Below are positions 1 through 49,008 of a stretch of DNA of 49,008 nucleotides, piece after piece. The stretch's first letter is position 1. Every line of letters starts with the position of its first letter. Source of the DNA: an uncultured bacterium (GTDB taxonomy: Bacteria > Macinerneyibacteriota > Macinerneyibacteria > Macinerneyibacteriales > DSCS01); contig CAZGIO010000001.1 in assembly GCA_964525975.1 (NCBI GenBank), forward strand, positions 1 to 49,008, written 5' to 3'. Position numbers and translations under genes: made by a program. A model generated the notes under the pieces. The model was not told where the DNA came from. It searched no databases and saw nothing but the letters and a program-made list of their open reading frames with translations.

Positions 1-44
1 CCTGCTCCCAAGGCAGGTGCGCTACCGGGCTGCGCTACACCCCG
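1..44 (-). tRNA. tRNA-Pro (anticodon TGG), 5' portion only, truncated by window edge
   Basis: Reverse complement of 1-44 reads CGGGGTG-TA-GCGC-AGCCCGGTA-GCGC-A-CCTGC-CTTGGGA-GCAGG: acceptor 5' arm, D-arm and complete anticodon stem-loop with TGG. The 3' half lies outside the window. Confidence 0.8.
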
Positions 45-163
45 TTTCCAAGGCACGGGTATATTAATACAGGAGCGTATGTTTGTCAACTGAAAAAACA
101 TCACAATCTTCCTTCATCTCATATGAGAGAGTGTAACCGGCCATGGGTATAAAGAGAAAAGTA

Positions 164-191
164 TTGTGTTTAATTCTAATTAATGTAAAAT
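164..191 (+). promoter_or_regulatory. candidate sigma70-type promoter for the acyl-CoA synthetase gene
   Basis: TTGTGT (164-169), 16-nt spacer, TAAAAT (186-191), about 20 nt upstream of ATG 211. Confidence 0.3.
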
Positions 192-210
192 CTCGTAATG
201 GGAGGTAGGT

Positions 211-1854
211 ATGGAACATAAAAACATGATATCAGTTATAAACGAAGTTATGGGGACGTTTGGAGAACGCAAAGCCTTTACTGATTACGGCGGAGAGAGC
301 ATCAGATATGCTGATCTTTACAGCAGGATGCGCCGAAACCATGACCTTTTTAAAGCCATGGAGATTAAAAAAGGGGACAAGATAGCGCTTCTAGGGAAAA
401 ACTCAACTGGATGGGCTGTCTCTTATCTTTCCACGGTATCGTTTGGAGCGGTAATAGTGCCGATACTTGTGGATTTTCATCCAGAAGACATCCATCACAT
501 CTTGAACCATTCGGCGTCAAGGATACTGTTTACTTCTGAAAGTATGTTCCAGAAGATCGATGAGACATCACTGAAAGGGATAAAGCTCATCGTCTCATTT
601 GAGACAGGGAGTATATTATATGCCGCCGAGGAAGGGAAGAACATATCGAAACGGTGGGATCCGCAGAAAGAGTTCGATGGGTTCCAGCCCTTTGAGACTC
701 AGGCTGAAGCCGATGACTGTGCTGCTCTTGTATACACATCGGGCACCTCAGGCTTTTCCAAGGGTGTGATGATACCCCACAGGTCTCTTATGGTCAATAT
801 TGCTTTTTCACAGGAAAACATGCCCCTCAGCCCGGGAGACAACATCTTGTCATTTTTACCACTTGCCCATGCCTACGGCTGTACCATAGACCTTCTTTTT
901 CCGTTCTCCAAGGGATGTCATATCACTTTCCTTCCCACAATACCATCTCCTAAAATATTGCTTAAAGCCCTTGCGGAAGTAAAGCCCAGGCTGCTGAACA
1001 TGGTGCCTCTTATTATCGAGAAAGTGTACAGGAAAAGCATAGCGCCCCTCCTTGGAAAGGGGTCCTTGAAGTTTCTTACATCCATACCTATCTCAAGAGA
1101 GATAATTTACGGAAAGATCCGGAAAAAACTGTATGAGTCATTCGGTAACAATTTTCTCGAAGTGATCGTGGGAGGAGCGCCGCTGAACCCCGATGTTGAA
1201 AAATTTTTTAAGAAACTGAGATTTCCCCTCAGCGTGGGATACGGCATGACAGAATGCGGGCCATTGATATCATATGCTTCCTGGGACAAGCACCCGGAAG
1301 CTTCGGTGGGGAAATGCATCTATTACAGCGAAATGAAGATAGACTCAGAAGATCCAGCTCACATACCAGGCGAGATCATGGTGAAGGGACCCAATGTCAT
1401 GCTGGGATATTACCGCAATGATTCAGCGACGGAAGAAGCTCTGGACAGCGAAGGGTGGCTTCATACCGGTGACCTGGGACTGGTGGATGACGAGGGATAC
1501 ATCTATATAAAAGGAAGAAGCAAAAATATGATATTGGGACCTTCGGGTCAGAACATCTATCCCGAGGAGATAGAGAGCAAGCTGAACAGCATGCCCTTTG
1601 TGCAGGAATCTCTTGTAATGAGCGACAGCAGTGGGATTTACGCTCTTGTATACCCCAGCTATGACGAGATCGATGAAAAGGAGTATGATGCAGGGGACCT
1701 TGAAGAGTTTATCAGGGCAAAGATGGAGGAAAACAGAGAGACCGCCAATGGGGTGCTTCCGGCTTATGCCAAGATCAGGAGAATAAAACTCCAGCCTGAG
1801 CCGTTTGAGAAGACTCCAACGAAAAAGATCAAGAGGTATCTCTATACGAAATGA
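211..1854 (+). CDS. AMP-forming acyl-CoA synthetase (long-chain-fatty-acid--CoA ligase-like, ANL superfamily)
   Basis: 547-aa ORF with GGGAGG 5 nt upstream of the ATG. ANL motifs YTSGTSGFSKGV, GYGMTE, HTGDLG, KGRSKNMI. Confidence 0.85.
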   Translation: MEHKNMISVINEVMGTFGERKAFTDYGGESIRYADLYSRMRRNHDLFKAMEIKKGDKIALLGKNSTGWAVSYLSTVSFGAVIVPILVDFHPEDIHHILNHSASRILFTSESMFQKIDETSLKGIKLIVSFETGSILYAAEEGKNISKRWDPQKEFDGFQPFETQAEADDCAALVYTSGTSGFSKGVMIPHRSLMVNIAFSQENMPLSPGDNILSFLPLAHAYGCTIDLLFPFSKGCHITFLPTIPSPKILLKALAEVKPRLLNMVPLIIEKVYRKSIAPLLGKGSLKFLTSIPISREIIYGKIRKKLYESFGNNFLEVIVGGAPLNPDVEKFFKKLRFPLSVGYGMTECGPLISYASWDKHPEASVGKCIYYSEMKIDSEDPAHIPGEIMVKGPNVMLGYYRNDSATEEALDSEGWLHTGDLGLVDDEGYIYIKGRSKNMILGPSGQNIYPEEIESKLNSMPFVQESLVMSDSSGIYALVYPSYDEIDEKEYDAGDLEEFIRAKMEENRETANGVLPAYAKIRRIKLQPEPFEKTPTKKIKRYLYTK

Positions 1855-1859
1855 ATGGG

Positions 1860-1887
1860 TTGACTAATAATAGAAAATATTTATAAT
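1860..1887 (+). promoter_or_regulatory. candidate sigma70-type promoter for greA
   Basis: TTGACT (1860-1865), 16-nt spacer, TATAAT (1882-1887). Confidence 0.45.
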
Positions 1888-1928
1888 CATCACACAACGA
1901 TGTTTATTCTGCAAGGGAGGCCTTTCTG

Positions 1929-2405
1929 ATGAAGGAATTTTACATATCTAAAGAAAAATACATGGAATTAGCGCAGGAGCTGGACCGCCTAAAAAAGGTG
2001 GAAAGGCCCGCTGTCATAAAAGCCATACAGGAAGCTCGCGCCTTGGGAGACCTCAGTGAGAATGCTGAATATTCCTCTGCCAAGGACAAACAGGGCATCA
2101 TAGAGTCAAGGATATCGGAGCTGCAGGAAAAGATCACATACGCTCGAATTTTCGATGAGTCAAAAGTGCGTACAGATGTGGTGGTGGTCGGTGTCAAAGT
2201 GACTCTGAAAGACCTTGTGGAACTGAAAGAAGTGGAGTATATCATCGTAGGTCAGGATGATGCGGATTACTCGCAGAACAAAGTTTCAAATGAATCACCT
2301 GTGGGGAAAGTGATGATCGGAAAAAAAGTGGGGGATAAAGTACTGGTCAGAGCTCCAGGTGGATCAAAAAAATATGAGATAATAAAGATCGAAAAGGGTT
2401 TCTAA
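1929..2405 (+). CDS. greA: transcription elongation factor GreA
   Basis: 158 aa. N-terminal coiled coil with the acidic-tip motif GDLSENAEY, plus a C-terminal globular domain. GGGAGG SD upstream. Confidence 0.9.
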   Translation: MKEFYISKEKYMELAQELDRLKKVERPAVIKAIQEARALGDLSENAEYSSAKDKQGIIESRISELQEKITYARIFDESKVRTDVVVVGVKVTLKDLVELKEVEYIIVGQDDADYSQNKVSNESPVGKVMIGKKVGDKVLVRAPGGSKKYEIIKIEKGF

Positions 2406-2417
2406 TCAAGGAGGTGT

Positions 2418-3755
2418 TTGGTGTTGACATTCAGGGGAGGTATTCACCCTCCGGAGGGCAAGGAGCTGAGCGAGGAAAAGGGGCTTGAAAGGCTGCCCCT
2501 GCCTGAACGGGTCATAATACCCGTCTCTCAGCATATCGGAGCCCCGGCGGAGATCATCGTAAAAATAGGAGACAAGGTCAAGACAGGACAGAAAATAGCC
2601 GCTTCAAAAGGTAAGATATCGGCTAACATACATGCTTCTGTCACGGGAACAGTGAAAGCCATAGGCAATTTCCCCAATCCTGTATCGGGGAAAGGGAAGG
2701 CTATCGTCATAGAACGTGATGGAGATGACCAGTGGTTTGAATATCCCGCTCTGGACACAGAAAGCATAGAGGGGTCAAAGATCATCGAGATCGCAGAAGA
2801 GATGGGTATCGTAGGCATGGGAGGCGCGACGTTTCCCACACATGTAAAATTGTCTCCTCCACCATGGAAGAAGACTGATACAGTGATATTAAACGGGGCT
2901 GAGTGCGAGCCTTTTCTCACATGTGACGACAGGCTCATGCGCGAAGAACCCCACGGAATAGTAAAAGGTCTGGCTCTTATCATGAAAGCCACAGGGGCGC
3001 AGAAGGGTTTTATCGGCATCGAACATAATAAGCCCCATGCGGTTTCTGCCATGAAGGAGGCCTGCAAAGGTGTTGATTCCATCGAAGTTGCCGTTGTAAA
3101 AACAAAGTATCCTCAGGGAGCGGAGAAACAGCTTATCGATTCGATACTGGACAGAAAAGTACCGTACGGCGGACTTCCAATAGATGTGGGAGTCGTCGTC
3201 CAGAACGTGGGTACCGCATTTGCTCTTTTTGAAGCTGTAGCCAAAGGGAAGCCCCTCATAGAAAGAGCTGTAACAGTGAGCGGCGGGGGCATGAAAAAAA
3301 CAGCCAACTTTATCTCCAGAGTGGGGGATACATACGATAATCTCATTGAGACTGCCGGCGGCATGAAAGAGGACGCCGGAATGGTCATATCAGGCGGTCC
3401 CATGATGGGTTTTGCCCAATATACGGTTAAAGACCTCCCTGTGACCAAGGGTACGTCTGGGATACTTGTATTTAAAAAAGACGAATTGGCCAGGGAACCG
3501 GAATCTCCCTGTATATCCTGTGCTTCATGCGTGGATATATGCCCCATGCATCTCATGCCCACAAAACTGGTCTCCCTTGTAAGAAACGGAAGATATGAAG
3601 ATGCTGAATCCATGAATATCGGCGCCTGTATTGAATGCGGCAGCTGCGCCTTCGTATGTCCGTCAAAGATTTCTCTTGTACAGTATGTAAGACTCGGCAA
3701 GATGGAACTGAGAAAGATAAAGGCGAAAGCCAACGCATCGAAGGGAGATAAATAA
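2418..3755 (+). CDS. rnfC: Rnf electron-transport complex subunit C
   Basis: N-terminus FRGGIHP, barrel-sandwich motif KIGDKVKTGQKI, GMGGATFPTHVK, two ferredoxin motifs CISCASCVDICP and CIECGSCAFVCP. Start is ambiguous (TTG 2418 / GTG 2421 / TTG 2424) after AAGGAGG at 2408-2414. Confidence 0.9.
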   Translation: MVLTFRGGIHPPEGKELSEEKGLERLPLPERVIIPVSQHIGAPAEIIVKIGDKVKTGQKIAASKGKISANIHASVTGTVKAIGNFPNPVSGKGKAIVIERDGDDQWFEYPALDTESIEGSKIIEIAEEMGIVGMGGATFPTHVKLSPPPWKKTDTVILNGAECEPFLTCDDRLMREEPHGIVKGLALIMKATGAQKGFIGIEHNKPHAVSAMKEACKGVDSIEVAVVKTKYPQGAEKQLIDSILDRKVPYGGLPIDVGVVVQNVGTAFALFEAVAKGKPLIERAVTVSGGGMKKTANFISRVGDTYDNLIETAGGMKEDAGMVISGGPMMGFAQYTVKDLPVTKGTSGILVFKKDELAREPESPCISCASCVDICPMHLMPTKLVSLVRNGRYEDAESMNIGACIECGSCAFVCPSKISLVQYVRLGKMELRKIKAKANASKGDK

Positions 3756-4828
3756 TGGGTGAGAACAGATTATTTGTGGCGACTTCACCTCATATTAAGA
3801 AGAACATATCCATCACAAGGATCATGTGGATCGTTGTGTTGTCTCTTGTGCCTGCTTTCATCCACACTGTCTATCTTTTCGGCATGAGGACAGTCTGGGT
3901 CACTTTGACTGCATTGCTGACCGCAGTGGCCTCAGAAGCATTGACACAGTTCATGTTCAGGAAAAAGATCACGGTATATGACGGCAGTGCTGTGCTGACC
4001 GCGCTGCTCCTTGTCTTTAATGTGCCTCCTCAGATCGAACTTTGGAAAGTCTCTCTGGGGACAATATTCGCCATCGTCGTGGTAAAACAGCTTTTCGGAG
4101 GCCTGGGATACAATATTTTCAATCCCGCCCTTGCAGGGAGAGCTTTTCTCATGGCATCATATACTTCCAGCATGACCACGGGATGGTCCGCTCCACGTGG
4201 AGGACTTCTCTCCATATCAAGGGATCTGTTTCAGAGTCCTGCGGCTGCTGAAGCGGGAAAGTTCATCGATGCTGTCACATCGGCCACGCCTCTGGGAGCG
4301 CTGAAAAGCGCCAAAGCTGCGCTGGACAATCCCGCATTGAAAGAGACAGCTGTCACAGCGGTAAACAACCTTTATTCCAATGCCACTGTGGAACAGGCAT
4401 TTTGGGGAAAGATAGGTGGCTGTTTCGGTGAGATAACAGCTGCGGCTCTGCTCCTCGGCGCTCTGGTCCTGCTGATCTTCAAGATAATAGACTGGCGCAT
4501 ACCTGCGGGGTACCTTGGCACCATGGCTGCCCTTACATGGGCTTTTGGAGGGATACACGGTCTCTTCAGCGGTAATCCTCTTTTTCATCTCTTCACAGGG
4601 GGACTCATACTCGGTGCATTTTACATGGCCACAGATATGGTTACATCGCCCATGACAGGGAAGGGGAAATGGATATTTGCCATAGCCCTTGGAGTGCTCA
4701 CGTTCACAATAAGGACATGGGGAGGATATCCCGAAGGAGTGTCATACTCCATACTTCTGATGAATATTTTTGTACCTCTCATTGACAAATACACAGTGCC
4801 TCAGGTACTGGGAGGAGTAAAGAGATGA
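3755..4828 (+). CDS. rnfD: Rnf complex subunit D
   Basis: 357-aa polytopic membrane protein. TAATG overlap with rnfC. Conserved FMN-attachment motif TSATPLG. Confidence 0.9.
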   Translation: MGENRLFVATSPHIKKNISITRIMWIVVLSLVPAFIHTVYLFGMRTVWVTLTALLTAVASEALTQFMFRKKITVYDGSAVLTALLLVFNVPPQIELWKVSLGTIFAIVVVKQLFGGLGYNIFNPALAGRAFLMASYTSSMTTGWSAPRGGLLSISRDLFQSPAAAEAGKFIDAVTSATPLGALKSAKAALDNPALKETAVTAVNNLYSNATVEQAFWGKIGGCFGEITAAALLLGALVLLIFKIIDWRIPAGYLGTMAALTWAFGGIHGLFSGNPLFHLFTGGLILGAFYMATDMVTSPMTGKGKWIFAIALGVLTFTIRTWGGYPEGVSYSILLMNIFVPLIDKYTVPQVLGGVKR

Positions 4829-5451
4829 AAGAGACAATAAAACTTGGGTTTGCTCTCCTGGCTGTGACCTTTATAGCCGGTTTTGTGCTGAACAAAGTAT
4901 ATACAGTGACAAAGCCCAGGATCGATGCCATCAAGGCGATGGAAGAAGAATCGGCAAAGACAGCTGTCCTGTCCGGGGCTGAAAAATATGTGGAAAGACT
5001 CATGGATCAGGACATGGATCCCGAAGCTCTTATTGGCAGACATGCGGTAAACCGTTACTGGGTCGCTGAAAACAGCGACGGCATCATGGGATATGTAGTC
5101 AAAGTTTACGGTTATGGATACGATCCGACGCCTATCATCGCAATGCTGGGTATGGATACCCTGGGACGTATAACAGGTGTGAAGATCATTCAACAGGCGG
5201 AGACACCTGGACTGGGAGCCCGATGCACAGAGACGGAAAAACAGGGCGATGTTGAAGTAACATGGTTTACAGAGCAGTATAAAGGCCTGAAAGGCGGAGC
5301 CATCGAGGTGGTAAAGAGATCCCCTGAAGAGGGTGAAGACGCCATTACAGCCATCACAGGGGCAACTGTCACGTCAAGCGCTGTAACAGACAGTATAAAC
5401 AGCGCTGCAGACAGCCTGTTTAAAAGCATCACGGAAGGAGCCGCCGAATGA
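4825..5451 (+). CDS. rnfG: Rnf complex subunit G
   Basis: 208 aa with an N-terminal membrane anchor and the FMN-binding motif ITGATVTS. 4-nt overlap with rnfD. Confidence 0.88.
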
Positions 5452-6041
5452 AACCGTTTAAAGAGTTTTCAAAGGGCCTGGTAGCAGAAAATCCAACATT
5501 TGTAATGCTTCTCGGCCTATGTCCTACGCTGGCTGTGACATCAAGCGCTTCCAACGGACTGGGGATGGGGCTGGCCACATCGTTTGTGCTTCTCGGCTCA
5601 AACATCGTCATATCTCTTATCAAGAGCCTGGTGCCTTCAAAAGTGCGTATACCAATATTTATTGTGGTCATAGCCACGTTTGTGACTATCATACAACTTG
5701 TACTCGCCGGATATGCGCCGGAGCTGAACAGGTCGCTGGGGCTTTTCATACCCCTTATAGTGGTCAACTGTATTATACTGGGCCGTGCTGAAGCCTTCGC
5801 TTCAAAAAACAACATAGGGCTTTCCATACTGGATGCGCTGGGCATGGGGCTGGGGTTCACTCTTTCCCTGACTCTTATAGGCGCCATCAGGGAGATACTC
5901 GGAGCCAATAAGATCTTCGGCATGAAGCTTATAGAAGGGTTTGAGCCTGTGGGGATATTCATACTCCAGCCGGGGGCTTTCCTCACAATGGGTATACTCA
6001 TCGCGGTGATCAACTACTTCAAAAACAGGAAAAAGGGATAG
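5448..6041 (+). CDS. rnfE: Rnf complex subunit E
   Basis: 197-aa hydrophobic protein paralogous to the next ORF (RnfA/RnfE family). ATGA overlap with rnfG. Position in the canonical CDGEAB order. Confidence 0.88.
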
Positions 6042-6049
6042 GAGGAGAG

Positions 6050-6637
6050 ATGTCATTAAGCGGTATACTTATCATAGCAGTCTCTGCTATTTTTATTAAT
6101 AACTTCGTCCTTATGAAGTTTCTGGGACTCTGCCCTTTCATGGGAGTATCCAAGAAGCTCGATTCGGCCTTCGGCATGGTCGGAGCGGTCATCTTCGTCA
6201 TGACCATAGCATCTGCGGTGACCTGGGTGGTGCAGAAATATGTGCTGAACAGATATCATCTGGATTTCCTTCAGACCATAGCTTTTATCGTGGTTATAGC
6301 GTCACTTGTGCAGTTTATCGAGATGTTCCTGCAGAAATCCATACCGGATCTCTACAGAGCTCTGGGGATATTCCTTCCCCTGATCACGACAAACTGTGCC
6401 ATACTCGGTGTAACCATTATGAATATCACAGAAGAATATAATTTCATAGAGACGGTCTTCAACGGATTTTTCGCAGGCGTGGGATTCACACTCGCTCTTG
6501 TGATGATGGCGGGCATCCGCGAAAAACTTGAACTGGCCGATATACCGGAATCACTGAAAGGTATCCCCATAACATTCATAACGGCATCTCTGATGTCCCT
6601 TGCTTTTATGGGCTTCCTTGGAATGAAGATAGGGTAG
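6050..6637 (+). CDS. rnfA: Rnf complex subunit A
   Basis: 195-aa hydrophobic RnfA/RnfE-family protein. Gene order rnfCDGEAB. Confidence 0.88.
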   Translation: MSLSGILIIAVSAIFINNFVLMKFLGLCPFMGVSKKLDSAFGMVGAVIFVMTIASAVTWVVQKYVLNRYHLDFLQTIAFIVVIASLVQFIEMFLQKSIPDLYRALGIFLPLITTNCAILGVTIMNITEEYNFIETVFNGFFAGVGFTLALVMMAGIREKLELADIPESLKGIPITFITASLMSLAFMGFLGMKIG

Positions 6638-7636
6638 GTGTTAAAGATGACTGCTGCTTTGATATTGGGTTTGCTGGGACTTATCCTGGGGGTATCACTT
6701 GCCCTCGCTTCCAAAGTCTTTCATGTGGAAAAAGACGAACGCATAGAAAAAATAGAAAAAGTGCTTCCCCAGGCAAACTGCGGAGCCTGTGGATATGCAG
6801 GATGTTCAGCATTTGCTGAAGCTGTGATCAACGGCGAAGCGCCTGTGAACGGTTGCATACCGGGAGGCGCTTCGGTGGCAGAAAGTGTGGCTGCGATCAT
6901 GGGCAAAAAGGCAGATGCTTCTGCTAAAAAAGTCGCTGTTATACATTGCAACGGCAACATCAACATGATGCATGAGAAGTTCGATTACAATGGCATAGAG
7001 GACTGTAATGCAGCGGCGCTTCTCCACGGAGGAGACAATATATGCGAATATGGCTGCCTCGGTCTGCTTTCATGCCTCAAGGCTTGTCCTTTTGACGCCA
7101 TCTACGTGAAGGAGAACGGCGTACCAGCTGTGGATGAAGAGAAGTGCGTGGCCTGTGGAGTATGCGTAGATACATGCCCCAAAAGATTGATAGACATGAA
7201 ATTTTACGGGAAAGATGTGGATGTCCTCTGCTCATCCAGGGATAAAGGCGCAGCTGTGATGAAAATATGCAAAAACGGCTGTATTGGATGCGGCAAGTGT
7301 GCAAAAGTATGCCCCGCTGAAGCCATAGAGATCAGAGACAACCTTGCTGTCATCGATTATGAGAAATGTATCTCATGCGGTAAATGCGCCGAAGCATGCC
7401 CCACAAATGCCATAATTGACAACCTGTTAAAGAAGAAAGATGTCGAAAAAAGGAGTAATCCGGAAATAGAAGAGGATAAATGTATCGGCTGCACTATCTG
7501 CGCAAAAAATTGCCCGGTGAACGCAATCGAAGGAGAAGTGAAAAAAGCACATAAGATCCAGAAGGATAAATGTGTCAGCTGCGGCATCTGTGTGCAAAAA
7601 TGCCCAAAAGATGCCATAAAATGGGACCTTGCATAG
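6638..7636 (+). CDS. rnfB: Rnf complex subunit B, long polyferredoxin form
   Basis: 332 aa. N-terminal TM helix, CGACGYAGC cluster motif, then five CxxCxxCxxxCP motifs (CVACGVCVDTCP, CIGCGKCAKVCP, CISCGKCAEACP, CIGCTICAKNCP, CVSCGICVQKCP). Start is GTG 6638 or ATG 6647. Confidence 0.88.
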   Translation: MLKMTAALILGLLGLILGVSLALASKVFHVEKDERIEKIEKVLPQANCGACGYAGCSAFAEAVINGEAPVNGCIPGGASVAESVAAIMGKKADASAKKVAVIHCNGNINMMHEKFDYNGIEDCNAAALLHGGDNICEYGCLGLLSCLKACPFDAIYVKENGVPAVDEEKCVACGVCVDTCPKRLIDMKFYGKDVDVLCSSRDKGAAVMKICKNGCIGCGKCAKVCPAEAIEIRDNLAVIDYEKCISCGKCAEACPTNAIIDNLLKKKDVEKRSNPEIEEDKCIGCTICAKNCPVNAIEGEVKKAHKIQKDKCVSCGICVQKCPKDAIKWDLA

Positions 7637-7652
7637 GAAAGGAGTTTTATTC

Positions 7653-9092
7653 ATGTTCAATTCATTCAGTGAGATCAACAAGTTTGTGAAGGAAAACAAC
7701 ATAACGACCATTGATTTCAAATATTCAGACCTCAATGGAAAGATGAGGCATCTCACCATGCCTGTATCACGGCTCAATGAAAAACTCATAGAAGAGGGGG
7801 AGGCATTTGACGCTTCATCCACCTCGGGACTCAAATCAGTGGAATCCGGCGACATGGTCATCATCCCTGATATAAACACGGGATTTGTGGATCCTTTCTG
7901 GAGTGCGAACACACTTTCTTTTATCTGCCGCATAGCAGATGCAGAGACCAAGGAGTTCTTTCATATGGACCCCCGGGGTGTTGCGTTCAGAGCCAAAGAA
8001 AGCCTGAAAAAGACAGGATTTGCCGATGAGAGCCTTTGGGCTCCTGAGTTTGAGTTCTATCTGTTCTCAAAGCTTTTTTATAAAAACAATGATAATTCTG
8101 CTATGTATCATCTGGAGAGCGAGGAAAACAACTGGAACCAGGTGGAGGGCATGAGCTCTTTCAATGATCTGGAAGGCATAAAGATAACCGACAGGGACGG
8201 ATATCATGCCAATCCTCCTGTGGATCTATACTACCAGATCCGTGAGGATATGGTGGAGATCATAGAGAAGATGGGTTTCAAGATACGGTATCATCATCAT
8301 GAGGTGTCGGCAGCTTCACAGCATGAGATAGAAGTACAGCCTGTAGACATCCTCCAGGTAGGGGATCTGGGTCAGCTTGTCAAATACGTGATCAAGATGG
8401 TGGCCATGGAAAACGGGCTGCATGCGACTTTCATGCCGAAACCCCTATATAACAGAGCCGGGACAGGTATGCATTTTCACCAGTTTGCCCGCAAAAAGGG
8501 AAAGAACGTCTTTTATAAAAAAGGTGAATACGCTGATCTCAGCCAGGAAGCACTTTATTATATTGGAGGAATATGGAAGCATGGAAAAGCGCTCACCGCG
8601 TTTCTGAACCCCTCGACAAACTCATATAAAAGGCTTGTTCCGGGTTTTGAGGCGCCCACTGCCATGGTATATTCCAAGGGCAACAGGAGCGCGGCAATAA
8701 GAATCCCCAAGAACTTCACGTCTGAAGAAGACAAGAGGATCGAATACAGGACCGGAGATGCCACATGCAACATATATCTTGCCGCCTCAGCGCTGCTCAT
8801 GGCTGCCATTGACGGCATAGTGAACAAGATAGATCCCAGAAAAGAAGGCATGGGTCCGTTTGACAAAAACATAGATCATCTTCCCAAGGAAGAGACTGAA
8901 CATATATCACATGCTCCCTACAGGCTTGAAAATGCCCTTGAGGAATTGAAAAAAGACCATGAGTTCCTTCTCAGGGACGGAGTATTCAACGAGGAGATCA
9001 TTGATAGTTACATAAAACTGAAAGAAAAAGAAGTTGAATCCATAAGAAACAGGCCTCATCCCCAGGAGATAGACCTATATTTTAACTGTTAA
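7653..9092 (+). CDS. glnA: glutamine synthetase (type I-like)
   Basis: ATG 7653 is preceded by GGAAAGGAG, so it is preferred over the TTG at 7629 in the ORF track. Motifs HHHEV, NPSTNSYKRLVPGFEAP and SAAIRIP are typical of the GS catalytic domain. Confidence 0.85.
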   Translation: MFNSFSEINKFVKENNITTIDFKYSDLNGKMRHLTMPVSRLNEKLIEEGEAFDASSTSGLKSVESGDMVIIPDINTGFVDPFWSANTLSFICRIADAETKEFFHMDPRGVAFRAKESLKKTGFADESLWAPEFEFYLFSKLFYKNNDNSAMYHLESEENNWNQVEGMSSFNDLEGIKITDRDGYHANPPVDLYYQIREDMVEIIEKMGFKIRYHHHEVSAASQHEIEVQPVDILQVGDLGQLVKYVIKMVAMENGLHATFMPKPLYNRAGTGMHFHQFARKKGKNVFYKKGEYADLSQEALYYIGGIWKHGKALTAFLNPSTNSYKRLVPGFEAPTAMVYSKGNRSAAIRIPKNFTSEEDKRIEYRTGDATCNIYLAASALLMAAIDGIVNKIDPRKEGMGPFDKNIDHLPKEETEHISHAPYRLENALEELKKDHEFLLRDGVFNEEIIDSYIKLKEKEVESIRNRPHPQEIDLYFNC

Positions 9093-9117
9093 TAACGTGT
9101 AAATATACACTATTATA

Positions 9118-9146
9118 TTGACAACGGGGACTGGCGTCACTAATAT
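9118..9146 (+). promoter_or_regulatory. consensus-like sigma70 promoter for nifJ
   Basis: TTGACA (9118-9123), 17-nt spacer, TAATAT (9141-9146). AAGGAGGG SD lies just before ATG 9180. Confidence 0.55.
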
Positions 9147-9152
9147 TGATGA

Positions 9153-13188
<4,036 letters not shown>

Positions 13189-13193
13189 ATCTG

Positions 13194-13221
13194 TTGAAAT
13201 AAGACCGCCATATGGTATAAT
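13194..13221 (+). promoter_or_regulatory. candidate sigma70 promoter for the EIIA-like gene
   Basis: TTGAAA (13194-13199), 16-nt spacer, TATAAT (13216-13221). Confidence 0.5.
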
Positions 13222-13247
13222 AATTTAATACAGATGAAAAGAGGACA

Positions 13248-13706
13248 ATGGATATTAATGGATATCTGAGCAAAGATAATGTTTTTGTCATGGAAGCCTT
13301 TAAGGACAAGAGTGAACTAATCTCATTTTTATGTAAAAACATATCCGACCTGACTCGTCGCGACAGCAATATGATCATAAATGCAGTGCTTGAAAGAGAA
13401 GAAAAGATATCCACGGGAATAGGCATGGGAATAGCGGTACCCCACGGACGCATTAAAGGGTGGGGAGATACATCCATGTCTTTTCTGCTGCTTAAGGAAC
13501 CCATGGAATACGGTTCTCTGGACGGAGCCCCTGTGAGGTTTGTGATATTATTTGTTTCAGACAGAGACCGGCCGTGCGAACATGTAAATATATTGTCAAA
13601 GATCTCATATATTCTTGCAGAAGGAGATAATCTCGACAAGATATTAAACTGTTCCACCCCTGAAGAATTATACGAGACCATACTTTCTGCAGACAAGTAT
13701 TTATGA
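13248..13706 (+). CDS. PTS EIIA type-2 domain protein (PtsN / EIIA-Ntr-like)
   Basis: 152 aa with the active-site histidine context GIGMGIAVPHGR typical of fructose/mannitol-type EIIA and PtsN. No other PTS components are in the window. Confidence 0.75.
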   Translation: MDINGYLSKDNVFVMEAFKDKSELISFLCKNISDLTRRDSNMIINAVLEREEKISTGIGMGIAVPHGRIKGWGDTSMSFLLLKEPMEYGSLDGAPVRFVILFVSDRDRPCEHVNILSKISYILAEGDNLDKILNCSTPEELYETILSADKYL

Positions 13707-13718
13707 AAGCGGAAAGAC

Positions 13719-14360
13719 ATGGACTTGTCCCAGTATCTTCCACATATAACAGATGAGCGTTATTCGAGGATGAAAGATGTCCTCTCAAAAAGGTCTGAAT
13801 ACCATACTTTCGTCTTTGAGAACTTCTATGACCCGCATAATATAAGCGCTGGACTGAGGAGTCTGGAAGGACTCGGGTTTCAAACTGTGCATATCATTTC
13901 CGGGAAGAATGATATGCGGTTGAATAAAGCCATAACAAAAGGCTGCACAAAATGGCTGGACATACATATACATGATGATGCGGACAGTTGTTTCAAACGG
14001 TTGAAGGAAGATGGGTATACTGTCTTGATAGCAGATCCCAATGACAGAGGCCTCACCATAGACGGTCTCCATGATGAAGGCAAGATAGCTTTTGTCTTTG
14101 GGGAGGAGCTATATGGAGTATCCAAGCGGGCAAGGGAAATATGCGACGGCAGTTTCAGGATCCGCATGAGAGGCTTTGTGGAGAGTTTCAACGTATCGGT
14201 CTCAGTGGCTCTCACGGCTTTTGCAGCACGTCTTAATTGTGAGGCAAAAAAAGATGAGAGTTGGCTCTTAACAGGGGAGAGACAGGAAAATATCTTGAAT
14301 CAATGGCTGCTCAATAACACAATCATAGGAAAGATCGTAAAGGAGGGACAGGATGGATAA
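13719..14360 (+). CDS. SpoU/TrmH-family RNA 2'-O-methyltransferase (TrmH-like)
   Basis: 213 aa. SPOUT-type pattern (NISAGLRSLEGLG..., FGEELYGVS..., IRMRGFVESFNVSVSVAL). Confidence 0.7.
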   Translation: MDLSQYLPHITDERYSRMKDVLSKRSEYHTFVFENFYDPHNISAGLRSLEGLGFQTVHIISGKNDMRLNKAITKGCTKWLDIHIHDDADSCFKRLKEDGYTVLIADPNDRGLTIDGLHDEGKIAFVFGEELYGVSKRAREICDGSFRIRMRGFVESFNVSVSVALTAFAARLNCEAKKDESWLLTGERQENILNQWLLNNTIIGKIVKEGQDG

Positions 14361-15315
14361 AGTATTAGTGACATACAAGATACCTGAGATGGGGATCAAA
14401 GCACTTAAAGAACATTTTGATGTTTATGTAAATACAGATGAAGAGGCATTATCCAGAGAATGGTTAAAGCAAAACATTAATAAATACTTTGGCATCCTCT
14501 CAATGCTGCATGACAGGATCGACAAAGAGATCATAGATGCAGCGGGAGACGGACTGAAGATCATCTCGAACTATGCCGTCGGATACAATAATATCGATGT
14601 TAAATACGCTTCTGAAAAAGGCATAACCGTGGCCAATACTCCTGGAATACTTACCATCGCCACTGCGGAACTTGCTTTTTCACTTATGCTTGCTGTGATG
14701 AGGAAAATAGCTGTGAGTGACAGATATGTAAGAGACGGCCGTTTTAAGATGTGGTATCCGGAACTCATGCTTGGAGATGAACTCACAGGCAAGAAAGTCG
14801 GTATAGTGGGTATGGGCAGGATAGGGCAGGCCTTTGCAAAGATGCTGAGGGGTTTTGACGTGCAAATATCCTATTATAACAGGAACAGGGTAAGCCCTGA
14901 GACTGAAAAGGAGCTCAACGCTTCATACAAGGACTTTGACACACTTGTATCGGAAAGCGATATCATATCCATACATGCGCCTCTTAACGATGATACACAT
15001 CATCTGTTCAAATATGAGACCTTTAAAGCCATGAAGAACGAGGCATATATCATAAACACCGGCCGCGGAGCTATCATAAGGGAAAAAGACCTTGCACAGG
15101 CGCTGAAAGAGGGCCTTATAAAGGGAGCCGGCATCGATGTGTATGAATATGAACCTGTGGTGGAGAAAGAGCTCCTGGAGCTTGAAAATATAGTGATGAC
15201 TCCACACACAGGCAGCGGATCGTATAAAGCGCGGTATACCATGAGCACCATGGCTGCGCAGGCTATCATCGACTGTCACAAAGGAAAAAAACCAGACCAT
15301 GTCGTGAAGGGCTGA
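14353..15315 (+). CDS. D-isomer-specific 2-hydroxyacid dehydrogenase (glyoxylate/hydroxypyruvate reductase-like)
   Basis: 320 aa. NAD-binding GIVGMGRIGQA. Conserved NTGRG, DVYEYEP and MTPHTGS segments. AAGGAGGG SD. Confidence 0.85.
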   Translation: MDKVLVTYKIPEMGIKALKEHFDVYVNTDEEALSREWLKQNINKYFGILSMLHDRIDKEIIDAAGDGLKIISNYAVGYNNIDVKYASEKGITVANTPGILTIATAELAFSLMLAVMRKIAVSDRYVRDGRFKMWYPELMLGDELTGKKVGIVGMGRIGQAFAKMLRGFDVQISYYNRNRVSPETEKELNASYKDFDTLVSESDIISIHAPLNDDTHHLFKYETFKAMKNEAYIINTGRGAIIREKDLAQALKEGLIKGAGIDVYEYEPVVEKELLELENIVMTPHTGSGSYKARYTMSTMAAQAIIDCHKGKKPDHVVKG

Positions 15316-15319
15316 CTCC

Positions 15320-16681
15320 ATGGAGAGCAGGGATAAGTTAAGCCGTTTCCTTGAAAACCTTTTAAAAAACGGGTTTAAGGGCGAAAACGCCGCCTATCTT
15401 AGTGAACATTTCCGTCCCGAAGACATCGTGGATATACTGAACAACCTTGATGATGAAGTCATCGTGGAGATATTCGACAGTCTTTCCCGGGAAGTCAGAG
15501 GAGAAGTACTCTCTCTTGCCTCCCCGGCGCTTCAGACCATATTGTCTGAACACATCATAAACACTTACACTCCGGGCTCCCTTGCCGATATCATCAGGGA
15601 ACTCAATGATGATGATTTTACAGATATCATCATGGGTTTTCCGGTGAACTGGCGTGAGGCGGTTCTTCTTAGTCTTCCGTTAAAGGAACGACTGGATATC
15701 AAAAAACTCATGAGTTATCCCGAGGATTCAGCAGGCGGCATCATGACAAAAGAATATTTTTCCATAACAGGGAATATTCCCGTCAAGGATGTAAAAGGAA
15801 AGCTCAAGGAGACCGCGGACATCGAGTCTCTCATATACATATACGTACTGGACCCTGAGGGGGGTCTTGACGGCGTACTATCTCTGCACGACCTTCTTCT
15901 ATCCTATGACAATGAACTAGTGTGGGATATTATGAACCTTGATGTGATCTCCGCTTCCGCTTATACCGATCAGGAGGACGCCGCCAGGATAGTGGAAAAA
16001 TACGACCTTATGGCTCTCCCTGTCACAGATGACAACAAAAGGATGATCGGTGTGATCACCGTGGACGATATCATAGATGTCATCAGAGAGGAACAGACAG
16101 AAGACCTTTACCGGACAGTTGGAACCGCTGAAGATGAGATATATACAAACAATATCATCTCTGTGGCAAAGTTGCGTTTGCCATGGCTTATAACTACATT
16201 TTTTGGCAGTATGCTTTCTGCGGGACTGCTTTCTCTCTTTAACAGGACTCTTCACGAGATCATAGTGCTTACGAGCTTCGTCCCTGTGATCACAGCCATG
16301 GGAGGCAACATAGGGACTCAGACATCCACTATTGTGGTGAGGGGACTTTCCATGGGATACATAAACATCAACAAGCTTAAAGACACTGTAATACGCGAAC
16401 TGGGAGTGGCGTCTCTCATGGGGCTGATCGTGGGAGTCATCATATCAATAATATCTTATTTATGGCACGGCAACCTTATGCTGGGCCTTATCCTGGGCAC
16501 CTCCATGATATCAGCAGTCACTGTAGCAGCCGCTATAGGGACACTGGCGCCGTTTGCTTTCAAGAAGATGAATATCGACCCCGCTATTTCCTCGGGACCT
16601 CTTGTGACCACTGCAAACGACGCCACAGGGATACTGATATATCTGGGACTGGCCACAATACTTATCGAGTATCTGCGCTGA
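15320..16681 (+). CDS. mgtE: magnesium transporter MgtE
   Basis: 453 aa. N-domain, tandem CBS region, C-terminal TM domain with GGNIGTQ and PLVTTANDATG motifs. Confidence 0.9.
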   Translation: MESRDKLSRFLENLLKNGFKGENAAYLSEHFRPEDIVDILNNLDDEVIVEIFDSLSREVRGEVLSLASPALQTILSEHIINTYTPGSLADIIRELNDDDFTDIIMGFPVNWREAVLLSLPLKERLDIKKLMSYPEDSAGGIMTKEYFSITGNIPVKDVKGKLKETADIESLIYIYVLDPEGGLDGVLSLHDLLLSYDNELVWDIMNLDVISASAYTDQEDAARIVEKYDLMALPVTDDNKRMIGVITVDDIIDVIREEQTEDLYRTVGTAEDEIYTNNIISVAKLRLPWLITTFFGSMLSAGLLSLFNRTLHEIIVLTSFVPVITAMGGNIGTQTSTIVVRGLSMGYININKLKDTVIRELGVASLMGLIVGVIISIISYLWHGNLMLGLILGTSMISAVTVAAAIGTLAPFAFKKMNIDPAISSGPLVTTANDATGILIYLGLATILIEYLR

Positions 16682-16683
16682 TC

Positions 16684-17361
16684 ATGAGAGCAAGGACTAT
16701 CAGCGGTTACGTGCTGAAAAAGACACGTTACAAAGAGACATCTCAGATCATCGAGTTGTTTTCCCGGGAAAGGGGACGCATCTCCTTTATGTTAAAAGGG
16801 GCTTTAAGAGAGAAAAGCCGTTACCTGGGGCTTTCTGAATATTTGAACCTCCTGGAGGTCAACTATCTTGAAAGAGAAGACAGTTCGCTTTTTGTCCCCA
16901 GGTCCATGGACCTGCTGGAAGAAAACAGCGGCATCGTAAGATCAGAAAAATATTTCATGATGTCCGGAGAGATGGTTAGACATCTCCGTCAATATATCCC
17001 CTGGGGTGTGGAGGATGAAGACCTGTATGAAGCGTTGGGATATATGGTGAAAGGTATAGATATAGGGAAGGGGAACAAGGCTCTCATATATTTTTTTCTG
17101 AAACTCCTTAGATCCATGGGTAAGGAAATCTCATCCTCCATGCCGTGCGGATGCGGTTCGGGACAGCCTCAGGAGCTCTTTTCCATGGAGATGGGCAGGT
17201 TCCACTGCCGTTCATGCGGCGGAGGCATCTATACAGGAGAAAAAATGTGCAGGGATCTCAGTCTGCTCTCAAATGGACGGGGACGTGAGACGGAGATCAA
17301 AGACGGTGAATTAAACACATATATGGAGATCTTGCGGAATTATCTTAAAAGAAACGGATGA
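16684..17361 (+). CDS. recO: DNA repair protein RecO
   Basis: 225 aa from ATG 16684. OB-fold N-terminus GYVLKKTRYKETSQIIELFSRERGRISFMLKG and a C-terminal Cys4 zinc motif CGCG...CRSCGG. The ORF-track extension back to 16462 overlaps mgtE. Confidence 0.8.
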   Translation: MRARTISGYVLKKTRYKETSQIIELFSRERGRISFMLKGALREKSRYLGLSEYLNLLEVNYLEREDSSLFVPRSMDLLEENSGIVRSEKYFMMSGEMVRHLRQYIPWGVEDEDLYEALGYMVKGIDIGKGNKALIYFFLKLLRSMGKEISSSMPCGCGSGQPQELFSMEMGRFHCRSCGGGIYTGEKMCRDLSLLSNGRGRETEIKDGELNTYMEILRNYLKRNG

Positions 17362-17435
17362 TACGCCCAGGAGGATTCGAACCCCCAACCTTCTGGTCCG
17401 TAGCCAAACGCTCTATCCAGTTGAGCTATGGGCGC
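17362..17435 (-). tRNA. tRNA-Arg (anticodon ACG)
   Basis: Reverse complement GCGCCCA-TA-GCTC-AACTGGATA-GAGC-G-TTTGG-CTACGGA-CCAGA-AGGTT-GGGGG-TTCGAAT-CCTCC-TGGGCGT-A folds as a cloverleaf. Confidence 0.92.
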
Positions 17436-17496
17436 GACAAGGTGATTATATCGTGAACTTTATTTTTGTCAATAAAATTGTATATGTTATTTATTA

Positions 17497-17524
17497 TTGA
17501 AAGACAAGAATATTTCTATATAAT
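17497..17524 (+). promoter_or_regulatory. candidate sigma70 promoter for the histidine kinase gene
   Basis: TTGAAA (17497-17502), 16-nt spacer, TATAAT (17519-17524) in an AT-rich spacer. Confidence 0.35.
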
Positions 17525-17564
17525 GATATTAATTTATTCATAACTATGTTTAAACGTTATTAAA

Positions 17565-18548
17565 ATGGCGGGTTTAAATATGAAGATGACAGACGGCTTA
17601 TTCATAAAGACTGACAGTAAAGTCACGCTGATATCAGCAGTGTTCAGCTGCGGCCTCGAGATACCAGGCGCAGAACCAGGCAAAGACCCATCCAAGGTAT
17701 TCCCCGGGGCTCTTATCCAACGTCTGAAATCCATGATGATCAGTGATAAATATCCGGAAAAGATCCTTTTTTCAATGGGAGGAAATAAGTATGCCGCCAA
17801 GGTCATATTCCACGATGAGACAGGGATTAATATTTATATAACAGGAGATTATGATGGATACTGCAGAGAAGTGATTGGTCGTTTAACAGAATATGAATCA
17901 AATATGAGACGTATTTCTTCAATCTCTCATGATTTCAATAATATACTTACTGTATTAAAGGGATATCTCGATCTAATTCCGAAAGATGATTCAATTCAAG
18001 AATATATAGAGGGCGCCGAGACATGTTTCAAAAGTGCGGCGCTTCTCACAAGGAAGATCTCTGACATAACCAGGCTTGGTGTTATAACTAGAAAGAAAGG
18101 TATCCATGACCTGGGCATTATCATACGTGATACGGTCTCGCTTATGAAAAAAGTCACGTTGAAAGACATATCAATGGAAGTCTCTCAGGAAGAGGGGGAA
18201 GAATATCTGATACTCGCTGATAAGATATCTCTTGAGCAGGTGATCATGAACATCATTAAAAACAGTATGGATGCCATTGAATTCAGCGGGGAGATCCACA
18301 TATCCCTTAAAAACGCAGGGGATACAGTCACTCTCGCCATCGCCGACAATGGTTCCGGCATACCAGCGGAACATCTTGATTCCATTTTCCTGCCGTTTTA
18401 CACAACAAAAAGCCCCGGCTCAGGCAGCGGGCTGGGATTATTCTCGGCAAAAAGCATACTGGAGGGGCTGGGAGGAGATATACGCGCCAAGAGCAGCCAC
18501 GCGGGGACAGTTATGACAATATCTTTACCCTCCGCAGGAGACAAATAG
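17565..18548 (+). CDS. soluble sensor histidine kinase (small N-terminal domain + HisKA + HATPase_c)
   Basis: H-box SHDFNNILTVLKGY, N-box IIKNSMDAI, G1 DNGSGI, G2 GSGLGL. No hydrophobic TM segment. The start could instead be ATG 17580. Confidence 0.85.
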   Translation: MAGLNMKMTDGLFIKTDSKVTLISAVFSCGLEIPGAEPGKDPSKVFPGALIQRLKSMMISDKYPEKILFSMGGNKYAAKVIFHDETGINIYITGDYDGYCREVIGRLTEYESNMRRISSISHDFNNILTVLKGYLDLIPKDDSIQEYIEGAETCFKSAALLTRKISDITRLGVITRKKGIHDLGIIIRDTVSLMKKVTLKDISMEVSQEEGEEYLILADKISLEQVIMNIIKNSMDAIEFSGEIHISLKNAGDTVTLAIADNGSGIPAEHLDSIFLPFYTTKSPGSGSGLGLFSAKSILEGLGGDIRAKSSHAGTVMTISLPSAGDK

Positions 18549-18603
18549 ACTTGAACTTGATTCAGTTTTTTGATATGCTCTTTTAAAATCGGAGGTATAA
18601 ACC

Positions 18604-19584
18604 ATGATCTGTATTAAAAGCCCCAGCAATGACGCGCATTTCAATATGGCCCTTGATGAATATATGTTTGAATCTTTTAAAGAGGATGTCTTCCTCCTTT
18701 ATATCAATAAGAATGCTGTGATAGTGGGACGGCATCAAAACACTATCTCAGAGATAAACAGCGGCTATATAAAGGATAACCATATAGCGGTGGTAAGACG
18801 GATAACAGGAGGAGGGGCTGTATATCATGATATGGGCAACCTTAATTTCTCTTTTGTGACCAGTGATAAAGGCAGCAAAGATGTGGATTTCAGGCGTTTC
18901 ACCATGCCCATAATATCCCTTTTAAAGAAGATCGGCGTCAATGCGGAGTTTCAGGGGCGCAACGACCTGACCATCGACGGCAGGAAGTTCTCAGGTAACG
19001 CCGGCCTTCGCAAGGGGGACAGGGTGCTTTCCCACGGGACGCTTCTTTTCAAGGCTGACCTGAAAAAAGCCGCGGCGGCATTGAACACCGATCCTGAGAA
19101 ATATAAACACAAAAAGGTAAAATCAGTAGCAAGCAGGATCACTAATATATGGGACCATCTCCCTGAAAAGACAACAGTGGAGAAGTTTGAAGAGCTCCTT
19201 GTGAAACATGTGATATCAACATACGATGACGCTGAAGACTATAACCTCACACAAGATGATATAGATGCTGTAAACGAGCTGAAAAAGCGAAAATATGACA
19301 CATGGGACTGGAACTACGGCAAACGGGCTCATTATGACATGAAACGCACCCTCAGGACTCCTGGAGGCACTGTAACCGCTGAATTGACTGTCAAAGACGG
19401 TATAATAGCCGATATGGCTTTTTCAGGGGATTATTTCGGGGCCAGGGAGAGCGAAGGACTTGCTTCTATGTTCACAGGTGTCCGCCATGAAGAGAGTTCC
19501 ATACTGAAGATACTTGAAGAGGTGGACCTCCGGGAATATATGAATGGAGTTCCTAAAGCTGATATATTGACGCTGCTTTTCTAA
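18604..19584 (+). CDS. lplA: lipoate--protein ligase
   Basis: 326 aa. Motifs RRITGGGAVYHDMGN and GRKFSGNA (catalytic Lys context), plus a C-terminal accessory domain. Confidence 0.88.
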   Translation: MICIKSPSNDAHFNMALDEYMFESFKEDVFLLYINKNAVIVGRHQNTISEINSGYIKDNHIAVVRRITGGGAVYHDMGNLNFSFVTSDKGSKDVDFRRFTMPIISLLKKIGVNAEFQGRNDLTIDGRKFSGNAGLRKGDRVLSHGTLLFKADLKKAAAALNTDPEKYKHKKVKSVASRITNIWDHLPEKTTVEKFEELLVKHVISTYDDAEDYNLTQDDIDAVNELKKRKYDTWDWNYGKRAHYDMKRTLRTPGGTVTAELTVKDGIIADMAFSGDYFGARESEGLASMFTGVRHEESSILKILEEVDLREYMNGVPKADILTLLF

Positions 19585-19657
19585 AAAGAGGGCATTTTTT
19601 CCCAAAAGATGGCTTGAAAAATATAACCATTTATCCATAATTGTAATGGAGGTTTAT

Positions 19658-20827
19658 ATGATCATAGCCATCGTGGACGATAACAGCGACAATCGCAAAT
19701 ATCTGGCCACACTCATAAAAAACAATAGTGAACATACACTGGTCCTTTCTGAATCAGGGCAAAGTTTTCTTGAATACCTGAAAAAAGAGGGATCTGATAC
19801 TCCTGATCTTGTGCTTCTTGATATCATGCTGCCGGGTATGAGCGGATTTGAAGTCGCCGAGCACATAAGAGGAGATTCTTCCACCGAGGATATGACCATT
19901 ATTTTTATAACAGCTCTTACAGACAGAGACAGCATCAAGGAAGCCTTTGACATCGGCGGTGATGATTATATTTCAAAACCTGTTCTTAAAGAGGAGCTCA
20001 TGGGACGTATAAACGTCCACGCCAGACTCAGGGAATACACTGGACTTATCAGCAGCCAGAACAAGAACCTCAGAGAGGAAAAGGATCTTCTGAAAAAGAG
20101 GGGTCGTGAACTGAGCGGGCTTTATAAGACACTAAAACTCATGAAGGAAGAGGAATCCGCTGACAATATCATCAGGGCCATGGCAGACGATATCATCCCT
20201 GAATCACTCTCCCGCAGTGAAGACGTGATTGTAATGGTCGATTTTATGGGATCCATATATGTCACCGAGGGGATGAGAGATGAGCCGCCGGGTTATACGG
20301 TCAAGGCGCCTTTAAAGGGACGCATTGGTGATTACGGTTCTATTTCGGCGGGATATACCTCATCCTCTCAGCTTCTCCTTGACATGTTTCAACAGAAACT
20401 TATACATGCCTTTGCCAACCATCTAAGCCTCATACTGGATCAGCGTATCGCCATGATGAAAAAAAACATCAATATAAGTATCTTAAAGAAAGCAATTGAA
20501 AAACAGTCTCTTGAAGATGGGATCGTTATATTAGACAGTGAAAACTCTGTGATCTTTCATAACAGCCATTTTTTCCATCTTCTTGGCCTTGATGAAAAAA
20601 AATATCAAACAGGGGATATGAACATGATCACAAGGGATATAGTAGAAAAGATAAAAGAGAGGAAGGACCTTGTCCGTTTTGTGTCTGCTGCCCTTAAGGA
20701 GGATATGGAAGATGAGACGATCATCAAGATGGTCTCTGGAGATGATATCCGCCTTTCCATAGAACTGCTGGAAGAGCAGGGGATAGTGTACGGAAAGATA
20801 ATCATCTTGGCCGCATACACCCAGTAA
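19658..20827 (+). CDS. response regulator, REC + coiled coil + GAF-like + PAS-like, no recognisable output domain
   Basis: ATG 19658 follows GGAGG (19648-19652). REC hallmarks DD (IVDDNS), acceptor D (LVLLDIMLPG), T (ITALTD), K (YISKP). The central segment starts LSGLYKTLKL (GAF-like). The C-terminus GIVILDSENSVIFHNSHFFHLLGL is PAS-like. Confidence 0.75.
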   Translation: MIIAIVDDNSDNRKYLATLIKNNSEHTLVLSESGQSFLEYLKKEGSDTPDLVLLDIMLPGMSGFEVAEHIRGDSSTEDMTIIFITALTDRDSIKEAFDIGGDDYISKPVLKEELMGRINVHARLREYTGLISSQNKNLREEKDLLKKRGRELSGLYKTLKLMKEEESADNIIRAMADDIIPESLSRSEDVIVMVDFMGSIYVTEGMRDEPPGYTVKAPLKGRIGDYGSISAGYTSSSQLLLDMFQQKLIHAFANHLSLILDQRIAMMKKNINISILKKAIEKQSLEDGIVILDSENSVIFHNSHFFHLLGLDEKKYQTGDMNMITRDIVEKIKERKDLVRFVSAALKEDMEDETIIKMVSGDDIRLSIELLEEQGIVYGKIIILAAYTQ

Positions 20828-20836
20828 GGAGAGATT

Positions 20837-22099
20837 TTGGATAAATGCATTCTTATTGTGGAAAATTTTAAAGAGGACCAGAAGATACTCTCCTCGATCA
20901 TTGAAAACAATACATCATTGAAAGCCATAACCGCCGCAGACACAGATCTGGCGCTGGAGATGTTTGAAGTGGAGATGTTCAAGACAAAGAAGTTCTCCAC
21001 CCCTGAGATCATCGTCATCGACGTCATACTCCCTGGAAAAGACGGCTTCGAACTGGCTTCAGCCTTTTCAAAACGCGATGACACCAAACATATACCTGTG
21101 CTCTTCATCGTCTCCGCCAATGACATCAACAATAAGAAGAAGATCTTCAAATTCGGAGGCAGGGATTACATCGAAAAACCCTTTGTGATGGAGGAAGTCC
21201 TCACCAGGATCGATGTACAGCTGAACTATAAAAAGATGAAAGACGAGCTTCTGATCAAAAACGAACTCCTTGAGGACAATGAAAAACTGCTTGTGAGCAG
21301 GGGTAAAGAGGTTAAAGGGCTGCTGGAACTCCTGAAAGTGCTGGATTCAGACATATCTGCAGATGAAGCGCTGCAGACTATAACACGGAGGATAATCCCG
21401 GATTACCTTCAGTATCCCGACCGCACATACTGTGAGATAGAAGTTGACAAGAAAGTCTATTCAAATTTCACAAACGTCTATTCATCCAATAATTTTTCCC
21501 TCATCGTACCCATAAGATGGGGCGGAGCAGAGAGGGGAAGCCTTAAAGTAGGTTATGAAAAAAACGAAGGAAAACTTCTCTCGAATTTTGAGAAAAGGAT
21601 GATGGCAATATATGCATTCAACATAGCACATCTTATGGAGCGCCGTGAAGTGATGCGTACCAGGGACAGGAACAGTTCGGTGATCACGGCTACGCTGGAC
21701 GCCTACAGAGACGGCATACTCATCATGTCCAACACAGGAGAACTGCAGTACAATGACAGATTTATCGATATATGGGGATTGAGCAAGGAGATACTCACAT
21801 CTTACAACAGCAAAAAACTCCTTTCCGAGATGAGAAACAAGATGTCAGACCCCGATAAGTTTGATGGGATCATAAAACACGACGAAACAAACAAAGACGG
21901 ACGGCACGGACTGATCCCGTTTAAAGACGGCAGATCATTCATACTGAATACAAAGACAATACAAAGCCAGGGAGACACGGTCTTTTATGTCTGGAACTTT
22001 CATGACGTGACCCTGGAAGTAAAGCTTAAGAAAGAGATCCAATCTTTGAAGGAGAAAAACAACCAGATAGAGAATCTTTTAAACAAAAGAAACTTATAA
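20837..22099 (+). CDS. response regulator paralogue, REC (degenerate acidic pocket) + coiled coil + GAF-like + PAS-like
   Basis: TTG start after AAGGAGAG. Same architecture as the upstream gene (VKGLLELLKVL...; GILIMSNTGELQYNDRFIDIWGL). REC has E-N (LIVENF) in place of D-D but keeps the acceptor D (IIVIDVILPG), S and K. Confidence 0.72.
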   Translation: MDKCILIVENFKEDQKILSSIIENNTSLKAITAADTDLALEMFEVEMFKTKKFSTPEIIVIDVILPGKDGFELASAFSKRDDTKHIPVLFIVSANDINNKKKIFKFGGRDYIEKPFVMEEVLTRIDVQLNYKKMKDELLIKNELLEDNEKLLVSRGKEVKGLLELLKVLDSDISADEALQTITRRIIPDYLQYPDRTYCEIEVDKKVYSNFTNVYSSNNFSLIVPIRWGGAERGSLKVGYEKNEGKLLSNFEKRMMAIYAFNIAHLMERREVMRTRDRNSSVITATLDAYRDGILIMSNTGELQYNDRFIDIWGLSKEILTSYNSKKLLSEMRNKMSDPDKFDGIIKHDETNKDGRHGLIPFKDGRSFILNTKTIQSQGDTVFYVWNFHDVTLEVKLKKEIQSLKEKNNQIENLLNKRNL

Positions 22100-22121
22100 A
22101 TCGTTTTTTTGATTTTTTATA

Positions 22122-22149
22122 TTGATATAAACCTTTTTTTTAGTATAAT
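22122..22149 (+). promoter_or_regulatory. consensus-like sigma70 promoter for the tRNA-Val pair
   Basis: TTGATA (22122-22127), 16-nt spacer, TATAAT (22144-22149). The mature tRNA 5' end is 10 nt downstream of the -10. Confidence 0.6.
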
Positions 22150-22158
22150 CTTCTGGAA

Positions 22159-22231
22159 GGGCACATAGCTCAGCCGGTAGAGTAGCTGCTTGACGTGCAG
22201 TTGGTCGGGGGTTCAAATCCCTCTGTGCCCA
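22159..22231 (+). tRNA. tRNA-Val (anticodon GAC)
   Basis: GGGCACA-TA-GCTC-AGCCGGTA-GAGT-A-GCTGC-TTGACGT-GCAGT-TGGTC-GGGGG-TTCAAAT-CCCTC-TGTGCCC-A folds as a cloverleaf. Confidence 0.92.
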
Positions 22232-22250
22232 TCTTCCGTTGAATATAAAG

Positions 22251-22323
22251 GGGCATGTAGCTCAGTTGGTAGAGTAGCAGCTTCACATGTTGTTTGTCGG
22301 GAGTTCGAGTCTCTCCATGCCCA
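22251..22323 (+). tRNA. tRNA-Val (anticodon CAC)
   Basis: GGGCATG-TA-GCTC-AGTTGGTA-GAGT-A-GCAGC-TTCACAT-GTTGT-TTGTC-GGGAG-TTCGAGT-CTCTC-CATGCCC-A, followed by a T-run. Confidence 0.9.
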
Positions 22324-22637
22324 TTTTTTCTTCCTCATTATTTTTATTGAAATATCCTTGAGCTGCAATGCTTTTTATTCTTCTTAAATCCGGTGATCAA
22401 ATATATTACTTACAAGGCTCCCGATAAAAAAACAAAAAGGGGAGTCCATGATCATTTATAAAATATACCAGAGGTCTGATGTATCACGTCATAGCATGTC
22501 CTATAATATATGTTATGTTGAGTTACATATATTCTTTCTAGAATGGGACTCTTTTTTCTGTATAAAATATGTTTTGGGGTTGCGCCCCTCTGTTTCCAAA
22601 GGAGCGCAGGTATGTTAGAGATTGGTATGAAAAGGTC

Positions 22638-23072
22638 TTATTTAACGATGAACTTCACTTCTGATGTATTTGCAATATTGTCAGATATGGGGCATCTTTC
22701 ATCGATGTCGTGAAGGAAAGCTTCTTTCTCCTCTTTAGTCATATCAGCATCGATATCCACGTTTACTCTGATCTCTGTGAATCCGGCTCTGCCTTCTTTA
22801 GTGGCTCCCATGAGAAAATCCGTGTCGATGTCTGCTTCAACGTCGACTTTGATGCCGCGAAGGTCTATACGACGCTGTTTTGATATGATCCTTCCGATGG
22901 TGGCGATGCAGCCTGAAAGAGCTATGAGAATATACTCAAGCGGATTAGGGCCTTCATCGTTTCCCCCGCCCTGCACAGGCTGGTCCACGATGGCTACATG
23001 ATCCCTCATCTTTGTCTCGATCTTGAAATTGTCCAGCAGGTCCGCTGTGACTTTTACAGTTTTATTAGGCAT
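22638..23072 (-). CDS. OsmC/Ohr-family peroxiredoxin-like protein
   Basis: 144 aa. OsmC-like pattern with two conserved Cys contexts (LSGCIATI and ERCPISDN). GGAGG SD. Confidence 0.8.
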   Translation of the reverse strand: MPNKTVKVTADLLDNFKIETKMRDHVAIVDQPVQGGGNDEGPNPLEYILIALSGCIATIGRIISKQRRIDLRGIKVDVEADIDTDFLMGATKEGRAGFTEIRVNVDIDADMTKEEKEAFLHDIDERCPISDNIANTSEVKFIVK

Positions 23073-23189
23073 ATTTTACCTCCGTTTATTTGAGAAGATA
23101 GTAACACAGCTTTATAATGTGTCAAGTAAATAATTAAATATTTCACGATATATTGTACCAGATGATCAAATGGATTTAATATGACCATT

Positions 23190-23224
23190 AAAAAAACATG
23201 TGAATGCATTAAAGCATTCACATG
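23190..23224 (-). terminator. rho-independent terminator closing the STAS-to-phosphohexomutase operon
   Basis: Perfect 11-bp stem CATGTGAATGC / GCATTCACATG (23197-23207 and 23214-23224), 6-nt loop, then 7 U on the minus-strand RNA (A-run 23190-23196). The stem includes the stop codon. Confidence 0.85.
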
Positions 23225-24588
23225 TTTTCAATATTCACGTCATCATATCCGCGGAGTATCTCTTTTATCACCGTTATATACTCATCAAGGCTCTTTTCAT
23301 CCTCTGCCTCCGCCCTGAATACAAGGACAGGCTGAGTGTTTGAAGGCCTCAGCAGTGCCCATCCTTTATCAAACGATACTCTTACACCGTCTATATCGAT
23401 TACATGGTAATCATTTTTGAGATGCTGAGATATCTCATCGATAATATGGAACTTTTTATCATCGGGGCATCCGATCCGTATCTCAGGTGTGGAGATATAT
23501 CGAGGGACCCTTGAAGCGATATCTTTGAGGGATACCCCCTCTTCACCAAGTATCTCAAGGAGACGCAGCGCGCCATAGAAAGCGTCGTCATAACCGGGAT
23601 GTCTGTCGCGGAAAAACATGTGCCCTGACATCTCTCCGCCCATGATGGCGTTAATCTCTTTCATCTTGGCCTTTAAGAGAGAATGTCCCGCTTTCCACAT
23701 CACAGGATTGCCGCCGCTTGCCTTAACATGCTCTATAAGTCCCTTAGAACATTTAACCTCAAAGACGATATCTTTACCGGGATTCTTTTTTAATATGCTT
23801 TCGGCAAAAACAGCAAGAAGAGTGTCACCATACAGAAGCGTTCCCTCATGGTCTATCACACCGATCCTGTCCACGTCGCCGTCGAAACCGATACCCAGAT
23901 CAGCACCAGTCTCTATCACACGTTTTTTAAGCGCGAGCATGTTCTTTTCCACTGTTGGATCGGCAATATGGTTTGGAAAGTCACCGTCGGGATCTTCATA
24001 AAGGAATTCCACGTCAAGAGACGTCTTTTCAAATATCTTCCTGGCATAGATGCCCGCCGAGCCGTTACCGCAGTCCACGATGACTTTAAGTCCCGCAGGC
24101 AGCTTGATGTTGTTAAGGAGAGACTCTATATAGTCTCTCCTTATATCAGTTTCTTCAACATTGCCTTTCTCACTACTTGTGAAAGCACCATTTTTCACAT
24201 CATGATACAGAGCTGTTATGTCATCACCGTAGAGAGAATCCTTCCCCAGGCAGATCTTAAACCCGTTGTATTCATGAGGATTATGCGATGCGGTCACCAT
24301 GACCCCTCCCCCGGCATCAAGCTTATGCAGTGAATAATAGAATACGGGGGTTGCAGTCATGCCGAGATATTTCACGTGGCAGCCTGTGGATATTATGCCG
24401 TTGATCAGTGCCTGGGAAATAGTCGTCCCGCTGTTGCGCACGTCTCTTCCCACCACCACGGTGTCTTCTCCTTTGGACAATACAAGGGATCCGAAGGCCT
24501 TTCCTATGTCCTCAGCTACTTTTTCGGGAATATCAACCGCTGCTATGCCCCGTATGTCATATTTTCTGAAAATATTCTTATTAAGCAT
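23218..24588 (-). CDS. phosphomannomutase/phosphoglucomutase (alpha-D-phosphohexomutase)
   Basis: 456 aa. Phosphoserine loop TASHNPHEYNGFK, Mg loop GFDGDVDR, sugar loop GGEMSGH. Confidence 0.88.
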   Translation of the reverse strand: MLNKNIFRKYDIRGIAAVDIPEKVAEDIGKAFGSLVLSKGEDTVVVGRDVRNSGTTISQALINGIISTGCHVKYLGMTATPVFYYSLHKLDAGGGVMVTASHNPHEYNGFKICLGKDSLYGDDITALYHDVKNGAFTSSEKGNVEETDIRRDYIESLLNNIKLPAGLKVIVDCGNGSAGIYARKIFEKTSLDVEFLYEDPDGDFPNHIADPTVEKNMLALKKRVIETGADLGIGFDGDVDRIGVIDHEGTLLYGDTLLAVFAESILKKNPGKDIVFEVKCSKGLIEHVKASGGNPVMWKAGHSLLKAKMKEINAIMGGEMSGHMFFRDRHPGYDDAFYGALRLLEILGEEGVSLKDIASRVPRYISTPEIRIGCPDDKKFHIIDEISQHLKNDYHVIDIDGVRVSFDKGWALLRPSNTQPVLVFRAEAEDEKSLDEYITVIKEILRGYDDVNIENM

Positions 24589-25759
24589 CAGCTCCCTTTC
24601 TTTCCGGAAGAAGAAGGTTCACTAGAACACCCACGACACCCGAAAGACCAATACCCGCCAGGCTGAAATGGCCGATACTGAATACAGCGCCGCCTATTCC
24701 GATGACAAGGATAAGGCTCACGACGATCATGTTCTTGGTGGAAGACATATCCACTTTATGCTGTACCATGTTCTTTATACCGATGGAAGCGATCATTCCG
24801 AAGAGTATGATCATGATGCCGCCCATTACAGGTCCCGGTATAGTCTTAAGAAAAGCGCCGAGTTTTCCAATAAAAGCCATGATTATAGCTGTGACAGCAG
24901 CCACTCTCATCACGAATGGATCATATATCTTTGTAAGGGCCACTGCTCCTGTTACTTCAGAATATGTGGTATTAGGCGGTCCGCCGAGAAGAGAGGCAAA
25001 GGATGTTGCAAGACCGTCGCCCAGTATGGTCCTGTGAAGTCCGGGGTCTTTGTAGAACTTCTTGCCGGCTACGTCTGAGATCACCATGATGTCTCCAATA
25101 TGTTCAATAGCGGGGGCAAGTGCCACAGGTACGATATATACTATGGCTTCCCAGTTGAATGAAGGAAATGTTACATTGGGCATTGAAAACCATGAAGCGT
25201 TTACTATGGGGGCAAAATCGACTTTCCCCATGAGCAGTGCAGCAATATATCCCGTTAATATCCCTGCAAGTATCGGTGTCAGTTTCAGGAAACCTTTACA
25301 GAAATGTGAGACTATTATAGTTGTGACCAGGGCGATCATCGCTAATACATAGCAATCTTTAGCCATGTTAACGGCTACTGGAGCAAGACTCAGACCAATT
25401 ACGATGATAACAGGTCCGATAACATGGGAAGGCAGTATCCTGTTGATAAATCCTATTCCTTTGTACTTGATCAACAGAGAAAAGAGCATCTTTACGATAC
25501 CCGCTGCCATAAGCCCCCCAAGTGTGCCCTTCAGTCCGTATAACTTTGTTGCCGCGATTATTGGAGCGATATAGGCAAATGAAGATGCGAGGAAAACAGG
25601 CACTTTACCTTTAGTCACAAGGTGAAATATCAGTGTTCCGCACCCTGCAGTCAGCAGAGCAACATTGGGATCAAGTCCTGTAAGCAGCGGGACAAGAACA
25701 AGCGCCCCGAAGGCCACAAACATCATTTGTATTCCGACGATGAATCTTTTCATAAACAT
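24581..25759 (-). CDS. uraA: uracil/xanthine permease (NCS2 family, UraA/PyrP-like)
   Basis: 392-aa polytopic protein with NCS2-like segments (GKVPVFLASSFAYIAPI, TYSEVTGAVALTK). Immediately downstream of upp. Confidence 0.8.
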   Translation of the reverse strand: MFMKRFIVGIQMMFVAFGALVLVPLLTGLDPNVALLTAGCGTLIFHLVTKGKVPVFLASSFAYIAPIIAATKLYGLKGTLGGLMAAGIVKMLFSLLIKYKGIGFINRILPSHVIGPVIIVIGLSLAPVAVNMAKDCYVLAMIALVTTIIVSHFCKGFLKLTPILAGILTGYIAALLMGKVDFAPIVNASWFSMPNVTFPSFNWEAIVYIVPVALAPAIEHIGDIMVISDVAGKKFYKDPGLHRTILGDGLATSFASLLGGPPNTTYSEVTGAVALTKIYDPFVMRVAAVTAIIMAFIGKLGAFLKTIPGPVMGGIMIILFGMIASIGIKNMVQHKVDMSSTKNMIVVSLILVIGIGGAVFSIGHFSLAGIGLSGVVGVLVNLLLPERKGADA

Positions 25760-25765
25760 TCTCCT

Positions 25766-26386
25766 TTATTTGGTTCCAAACAGCCTGTCTCCAGCATCCC
25801 CGAGCCCGGGGATTATGTATTTATGGTCATTAAGATACTCATCAACGTTTCCGGTAAATATTTCAACGTCTCCATGGGCTTTTTCTATGGCTTCTATCCC
25901 TTCGGGGGCGGATATTATTGATATGACTTTGATGCGGGTAAGGCCCTTTTTTTTCAACAGGTCTATGGCAGCTATTATAGAACCCCCTGTTGCCAGCATG
26001 GGATCTATGATCACCGCAAGGGGCTCTTCCATCTCTTCAGGCATCTTCTCATAGTATTCCACGGGCATCTTGGTCTCAGGGTCTCTGTACAGCCCCACAA
26101 AGCCCACACGGGCGTTTGGAAGCAGGGAAAGGATGCCGTCCAGCATGCCCACCCCAGCCCTGAGTATGGGAACCACCACGATATCATTGCTGACTTCTGA
26201 ACCCACCATCTTCTGCAGAGGCGTCTCTATCTCTTTATCAACGGTCTCGACGTTCTTCAATGCTTCATATGCGAGAAGCATGGTGATCTCGCTTGCCAGT
26301 TCTCTGAACTCCTTCTGTCCCGTTGTCTTTTCCCTGAGAAGCGTCAGTTTATGCTTCAGCAGCGGATGATCGATCTGATAATACAT
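25766..26386 (-). CDS. upp: uracil phosphoribosyltransferase
   Basis: 206 aa. PRPP-binding loop VIIDPMLATGGS. C-terminal YIIPGLGDAGDRLFGTK is typical of Upp. Confidence 0.92.
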   Translation of the reverse strand: MYYQIDHPLLKHKLTLLREKTTGQKEFRELASEITMLLAYEALKNVETVDKEIETPLQKMVGSEVSNDIVVVPILRAGVGMLDGILSLLPNARVGFVGLYRDPETKMPVEYYEKMPEEMEEPLAVIIDPMLATGGSIIAAIDLLKKKGLTRIKVISIISAPEGIEAIEKAHGDVEIFTGNVDEYLNDHKYIIPGLGDAGDRLFGTK

Positions 26387-26397
26387 ATAATCTCCTC

Positions 26398-27651
26398 CTA
26401 TAATATCTTTGCCGCTATGGATGCCAGGCGGCTTCTCTCGCTTTTTTTCAGCAGCACATGACCGTAGATCTCTTCACCCTTGAACCTGTCGATCAGATAG
26501 GTGAGCCCGTTGGACGATTCATCCAGATATGGATTATCGATCTGATACGGGTCTCCTGTGAGTATGATCTTGCTTTTCTCTCCGGCTCTGCTCACAATGG
26601 TCTTTATCTCATGTGGCGTAAGGTTCTGAGATTCATCGATTATAATAAATTGTGATGATATGCTCCTCCCTCTGATAAATGTAAGGGCTTCGAGCTCAAT
26701 GATATCTGAATCCTGAAAATATATCCTGTTTTTTTTCCCCAGATCATTTCTGTCGATGAGAAAATCCAGGTTGTCAAAGACAGGTTCCATCCAGTTTTCA
26801 AGTTTATTTTCTTTTGAGCCCGGAAGATATCCTATATCCTTGCCCACAGGCATGATAGGCCGCATTATCAGGACTTTTTTATATTTTTGCTCTTCTGTGA
26901 CCTTATGAAGTCCTGCGGCTATTGCGAGAAGTGTCTTGCCTGTCCCCGCCTGTCCCACAAGTGTCACAAGTTGAATATCATCATCAAGCAGCAGTTCAAG
27001 TGAACAGACCTGCTCAGTATTCAATCCCCTTATTCCCCATGGCTCTATCTCAGTAAACTTAAGAGGTTCCACTTTGCCGCTGTTTTTATTGAACCTTCCT
27101 TCTATATTCCCGCTTTTATTATCCACAACAAACTGGTTGTGATACAGAGTCTCGGAGTTTTTCCGCCCTCTTTTAATTTTTTTTTCAGCCATGCCGTCGT
27201 ACAAGACGTCAAAATCGACTTTTTCATGTTCATAATCCTCAGCCGCGATGGAAAGAGCTTCTGATTTCACCCTTGCGTTGATATCCATGGATACAAAAGT
27301 CACGTTCTCATACCCCTGTTCCTTGAGATATTTCGCCGCCATTATTATCCTGTTATCGGGATTGTTCTTTCCGAACCCCTCGGGGAGTGCTGTGTCAAAA
27401 TCTATAAGTATGCGAAGAGACCCGCCGTTATTATTGAGGGCTACTCCTTTTATGATATCTCCTGTGTGACGCAGGTCATCAATACTCCTGATGACCTTCC
27501 TCGCATTGCGCCCTTTTTCAGAAAGATCGGCTTTAAAATGATCCAGCTCTTCCAGGACATCCACGGGAATACATACTACATTTTCCTTAAAATTAAAAAT
27601 AGAACCGGGGTCATGGAGAAGAACATTTGTATCCACTACAAAATGTTTCAT
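26398..27651 (-). CDS. PIN-domain + PhoH-like ATPase (PhoH2 / YlaK-type)
   Basis: 417 aa. N-terminal PIN (VVDTNVLLHDP...). PhoH Walker A GQAGTGKT and Walker B IIIDESQN. Confidence 0.88.
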   Translation of the reverse strand: MKHFVVDTNVLLHDPGSIFNFKENVVCIPVDVLEELDHFKADLSEKGRNARKVIRSIDDLRHTGDIIKGVALNNNGGSLRILIDFDTALPEGFGKNNPDNRIIMAAKYLKEQGYENVTFVSMDINARVKSEALSIAAEDYEHEKVDFDVLYDGMAEKKIKRGRKNSETLYHNQFVVDNKSGNIEGRFNKNSGKVEPLKFTEIEPWGIRGLNTEQVCSLELLLDDDIQLVTLVGQAGTGKTLLAIAAGLHKVTEEQKYKKVLIMRPIMPVGKDIGYLPGSKENKLENWMEPVFDNLDFLIDRNDLGKKNRIYFQDSDIIELEALTFIRGRSISSQFIIIDESQNLTPHEIKTIVSRAGEKSKIILTGDPYQIDNPYLDESSNGLTYLIDRFKGEEIYGHVLLKKSERSRLASIAAKIL

Positions 27652-27664
27652 CTCTTTTTACACC

Positions 27665-28069
27665 CTACCGTATCTTTTTCATCATCAATCTTGAACCGTG
27701 ACGGCCCCTGGACAGCATGACCTGGTCCATATATGCTTTTATGATAAAGATACCCCTGCCGCTTGTAGAAAGCGGAGAAACAGGTTCTCCTGAACCGGCC
27801 ACAAAATCTTCAAAATCGTTATTTGAATCTTCCACGACCACTTCCACATCATCCTCTTCTATGTCCAGATCCACATAGATATACTTCATGGTCTCGTTAT
27901 TATTGCCATGTATTATGGCATTGCTGGCGGCTTCTGTCAGAGAAGCCACCAGTTCGCCTATTGTCACATCATTTATTGAGTTTCTTTGAAAAAAAAGCTC
28001 CGCCGTATCGATTATTGTCTCAAGATACTGGATGGAAGACGGAAGCTTCAGTTTTAAACGCGATGCCAT
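27665..28069 (-). CDS. anti-sigma-factor-type serine kinase (RsbW/SpoIIAB-like HATPase)
   Basis: 134 aa. N-box EAASNAIIHGN, G-box GRGIFIIK. 5 nt downstream of a STAS gene. Confidence 0.8.
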   Translation of the reverse strand: MASRLKLKLPSSIQYLETIIDTAELFFQRNSINDVTIGELVASLTEAASNAIIHGNNNETMKYIYVDLDIEEDDVEVVVEDSNNDFEDFVAGSGEPVSPLSTSGRGIFIIKAYMDQVMLSRGRHGSRLMMKKIR

Positions 28070-28074
28070 GGATA

Positions 28075-28416
28075 TTATATCAGATCCCTCATGACATCCG
28101 CTTCTGAATCATAGCAGTCAAACAGCGTAAGCAGTTTTGTTATGGTAAGCAGGTCCTTTATGCGCTGAGTGATCTTTATAAGCTTCATCTCGCCGTCTTT
28201 GGCTTTCAATGTGGTATAAGCCGCGATCAGCACGCCAAGTCCCGTGGAATCCATAAAAGGAACGTTCTCAAAATCCACGATGACCTTGAGAAAACCGTCT
28301 TCCACGACTTTGTTTATGGTCTCCTTGAGAGCCATTACTTTCTCGCCGCTCACGATCTTCCCGTGCGGACGTATCATAATAATATTATTAGATTTCTTCT
28401 CAATATCGATCTTCAT
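28075..28416 (-). CDS. STAS-domain anti-sigma-factor antagonist (RsbV/SpoIIAA-like)
   Basis: 113 aa from ATG 28416, with a GGGGGA SD directly upstream (the ORF-track start 28431 sits on the SD). Phosphorylatable Ser context FMDSTGLGVLI. Confidence 0.82.
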   Translation of the reverse strand: MKIDIEKKSNNIIMIRPHGKIVSGEKVMALKETINKVVEDGFLKVIVDFENVPFMDSTGLGVLIAAYTTLKAKDGEMKLIKITQRIKDLLTITKLLTLFDCYDSEADVMRDLI

Positions 28417-28439
28417 AAGTCCCCCTTTCAATCTATTGG

Positions 28440-28468
28440 ATTATAACACATTTATAGATGGTGCGCAA
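28440..28468 (-). promoter_or_regulatory. candidate sigma70 promoter for the STAS/kinase/PhoH2 operon
   Basis: On the minus strand: TTGCGC (28463-28468), 17-nt spacer, TATAAT (28440-28445). Confidence 0.5.
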
Positions 28469-28535
28469 CATGATTTAGTTTAGTTTTTTTTATACATATC
28501 AGTGAATATTAGATAATAACCATTATTAATCACTT

Positions 28536-29036
28536 TTATATAAGACTTGTTAAATATTTCTTCACCTCAAAGAGAAGATTGGCTGTAAACAGATGATCAC
28601 TTTCCACGACATCCATGACAATTTCCATGTCCCAAAAACGCAGTTCGTCACTTTCAGTGGATGTGAAGAGAGTGGTGTCTCCTTCATAAAGAGTGAAAAA
28701 TGAATAAACGAGCTCTTTCTCTATCTCTGTTTCCCAGATATAACTGCCCAAAAAACTGTGTGTCCCGGGAAAAAGTCCGATCTCTTCAAGAGATTCACGT
28801 CTTAGAGCCTGCAAGACAGATTCTCCGTAAGATATATGCCCGCCTACAGCTGAATCCCATTTTCCCGGCTGTATGATCTTATTTTCAGGGCGTTTCTGCA
28901 GCAGAAGGCCCCTTTCCGGCGCATACAGGTTCATATGCACAACTGGATGCAGCTTTTTTGATCCGCTGTGAGCCTCGTCCCTTGAGATACTTCCCATCAC
29001 GTTGCCTTTTTCATCACAGTGTACAAGCCATTCCAT
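28536..29036 (-). CDS. NUDIX hydrolase (IDI/YfcD-like fold, lacks the IDI catalytic Cys)
   Basis: 166 aa. Complete Nudix box GGHISYGESVLQALRRESLEEIGL. 20 nt downstream of the CHAT gene. Confidence 0.85.
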   Translation of the reverse strand: MEWLVHCDEKGNVMGSISRDEAHSGSKKLHPVVHMNLYAPERGLLLQKRPENKIIQPGKWDSAVGGHISYGESVLQALRRESLEEIGLFPGTHSFLGSYIWETEIEKELVYSFFTLYEGDTTLFTSTESDELRFWDMEIVMDVVESDHLFTANLLFEVKKYLTSLI

Positions 29037-29056
29037 GCAGATCCTTTTCTTCAGTC

Positions 29057-32000
29057 TTACTGCATCATGCTGGAAGTGAATTTCATAGCTCCCCAGTACC
29101 GTGGTTCGGGAAAACGCTTTTTCAGTTCGATCACAGCATGCCAGTATGCTGTATCCATATCCATCCCCTGGTAAAGGTTCCTGTAAATATATTTAAATAA
29201 GACGCCTGTGGCCACGTCTGATATCCTCCAGAGCGAGGATATGACATGCCCCACATCACCTGAGAGGAAAGCTTTGTCAAGGGCCTGCACTTCCCCGCCC
29301 TCACCTAGTATGCCTGTCCCGGATTCACATGCGCTCAATACAACCAGGTCAGATGACACATCAAGGGCTTTGATCTCGTCCACATATAGAAAACCGTCCT
29401 CTTTTCCGTCTCCGCTCAGCATGAGATATGACAATTCCGGTATGGTCCTGTTGAACCTTCCATGGCATGCCAGGTGTATTATTGAAAAACGTTTTTTGGA
29501 CAACGTATCCTTGACAGCTGTTTCCGTGGCCTCTTTTCCCTTGAACAGGTCCGTTCCCTCGGGGAAAAGGAACTTGATCTCTCCAGCCTCTTTTTGAGCA
29601 AAGTAGAGTTCAAGACGTTCATCGCCAAGGTCCGGGTTTCCCAATGCCAGTATCGCGTCTTTATTCTGCCCAGTCTCCCCTCTTTTTGCTCCCAGGTCTG
29701 TCACATATTTTACCATATGACCATCCACAAGATGTTCATTCCCGTCCCAGAGCACGCTGAAGGGAATATATGTGAATTTCCAGTGGGTTGATATGATGAT
29801 CTTCACCGCGTCTTCGGGGACTCCCCCTGGGATCCAGCTGTATATCTCATGCCCCAGAAGCTCCAGTTCACTTGCACTGTTTTTTGACGTTACTGCTTCC
29901 ATGAAACGGTCTATGCGCCCTGATACATCGTCCATATCCAGGACTGCACCTGTATATTCCCCTCTGAATCCACTGATAATATATATCATGCGTGAAGTCG
30001 TATCTGTATAAAAAGAAAGATAGAGGCAGCTGTCCCTCATATCGAGGTCCACCCCCCTTAAAAGGTCTTCATCGCTTTTACCATGCCTGAAAAAGAGGCT
30101 CATCTTCAACTTGTCATACGCTTTTCTTTTATTCCTGAGTACATTCAGGTTCCATGCATCTTTTTCAGAAAGTGCCGCCGCATCCTTCATCTCAGAGAGC
30201 AGACCGCTTACAGCCTTCTTTTCGTCCCCGTCAAGGAGCGATGAAGGTATTGTCAAGTTGTTCACAAAAGAGGAGGCCCTTTTGATCATCTCCATAAGAG
30301 ACAACGCCTCATGATAAGCTCCCTCATTAAAATACATGCCTATAAGTTTCTCATATACATCCCGGTACTGAATAAACAGCATGATCTTCAACACATTCTC
30401 ACTCTGTTCCGACACAAGACTGCCGATGATTTCAGCGCAGGATGCAAGAAGCGCCCTGTCATTGAAAAGCATGCCGGTCTTTGCGGCTATCTCCAGTCTC
30501 TTCATGAGATAATTGTTCTTTTCAGCGGCTGTCATGGCTTTTTCAAGGAGCTTTCTGTCTCCATGTATAAGTCCCTTATACATCATCATCTCTACGCCTT
30601 CTTCACCGTCCGGCATGTGAGATACCGCATTAAAAGAGCGCTCTGCCTTTTCAAGGTCCCCTGTAAGATAATAAGTCTTCCCGAGATTGCGCAGGATCCC
30701 GTCTAATATATACCTGTTTTCCTTCTCCTCATATTCATCTCTGAGCGCATTCAGTATATCCAGGGCTTCCGGGAAATCTCCCTGCTTGCGCAATACCTTT
30801 GCTTTGTTTATTTTCAATACAGTTATCTGATTGATTATATTATACTGTTCAGCAAGTTTGATAGCTTCTTCAAAGACAGCCAGAGACGTGTCATAGGCGC
30901 CTGACTCTATAAGAGCCAGGGCTTTTAAGTTCAAAGCCCCCAGATATTCATCTATGAGCCCGGATCTTTTAGCTTCTTCAGCGATATTCTCCGCTTCAAC
31001 AGCTGTCTTTATATAGAGATATTTTCTGTAGTATGCTGTGGCTCTACCCAAGGCACTGTTTACCCTTATCTTTTTGTCAGAAGAACCCTCCAGTTCATTG
31101 AACATCTTTATAGCCTCGTCATTTGACCCCATGTCGCTTTTTATCAAAGCGTATGTCAATCTCTTCATCTCCTCCAGTCCCGGTTTTGTAATATCCTCGA
31201 GGGTCTGTTCAGCTGACCTGTATTCCTTGAAATATTTGTAATGGATCACAGCTTTTCCCAGCAGCGCCTCCTCGGTGTCAACGGCGTCATAAAGCTTAAG
31301 AGCTGACTGGAACTCCCCAAGCTTCTCATACAGCTGAGCTTCCCTCATAGGGTCGGTGCCCCCTGTTCTTTCCATATATTCCAGTGCTTTTGTATAATAT
31401 CCGTTTTTCTCATAAAGTCTGGAAAGCCTGTCATAGTAGACCGGTTCGCTGCTGTTTCCTCTCAAGGACAGGTAGAGCTTAAGTTCATCCTCTATAAGTG
31501 ACGGATCATGCATATTATCGGAAGCAATCTTTATAAGCCGGTACGTATAATCAGCAAGGGCTTTCTTGTCGTTTGAGACTTTCAATAACGATATCAGCCG
31601 TTTCAACTCTCTAAACGCGCGCTGATACAATCCTTCTTTCATGTATATGTAAGCGTTCTTGGATAAAACGGTCTTCCAGGCTTCTATGTAATCACCTGTC
31701 TCACCGCTGCTCATCTCGCCATATGATGACAGGTATCCGTTTATATCAAGGTAACCTGTTCCGTTGTAAAGCATCACATCTCCCATGAGACGTTTAGTTG
31801 TGCTTCCAAGAGGTGCGGCGGATTCAAGCTTGATACCGTCTAAGGTAAGCCCCTTTGCCAGTATCTCTCCCATATCCAGTCCTTCCCAGAAGACCGTTTT
31901 ATAGGGATTGATCTGTTCCTCCCCTTCAATCTGAAAACTGTAAGTACCGCTGTTATAAGTAAAGATGCTCTCCTGATCGCCCTCTTCAACTGGACTCATC

Positions 32001-35000
32001 ATAAACCTGTTGTTAAAGAAAAGAATGAACTGCTGAAGTGTAGAGAAGAAATAGCTTCCTCCCACATGATCCTCCCCCTTACGGTCCACTATGTATGGAG
32101 CCCGCCCTTCCACTTCAGACGCTACACTGCATCCATCTGAAGTAATACGCAGATATTTATCTTTCATCCGGTAATAAAGCACACGCCCCCCTGTAAGGCA
32201 TTTTTTCACATCATCCAAGGTCACGGACATCAGTCCCGTAAGGTTTCTTGCTTCGGGATTGAGTTTGTCCAGATAATATTCGCTGAGTTTTCTTTTCCCT
32301 TTATCCTTATAATAAAAATAGTTGTTTATATTTACCGTATCAAACTGAGAGGAAAGATCCGGTTTGAATATGATGAAAAGAGCTCTTTCAAACAAAGCGT
32401 CATAACGCGCGAGGAGATTGATCACTTTATCTTTCGAGACATTTTCAGCCACAGATTGGACGATTCCCGGATAATAATCGGGACGGTTCATATGGTAATA
32501 GTATATCTTATGCATATTTGAGCTGGTTAAAGACTCAGCGCTGCTCAGAGATTCTGAAAGATATTCCACTGATTTTTCATGGGACCGTGAATAAAGGTAT
32601 GCAAGATCCGAAAAGATGATGAAATCCGCGAACTTATCCTCCCCTGTCAAAGCAAGGAGATCCTCCTTTATTTCTCTTCCGTCTGAGTCATAAAGATATA
32701 AAAGCCGGAGACGCTGCATAAGAGGGCTGCTGTGATCCCTGCTCAGTTCCTGCAGGTATATGCGGGCACGTTCCATCTGTCTCATGTTTTTCTCCACAGC
32801 TGCCATGGCATCATTGAAATCAAGCCCTTGCTTAACCTCTTCGCCGGAACGGTGAACCATATATATATATATCATCTTATACAGGTCTTTGAGTCTTCCT
32901 CCACCCAGGGCTTCCACGTCTTCCGCCATCTCATCCAGTTCATCCATGGTCTTTTTCCCTGCTTCGCGCTTCAGGAAGACCGTTGAGAGCCGGTTCATTA
33001 TATAACCACGTTCAAACCCCTCTTTTACCGCCATATCCAGGGATTTATCCAGATATTTAACCGCAAACGTCTCCATACCTGATTTAAAATATAGATTTGC
33101 GAGATTATTGAATATGACCATGTCGCCAAATTTATTTCTGGATCTTTTAAGTTTTATCTCATAGTAGTAAGATGCTCTGTCATAATCCCCTGTTTTTTCA
33201 TGGGCTCTTGCAAGTATCGTGAAAGCCAGTTCTTTCTCCATATCATGGGAAAAACCCAAATAAGCCGAACTGTCTCCTTTTCCTCCGATGGAGACATCCA
33301 CATTGATGTTGAGCAGCCCTCCTGAAGACTTGCCGTCCTCGGTCTCTCCGATTATGTTTATGAGTTTCTGAGCTGCCTGTATGGCTTTTTCCTCATCTTC
33401 GCCCATGAGCGCATTATAGGCTATGTTTCTCAGATAAATAATCTCATCATCCCTGCTTATCTTCTCTCCTGATATCCTCAGACCCGATTCAAACTCCTTC
33501 ACGGCTTTCAGGTATTCCGTTTTGAGAGAATAGAGAAGACCTCTGTGCCTGTGTATGAAATCCATCCCGCCCTTATCACCCTGTTCAGAATATAAAGTGT
33601 AGAGACCGTGGTCATACTCGATAGCTTTGTCATAGTCTTCAAGGTTGTAATATATCTGTGACATCTTCAGAAAATAATCAAGCTGCTCATTTTTATTCCC
33701 ATACTGGCTGACAAGCCGGGAAGAGGACAAAAAACTGTCAAGAGCCTGATCATACAATTTGAGCTTAAAATATACATTGGCCATGTTTTTCTTAAAGTAT
33801 CCCTTTAATATATTACTGTAACTAAGCCCCAATCCTGTCTTATAATCTACAAGAGCCATTTCCAGAAACTTACCTTCCCCCAGTTGTTCCAGGCGCTCTT
33901 CCAGCCATCCCGCGGTGAGATAAAAGTAGGGTTCCTGCGGCGACAACGACATCGCGTTTCGTATGAGTTCCAGGGACCTTCTGTATGCGGCGGCCTCCTG
34001 TTCTTTTTTGCCTTTCAGCCCGTAATATGTACCTGCATAACTTAAGGCATATCCGTAAAGATAGATTGAATCAGCATCTTTTTCCATTGAGAGGTACCGT
34101 GACTTGTACTGTCCCGCTGTTTTTATAATATTTCCCAGTGAGTATTCAAGTTTTATGATCTCCCTGTTCACTGTAAGATCACCGCTTATCACAGACCTCA
34201 CAGTGAGAAGAGACTTCCTCGCCTGCAGCATGTCCCCGGACTCTATGTTTTTTTCGGCTTTTAAGAGTCCTTTTTCACGCACATAATCCACCATCTCATA
34301 GTAGAGACGTCCGTTATATCCCTCCTGTATGATATGTGCGAAATATTCGACGCCGTCCATGTTTTCTTCATTTCTGTAGATCTCAAGCATCTTTTCATAG
34401 ATGAGATTTCTGGGCTCTGTCTCTCTTATCTCTGAGAATATCTTTTCCCCTTCATCCACTGCTCCCTGCGCATCATCAAAAAGGGCAAGTGTTTCCATGA
34501 CAGCGGCTGCGGCGCCTGCGCGCAGAAACTCACACTGTCTGCTGTCTCGTATATAACCTTCCATGATATTGATTGAATACCCCGCTCTATCTGTGTATCT
34601 CCCCTTGTTCTTCAGCAGAAGATCCAGCGCTTCATATTCAGTATCCCCCGGCGTTAGCGTGCTGTTGAGCATCCTGACCAATATATCGTAAGCCCCTGTC
34701 TCATCACGGTTCTCAAGACGCAATACAGCCAGAAGATAATCAGCACTGTTTTTGATCCTCCTGTTCCTTAACCTTTTATAGTAGCGGCTGTAGAGTCTTT
34801 GGTACGACTCGATGTCATCCCTGGCTACATATAGACGATTCCACATCAGGTTCTCGTCTTCCCCGCCTTCCATCAGCCCTTCCACGGCGGTATCACTGTT
34901 ATATTTTGACAACATCGACCTGAAGGGTGAATCTGCTTCCAAGGTATCCATGAACTTCTTTTTTATCATGTCAGACAATGCTCTGCTTTCTTTTTCAAGC

Positions 35001-35995
35001 AGTTGGTTTATACATGATGATGCAAACAGGTATTTTTCTTTTTCCGGCCTTTCTGAACCTGCGATCTCTTCGCTGAGCAGTATTACTTCACCGGGATCAT
35101 CACTTTTATCCAGCAATGCTATATAGTGGTATATGGTTGAAAACCCCTTTCTCATGTCATCCACGGGCACCATACTCACTGTTTTGCCGTCGGTATAAAG
35201 GATCATGTCTCCCTTAATATCAAATGTGGTCATTCCTGCCTTATAAAATATTATCTCTTCCTTCTCTCCGTCATTATATATGACAAAGGGGTGGTCCTGC
35301 AGGTCAGCTGTGCCGTTTCCGTCTGTATCCACGGGATAACTGATATAATAGACGCCTGGTCTTGTCCCGTCACTCCTCAGGGAGTGTTTTTCGCTTTTTT
35401 GAGAGGGTATCATCCTGGGTGTTCCATCATCGAATTTGTAAAGGTTATTCTTGTCTCCAATAATATAGATCCCGCCGTCTGTTCCCCAGCAGATTTCTTT
35501 TCCCCCCATGATCTCAAATTCTTCACTGCGTCTTTCATCGATCCCTTCAATTTTCAGGAGAGTCATATCATCTTCTCGTGTGAGATAGGCCAGATCAGGC
35601 CATCTCAATACAGGGGAGATCTCTTCCACAAAAGTACTGCCGACGCTCCCTTTTCTGCCGTTCCCCTCATAACGGATATTACTTCTCACATCATCCTGGT
35701 TTGTCTGATATATAACCATTCCTCCTGAGACCGAGGAAAGTATCTCATCATATGAAGTCGAGGCAAGGGGATCTTCAGACCCGTCAGCGGGATCTTTTTT
35801 GTAAATATTATAATTATTTCCCTCATATACTGTATAATAGACCATTCCATCCCGGTCATCAAAATAACAGTTGATTATGGGGTCTATACGGACGGCTACC
35901 TTCGACGCTTCCTGAAACCGGATCGTCCGTTTTTCCACCGCTGCGCATGAAAAAAGGAATACCGCTGAGATTATAAGAGTGATCTTCTTAATCAT
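29057..35995 (-). CDS. giant lipoprotein: PD40/TolB-like propeller region + very long TPR array + C-terminal CHAT (caspase-like) protease domain
   Basis: ATG 35995 overlaps the upstream stop (ATGA). Signal peptide and lipobox MIKKITLIISAVFLFSC. Many TPR-like hairpins. CHAT hallmarks are HLACHG (His codon 29462-29464), VVLSACESG (Cys codon 29327-29329), SSLWRISD and PRYWGAMKF. The ORF track starts at TTG 36007 (2316 aa). Confidence 0.85.
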   Translation of the reverse strand: MIKKITLIISAVFLFSCAAVEKRTIRFQEASKVAVRIDPIINCYFDDRDGMVYYTVYEGNNYNIYKKDPADGSEDPLASTSYDEILSSVSGGMVIYQTNQDDVRSNIRYEGNGRKGSVGSTFVEEISPVLRWPDLAYLTREDDMTLLKIEGIDERRSEEFEIMGGKEICWGTDGGIYIIGDKNNLYKFDDGTPRMIPSQKSEKHSLRSDGTRPGVYYISYPVDTDGNGTADLQDHPFVIYNDGEKEEIIFYKAGMTTFDIKGDMILYTDGKTVSMVPVDDMRKGFSTIYHYIALLDKSDDPGEVILLSEEIAGSERPEKEKYLFASSCINQLLEKESRALSDMIKKKFMDTLEADSPFRSMLSKYNSDTAVEGLMEGGEDENLMWNRLYVARDDIESYQRLYSRYYKRLRNRRIKNSADYLLAVLRLENRDETGAYDILVRMLNSTLTPGDTEYEALDLLLKNKGRYTDRAGYSINIMEGYIRDSRQCEFLRAGAAAAVMETLALFDDAQGAVDEGEKIFSEIRETEPRNLIYEKMLEIYRNEENMDGVEYFAHIIQEGYNGRLYYEMVDYVREKGLLKAEKNIESGDMLQARKSLLTVRSVISGDLTVNREIIKLEYSLGNIIKTAGQYKSRYLSMEKDADSIYLYGYALSYAGTYYGLKGKKEQEAAAYRRSLELIRNAMSLSPQEPYFYLTAGWLEERLEQLGEGKFLEMALVDYKTGLGLSYSNILKGYFKKNMANVYFKLKLYDQALDSFLSSSRLVSQYGNKNEQLDYFLKMSQIYYNLEDYDKAIEYDHGLYTLYSEQGDKGGMDFIHRHRGLLYSLKTEYLKAVKEFESGLRISGEKISRDDEIIYLRNIAYNALMGEDEEKAIQAAQKLINIIGETEDGKSSGGLLNINVDVSIGGKGDSSAYLGFSHDMEKELAFTILARAHEKTGDYDRASYYYEIKLKRSRNKFGDMVIFNNLANLYFKSGMETFAVKYLDKSLDMAVKEGFERGYIMNRLSTVFLKREAGKKTMDELDEMAEDVEALGGGRLKDLYKMIYIYMVHRSGEEVKQGLDFNDAMAAVEKNMRQMERARIYLQELSRDHSSPLMQRLRLLYLYDSDGREIKEDLLALTGEDKFADFIIFSDLAYLYSRSHEKSVEYLSESLSSAESLTSSNMHKIYYYHMNRPDYYPGIVQSVAENVSKDKVINLLARYDALFERALFIIFKPDLSSQFDTVNINNYFYYKDKGKRKLSEYYLDKLNPEARNLTGLMSVTLDDVKKCLTGGRVLYYRMKDKYLRITSDGCSVASEVEGRAPYIVDRKGEDHVGGSYFFSTLQQFILFFNNRFMMSPVEEGDQESIFTYNSGTYSFQIEGEEQINPYKTVFWEGLDMGEILAKGLTLDGIKLESAAPLGSTTKRLMGDVMLYNGTGYLDINGYLSSYGEMSSGETGDYIEAWKTVLSKNAYIYMKEGLYQRAFRELKRLISLLKVSNDKKALADYTYRLIKIASDNMHDPSLIEDELKLYLSLRGNSSEPVYYDRLSRLYEKNGYYTKALEYMERTGGTDPMREAQLYEKLGEFQSALKLYDAVDTEEALLGKAVIHYKYFKEYRSAEQTLEDITKPGLEEMKRLTYALIKSDMGSNDEAIKMFNELEGSSDKKIRVNSALGRATAYYRKYLYIKTAVEAENIAEEAKRSGLIDEYLGALNLKALALIESGAYDTSLAVFEEAIKLAEQYNIINQITVLKINKAKVLRKQGDFPEALDILNALRDEYEEKENRYILDGILRNLGKTYYLTGDLEKAERSFNAVSHMPDGEEGVEMMMYKGLIHGDRKLLEKAMTAAEKNNYLMKRLEIAAKTGMLFNDRALLASCAEIIGSLVSEQSENVLKIMLFIQYRDVYEKLIGMYFNEGAYHEALSLMEMIKRASSFVNNLTIPSSLLDGDEKKAVSGLLSEMKDAAALSEKDAWNLNVLRNKRKAYDKLKMSLFFRHGKSDEDLLRGVDLDMRDSCLYLSFYTDTTSRMIYIISGFRGEYTGAVLDMDDVSGRIDRFMEAVTSKNSASELELLGHEIYSWIPGGVPEDAVKIIISTHWKFTYIPFSVLWDGNEHLVDGHMVKYVTDLGAKRGETGQNKDAILALGNPDLGDERLELYFAQKEAGEIKFLFPEGTDLFKGKEATETAVKDTLSKKRFSIIHLACHGRFNRTIPELSYLMLSGDGKEDGFLYVDEIKALDVSSDLVVLSACESGTGILGEGGEVQALDKAFLSGDVGHVISSLWRISDVATGVLFKYIYRNLYQGMDMDTAYWHAVIELKKRFPEPRYWGAMKFTSSMMQ

Positions 35996-36549
35996 TTTTT
36001 CTGCCAATCTCCTTTAGATATTTCTATCAACCAGCCCTTTTCAGCCTCTTCTCTGAATTTTTTTGCGAATATTTCTCTTACTTTTTCCATATCGGTACTG
36101 CTTAATCCTTCAGTCACAGACAATATCCTCTGAAATATTATCTCCCTGTCCCTGTTCTCTTCTTCTATGAACCTTCGAACAAACCGGTGTAGTTCGCTGT
36201 CCCGTGCAAGTCTTTCACTATCCGCCACTGCGACCCTGCCGTTCCATGATTCGCCGATTATTCCCATGTCCATGAACCTTCGATAATCGTCTTCATTATA
36301 TTTCCGGTTCTGATATGCAAGAAACGCTCTTTTTCTGCCGTCGCTTATTAATGAGATATCATCGGGCATGGTCCGAATGGACACCAGGAGCAGTTCATCA
36401 TTGCCTATGAAATCATAATTTCCGATGACCTGGTTTTCCAGTGATGTCTTTTCACCCACAAGGTTTATCTCGATCTTTGCTTTTGGGGAAAGAAGTGAAC
36501 AGCTGAACAAGAAAAATGCACAGGTGGACAGAATAAAAATTTTTCTCAT
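35992..36549 (-). CDS. lipoprotein, YdbL/DUF1318-like
   Basis: 185 aa. Signal peptide and lipobox MRKIFILSTCAFFLFSC. Segments GIIGESWNGRVAV and FIEEENRDREIIFQRI resemble the conserved G-x-GE...G and eN-x-dR motifs I recall for DUF1318. Position is downstream of a YdbH-like gene. Confidence 0.5.
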   Translation of the reverse strand: MRKIFILSTCAFFLFSCSLLSPKAKIEINLVGEKTSLENQVIGNYDFIGNDELLLVSIRTMPDDISLISDGRKRAFLAYQNRKYNEDDYRRFMDMGIIGESWNGRVAVADSERLARDSELHRFVRRFIEEENRDREIIFQRILSVTEGLSSTDMEKVREIFAKKFREEAEKGWLIEISKGDWQKK

Positions 36550-36562
36550 ATTTTGCCGCCTT

Positions 36563-37021
36563 TCAGAAATTTATGTTTTTTTCCTTCAGCAACGCCTGAA
36601 GGGGGATCCTCCTGATGGGCTCCACCTGGACGTTGCCGATAATAAATCCCAGAAAAAAGGATGCTATATTTGATCGTCTGAACCCGAATTCCGGTATAAT
36701 GTCAATATATCCGTTGGATACTTTTACCATGATATTTTTCGGCACGACACCCACCATATTCATCTTTTTTCTCATATCCCTCATCTGCGGGTTGTTTCCG
36801 TCGGGATCCATTGAAAGTATTGCTTTGTCGACAACATCCTTGTCTATCCTCGTTATATCGCAAAAGCCTGATATATCGTCACCCTTCAGCTCAAAACGGG
36901 TGACAAAGGAGAGCAGAGACCTTCCTTTTTTACCCGTCCCTTTTCTGATATTCAGATCGATTGCGTTCAGGGAAAAACGGTAATCCTTGTTCTCCAGGTC
37001 CGCGTACACTTCTCCGCCCAT
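36563..37021 (-). CDS. C-terminal fragment of the AsmA/YdbH-like protein (separate frame; the frame is open back to 37063)
   Basis: 152-aa ORF overlapping the 3' end of the 698-aa ORF by 55 nt in the -1 frame. No SD before its ATG. The peptide stays protein-like upstream of its ATG (GKQTFLDGQMGGEVY...). Confidence 0.5.
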   Translation of the reverse strand: MGGEVYADLENKDYRFSLNAIDLNIRKGTGKKGRSLLSFVTRFELKGDDISGFCDITRIDKDVVDKAILSMDPDGNNPQMRDMRKKMNMVGVVPKNIMVKVSNGYIDIIPEFGFRRSNIASFFLGFIIGNVQVEPIRRIPLQALLKEKNINF

Positions 37022-39063
37022 CTGACCGTCGAGAAACGTCTGTTTACCGCACTTAGCTCCGCGTCAAGATCCTCGACTGAATATTGATTATAGTCGGCTT
37101 TTTCCATAGATATCCTGTATCCTCCGGCTTGTTCATCGCCGGGGCTCCTTTTATTGCTGAAAAAATATGGTATGGAAAGAGAAAGCCCCCTGAACTTCAG
37201 ATCATCCATCTTTCCTTCTTCGATCCTGCAGTCCAATACTGCCTTAAAATCGTCTTTTGTCCCGTCAAACCATATCTCCCCGTCAATACCCGATAAGGCA
37301 GCGCCGTTTCCCCTGTAACTTATGTGGTCCAGGTGATTTTCCGAACTGATCTTCAGCTCCTCCAATGTCCCAGACGCTTCCATATTGAAACTCACAGTCC
37401 CTGAAAGCTCTGCTCCGTCCAGGGCTGAATATGAACTTCCTATATCATTAAGGTCTATACGTGAATCTGAAAGTGTTATATCCACAGCTCTCCGGCCCAG
37501 GTCATCTATATAGCCGTCTATCTTAAACCTGTTATTATCACCGCTTTTTATTACAAGTTCATTGAAATAAAGGAACCTTCGTTCCAGTTCCATGATAATA
37601 TTACCGGTAAAACTGACACTGTCTGCGGCCAGTTTTTCTTTTCCCATGCGCATATCGATATTTTCCCCTTTAAGATCAAAATCCATGGAAATATCTTTAC
37701 TGCTGCTGCCTGATACTTTGATATCACCGTTAAACTTGGCGTAAAGCGGTATGTCAAAATAGTTGAGGAAAGTCATATCTTTCATAGAGATATCATATTC
37801 ATGCTCAGAGAGTCCTTTTGTGTATCCCTGCAGTTTGAACTGGCCGCCGTAGCTCTTAAATCCCATGTAGCCGACTTTTATCTCGCTTACTTCGGTGAAA
37901 TCATCCACCCTGGCCTCGGCTTCAATCCTGAAATCAGTGAGCTTTGTGCCCGTCTGGTTTATAGTGATATTATCCAGCGCCAGATCAAGCGCTGCGGTTA
38001 CACGCTCCTTTGTCCCTTCCGCGTCGAGTCGAGCCCGTCCGTCCAGAGAAAGCATATCCGTTTCAAACCGCATCTCCTTCAGGTCCATCCTGCATGAGAA
38101 ACTGTCTTCTTCAGCATCTCCATTCAACGTGATCGTCCCGGAGATCCTTCCTGGGATCTCTCCCTTTACTGCGTCATTCACAAGTTCCAGGGTCTCAGCC
38201 AGATCTATCTCTGCGTTCATCTCACGAATATCATATGATGATATACCATACGTCTCATCAAAAGTCACTGATCCGCTTAACTCAGCCAATGGCAGACGTT
38301 CCCCGTCCAGCCTCACCCGCCGTATATCCAGACTTCTTTTTTCAGTGGACATCACCAGATCAATAAGCAGCGAGATATCCCCCACTTTATCCTTTTCGGA
38401 TATCTCTGCCGAAGCATTTAAACCGATGGAACCGTTTTCTTCCCGCGCTCCGATGTTGAGGACAAAAGGTATTTCCAGCCTTGTTTCCTTCCATGAGAGA
38501 AGCAGATCGCTGCTCCCGGCGAATGTCATGTCAAACTGCATGTTTTCCAACCCGCCCCCGCCATGATTTATGGAAAGGCCCATGTTGTAACCGCCGGTCT
38601 TTATCTCCATATCTTCCTGTATATAAGACACGGCGAGCCCTTTCAAAGAAAGATATCTTATCTCAAAGGGAGGAATATCACCGCTTCCACGTGATATTTC
38701 ACCTTCTCTATTCTTTTCCCGGCTTTCTTCCTGCAAAGAGATGGTTATATGGGGGTCTATGACCTCTATTTTATTGATTACAGGTTTAAATTTAATCAGG
38801 GATGCAGGTGATACAGAAAGACTCGCTTTTTCACATGCAAGCGCTATCCCGTCCCTGCTGTACTCTATCTCCTTAATTGTGATATTCCAGGGTAAAAACG
38901 CCGATATTTTAATACTTTCAAGCCCCGGCACCCTGGAGACCATGAGGTCTTCACCTGCCTTGGAAGATATAAACAGAGATAATATGAGGAATATAAGCGA
39001 CACCGCCGCTGCTGTCACCGCGGCGGCGCGCAAACATTTGATGAATAACTTATTTTTAAACAT
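36967..39063 (-). CDS. AsmA-family / YdbH-like envelope-spanning protein, N-terminal 698 aa (apparently frameshifted near its 3' end)
   Basis: N-terminal TM anchor AAVTAAAVSLIFLILSLFISS, followed by a long beta-rich repetitive region typical of AsmA/TamB/YdbH-like proteins. The last ~24 aa (RRFSTVRWAEKCTRTWRTRITVFP) look like out-of-frame sequence. Confidence 0.55.
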   Translation of the reverse strand: MFKNKLFIKCLRAAAVTAAAVSLIFLILSLFISSKAGEDLMVSRVPGLESIKISAFLPWNITIKEIEYSRDGIALACEKASLSVSPASLIKFKPVINKIEVIDPHITISLQEESREKNREGEISRGSGDIPPFEIRYLSLKGLAVSYIQEDMEIKTGGYNMGLSINHGGGGLENMQFDMTFAGSSDLLLSWKETRLEIPFVLNIGAREENGSIGLNASAEISEKDKVGDISLLIDLVMSTEKRSLDIRRVRLDGERLPLAELSGSVTFDETYGISSYDIREMNAEIDLAETLELVNDAVKGEIPGRISGTITLNGDAEEDSFSCRMDLKEMRFETDMLSLDGRARLDAEGTKERVTAALDLALDNITINQTGTKLTDFRIEAEARVDDFTEVSEIKVGYMGFKSYGGQFKLQGYTKGLSEHEYDISMKDMTFLNYFDIPLYAKFNGDIKVSGSSSKDISMDFDLKGENIDMRMGKEKLAADSVSFTGNIIMELERRFLYFNELVIKSGDNNRFKIDGYIDDLGRRAVDITLSDSRIDLNDIGSSYSALDGAELSGTVSFNMEASGTLEELKISSENHLDHISYRGNGAALSGIDGEIWFDGTKDDFKAVLDCRIEEGKMDDLKFRGLSLSIPYFFSNKRSPGDEQAGGYRISMEKADYNQYSVEDLDAELSAVNRRFSTVRWAEKCTRTWRTRITVFP

Positions 39064-39068
39064 CGCTT

Positions 39069-39097
39069 ATTATAACAATAAAAACCGCTCAAATCAA
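39069..39097 (-). promoter_or_regulatory. extended -10 sigma70 promoter placed for a leaderless YdbH-like transcript
   Basis: Minus strand: TTGATT (39092-39097), 17-nt spacer ending TGT, TATAAT (39069-39074), then only AAGCG before ATG 39063. No SD. Confidence 0.55.
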
Positions 39098-39119
39098 ATG
39101 ATAAGGAGGGTCATTTCAG

Positions 39120-41561
39120 TTAATCCCGTGTGCCCCACTTGATCTCAACGGCCACTCTTCCGTTTTCACTCTCGGCTTTATGGTCCGCATCCTCTATCTT
39201 CTCATTGGAAACCGTTTCTATCTTAAGAAGAGATGTTATCTGGGGTAAAATGCTTTCCGCTGTCCCTGGGTTTTCCATCTTGAAATAGAGCGCTTTTACG
39301 GGGTGCGCCAGTGAAAGCTTGTTTTCCGATTTGGACTTTCTTATAAGATCCACAAGGGTCAGGATATCTTCCATATCCTTCTCTTCCTCCCTGTATTCAA
39401 AAGCCCTGTATTCAGGCCATGACATCACATGGATCGATACTGTTTTTTCAAAACCACGGAAATATGTCTGATATATCTCCTCTGTTATGTGTGGTATAAA
39501 AGGCGCAAAGAGTCTCAATACATCAAGAAGCACGTTATAAAGGGTCCATAACGTCCCTGTCACGTCGCCTTCCGGTTTGAAAAGCCTTCCCTTGACCAGT
39601 TCTATATAGTTGTCGCAGAGGTCTTTCCAGAAAAAAGATTCGATTGCGCCGAGAGCCAGTCCGTATTCATATCTTTCCATATAGTCGCGGGCTCTTTTCA
39701 CTGTATTGTCCAGTCTCTGGAGTATCCATCTGTCCACTATGTTCTTTTCCCCGTCTGACCTGCCGTCATAATCACTCAGGTTCATTATAGCGAACTTGGA
39801 GGCATTCCAGATCTTCGTCACCAGTTTTCGGCCGTCTTTAAGCACATCTTCCGAAAAGAACGTATCCATCCCCAGACGCGAACCGGCGGTCCAGTAGCGG
39901 ACAGGATCAGCGGAGTACTTTTCCACAAGGTTTTGCGGCGTTATTCCCGCATTCCCCTTGGATTTGGATATCTTTTTCCTCTGAGGATCAAGACTGTGTC
40001 CCGAGACCATTATGTTCTTCCACGGCACAGTGCCGTGATGGTAATATGATTTTACAATGGTGTAAAAGGCCCAGGTCCTTATTATATCATGGGCCTGTGG
40101 CCTCAGCTCCATGGGAAACAGGTCTTCCATCCTGTCATCCTCTTCCCCCCATTTACAGTTTATCTGAGGTGTCACCGAAGAGGTGGCCCATGTGTCAAGT
40201 ACATCAGTCTCAGGCGTGAAATCATTGCATCCGCATGAAGGACATTTGAAACCCGGTCCCTGTGAAAGAGGATTGACTGGCAGGTCCTCTTCGCGGGCCA
40301 GCACCGGATTTCCGCATCCGGCACAATACCACACTGGAAAAGGGACACCGAAGTAACGCTGTCTTGATATACCCCAGTCCCATTTCAGGTTGGACACCCA
40401 GTGTATATACCGTTCCTTCATGAAAGAAGGATACCAGTTGATCTCATCTGCAAGTGCAAGCAGTTCATCTTTTTTTTCAAGTATCTCAATAAACCACTGG
40501 TCCTTCACAATATATTCCATGGGTTTCCCGCATCTGTCATGTGTGTTTACAGGATGTGATATGTCCTTCACTGCAATGACATATCCTCCTTCATCCAGGT
40601 CGCTTATTATCGCTTCTCTTGCCTGTGATACCTTCATACCCTGGTATTTCCCGGCGAGTTCGTTCATCCGCCCTCTCTCGTCTATAACCTGGCGCAGGGG
40701 CAGATCATGAGTATGATACCACTCGACATCTGTAGTGTCGCCAAAAGTACAGCACATGACCGCTCCCGTACCTTTTTCCATATCGACTTTTTCATCGGTC
40801 ATGATCTTCACCCTGATATCAAACAACGGCGGAGTCACTTCTGAACCAACGAGGTCTTTATAACGGGGGTCATCGGGATGTACAAATATCGCCACGAGAG
40901 CCGGTATCAGTTCTGGACGGGTCGTGGCAATAGCCAGCTGATCCCCTGTCTCCAGTTTGAAACGCAGGTCCACGAATCTTGACGGCATCTCCTTGTCCTC
41001 TGTCTCAGCCTGAGCAACGGTGGTCCTGCAGTTGGGGCAGTAGAGTGCCGGAGTAGCCTGTTTTTTAACCAGTCCTTTTTTAAACAGGTCTATAAAAGAA
41101 CGCTGTGAGATCCTTCGCGAACGGTCATCGATTGTGGAATAGAGCTGATCCCAGTCAGCTGAAAAACCCAGACTCTGCCAGAGCTCTTTAAAATCCTTCT
41201 CCACATCTTCAGAGACCTGGAGACAATGTTCGATGAACTCTTCTCTATTCAATGTCCCCGCTGATTTTTTCAGTTTTTTCTCCACAAGACGCTCTGTGGG
41301 AAGGCCGTTGTCATCAAAACCGAAGGGATAAAAGACTTCAAAACCGTTCATACGTTTATACCGGGCCATGATCTCAGCCTGTGTATATGAGAATACATGG
41401 CCGATATGAAGCTTGCCCGATACTGTGGGTGGAGGAGTATCTATTGAAAAGACAGGTTTTCCGCTCTCTTTTGAGTACCTGAATATGCCCTCTTCTTCCC
41501 AAAATCCCTTTAGTCGTTTTTCTGTCTCAATACCGCCGTAATATTTTGGCATTTCTTTCAT
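39120..41561 (-). CDS. valS: valine--tRNA ligase (short, archaeal-like type)
   Basis: 813-aa class I aaRS. HIGH region PPPTVSGKLHIGH, KMSKS variant KISKSKGN, WDWGISRQRYFG and an editing-domain insert. Assignment to Val rather than Ile/Leu rests on motif resemblance only. Confidence 0.72.
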   Translation of the reverse strand: MKEMPKYYGGIETEKRLKGFWEEEGIFRYSKESGKPVFSIDTPPPTVSGKLHIGHVFSYTQAEIMARYKRMNGFEVFYPFGFDDNGLPTERLVEKKLKKSAGTLNREEFIEHCLQVSEDVEKDFKELWQSLGFSADWDQLYSTIDDRSRRISQRSFIDLFKKGLVKKQATPALYCPNCRTTVAQAETEDKEMPSRFVDLRFKLETGDQLAIATTRPELIPALVAIFVHPDDPRYKDLVGSEVTPPLFDIRVKIMTDEKVDMEKGTGAVMCCTFGDTTDVEWYHTHDLPLRQVIDERGRMNELAGKYQGMKVSQAREAIISDLDEGGYVIAVKDISHPVNTHDRCGKPMEYIVKDQWFIEILEKKDELLALADEINWYPSFMKERYIHWVSNLKWDWGISRQRYFGVPFPVWYCAGCGNPVLAREEDLPVNPLSQGPGFKCPSCGCNDFTPETDVLDTWATSSVTPQINCKWGEEDDRMEDLFPMELRPQAHDIIRTWAFYTIVKSYYHHGTVPWKNIMVSGHSLDPQRKKISKSKGNAGITPQNLVEKYSADPVRYWTAGSRLGMDTFFSEDVLKDGRKLVTKIWNASKFAIMNLSDYDGRSDGEKNIVDRWILQRLDNTVKRARDYMERYEYGLALGAIESFFWKDLCDNYIELVKGRLFKPEGDVTGTLWTLYNVLLDVLRLFAPFIPHITEEIYQTYFRGFEKTVSIHVMSWPEYRAFEYREEEKDMEDILTLVDLIRKSKSENKLSLAHPVKALYFKMENPGTAESILPQITSLLKIETVSNEKIEDADHKAESENGRVAVEIKWGTRD

Positions 41562-41583
41562 ATGACCTGCTCCTTATGTTTTT

Positions 41584-42090
41584 TCATGGGATGTAGAGTT
41601 CCCAACCTTTAGCTTTCATTATCATATCTGTCACTTCACGTACAGCGCCGTTTCCTCCCGTGTTTCTGGTCACGTGGTCCGCGATCTCTTTCAGGACCGG
41701 ATGAGCGTCGTTAACACATACAGATACCCCTACACGGTCAAATATCTCCCTCTCAGGCACATCATCCCCCACACAGAGTACTTCATCGTTGTCGAACCCG
41801 TATTTTTCCAGTATCTTATCATATACAGCCAGTTTGTCTTTCACCCCCTGATGTATCTCAGAGATACCCAGTTCCTCAGCTCGTTTCTGCACTATATTGG
41901 ACTTTCTTCCTGTGATTATGGTGCATATTATACCGCGTCCCGATATCATCTTTATCCCTATGCCGTCACGCGCATGAAATGATTTTGACTCTATGCCGTT
42001 GTCGTCTATGACGATCCGTCCGTCTGTCATCACGCCATCCACGTCAAAGACCACCATCTTCACTTGGGCGATCTTGTCCATGATTGTCAT
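41584..42090 (-). CDS. kdsC: 3-deoxy-D-manno-octulosonate 8-phosphate phosphatase
   Basis: 168-aa HAD-type protein. DVDGVMTDG and GDDVPE motifs. Lies in the kdsA-kdsD-kdsC order. Confidence 0.85.
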   Translation of the reverse strand: MTIMDKIAQVKMVVFDVDGVMTDGRIVIDDNGIESKSFHARDGIGIKMISGRGIICTIITGRKSNIVQKRAEELGISEIHQGVKDKLAVYDKILEKYGFDNDEVLCVGDDVPEREIFDRVGVSVCVNDAHPVLKEIADHVTRNTGGNGAVREVTDMIMKAKGWELYIP

Positions 42091-43040
42091 ATCAATCCCG
42101 CCTTCAGTATATCATGCATATGAAGCACACCTTTTACCGCTTTACCTTCTGTCACGACAAGTGAGGTTATATTAAAGTCTTCCATCATCTTTAAAGCATA
42201 AGCTGCCATTCTATCTTCACTTATGGTCTTAGGATTTTTAACCATCACGTCCTTCATCTTCACGCCCTTCAATGAGTCGTTATCTTTCAGAAACCGTTTG
42301 AAGTCGCCGTCGGTAAAAAGACCTAATAGTACACCGTTGTCATCCACCACTGTAGTCAGCCCCTTGCCTTTTGATGAGATCTCATATATGGCTTCCTTGA
42401 GTGTCGTACCGGCTTTTACAGCTGGGATGTCATCCCCTGTCACCATGATATCACCCACAGTAAGCAGCAGTTTCTTGCCCAGGGAGCCCCCTGGATGATA
42501 CAAGGCGAAATCCTCTTCCCTGAAACCTTTTTCTTTCAGAGCAGTTACAGCCAGCATGTCTCCCAGCACAAGGGTAACAGTCGTCGAGGCTGTGGGAGCC
42601 AGGTTCAGTGGACACGCTTCTTTTTCCACAGATATGTCCAGTGTCTCTTCGGCATAAGTGGCCAGGGTGGAATCTTTTTTTCCCGTTATCGCTATGACAG
42701 GTATTCCCATCCGCTTTAATATGGGGAGTATCTTGATCAGTTCTTCTGTCTCGCCGCTGTTTGATATGGCAATGACCATATCTCCTGACTTGACCATACC
42801 CAGGTCACCGTGTGAAGCTTCCGCGGGATGCAGAAAAAATGAGGGTGTGCCGGTGCTTGCCATTGTAGCCGATATCTTTCTGGCAATAAGACCGGATTTA
42901 CCCATTCCAGTAAGCACCACGCTTCCTTCTGTGTTGATTATCATCTCCACACTTCTTAGAAAATGGCTGTCTATCCGTTTTTTTAATTTACCGATGGCTT
43001 CGAGTTCTATCTTAAGCACATTCAAGGCAAAATCTTTCAT
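42087..43040 (-). CDS. kdsD: arabinose-5-phosphate isomerase (KdsD/KpsF)
   Basis: 317 aa. SIS domain (GMGKSG, ISNSGET) followed by tandem CBS domains. Confidence 0.88.
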   Translation of the reverse strand: MKDFALNVLKIELEAIGKLKKRIDSHFLRSVEMIINTEGSVVLTGMGKSGLIARKISATMASTGTPSFFLHPAEASHGDLGMVKSGDMVIAISNSGETEELIKILPILKRMGIPVIAITGKKDSTLATYAEETLDISVEKEACPLNLAPTASTTVTLVLGDMLAVTALKEKGFREEDFALYHPGGSLGKKLLLTVGDIMVTGDDIPAVKAGTTLKEAIYEISSKGKGLTTVVDDNGVLLGLFTDGDFKRFLKDNDSLKGVKMKDVMVKNPKTISEDRMAAYALKMMEDFNITSLVVTEGKAVKGVLHMHDILKAGLI

Positions 43041-43859
43041 CTACAGCTCCTTAATAACATCATCTATCCTGACAAGGGTCTCAAGGTAATCTTCCATCAT
43101 ATCAAGGGGAACCATATTGGGACCGTCTGACATGGCTTTTCCTGGATCAGGGTGGACTTCCATAAAAATCCCTGCGATGCCCGCAGTAAGCGCAGCCTTG
43201 GCAAGGGGCAGGACATATTCTCTGTTTCCTCCGCTTGTGCTGCCCAGTCCCCCGGGCTGCTGCACACTGTGTGTGGCGTCAAATATCAAAGGATATCCCG
43301 TCTCGCGCATCACCTCAAGTGACCTTATATCTGTAACCAGGTTGTTGTATCCGAAAGATGCTCCCCTTTCAGTAAGGAGTATGTTCCGGTTCCCTGTGGA
43401 TTCCACTTTCTTGACCACATGTCTCATATCCCAGGGAGCTAAAAACTGTCCCTTCTTGATATTGACTGTTGCACCGGTCCTGCCCGCAGCAACGAGCAGG
43501 TCTGTCTGTCTGCATAAAAACGCGGGTATCTGGATAATATCAGCCACCTGGGCGGCATACTCAGCCTGCATCTCATTATGTACGTCTGTAAGCACAGGGA
43601 GATCAAACTCGTTTTTCACTTTTTCCAGTATTTTCATACCCTTTTCCAGACCCGGACCTCTATATGAGTCTATGGAAGACCTGTTTGCCTTATCAAAAGA
43701 GGCTTTAAAGACATAATCTATGCCTTTTTTTTCAGTTACAGCTTTCATCTTCTCCGCTATGGCCAAGACATTTTCCACATCTTCTATGACACAAGGGCCG
43801 GCAATGAGAACAAATCTCCTGCTGTTTGAAAACAGTATGTTTCCCGTCTTTACATCCAT
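43041..43859 (-). CDS. kdsA: 3-deoxy-8-phosphooctulonate (KDO-8-P) synthase
   Basis: 272 aa. Motifs KASFDKANRSS, QIPAFLCRQTDL, FDATHSVQQPGG. Confidence 0.92.
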   Translation of the reverse strand: MDVKTGNILFSNSRRFVLIAGPCVIEDVENVLAIAEKMKAVTEKKGIDYVFKASFDKANRSSIDSYRGPGLEKGMKILEKVKNEFDLPVLTDVHNEMQAEYAAQVADIIQIPAFLCRQTDLLVAAGRTGATVNIKKGQFLAPWDMRHVVKKVESTGNRNILLTERGASFGYNNLVTDIRSLEVMRETGYPLIFDATHSVQQPGGLGSTSGGNREYVLPLAKAALTAGIAGIFMEVHPDPGKAMSDGPNMVPLDMMEDYLETLVRIDDVIKEL

Positions 43860-43921
43860 GGCATACCTCCGTTCAAGGCCGTTTAATTACTTGAAAATCA
43901 TACCATAACACGCTTTTCATG

Positions 43922-46900
43922 TCAATGAGACGTATCATACAGCAGCACAAATGGGCGGTCTCCACCGGCCCTTATCCGTGTGGCTGTCTTGACGGAGACA
44001 ACAGCCCCCTCTTTTTCCCTCAGATATGAAAATATTACCTCAGGGCAGGTTCCGTTCCCGAAACCTTTTAGCGAGAGTATAGAGTATGGTATTTCTTCAT
44101 CCCCTGTCACCGCAAGCCCCAGTTCGCCTCCTGTAAATTCAGCCCAGTCATGGGCATCGATCGTTGATACTATCAGAGCCGCCACACCTTCTTTTTCAGC
44201 CTCTTCCATGATGGTCAGGGTAAGTTTCCCTTCATAAAAACCCACTGCGCCCTCTCTATCCCAACTTCCAGGTTTATATTCATACAACCTGCCGAAGATA
44301 TTTTTACCGAAAGCAATGGATCCCGAGATCTTATCACCCTCGGCTTTCAGGTATAGGTCGGTCTCATCATGTATGGATGAGATCTTACCACGCGCCCATG
44401 CATGGAAATCCACTTCCCTGTTCTGATATTCTATGGTCACCTCACCTGTCTTCCTGTCGATGGAAGTGATTATCCCGGGTCCCGGCGCCTTCAGCCGGTC
44501 ATATTCACGCATATAAAGGGTAGACTGAGTCAGAGAAAGCAGATGCACACCCTTTTCAACATAATCACCCTTGCGGTACTGCAGCATCCCCTCCACTGAA
44601 CGGGGCCGCACTCCACATAATTCCGCCACTGGTATGACCATGGGTTCCCTGGAATAATGGAGCTCCTCCTCTAAGACGATCATCCCCGTCTCCTCGATCA
44701 CCTTCACCACACCGCTTATGGTAGAACGCACCTTCTCACGTCTCCCTGCGATGACACCGTTGAAGATAATATCTCCCGTTGTCACTTTATCTCCCTTTTT
44801 CACCACGACGCCCGCAGCGGCTTCTTCTGAGGATATATTGTCCGCGATCCCTTTAAGTCTGCGTCTTATATCTATGATATAGATCCGCGGAGGCATCTTC
44901 ATGGCGGTGCCTATCTTCTGACCGCATTCCACGATATCACCTTTCTTCACATGCATGATGCCGCGAAACGGCAGCGAGATGGACAACTCTTCCTCCACAT
45001 TTTTTTCCAAGACAGGATCCGCTCCTTCCACGGCTGCTTCATAGTCGCTGTCTGTGGCAAACATCCTCAGATGTTCAGACAGCATGGTGCCGTCATACTG
45101 TTTTTCACGTCCTCTGCAGTCGATGAGAAGAGGCAGGCTTGTATCCACTTCGATCTCTTTCCTGTTTTTATATATCTCGCTTCCCTTCTCAGCTATGATC
45201 TTAGCTTTGAGTCCCCTGGGGTAATAGAGCACTTCTCCCCACCGCACCTGAGCTGATATTGAGTCATCGATTTCTGTAAGCTTCAACACATTCCTGCCTT
45301 TTGTGTATTTTCCCGAGGGAGCCACCACCATGCCCACCTTTTTCAACACTTCATCCCTGTAGACTTCATAGGCTTTTTCCTTGTCCACAGCTGCGAACAA
45401 TCCCATGTGAGGAGATCGGAACCCCCGGTCATACATTATATTGCTGATACCTGAAGGGAGAAAAGCGTCTGCCAGCATGAGAAATATGGATTCCTCGTCG
45501 CCTGTATGTGATATAACACCACCTGATCCCACATAAGTATCAATATCTGTTAGTTGAAAAATCTTATCCTCCGATTCCATATAAAGCAGGGACATAAATT
45601 TATCCCGTTCCTTATCATCACGCAACTTCTCAAGGAAACCTACCCTTTTTTCCCTGAAGGACATCTCCATATGCTGTTTCCACGCTTCACGGATCCCCGC
45701 CACAGCCAAAGCGCGTTCCACAGCTATCTCATTTTTTTTCACAGGTATATATCCGGGGGTTATCATCTTGCTGTATACATATTCCCGGATATAAGGACTG
45801 TTCATCCCTGTCATGAGCGATATCTTCTCCACACCTTCGGTTTCCAGTATCTTACCCAGGGAATAACTCATCCCCAGGTGAGCAGCTACTGTCCTGCTGT
45901 ATTCACCGATTATATTGGAGTAAATATCTGTGGTCGCTCCTCCTATGTCTGCGAGAGCGATGTTTTTCCTCTCATGTTCTCCATACAGAGACAATATGCG
46001 CTCCACCCCCGCAGGGGTGGGCATGAGGTTTCCCGAAGTCCATTTTTTGATCCTGGAATATCCCGGGGCTCTTTCCATGACTTTTTCAAGGAATATCTCC
46101 CGGATCCTGCGCTTTGCGGGAAACATGTTCATGGTCTCCAGGTCAGGCCTTATGTTTTCCACGGTCTCCACCTCAAACTGATCACCCAGGGTCTCTTTTA
46201 CTGTCTCGGCAGCGGCACTGTTCCCTGCATATATTACAGGAAGCTTTCCCGTATGCTTCGCTGAAGGACTTGAGAGTGACAATATCTCAGCAAGTCTTAT
46301 CACCGATATTACATTCCCCCCCTCCACGCCGCCGGAAAACAGCACCATATCCGCTGATACCCTCTTCATATTCAGTATCCTCTGGACTACTGGCATCTCA
46401 TCATCGATGGTATATGTCCTTATGATGACTCCTCCTGCCCCATTAGCTGTCATCTCAGCGACCAGACCTGTATCAGTGGATGAGACGCCGAAAACAATGA
46501 TCTGCAGTCCTCCTCCAGCTGAGCTTGTTGCCATAATCGGTATCACCGGCGCGTTGTTCTGAACCAGCTTCCTGCCGTAAGCACCTCCCAGTTCTTCCAT
46601 TGCGTCTATAACTCCCCTGGATACATCGTTTCCTCCTGAGACCGCTGTTGTGGGCACATAAGACTCTGCTTTAATTACAAAGAGGCCTTTATCGTCTTTT
46701 TCAAGGAGCATGGCTTTTGTCGCTGTACTGCCTATATCAATCAGAGCAAAAATATTGCCGTTTCCCACATCAAAATACTTTTCGTCCCAGAAAAGGTCGT
46801 CCAGTGTGGATTCCAAAGCCCTGGCAATAGACATGCATACTTTAAGGGACGGATTAAAGCGTTCGCTTTCTATGAGAGCTATAGTCTGCCTGCTGATACC

Positions 46901-46972
46901 TGTCTTTTCAGCAAGCTGAGCCTGGCTCAGTTTCATTGCTTTTCTTCTGATTTTAACATTCAGACCAAACAT
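43922..46972 (-). CDS. multidomain fusion: XRE-type HTH + GlmL/MutL-family (glutamate mutase L-like, actin-fold) ATPase + ~470-aa C-terminal region with repeated barrel-sandwich (lipoyl-like) hairpins
   Basis: AAGGAGG SD. aa 1-65 match XRE HTH (KLSQAQLAEKTGISRQTIALIESERFNP). aa ~75-545 carry GlmL/MutL hallmarks LIDIGSTATKA, ATSSAGGGL, LFSGGVEGGN, PVIYAGN, MPTPAGV, ADIGGATTDIYS. The C-terminus has KKGDIVECGQKIG, KKGDKVTTGDIIF and RKGDYVEKGVHLL. Confidence 0.75.
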   Translation of the reverse strand: MFGLNVKIRRKAMKLSQAQLAEKTGISRQTIALIESERFNPSLKVCMSIARALESTLDDLFWDEKYFDVGNGNIFALIDIGSTATKAMLLEKDDKGLFVIKAESYVPTTAVSGGNDVSRGVIDAMEELGGAYGRKLVQNNAPVIPIMATSSAGGGLQIIVFGVSSTDTGLVAEMTANGAGGVIIRTYTIDDEMPVVQRILNMKRVSADMVLFSGGVEGGNVISVIRLAEILSLSSPSAKHTGKLPVIYAGNSAAAETVKETLGDQFEVETVENIRPDLETMNMFPAKRRIREIFLEKVMERAPGYSRIKKWTSGNLMPTPAGVERILSLYGEHERKNIALADIGGATTDIYSNIIGEYSRTVAAHLGMSYSLGKILETEGVEKISLMTGMNSPYIREYVYSKMITPGYIPVKKNEIAVERALAVAGIREAWKQHMEMSFREKRVGFLEKLRDDKERDKFMSLLYMESEDKIFQLTDIDTYVGSGGVISHTGDEESIFLMLADAFLPSGISNIMYDRGFRSPHMGLFAAVDKEKAYEVYRDEVLKKVGMVVAPSGKYTKGRNVLKLTEIDDSISAQVRWGEVLYYPRGLKAKIIAEKGSEIYKNRKEIEVDTSLPLLIDCRGREKQYDGTMLSEHLRMFATDSDYEAAVEGADPVLEKNVEEELSISLPFRGIMHVKKGDIVECGQKIGTAMKMPPRIYIIDIRRRLKGIADNISSEEAAAGVVVKKGDKVTTGDIIFNGVIAGRREKVRSTISGVVKVIEETGMIVLEEELHYSREPMVIPVAELCGVRPRSVEGMLQYRKGDYVEKGVHLLSLTQSTLYMREYDRLKAPGPGIITSIDRKTGEVTIEYQNREVDFHAWARGKISSIHDETDLYLKAEGDKISGSIAFGKNIFGRLYEYKPGSWDREGAVGFYEGKLTLTIMEEAEKEGVAALIVSTIDAHDWAEFTGGELGLAVTGDEEIPYSILSLKGFGNGTCPEVIFSYLREKEGAVVSVKTATRIRAGGDRPFVLLYDTSH

Positions 46973-46992
46973 TAAGACCTCCTTTTGTAAAA

Positions 46993-47015
46993 TATATTAT
47001 ACAATATATAATATA
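46993..47015. promoter_or_regulatory. perfect 9-5-9 inverted repeat, candidate operator for the HTH fusion protein
   Basis: TATATTATA-CAATA-TATAATATA. It overlaps a minus-strand TATAAT (46996-47001) located 24 nt upstream of the start codon of the HTH gene. Confidence 0.3.
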
Positions 47016-47040
47016 ATTACATTCAGCATCTATGTAAACA

Positions 47041-47068
47041 TTGAAATGTCATTTTATTTAAATATAAT
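47041..47068 (+). promoter_or_regulatory. sigma70 promoter positioned for a leaderless HAD-hydrolase mRNA
   Basis: TTGAAA (47041-47046), 16-nt spacer, TATAAT (47063-47068), then 6 nt (TGCCTT) to ATG 47075. No SD. Confidence 0.55.
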
Positions 47069-47074
47069 TGCCTT

Positions 47075-47770
47075 ATGAAATATCTTTTTCTCTTTGATAT
47101 TGACGGCACAGCCATCCTCATAAACCAGGCGGGCTCTCATGCCTTTAAAGAGGCTCTCAACCGCCTCTTCGGCTCACTTGACATGTCAGGGCTCACGCTT
47201 AAAGGACATACTGATAAATACGCCTATACAAACATATTGCTGGCCAACGGCTTTTCTCACAATACAATAGATACATATTGGGAAAGTTTCTCCTCTGAGT
47301 TCAGCGGCATACTGGAACATATCTCCCGCTGCTACACCTGGAATGAAGTACCCGGCTTTTCCGAATTCTGCAGACTCGCAGACAAAAGCGAAGATATCAC
47401 CATGGGTTACTGCACAGGTAATATGTATCATGGTGCATCAATAAAGATAAGATATGCTGGACTTCCACTTTTTGACATCGGTACTTACGGTGACCAGGGT
47501 ATGACAAAAGAGGAGATCCTGCGCAAAGCCGTCTTCGATTACGGCGCCGGATCATCTGAGGTATTCTATTTCGGCGATACTGAAGCTGATATACTCGCAT
47601 CCCATGCCTGCGGGATCAAATCCATAGCCATAGGAGGCGGTTCAACACCCTTGGACGAACTGGAAGACTTCGGCCCATTCTTATGTTTTGAGGATTACCG
47701 TCCTCTTTTAGCCCTGCCTTTTCCCCATATCCCGGGGTATCCCCTCCCGGTAGATAAGCAGCTTCCCTGA
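47075..47770 (+). CDS. HAD-superfamily hydrolase (phosphoglycolate phosphatase-like)
   Basis: 231 aa. Motif I LFDIDGTAI and motif IV FGDTEADILA. The last ~20 codons overlap the convergent TPK gene. Confidence 0.75.
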   Translation: MKYLFLFDIDGTAILINQAGSHAFKEALNRLFGSLDMSGLTLKGHTDKYAYTNILLANGFSHNTIDTYWESFSSEFSGILEHISRCYTWNEVPGFSEFCRLADKSEDITMGYCTGNMYHGASIKIRYAGLPLFDIGTYGDQGMTKEEILRKAVFDYGAGSSEVFYFGDTEADILASHACGIKSIAIGGGSTPLDELEDFGPFLCFEDYRPLLALPFPHIPGYPLPVDKQLP

Positions 47771-48343
47771 CTCGTAGTATAATATCGTATCTCCAGTCGA
47801 TATATTGCTTAAAGTATAAGAATCACTTTCCGCTTCAGCTGAACTAAGGGGATATTCACACCCTTCCAGGGTTATGCCCCTGCATCTCCCCACAGGAAGT
47901 AAAGAGAAGGTCTCTTCTTTATCCAGGTCAAGCATCCATCGTTTTCCCGGCTTCCTATGGAACAATGTCCCTTGAGGTGAGACAAGATAAATGTCTGTTT
48001 TGAAGTAAAGAGGCATCATCATGTTAAAATAATAGTGGTCAGGACGTCCTCCGGAACCGTTGACCACATATATCTTATCAAATTCTTCAGACAAGATCCT
48101 TGCCGCTTCAAACGTGTCCGAAACGTCTTTTTTTTTATCAAGTCTCACTGTCCTGATCCCTGAAGAGACTTTACCCTGCAGAGAATCCTTGTCCCCGATA
48201 AATATATCCGGTTCGATGCAGGCTTCTATGCACAGATCATAACCGTGGTCCACAGCAGCTATAAGACAACCTGACCAGTCAGCGCCTTTTATGAAGAGCA
48301 ACTCATCTTCCGGAGACCCTGATATGATAACAGCGGTTTTCAC
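47708..48343 (-). CDS. thiN: thiamine pyrophosphokinase
   Basis: 211 aa. GTG start overlapping the upstream stop (GTGA). Motifs AVDHG, IGDKDS, KDVSDTFEA. Confidence 0.8.
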   Translation of the reverse strand: MKTAVIISGSPEDELLFIKGADWSGCLIAAVDHGYDLCIEACIEPDIFIGDKDSLQGKVSSGIRTVRLDKKKDVSDTFEAARILSEEFDKIYVVNGSGGRPDHYYFNMMMPLYFKTDIYLVSPQGTLFHRKPGKRWMLDLDKEETFSLLPVGRCRGITLEGCEYPLSSAEAESDSYTLSNISTGDTILYYESGKLLIYREGIPRDMGKRQG

Positions 48344-49008
48344 AAAATCCTCCTGATCTTCGAGGCTTTTGAAAAGATCATCCTGAGAGTCTCCATATCC
48401 ACGGTCTGAGCAGAATCAGACAAACTTTTATCTGGTTCCACATGGGCTTCGATCATCAGGCCGTCAGCCCCTGCCGCTATACCGCTCAAAGCGGTGCTCT
48501 CCACCCTGTCCCGCCGCCCGGTCACATGGGAAGGGTCCAGTATAACAGGAAAAGACGTCCTCTCTTTTATCTCCATTATTGAAGTTGCGTCGAATGAAAA
48601 GCGCGAATGCCCCTGAAACGTCCGGATCCCCCTTTCGCAGATGATAATATCCTTACACCCTGCGTCTGTAAGATGATCCACGGAATGGAGAAGTTCGTCT
48701 ATGGTACTCATAAAACCGCGTTTTAACAATACTCTCCTGCCTGTCATGCCGGCTTCGCGGAGAAGAACAAAATTCTGCATATTTCTCGCTCCGATCTGTA
48801 TAATATCCACATGCTGGGCAAAAAAATCCGCCATACGGTAATCTGTCATCTCCGACACACTGGTGAGTCCATATCTTTCAGCCGCTTTTTCCAGCATAAG
48901 AATGCCCTTTTTGCCGATGCCCGGAAAAGTATAAGGCGAAGTCCTGGGCTTGAACTGACCCGACAGGGTTTCTGGAAGATCATCAAAAAATATGGCCTGC
49001 AGGCAGGC
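48340..49008 (-). CDS. 3-deoxy-7-phosphoheptulonate (DAHP) synthase, class I-beta type, 5' end outside window
   Basis: The reading frame is open to the window edge. My translation upstream of the ORF-track Met gives ...SGQFKPRTSPYTFPGIGKKGILMLEK. Further motifs IQIGARNMQN and ILDPSHVTG. Confidence 0.8.
   Translation of the reverse strand, partial: ACLQAIFFDDLPETLSGQFKPRTSPYTFPGIGKKGILMLEKAAERYGLTSVSEMTDYRMADFFAQHVDIIQIGARNMQNFVLLREAGMTGRRVLLKRGFMSTIDELLHSVDHLTDAGCKDIIICERGIRTFQGHSRFSFDATSIMEIKERTSFPVILDPSHVTGRRDRVESTALSGIAAGADGLMIEAHVEPDKSLSDSAQTVDMETLRMIFSKASKIRRIL

Follow-up and report, generated by a model that had tools for sequence, protein, structure and literature searches.

The window analyzed here, the whole of a 49,008-nucleotide stretch of DNA from an uncultured bacterium, encodes a 2,312-aa protein (hereafter, the giant) that very probably is a membrane-tethered, caspase-like protease acting outside the cytoplasm. 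Computation established the architecture of this protein, the conservation of its export signal and of its His/Cys dyad, the predicted fold of its C-terminal domain, and the linkage of its gene to two neighbors. This linkage, a conserved operon with a DUF1318 gene and an AsmA-like gene, is the most informative clue to function, and it is absent from the first-pass annotation of the region. Caspase-fold CHAT proteases are familiar from cytoplasmic signaling and defense (craspase and separase); to our knowledge, extracytoplasmic CHAT proteases have hitherto been represented by one periplasmic anti-sigma factor, DdvA. The features referred to below are as follows.

29057..35995, minus strand: predicted giant lipoprotein gene (signal peptide, propeller, helical/TPR region, and CHAT domain), with its stop codon at 29057-29059
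35945..35995, minus strand: signal peptide and lipobox, residues 1-17 (MIKKITLIISAVFLFSC), called with a PROSITE-type rule; Cys17 is the predicted lipidated residue
35006..35944, minus strand: N-terminal beta-rich domain, residues ~18-330, homologous to the PD40/Tricorn_N-type propellers of relatives
35294..35329, minus strand: DxDxDG-type loop D223-T-D-G-N-G-T-A-D-L-Q-D234, a putative Ca2+-binding motif in the propeller
30029..34978, minus strand: long helical region, residues ~340-1989, with multiple Pfam TPR matches
31676..32488, minus strand: non-TPR insert, residues ~1170-1440, conserved among orthologs
29060..30028, minus strand: CHAT (caspase-fold) domain, residues ~1990-2312
29462..29464, minus strand: predicted catalytic His2178 (HLACHG)
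29327..29329, minus strand: predicted catalytic Cys2223 (LSACESG)
35992..36549, minus strand: gene for a 185-aa DUF1318 (YdbL-like) predicted lipoprotein (MRKIFILSTCAFFLFSC), whose stop codon overlaps the ATG of the giant
36563..39063, minus strand: gene for an AsmA-like protein with a predicted N-terminal membrane anchor; a frame change near 37026-37047 breaks it into two parts, 36967..39063 and 36563..37021
39069..39097, minus strand: highest-ranking match to a sigma-70-like promoter (TTGATT-17-TATAAT with TG), within the 56 bp that separate leuS from the AsmA-like gene

The open frame of the giant spans 29057..36007(-), and the ATG at 35995 yields the 2,312 residues, in agreement with the protein of ~2,300 aa annotated earlier at 29057-35995. 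This ATG overlaps the stop codon of the upstream DUF1318 ORF as ATGA, which fixes the start at 35995, and an AAGGAG sequence lies 13 nt upstream of it. A genome scan with the single protein found nothing, but an alignment-based query succeeded. The nine orthologs (25-43% identity) are from MAGs of Candidatus Mcinerneyibacteriota, and the giant aligns end to end with orthologs of 2,303-2,340 aa. In a word-indexed homolog search, the full protein gave 4 matches and the N-terminal 445 aa gave none, while an alignment of 24 sequences was swamped by TPR proteins. An exact-sequence look-up returned no identical record for the giant (with either start) or for LeuRS; the sole identical entry in the 1.8-billion library (P0005) is a 232-aa fragment, identical to the C terminus of the giant.

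Export signals were called with a PROSITE PS51257-type rule, which describes a basic n-region, an uncharged h-region, and a lipobox of the form [LVI..][..][AGS]C with the Cys at position 15-35. The N terminus of the giant conforms to this rule (K3/K4, the h-region ITLIISAVFLF, and L-F-S-C17), as does only one other of the 76 ORFs of at least 100 aa in the window, the upstream DUF1318 neighbor, which carries the same FLFSC lipobox. The residue at the -2 position of the giant's lipobox is Phe, which is less canonical. The signal peptide and the lipobox Cys are kept in 9/9 orthologs despite their low identity, and a hydrophobic N-terminal signal segment is present in 38/40 more distant family members, counting those with an intact N terminus. 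These observations uphold the earlier proposal of a signal peptide with a lipobox Cys and an exported, lipid-anchored protein, and they support export and lipidation as the predicted, conserved state of the giant's orthologs. Because kdsA, kdsD, and kdsC lie in the same window, together with the adjacent AsmA-like gene, the host is likely a diderm.

A PD40/TolB-like N terminus had been suggested from strand patterns. At the level of homology this stood: a profile of the first 340 mature residues aligned with the PD40/Tricorn_N region of relatives with an hhalign probability of 99.3% (E 7.3e-21, 315 columns), and the relatives' N termini used in this comparison carry significant Pfam PD40 matches and precomputed Tricorn_N matches. 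However, no Pfam PD40 (PF07676) repeat was detected in residues 1-433 of the giant itself, even at E values up to 1. The DxDxDG-type loop in this domain is kept in 22-23 of the 24 family members, with D234 invariant; its motif type suggests that it may bind Ca2+. Farther along the chain, several TPR profiles scored above their cut-offs, among them TPR_12 (84.9 bits; cut-off, 30.1), TPR_2 (66.9; 27), TPR_7 (50; 27.9), and TPR_1 (45.1; 27.8), and residues 900-972 match designed-TPR entries in the PDB. The earlier description of ~1,600 aa of TPR hairpins is nevertheless over-simplified, since the Pfam TPR matches are confined to residues ~736-1790 and the stretch at ~1170-1440 showed no similarity to TPR, Pfam, PDB, or CHAT profiles. 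A second, degenerate CHAT domain in residues 1120-1460 was considered and ruled out (hhalign probability, 5%; no PDB relative).

The C-terminal domain matches Pfam CHAT (PF12770; caspase-hemoglobinase fold, clan CD) over residues 2065-2304, with 137.3 bits (cut-off, 24) and an E value of 9.6e-40. His2178 and Cys2223, the intact dyad correctly located by the first-pass annotation, align with H615 and C658 of Csx29, which have been proven by experiment to be catalytic (PMC10028731). None of the 24 members, at an overall identity of 16-43%, departs from either residue or from the H-G and S-A-C motifs that flank them, and column identity is highest in the CHAT blocks (0.71-0.76 versus ~0.45 in the rest of the protein), a pattern typical of a maintained active site. 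Structure prediction of this region, one of the checks proposed in that annotation, agreed. From a single sequence, the AF2 model was unusable (pLDDT 40.7), and an alignment of 20 sequences was used instead, giving a pLDDT of 88.6 and a pTM of 0.89. Foldseek searches with the latter model returned Csx29 (E 8e-18), DdvA (4e-14), separases (1e-8 to 1e-9), and the gingipain RgpB (3e-6), with a probability of 1.00 for Csx29, DdvA, separase, SAVED-CHAT, gingipain, and caspases; DdvA was also a PDB profile match to the domain (E 2.9e-6). As modeled, the CHAT domain of the giant is of the CHAT/separase fold.

For a wider survey, the 150 closest CHAT domains were taken from 1.8 billion cluster representatives. 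Most of these relatives bear a signal-like segment at the N terminus: among those that start with Met, hydrophobic N termini were found in 46/54 giants and in 53/62 proteins of 600-1,200 aa, and many also have a lipobox-like Cys. By this sequence measure, exported CHAT proteins are not rare, and the label of "unusual enzyme" given to the giant was overstated. The accompanying statement, which places the action of the characterized bacterial CHAT domains in the cytoplasm, is out of date, since the TPR-CHAT domain of DdvA from Myxococcus xanthus is periplasmic, as seen in a solved structure (PDB 8ROT; PMC11506125).

The 185-aa neighbor contains a Pfam DUF1318 domain (42.2 bits; cut-off, 27 bits) and is homologous to E. 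coli YdbL in its C-terminal half (hhalign probability, 90%; E 1.6e-6). A lipobox Cys is present in 13/13 DUF1318 partners from genome and look-up loci, and in 76/76 metagenome partners with usable upstream sequence the match begins at a Cys after a signal peptide, the lipobox being canonical in 46/76. The AsmA-like gene, frameshifted in the window, is one uninterrupted ORF of 864-873 aa in relatives. The 865-aa protein of the same lineage gave sub-threshold matches to DUF748 (E 3e-5), TamB (E 2.6e-5), and PDB TamB (E 0.008), and its ~1,100-aa homologs upstream of DUF1318 at distant loci passed the Pfam AsmA cut-off in 5/5 cases tested (30-61 bits versus 29.8). We call it AsmA-like on the strength of these sub-threshold matches and of its homology to clearer AsmA-family proteins. 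A direct hhalign comparison of the 865-aa protein with E. coli YdbH was negative, and it had no PF11739 match. A search of the cluster for a YnbE-type lipoprotein gave no Pfam Lipoprotein_19 match and an hhalign probability of 0.2%, and the gap between the AsmA-like and DUF1318 genes is too small for an additional ORF. The N-terminal extension of the DUF1318 protein was considered as a fused YnbE, which was unsupported (hhalign probability, 0.2%; no Pfam match). A tblastn search of plasmids with DUF1318 found no match, and no E. coli-type dif site was found at the strand switch. The promoter listed above is a consensus match only, and sigma-70-like matches in total were not above those in shuffled sequences.

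The triad of AsmA-like, DUF1318, and giant genes is kept in 8/8 related genome loci with upstream sequence, and the outer flanks differ in four of them; across MAGs, it sits at one position amid otherwise syntenic housekeeping genes (leuS, kds, and upp). Beyond these relatives, DUF1318 lies directly upstream of the giant in 3/4 distant cases and is absent in 1/4. Among 62 informative metagenome loci collected with a DUF1318 profile, a giant is immediately downstream in 47 and within 7 kb on the same strand in 7 more, so that the pair recurs across distant lineages in 54/62 and a nearby giant is missing in 8/62, a count that is biased because the sample was picked with a motif from DUF1318 proteins already known as paired. 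In at least 13 distant loci, the gene just before DUF1318 encodes an AsmA-family protein; at a further locus, such a gene lies ~3 kb upstream. One distant relative has a FecR gene downstream, and another has an MCP gene upstream. Gene linkage does not prove physical interaction among the triad proteins.

The E. coli ydbH-ynbE-ydbL operon provides a parallel, in that an AsmA-superfamily inner-membrane-anchored protein, a DUF1318 protein, and a lipoprotein are encoded together (PMC11126948, PMC13464000). YdbL is periplasmic and binds the C-terminal helix of the lipoprotein YnbE, and free YdbL is degraded by a periplasmic protease (PMC13464000). The cluster described here differs in lacking a YnbE homolog, in having an AsmA-like protein that is not of the YdbH type, and in its gene order. 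Compared to E. coli YdbL, its DUF1318 protein has an extra N-terminal segment of ~70 residues and is itself a predicted lipoprotein, while the third gene encodes a 2,312-aa predicted CHAT protease in place of the 61-aa lipoprotein of the E. coli bridge.

On balance, we lean toward a reading in which this Sec-exported, lipidated giant from a diderm of the candidate phylum Mcinerneyibacteriota is an envelope-located protease or scaffold tied to an AsmA-like module. In the scheme that follows, lipidation, membrane of residence, protease activity, substrates, and any link to lipid transport are inferred. The giant would be exported by Sec, lipidated at its N terminus, and turned toward the periplasm; its chain combines a beta-propeller of TolB/Tricorn type, which includes the Ca2+-type loop, with ~1,600 residues of helical/TPR solenoid and a CHAT domain predicted to be catalytically competent. 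One operon would yield the giant, the AsmA-like inner-membrane-anchored protein, and the DUF1318 lipoprotein, with translation of the giant coupled to that of the latter. By analogy to E. coli YdbH-YnbE-YdbL, the three proteins may form one envelope module, in which the DUF1318 lipoprotein would be a chaperone or an inhibitor and would bind to a helical element in a lipoprotein partner, in the way that YdbL binds YnbE. The propeller and solenoid would dock envelope proteins, and the CHAT domain would cut a periplasmic or envelope partner site-specifically, the first candidates being the DUF1318 and AsmA-like proteins; such cleavage would control the assembly or turnover of the module. A more specific version, to which we give a low probability, would place the giant on the outer-membrane side of an AsmA-like intermembrane bridge, as a partner of the bridge and its built-in regulatory protease, with the DUF1318 protein as the giant's securin-like chaperone, inhibitor, and substrate.

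Elements of this scheme have counterparts in known systems. Csx29 of the type III-E craspase, the best structural match of the giant, has a TPR array before its CHAT domain, as does the giant, a dyad that aligns with H2178/C2223, and an activity controlled by a bound partner; unlike the giant, it is a cytoplasmic protein of ~700-750 aa that is RNA activated via Cas7-11 and cleaves Csx30, and no Cas genes (Cas7-11/gRAMP, Csx30, or Csx31) or CRISPR array were found in the window. Separase is likewise a giant helical-repeat protein with a C-terminal caspase-fold protease, and the separase-securin pair suggests, by analogy only, that a small coexpressed partner could be both chaperone and inhibitor; however, separase is eukaryotic, nuclear or cytoplasmic, and without an export signal or propeller, and the partner proteins are not homologous. 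The PD40 propellers of TolB and tricorn resemble the N-terminal domain of the giant through homology to its relatives, and TolB-type propellers are periplasmic; in the giant, the propeller is fused to TPR and CHAT regions, whereas TolB joins it to an N-domain and tricorn to a protease core. The gingipain RgpB, a weak fold match, shows that a diderm bacterium can have a caspase-fold protease outside the cytoplasm, but it is a member of family C25, uses the type IX secretion system for export, and has a C-terminal sorting domain and no TPR, propeller, or lipobox.

DdvA shares with the giant an extracytoplasmic TPR-CHAT layout and a canonical His/Cys dyad, with protease activity unproven in both, and it has been proposed to sense a phage protein (PMC11506125). 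By extension, the giant could be an envelope sensor or defense protease whose propeller and TPR regions detect a foreign periplasmic protein, from a phage or competitor, upon which the CHAT domain cleaves itself or a signaling partner. Among solved structures, only the Csx29/TPR-CHAT craspase entries are closer to the giant than DdvA, TPR-CHAT proteins are common in conflict systems, and the FecR and MCP genes beside two distant relatives would suit a sensory role. We regard this as improbable all the same. DdvA is a protein of 991 aa with a transmembrane helix as its anchor and a zinc anti-sigma domain in the cytoplasm; its partner is an ECF sigma factor, and it regulates a CBASS-CRISPR island, whereas the 2,312-aa giant has a lipobox anchor, an N-terminal propeller, and DUF1318 and AsmA-like partners. 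Inspection of the giant revealed no anti-sigma domain or transmembrane helix and that of its surroundings no adjacent sigma-70/ECF, CBASS, CRISPR, or effector genes; no PADLOC model matches the giant, the DUF1318 protein, or the AsmA-like protein; and no defense genes were found among 130 neighboring ORFs from 38 loci. Instead, the module keeps its one place in a syntenic housekeeping context, and its neighbors across lineages are heterogeneous metabolic and housekeeping genes.

A nutritional role, in which a tricorn-like surface or periplasmic machine would feed an amino-acid-fermenting organism, draws on the relatives' N-terminal matches to Tricorn_N, Tricorn_2nd, and DPPIV_N, which are substrate-gating peptidase propellers, on one host lineage being named "aminivorans," and on the existence of secreted clan-CD proteases, with RgpB among the fold matches. 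We would give it slightly less credence still, as the clan-CD/CHAT enzymes characterized so far are site-specific regulators rather than bulk degraders, neither peptide transporters nor further peptidases are regular neighbors, the conserved coupling to a YdbL-like lipoprotein and an AsmA-like protein makes no evident sense for nutrition, and a TPR scaffold of 1,600 residues suggests protein-protein assembly over digestion.

The giant might instead be a noncatalytic periplasmic spacer or adaptor with the CHAT domain serving as a mere binding module, in keeping with its huge, scaffold-like solenoid, with the resting geometry of the DdvA dyad and the unproven proteolysis there (PMC11506125), and with no activity having been shown for any CHAT protein of its clade; the invariance of the dyad and its flanking motifs across the 24 members and the elevated conservation of the CHAT blocks make this doubtful, more so than a nutritional role. 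Finally, a cytoplasmic CHAT protein whose hydrophobic N terminus is a start-codon artifact or an uncleaved segment is highly unlikely: alternative starts exist (a TTG four codons upstream and Met51 downstream), but the ATGA overlap fixes the start, all orthologs retain the signal and lipobox and most of the wider family retains the signal, the lipobox of the partner protein is identical, and extracytoplasmic proteins typically are where a Ca2+-type loop and a PD40 propeller occur.

Our analysis shows that a large uncharacterized clade of CHAT proteins bears predicted export signals, with many members that look like lipoproteins, and that the genes of its propeller-TPR-CHAT giants are linked to that of a YdbL-like lipoprotein and often to one for an AsmA-family protein as well. 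Both YdbL and AsmA-like bridges figure centrally in the question of how phospholipids reach the outer membrane and how the bridges are assembled and regulated; by analogy, the gene cluster would link a caspase-type enzyme to outer-membrane upkeep, and a dedicated protease in the AsmA/YdbL setting would offer a concrete, testable regulatory mechanism. If the link is genomic only, the giants still define a new and clearly bounded family of interest to envelope biology in little-studied phyla. If it is functional, the logic of separase and craspase, in which a giant scaffold and a small partner are used to make one precise cut, would extend to the bacterial periplasm. Should the giant prove to be the protease of an AsmA-like bridge, many uncultured diderm lineages would possess a proteolytically controlled machine for envelope lipid transport or membrane tethering, and a caspase-fold enzyme would govern outer-membrane homeostasis.

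An ORF was called on the minus strand at 29057..36007, with ATG 35995 as its likely start. This codon shares an ATGA with the stop (TGA) of the preceding ORF and has an AAGGAG 13 nt before it; the predicted protein (hereafter, the giant) is 2,312 aa long, in agreement with the ~2,300 aa of the first-pass annotation. Pfam placed a CHAT domain at the C terminus (residues 2065-2304; 137 bits, E 9.6e-40) and numerous TPR families across residues 736-1790, with no match in residues 1-433; NCBIfam and PADLOC gave nothing further. Over its first 340 mature residues, the giant shows homology to the N termini of larger relatives (2,500-2,900 aa): a 9-sequence profile of this part matched theirs with an hhalign probability of 99.3% (E 7e-21, 315 columns), and these relatives have significant Pfam PD40 matches and precomputed Tricorn_N/Tricorn_2nd matches. 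Because of this homology, the earlier "PD40/TolB-like" reading of the N terminus is supported indirectly, although Pfam detects no significant PD40 repeat in the giant itself. Two further segments were delimited:

35294-35329, minus strand: DxDxDG-type loop DTDGNGTADLQD in the propeller, giant residues 223-234, conserved almost throughout the family

31676-32488, minus strand: conserved segment in the helical region, giant residues ~1170-1440, neither TPR-like nor CHAT-like

The loop, D-T-[DN]-x-[DN]-G-x-x-D-x-x-D (D223-D234), is kept in 22-23 of 24 family members and, judged by motif type, looks like a putative Ca2+-binding DxDxDG site, which would fit an extracytoplasmic protein. Residues ~1170-1440 gave no match to Pfam, PDB, or a CHAT profile.

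Residues 1880-2312 were run exhaustively with HMMER against 1.84 billion cluster representatives, which yielded 76,410 relatives at E <= 1e-3 and 464 at E <= 1e-30. The His/Cys dyad had been located exactly: His2178 (HLACHG) and Cys2223 (LSACESG) are invariant in all alignments made (7, 20, and 24 sequences), and the CHAT blocks are the best-conserved part of the giant among its orthologs. A profile of 20 CHAT regions matched Csx29 in the PDB (7Y9X; E 7.6e-9), aligning the dyad on H615/C658, mutation of which abolishes Csx30 cleavage (PMC10028731). AlphaFold modeled the domain with a pLDDT of 40.7 from the single sequence and with a pLDDT of 88.6 and a pTM of 0.89 from a 20-sequence alignment. 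In Foldseek comparisons with the PDB, the model matched Csx29/TPR-CHAT at E 8e-18, DdvA (a transmembrane anti-sigma factor) at 4e-14, and separases at 1e-8 to 1e-9, as well as SAVED-CHAT, gingipain, and caspases. Because of the dyad invariance, the Csx29 alignment, and the modeled CHAT fold, the first-pass proposal of a CHAT protease appears to hold against the objections that it had itself anticipated.

The claimed signal peptide and lipobox were likewise recovered. The N terminus, MIKKITLIISAVFLFSC, conforms to the PROSITE PS51257-type lipoprotein rule, with Lys 3 and Lys 4, six uncharged residues, and then F-L-F-S-C, the Cys being at position 17. Among the 76 window ORFs of at least 100 aa (six frames), two conform to this rule, the giant and its upstream neighbor (MRKIFILSTCAFFLFSC). 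The N terminus of the giant has no twin-arginine motif, and Sec export is therefore expected. A scan of GTDB species genomes with an alignment-based query identified nine orthologous loci (L006-L014), all in MAGs, two of which are named Candidatus Mcinerneyibacteriota / Mcinerneyibacterium aminivorans; eight of the nine align along their whole length, at 28-43% identity to the giant. A hydrophobic segment with a lipobox Cys (FSC, GGC, LSC, or ISC) is found in the window protein and in all eight full-length orthologs. This conservation is the strongest evidence for the predicted signal and, together with the PROSITE-type rule, supports the prediction that the giant is exported and lipidated. 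The host is a diderm, with the KDO-pathway genes kdsA, kdsD, and kdsC lying 5-8 kb upstream.

An exported CHAT protein had been thought unusual, a view that its relatives do not sustain. Among the best 150 CHAT relatives, 55 are in proteins of >2,000 aa and 67 in proteins of 600-1,200 aa; in these two classes, 46 of 54 and 53 of 62 Met-starting proteins, respectively, carry a hydrophobic N-terminal segment, followed in many by a lipobox-like Cys. A further 40 metagenome giants with intact N termini included 38 with the segment and 11 with a lipobox-like motif. Since most relatives have signal-like segments, predicted export is the norm in this CHAT clade, with predicted lipidation also common. 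Nor are the characterized bacterial CHAT proteins all cytoplasmic, as had been stated: DdvA of Myxococcus xanthus is a structurally characterized periplasmic TPR-CHAT protein with His862/Cys907 in a resting geometry, for which autoproteolysis is a proposal (PMC11506125). We found no description of the propeller-TPR-CHAT family in the searchable literature, and its database names are generic only.

The adjacent upstream gene, also on the minus strand, encodes a 185-aa lipobox protein that has DUF1318 as its C-terminal domain (42 bits versus a Pfam cutoff of 27) and matches E. coli YdbL with an hhalign probability of 90%; this gene is translationally coupled to the giant, and the lipoprotein is conserved as its partner. 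In the first four distant giants found, a 183-204-aa DUF1318 gene is immediately upstream in three. A profile of the DUF1318 lipoproteins detected 262 relatives on metagenome contigs, from which 80 loci were kept, 62 with enough downstream sequence to judge. In this sample, biased because the search motif was taken from DUF1318 proteins whose pairing was known beforehand, 47 of the 62 loci have a giant propeller(-CHAT) ORF directly downstream on the same strand; such an ORF lies 1.3-7 kb downstream in 7, with none downstream in 8. The giant-associated DUF1318 subfamily, as distinct from DUF1318 proteins at large, thus travels with the giant. Upstream sequence was usable at 76 loci, and in every one the DUF1318 match begins at the Cys after the signal peptide. 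In the window lipoprotein, mature residues 1-70 (36295-36498, minus strand) form a conserved N-terminal extension, predicted to be lipidated, C-x4-PKAKIEINLVGEKTSLENQVLGNY..., that is absent from E. coli YdbL. The extension loosely resembles YnbE (PKEPITINMNVKIE), a resemblance without statistical support, and could be a fused YnbE-like element.

The second gene upstream encodes a protein that matches DUF748 weakly and begins with a hydrophobic anchor:

36563-39063, minus strand: AsmA-like gene, two overlapping ORFs (36967..39063 and 36563..37021) with a frame change near 37026-37047

The gene is one ORF of 864-873 aa in relatives, whose proteins have about 9-12 more residues at the frame junction; the frame change could be an indel from assembly error, or the gene could be a recent pseudogene. 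Upstream sequence is available at eight genome loci, and all of them keep the order ~865-aa protein, DUF1318 lipoprotein, giant; in four, the outer flanks bear no relation to the window. With an HMM built from the 865-aa family, an ORF by DUF1318 was detected in 14 distant loci, immediately upstream in 13 and ~3 kb upstream in the other (L027). All five ~1,100-aa upstream proteins tested passed the Pfam AsmA gathering cutoff (30-61 bits versus 29.8) and also matched DUF748, with YhdP matched once; the 865-aa proteins of the Mcinerneyibacteriota lineage gave sub-threshold matches to TamB, DUF748, and PDB-TamB and no detectable similarity to E. coli YdbH. By these profile matches, the upstream family is classed as AsmA-like. 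We found no description of the DUF1318/AsmA-like linkage, a finding added here, in the searchable literature. The top sigma-70-like match on the minus strand, a consensus match only, falls within the 56-bp intergenic stretch that precedes the AsmA-like gene. Other neighbors (130 ORFs, 38 loci) are a mixture of UDPGP, DUF948, YtxH, and various metabolic genes, and no defense or mobile-element theme was found among them. In one distant lineage (L045, L080, L082, L084, L092, and L093; ~2.5-10 kb per locus), a recurring pair of a ~850-aa protein and a ~475-aa ORF precedes the module, the AsmA-like gene coming next, which suggests a larger conserved operon there. UDPGP is the commonest Pfam family of neighbor ORFs (8 of 130), a count that implies no assignment for this pair.

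Several observations concern the surrounding DNA. Between the CHAT and NUDIX genes, two ortholog loci have a ~400-aa opposite-strand ORF (L006, 16962-18167, an MFS transporter by Pfam; L012, 16939-18150), L007 and L008 have a similar-sized gap, and the window has only 20 bp (29037-29056). L012 (DSCS01000058.1) is titled "Bacillota bacterium" and is probably mislabeled, because gene order and ~70% LeuRS identity are common to it, the Mcinerneyibacteriota MAGs, and the window. All genes are on the plus strand from 1 to 22 kb and on the minus strand from 22.6 to 47 kb. At the switch (about 22,000-22,640), the genes converge on a pair of tRNA-Val genes (22159-22231 and 22251-22323) and GC skew reverses its sign. 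Replication may terminate here; a search for an E. coli-type dif site that allowed up to 3 mismatches gave none. A 1,016-aa protein (43922-46972, minus strand) combining an N-terminal Cro/C1-type HTH, a MutL (PF13941) ATPase-like domain, and an RnfC_N-like segment adjoins the kds genes and is conserved in L006, L007, L008, and L012. Two DAHP_synth_1-family genes are on the minus strand: that at 43041-43859 is a full kdsA-like gene adjoining kdsD and kdsC, and that at 48340-48897, a 185-aa ORF matching only positions 79-255 of the 270-position profile, stops ~110 bp short of the window end, and its called start may be internal.

Taken together, the data support an exported, lipid-anchored, dyad-intact CHAT protein. 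Its structural similarity to DdvA could indicate a DdvA-like sensor or defense protein, but an anti-sigma domain, a sigma factor, an effector, and a PADLOC signature are all absent, and the housekeeping synteny is stable. The propeller type and the presumed amino-acid lifestyle of the host would suit a nutritional tricorn-like protease, against which stand the identity of the partner genes and the known specificity of clan-CD enzymes. A pure scaffold would accord with the protease activity of every family member being only predicted, but not with an invariant dyad. A cytoplasmic giant is opposed by the conserved signal and by the start fixed through the ATGA overlap.

For the exported, lipid-anchored protein, the conserved signal, intact dyad, CHAT fold, propeller, DUF1318 partner, and frequent AsmA-family neighbors point to an envelope-located module. 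On the partner side, the nearest characterized counterpart is E. coli YdbH-YnbE-YdbL, in which an AsmA-like protein anchored in the inner membrane forms a bridge to a lipoprotein of the outer membrane, and YdbL, a periplasmic DUF1318 protein that is degraded by DegP when unbound, binds the C-terminal helix of the lipoprotein and controls its assembly (PMC13464000). The giant cluster is analogous to this system rather than a member of it, because it has neither YnbE nor a YdbH-type domain. A specific CHAT cut, the choice of membrane, surface exposure, and a lipid-transport role are what we infer. By analogy, the DUF1318 lipoprotein would chaperone or restrain a helical element, in either the giant or the AsmA-like protein, and the CHAT domain would then specifically cut one partner, DUF1318 or AsmA-like; alternatively, its target may be some other envelope protein that docks onto the propeller or solenoid.

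Follow-up and report, generated by a model that had tools for sequence, protein, structure and literature searches.

A putative autorepressing fusion of an XRE helix-turn-helix with a long MutL-like ATPase and a barrel-sandwich module in an uncultured bacterium

Results

In a 49,008-nt stretch of contig from an uncultured bacterium (here called the window), one gene encodes an XRE-type helix-turn-helix (HTH) fused to an actin-fold (ASKHA) ATPase of the MutL/GlmL Pfam family and a long C-terminal module. By computation, we established the architecture of this protein and its place in a wider family, and we showed that a specific palindromic operator is present at a defined position upstream of the gene. 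The ATPase and C-terminal module together form a large, widespread, uncharacterised family that existed before the fusion, and the palindrome indicates that the window protein most likely represses its own promoter. We cautiously favor reading the protein as an autorepressing fusion of enzyme and repressor, comparable to BirA, PutA, or ROK, with the body as the presumed enzyme.

Architecture of the fusion protein

The gene is a single uninterrupted reading frame of 1,016 codons with an ATG start, and its product is identical to P0001 of the public protein collection. About 14 sequence clusters (90% identity), drawn from independent assemblies and sources, contain the same full-length ORF, with HTH, ATPase, and C-terminal module. 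The full-length AlphaFold model (pLDDT, 87.5; pTM, 0.83) places a five-helix HTH, a flexible linker (residues 61 to 73), the ASKHA core, and a beta domain before a disordered linker, three beta-rich barrel units, and a beta-alpha-beta tail (Table 1); a model of residues 541 to 1016 alone had a pLDDT of 90.1. Since relatives do exist as two genes split at the linker around residues 621 to 654, we considered whether two or three genes had been falsely joined in annotation or assembly, or whether the ORF had arisen by chance. The continuity of the frame, the recurrence of the single-ORF architecture, the confident full-length model, and the conserved length of the HTH-to-ATPase linker leave this next to no probability, and it is effectively refuted already. 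The three-part domain assignment made in the initial annotation proved correct.

Table 1. Features of the fusion gene, its product, and its flanks
Feature	Position	Strand	Residues and basis
XRE-HTH / MutL-like ATPase / barrel-sandwich fusion gene	43922..46972	(-)	Complete ORF, 1,016 aa plus stop codon (ORF listing)
XRE/Cro-type helix-turn-helix, five helices	46787..46972	(-)	Residues 1-62; followed by low-confidence linker 63-73
ASKHA (actin-fold) ATPase, MutL/GlmL Pfam family	45347..46753	(-)	Residues 74-542; PF13941 match
All-beta domain	45113..45346	(-)	Residues 543-620; strands 543-618 (full-length model)
Linker, poorly conserved, low-confidence	45011..45112	(-)	Residues 621-654; split point in two-gene relatives
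Three barrel-sandwich-hybrid (lipoyl-like) units	44261..45010	(-)	Residues 655-904; KGDxVxxG hairpins
Alpha/beta tail	43925..44260	(-)	Residues 905-1016; invariant columns in 80 sequences
Ribosome-binding site AAGGAGG	46978..46984	(-)	5 nt before ATG, read from sequence
Operator box 2, 18-bp palindrome TGTATAATATATTTTACA (minus-strand reading)	46986..47003	.	Between -10 hexamer and ribosome-binding site
Degenerate operator box 1 TGTAATTATATTATATAT	47004..47021	.	Overlaps -10 hexamer; intergenic alignment
Candidate sigma-70-type promoter: TTTACA, 17 nt, TATATT	47010..47038	(-)	Consensus scan, 10/12 matches
HAD-family hydrolase gene, divergent	47075..47770	(+)	HAD_2 match
Separate promoter-like site for kdsA-kdsD-kdsC: TTGACA, 17 nt, TATGAT, upstream TG	43897..43925	(-)	Scan, 11/12 matches

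The HTH, originally placed at residues 1 to 65, was confirmed as a Cro/C1-type domain by a Pfam HTH_3 match (residues 7 to 60; E, 2.7e-14), by CylR2 as its closest solved relative (5e-8, residues 5 to 62), and by the five helices of the full-length model (residues 3 to 12, 17 to 24, 28 to 35, 43 to 52, and 57 to 61), after which pLDDT dips at residues 61 to 70. All 14 HTH forms conserve the recognition helix, S/T-RQT-I/V-x-L-I/M-E, and an NPSLK motif. The domain is a rare add-on, carried by 2 of the 150 best representatives. A crude NJ tree is compatible with a single gain of the HTH as well as with several.

The ATPase core matched PF13941 (MutL) almost end to end (residues 77 to 540, profile positions 3 to 448 of 450; E, 2.9e-86; 290.4 bits against a cut-off of 27), which places the central region in the MutL/GlmL Pfam family, as had been proposed, and not in EutA, FtsA, or the sugar kinases. 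All the motifs named at the outset were found in the order given (DIGSTATK at residue 79, SSAGGGL at 150, SGGVEGGN at 213, VIYAGN at 246, MPTP at 317, and DIGGATTD at 342), with the phosphate-1 (DIGSTATK), phosphate-2 (DIGGATTD), and adenosine (GSGGV) motifs intact. Among 80 family members, D79, G81, S82, T83, T85, K86, D342, G344, G345, T347, T348, D349, and G484 are invariant, and conservation reaches at least 90% at G482 and G485. Because the HTH forms keep every family-invariant residue of both the ATPase and the C-terminal region, the ATPase body of the window protein is probably still active, as judged from these residues. No solved structure of the GlmL/MutL branch was detectable by sequence. 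The best Foldseek matches of the core were acetophenone carboxylase (5l9w_B, 1e-10), N-methylhydantoinase, acetone carboxylase (5svc_B, 8.5e-9), and 9h03 (1.3e-9), with TM-scores of only 0.2 to 0.3 for the hydantoinase and carboxylase structures; FtsA, glycerol kinase, and the diol-dehydratase reactivase (2d0p, 6.7e-7) ranked lower.

The all-beta domain that follows the core sits on the ATPase polypeptide in split-gene relatives. The linker behind it is poorly conserved, with 12 to 24% identity to the other HTH forms (compared with 41 to 51% in the ASKHA region, residues 74 to 542), and its pLDDT falls below 50 at positions 90 to 106 of the C-terminal model, that is, residues 630 to 646 of the protein. 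The three lipoyl/biotinyl-like hairpins described initially are present as KGDxVxxG sequences of the barrel-sandwich type at residues 677, 726, and 801. No column in any of the three hairpins conserves a modifiable lysine, K692 of the window protein being common to only 2 of 80 sequences, and the units are therefore not lipoyl or biotinyl carriers. Biotin_lipoyl (13 bits against 22.1) and NQRA_N both stayed below threshold on these units, and the RnfC_N barrel-sandwich match was marginal (residues 718 to 763; 26.0 bits against a cut-off of 25.6). Their Foldseek matches, all with low TM-scores, were the Thermus thermophilus RNA polymerase beta-prime insertion (3.5e-5), cyanobacterial Si3, domain 2 of Thermotoga maritima NusG, MexA, and BCCP.

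The C-terminal tail, expected to be alpha/beta from its sequence, was indeed modelled as beta-alpha-beta, with a pLDDT of 90 to 98 over most of its length. It contains the family-invariant residues G957, E959, T998, R1001, G1003, and R1006 within the consensus ALTGDE...EGFG...GRTQIRAGVxRP, a motif found also in the 375-aa proteins of split forms, and bears a weak structural likeness to the PA domain (TMt, 0.3 to 0.4; E, 0.02 to 0.08). We regard the tail as a likely ligand or partner site.

A widespread family in fused and split forms

At least 596 related stretches were found in species-representative genomes, and in an alignment of 80 sequences from end to end the window protein had all the invariant columns of the long family of MutL-like ATPases with a barrel and alpha/beta module. 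Homologues of about 950 aa that lack the HTH span 92% of the query and come from many candidate phyla, the fused form occurring in Cloacimonadota and Fermentibacteria/Aegiribacteria. Many other phyla have the module split into proteins of about 600 and 375 aa encoded by adjacent genes. The split-form ATPases (about 600 to 620 aa) match query residues from about 79 to about 630, and the stand-alone C-terminal modules begin at profile positions of about 634 to 670, so that the break falls at the low-confidence linker. The split form belongs to a seven-gene cassette encoding a small protein, the ATPase, the 375-aa protein, DUF6754, and three membrane proteins; tblastn gave no match to DUF6754 or to the small protein in the window, nor in any of the fused-form loci L001 to L046.

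Most members of the family carry no DNA-binding domain. Other such modules appear, from the sequences, to have been recruited independently by this ATPase: P0304 carries a fused GntR winged HTH, and a co-oriented TetR-family gene lies directly upstream in five loci. Some relatives have a Zn-ribbon N-terminus. The description of MutL proteins as stand-alone ATPases of about 460 aa was too narrow, as forms of about 600 and 950 aa are abundant, and the architecture turned out to be common only in part: the body is widespread but uncharacterised, while the HTH form is rare.

Relation to GlmL and the B12-dependent mutases

GlmL (methylaspartate mutase accessory protein) and the ornithine-degradation protein Or-4 share the ordered ASKHA motif set and the full-length PF13941 match with the window protein, but they are about 460 aa long, compared with about 1,016 aa for a protein with a beta domain, three barrel units, a tail, and an N-terminal HTH. 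To our knowledge, a reactivase role has been proposed for the short GlmL/MutL forms, and the branch otherwise has no established function. We weighed a role for the window protein as a GlmL-type reactivase or chaperone, acting on a B12-dependent (or other radical) mutase whose gene lies elsewhere in the genome, with the HTH coupling expression to the pathway. The strong Pfam MutL match, the diol-dehydratase reactivase among the structural neighbors, and the label "glutamate mutase L" on relatives in public records all speak for it, yet it is decidedly improbable. The protein scored below the cut-offs of the GlmL equivalog NF040745 (199.6 bits against 475), of NF040744 for Or-4 (148.3 against 600), and of the GlmL subfamily TIGR01319 (147.3 against 204.05), and its extra module of about 470 aa is missing from canonical GlmL. 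Pfam scans of essentially all large ORFs bore out the earlier statement that the window holds no B12-binding or mutase gene, and none was noted in the Pfam annotation of the tabulated loci or in the recurrent neighbor clusters of about 85 fetched loci. The GlmS/GlmE, OraS/OraE, or KamD/E mutase subunits that adjoin GlmL proper were likewise not found in the window or the related loci examined, and the window protein was rejected as GlmL proper on both counts.

A conserved palindrome at the promoter

Upstream of the gene, box 2 lies 14 nt from the ATG, immediately before the ribosome-binding site. TGTA-N10-TACA occurs once in the 49-kb window against 0.40 expected, and TGTA-W10-TACA with up to one mismatch once against 0.03 expected. 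Box 1, degenerate in the window, aligns with the perfect palindrome TGTATATTATAATATACA of orthologues, which is palindromic at 18 of 18 positions in L088 and L089. In the orthologues L002, L088, and L089 (protein identity, about 42%), two boxes follow a conserved TTGACA, with which the window -35 box aligns, and box 1 therefore overlaps the -10 hexamer in these loci as well. The distant L004 has an exact TGTA-N10-TACA site, and L091, L092, and L003 have sites with one mismatch; in the Mcinerneyibacterium-like pair L003 and L090 the site is degenerate only. An exact palindrome was found upstream of 5 of 9 HTH-form genes and none of 40 HTH-less genes (Fisher, 6.6e-5), and with at most one mismatch upstream of 8 of 9 and 2 of 40, respectively (8.6e-7); the nine HTH loci include four syntenic orthologues, which brings the independent observations down to about five lineages, and the operator is AT-rich and lies within AT-rich promoter DNA, which counts against this evidence.

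On computational grounds, the gene thus has the layout of an XRE regulator with a palindromic operator at the promoter that it regulates. Sequence-specific DNA binding, envisaged in the initial annotation, gains from this a conserved predicted operator, and the binding itself is a prediction. The fusion gene shares its 102-bp operator-containing spacer (46973 to 47074), the one singled out in the initial annotation, with the divergent HAD hydrolase gene, an arrangement kept in L002, L088, L089, and L093, and the hydrolase gene is a candidate for coregulation. At the 3' end of the ORF, a separate promoter-like site precedes the downstream kdsA-kdsD-kdsC genes; TTGAC(A/T)-17-TATGAT occurs at the same junction in L002, and TTGACT-containing equivalents occur in L088 and L089.

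Discussion

We propose that, in this lineage, an XRE HTH was fused through a short flexible linker to the N terminus of a pre-existing body of ATPase and C-terminal module. The HTH would bind, in dimeric or higher oligomeric form, one or two of the 18-bp TGTA-N10-TACA palindromes, and because the boxes overlap the -10 region and leader of its own promoter, we infer that the protein represses its own synthesis, probably together with that of the divergent HAD hydrolase. The nucleotide, ligand, or partner state of the body would then modulate operator occupancy; both this link with the ATPase cycle and the identity of the signal are conjectural. In other lineages, the two parts of the body are separate proteins from adjacent genes and would work with membrane proteins.

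The initial annotation had offered a one-component transcription factor or a DNA-anchored machine, and the predicted operator at the gene's own promoter is in keeping with a regulatory output. A dedicated, ROK-like one-component factor, in which the ATPase and barrels only sense a nucleotide or ligand and transcription control is the sole output, would account for the operator data equally well, and the repeated attachment of DNA-binding modules (XRE, GntR, a Zn-ribbon N-terminus, and a TetR gene directly upstream) agrees with it. We nevertheless consider it unlikely, though worth keeping in mind: since the great majority of the family lacks a DNA-binding domain, the module must have a function of its own, a five-domain sensor of 950 aa would be unusually elaborate, and the HTH forms retain all the invariant ATPase and C-terminal residues. 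ROK repressors typically relax their catalytic motifs. Still less probable, and by a wide measure, is an ATP-driven machine with DNA or the nucleoid as its target (in segregation or remodelling, for example) and the HTH as a tether to a chromosomal site. Some actin-fold ATPases do serve in segregation or in the cytoskeleton, among them FtsA, a structural match here, and the protein is large and multidomain, but the only site in 49 kb covers the gene's own promoter and leader, a classical geometry of autorepression, no partition-site-like repeat arrays were seen, and the HTH-less majority has no link to DNA, the split forms having membrane proteins as neighbors. As the module is widespread and mostly without a DNA-binding domain, we see the window protein less as a dedicated transcription factor than as an uncharacterised ATPase machine with an acquired autoregulatory HTH.

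As examined here, most of the long MutL members constitute a conserved two-part machine, fused or split, in many mostly uncultured phyla, and they are not tied to B12 mutases. In the window protein, through a rare natural fusion, this machine carries a DNA-binding domain with a clearly predictable operator, and operator binding with and without nucleotide, together with reporter repression, could reveal the ligand or state sensed and hence the function of the whole family. A bolder and rather doubtful proposal is that the long ATPase and its barrel and alpha/beta module form an ATP-driven machine of a new class, one that transduces signals or is associated with the envelope and that, in its split-operon form, has membrane partners of its own, and that the XRE-fused proteins are an unrecognised family of ASKHA-based, nucleotide-gated transcription regulators, parallel to the GntR-fused and TetR-coupled versions. 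If this were true, the window gene, with its defined operator and single polypeptide, would be the first tractable handle on a system that spans more than a dozen phyla.

Several known systems resemble the window protein in part. BirA, PutA, and NadR combine a functional body with an N-terminal DNA-binding domain and repress their own or related promoters as the state of the body dictates. The same logic would apply to the window protein, in which the body keeps its invariant residues, the operator overlaps the gene's own promoter, and coupling to body state is suggested by analogy; the bodies, however, are unrelated in sequence and fold, and the type of DNA-binding domain differs, BirA having a winged HTH and PutA a ribbon-helix-helix where the window protein has an XRE HTH. 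The ROK repressors (NagC, Mlc, and XylR) likewise join an N-terminal DNA-binding domain to an ASKHA fold in a family that also has non-DNA-binding enzymes. The analogy drawn earlier holds for this logic and for the use of another ASKHA branch (hydantoinase/GlmL-like, not sugar kinase), but for nothing beyond: there was no ROK profile among the Pfam matches at E values up to 1, the HTH is of the XRE type, and the window protein is three times as large, with its extra C-terminal module. With the window protein, a new ASKHA branch would join the short list of enzyme-repressor fusions.

The hydantoinase A, acetone carboxylase beta, and acetophenone carboxylase enzymes resemble the ATPase core in structure only. 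The Hydantoinase_A profile scored 15.0 bits against a cut-off of 22.9, Hydantoinase_B (the HyuB-type partner) was not found among the window ORFs scanned, and the C-terminal module is unrelated to these enzymes. Short XRE repressors of the CylR2 and PbsX type are small dimers that bind inverted repeats at promoters; they stand alone at about 66 aa, whereas the window HTH is the N terminus of a 1,016-aa ATPase. MocR and GabR set a precedent for the fusion of a GntR winged HTH to an enzyme fold, in their case a PLP aminotransferase fold, and P0304 carries such a winged HTH on the same ASKHA ATPase family as the window protein.

Domain organization of the protein

The features read earlier in the 1,016-aa product, from the N-terminal XRE HTH to the tail, were confirmed in full. 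The ORF listing gives one ATG-started, uninterrupted ORF of 1,016 codons (43922-46972, reverse strand) and there are about 14 clusters of HTH-bearing homologues, as expected for a single fused gene and not a mis-joined pair. Pfam placed HTH_3 at residues 7-60 (E 2.7e-14) and MutL (PF13941) at residues 77-540 (profile positions 3-448 of 450, E 2.9e-86, 290 bits). All the ATPase motifs listed in the initial annotation turned out to be present in the order claimed (DIGSTATK at residue 79, SSAGGGL at 150, SGGVEGGN at 213, VIYAGN at 246, MPTP at 317, and DIGGATTD at 342), as were the three KGDxVxxG hairpins (677, 726, and 801); an RnfC_N barrel-sandwich match at 718-763 was marginal (26.0 bits against a cut-off of 25.6). 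In a PDB sequence search, the solved structure nearest to the HTH was that of CylR2, a small repressor (5e-8), and beyond HTH and lipoyl-hairpin-level matches no solved relative of the ATPase or the C-terminal region was detectable.

AlphaFold models were based on an alignment of 80 sequences and reached a pLDDT of 87.5 and a pTM of 0.83 at full length and a pLDDT of 90.1 for residues 541-1016. The tail, described earlier as alpha/beta-looking, was modeled as beta-alpha-beta.

Features of the protein, its gene, the window, and the split-form cassette
Feature	Position	Strand	Remarks
HTH, five helices	residues 1-62		AlphaFold
Flexible linker	residues 63-73		AlphaFold
ASKHA core	residues 74-542		AlphaFold
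All-beta domain	residues 543-620		AlphaFold
Disordered linker	residues about 621-654		AlphaFold
Three beta-rich barrel units	residues 655-904		AlphaFold
Beta-alpha-beta tail	residues 905-1016		AlphaFold
18-bp palindrome TGTATAATATATTTTACA	46986-47003		Upstream of the window gene
Strong sigma-70-like promoter TTGACA-17-TATGAT, upstream TG	43897-43925	-	Overlaps last ORF codons
HAD hydrolase gene	47075-47770		Divergent from the window gene
LplA gene	18604-19584		
Two adjacent response regulators	19646-20827, 20837-22099	+	~270-300 C-terminal residues each without recognized output domain
PIN-domain/PhoH-like ATPase fusion	26398-27651	-	PhoH2-type
TPR/CHAT protein, 2,316 aa	29057-36007	-	Many TPR repeats, C-terminal CHAT protease-like domain
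DUF1318 protein	35992-36549	-	Precedes TPR/CHAT gene
152-aa ORF	36563-37021	-	No annotation; precedes TPR/CHAT gene
698-aa ORF	36967-39063	-	No Pfam family
DAHP_synth_1-family ORF, 185 aa	48340-48897	-	Profile positions 79-255 of 270
Cassette gene 1			Small protein, ~120 aa; also fused to ATPase N-terminus in P0355
Cassette gene 2			MutL-like ATPase, ~612 aa
Cassette gene 3			Barrel/PA-like protein, ~375 aa
Cassette gene 4			DUF6754 membrane protein, often with fn3 domain
Cassette gene 5			Predicted membrane protein, ~218 aa
Cassette gene 6			Predicted membrane protein, ~279 aa
Cassette gene 7			Predicted membrane protein, ~248 aa

Conservation and structural likeness

Across 80 family members, the residues of phosphate-1 (D79, G81, S82, T83, T85, and K86), phosphate-2 (D342, G344, G345, T347, T348, and D349), and the adenosine motif (G484) are invariant. 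A second invariant set, in the tail (G957, E959, T998, R1001, G1003, and R1006; consensus ALTGDE...EGFG...GRTQIRAGVxRP), suggests that the C-terminal module holds a functional site.

Foldseek, run on the core of the model as the initial annotation had proposed, placed the hydantoinase/carboxylase clade structurally nearest: the best matches were acetophenone carboxylase (5l9w_B, 1e-10), N-methylhydantoinase (9h03), and acetone carboxylase (5svc_B, 8.5e-9), followed by FtsA, glycerol kinases, and diol-dehydratase reactivase. The C-terminal region had no whole-domain analogue in the PDB by structure search. Its barrels matched sandwich-barrel-hybrid inserts (the Thermus thermophilus RNA polymerase beta-prime insertion at 3.5e-5, cyanobacterial Si3, Thermotoga maritima NusG domain 2, MexA, and BCCP), all with low TM-scores, and the tail bore a weak likeness to PA domains (TMt 0.3-0.4). 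Nothing significant was found in a viral structure library, and BLASTP detected no internal duplication among the barrel units. The idea that the barrels are lipoyl/biotinyl carriers, for which AMKM at residue 692 of the window protein and the LplA gene of the window would speak, was rejected, since the lysine is conserved in none of the three hairpins; the one in AMKM is not kept in the family.

Fused and split forms of the family

A search of 5.8 billion proteins yielded an identical protein, encoded on an NCBI contig of 49,008 nt, and the HTH-bearing clusters (35-43% identity) together with a long series of HTH-less homologues of ~915-1,060 aa covering residues ~75-1016, which come from Aegiribacteria, Fermentibacteria, Cloacimonadota, Zixibacteria, and related groups and are called, where named at all, 'glutamate mutase L' or 'TIGR01319 family'. 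Species-representative genomes contained at least 596 related stretches, the best 80 of which showed two organizations, either a single fused ORF (Cloacimonadota, Fermentibacteria/Aegiribacteria, Delongbacteria, WOR-3, and others) or two adjacent genes of ~600-620 and ~371-381 aa (Latescibacterota, Eisenbacteria, Planctomycetota, Armatimonadota, Marinimicrobia, BRC1, a Firmicute, and a Bathyarchaeote). The two-gene relatives are broken exactly where the window protein has its low-confidence linker; the ATPase and the C-terminal module are thus an ancient two-part unit, which the window protein carries in fused form.

The assignment to the GlmL/MutL type held for the Pfam MutL family but failed the cut-offs of the curated models: the protein scored 199.6 against the GlmL equivalog (cut-off, 475), 148.3 against Or-4 (600), and 147.3 against the TIGR01319 subfamily (204). 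To judge from these scores, it is not GlmL proper. Pfam scans of the window ORFs bore out the earlier remark that no B12-binding or mutase gene is present, nor was one found in the gene tables or recurrent neighbor clusters of the related loci. With its Rnf, PFOR, GlnA, MgtE, valS, and kds genes, the window is an ordinary piece of an anaerobe's chromosome. By ValRS similarity, the organism belongs to an uncultured lineage, its nearest named relatives being Aegiribacteria, Fermentibacteria, and Sabulitectum, at about 55% identity.

Some genomes hold two long MutL-like paralogues in tandem (L007:7001-12844 and L026:5770-11535). At four loci of the Aegiribacteria type (L005, L008, L010, and L012, the last labeled Fermentibacteria), the HTH-less long form is divergent from a Lyase_aromatic gene (3e-157; aromatic amino-acid lyase/aminomutase family) located about 105-200 nt upstream on the opposite strand, a pairing that may be either lineage synteny or a functional hint.

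The split-form genes belong to a conserved, co-oriented seven-gene cassette (L047-L087, e.g., L063:5445-10804 and L084:2267-8941) found in Latescibacterota, Eisenbacteria, Planctomycetota, Armatimonadota, Marinimicrobia, BRC1, and others. Within it, above-threshold Pfam models were obtained for the ATPase and DUF6754 alone and an NCBIfam model for the ATPase alone; the ~375-aa barrel protein gave only weak barrel-sandwich matches (Biotin_lipoyl and RnfC_N). The cassette looks like an undescribed membrane-associated system, and its gene content suggests that the ancestral system acted in association with the membrane. We did not carry this role over to the window protein, because the cassette partners are not nearby in the window or in the fused-form loci checked (L001-L046).

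Rarity of the HTH and other N-terminal partners

We surveyed the phyletic distribution of the architecture, another check proposed in the initial annotation, and found the HTH fusion to be rare among relatives of the ATPase. With a profile of the HTH form, HMMER searched 1.84 billion representative proteins; 2 of the best 150 matches (P0005 and P0241) began at position 1, and about 60 of the 150 were HTH-less fused forms and many were split halves. The best 80 metagenome loci contained a single HTH form, near-identical to one already found. On this ATPase the HTH is, by these counts, a rare add-on; a neighbor-joining tree neither supported nor contradicted the monophyly of the HTH forms. Two candidate HTH forms were rejected, L127 and L013 (Delongbacteria), in the latter of which the tblastn extension to residue 6 was spurious and the ORF begins at the ATPase.

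Other regulators also accompany the module. In P0304 (703 aa) a GntR winged HTH is fused to a split-type ATPase; at five Cloacimonadota-type loci a TetR-family gene on the same strand ends 1-15 nt before the long-form start or overlaps it; and in many Cloacimonadota long forms an N-terminal CxxC...CxxC Zn_ribbon_2 (PF12674) replaces the HTH (L017, L019, L021-L023, L025, L042, and L045; P0249, P0253, and P0349). Given the XRE, GntR, TetR, and Zn-ribbon cases, regulators have been coupled to the ATPase module several times independently. P0247 has a ~200-aa extension resembling a zinc finger plus a LuxR-like HTH, without Pfam support. Several of the Zn-ribbon loci have a co-oriented TetR-family gene directly upstream and a gene for a DUF5684 small membrane protein downstream. 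Further N-terminal fusions on the same ATPase are Peptidase_M1 (P0308), TSP3 repeats (P0303), and a transmembrane helix (P0316).

A putative operator specific to HTH forms

The 18-bp palindrome lies between the promoter of the window gene (TTTACA-17-TATATT) and its ribosome-binding site (AAGGAGG). TGTA-N10-TACA occurs once in the 49-kb window (0.40 expected), and for TGTA-W10-TACA with at most one mismatch this site is the only one (0.03 expected), one match being reached in 3 of 100 shuffles. In three orthologous loci (L002, L088, and L089; about 42% protein identity and synteny with the window), two neighboring boxes lie directly 3' of a conserved TTGACA. Box 1, a perfect 18/18 palindrome TGTATATTATAATATACA in L088 and L089, overlaps the -10 hexamer, and box 2 overlaps the leader. 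Of the distant HTH forms, L004 has the exact site and L091, L092, and L003 have it with one mismatch, that of L092 overlapping the -10 of a TTGACA promoter. In L004, translation of P0012 probably begins not at the annotated ATG but at a TTG located 45 nt before it (L004:7956-8000), which restores the conserved HTH N-terminus 'MFKGQRIKSLRNNLGMTQ' and brings the operator to about 22 nt from the initiation codon.

As a control, 40 HTH-less relatives were scanned over the 120 nt preceding the gene. The exact site was present in 5 of 9 HTH forms and 0 of 40 HTH-less relatives (Fisher p 6.6e-5), and with up to one mismatch in 8 of 9 and 2 of 40, respectively (p 8.6e-7); counted by independent lineage, the latter comparison was 5 of 5 to 2 of 40 (p 1.7e-5). 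The placement of the site is the geometry of autorepression. The HAD hydrolase gene shares a 102-bp spacer with the window gene and may be co-regulated with it, since their divergent arrangement is kept in the syntenic clade.

Downstream of the window gene and of its counterparts in L002, L088, L089, and L093 lie kdsA, kdsD, and kdsC. The promoter overlapping the end of the ORF would drive kdsA-kdsD-kdsC; L002 has the same element at the corresponding junction, and L088 and L089 have TTGACT-containing equivalents there. A functional link to KDO biosynthesis was discounted and the linkage treated as lineage synteny, since a conserved promoter of its own serves kdsA and the distant HTH forms are without kds neighbors.

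Proposed mechanism and alternatives

Architecture, family context, retention of the invariant residues, and the presence, position, conservation, and specificity of the operator were established computationally; from them we infer DNA binding, repression, and coupling to the state of the body. The best-supported reading is a bifunctional ATPase and autorepressor, in which the ATPase body of the family, still active, would have gained a tethered XRE HTH. Through this HTH the protein would repress its own promoter at the operator, and perhaps the divergent HAD gene too, with occupancy probably set by the nucleotide, ligand, or partner state of the body. In BirA, PutA, NadR, and the ROK repressors, operator occupancy depends on the state of the body, and the proposed behavior would resemble theirs.

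The main rival is a ROK-like one-component regulator whose body is purely a sensor. The recurrent fusions of the ATPase to DNA-binding domains favor it, but the intact catalytic set speaks against it, as does the family majority free of any DNA-binding domain. A mutase reactivase is unlikely: the protein belongs to the Pfam MutL family but falls below the GlmL cut-off, and its surroundings are free of mutase genes. Also unlikely are a DNA-anchored machine, in a family where the HTH is rare, and an annotation or assembly artefact, in view of the intact ORF and its HTH-bearing homologues. A defense role was rejected because the HTH alone matches defense-system models in PADLOC.

HTH-enzyme fusions and ASKHA-based repressors are already known, and what is new here is that known logic on a new ASKHA branch. 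The gene's own biology, autoregulation through an XRE HTH, would be conventional; its value is that, rare and well defined, it offers a way into a large uncharacterized family. In public records the architecture carries labels of a general kind, either 'helix-turn-helix domain-containing protein' or 'glutamate mutase L'. In the library covered by a full-text search, no paper dealt with the long forms, their fusion to an HTH, or DUF6754, and glutamate mutase is only listed among non-polymerizing actin-fold enzymes (PMC5597319).

Other genes in the window

At the syntenic position of the 698-aa ORF, L001 and L002 carry an unannotated gene for 838-873 aa, and the L089 gene there gives faint AsmA/TamB_N matches. 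The DAHP_synth_1-family ORF appears to be N-terminally truncated or mis-started, and its neighbor, close to the end of the contig, is a thiamin pyrophosphokinase gene.
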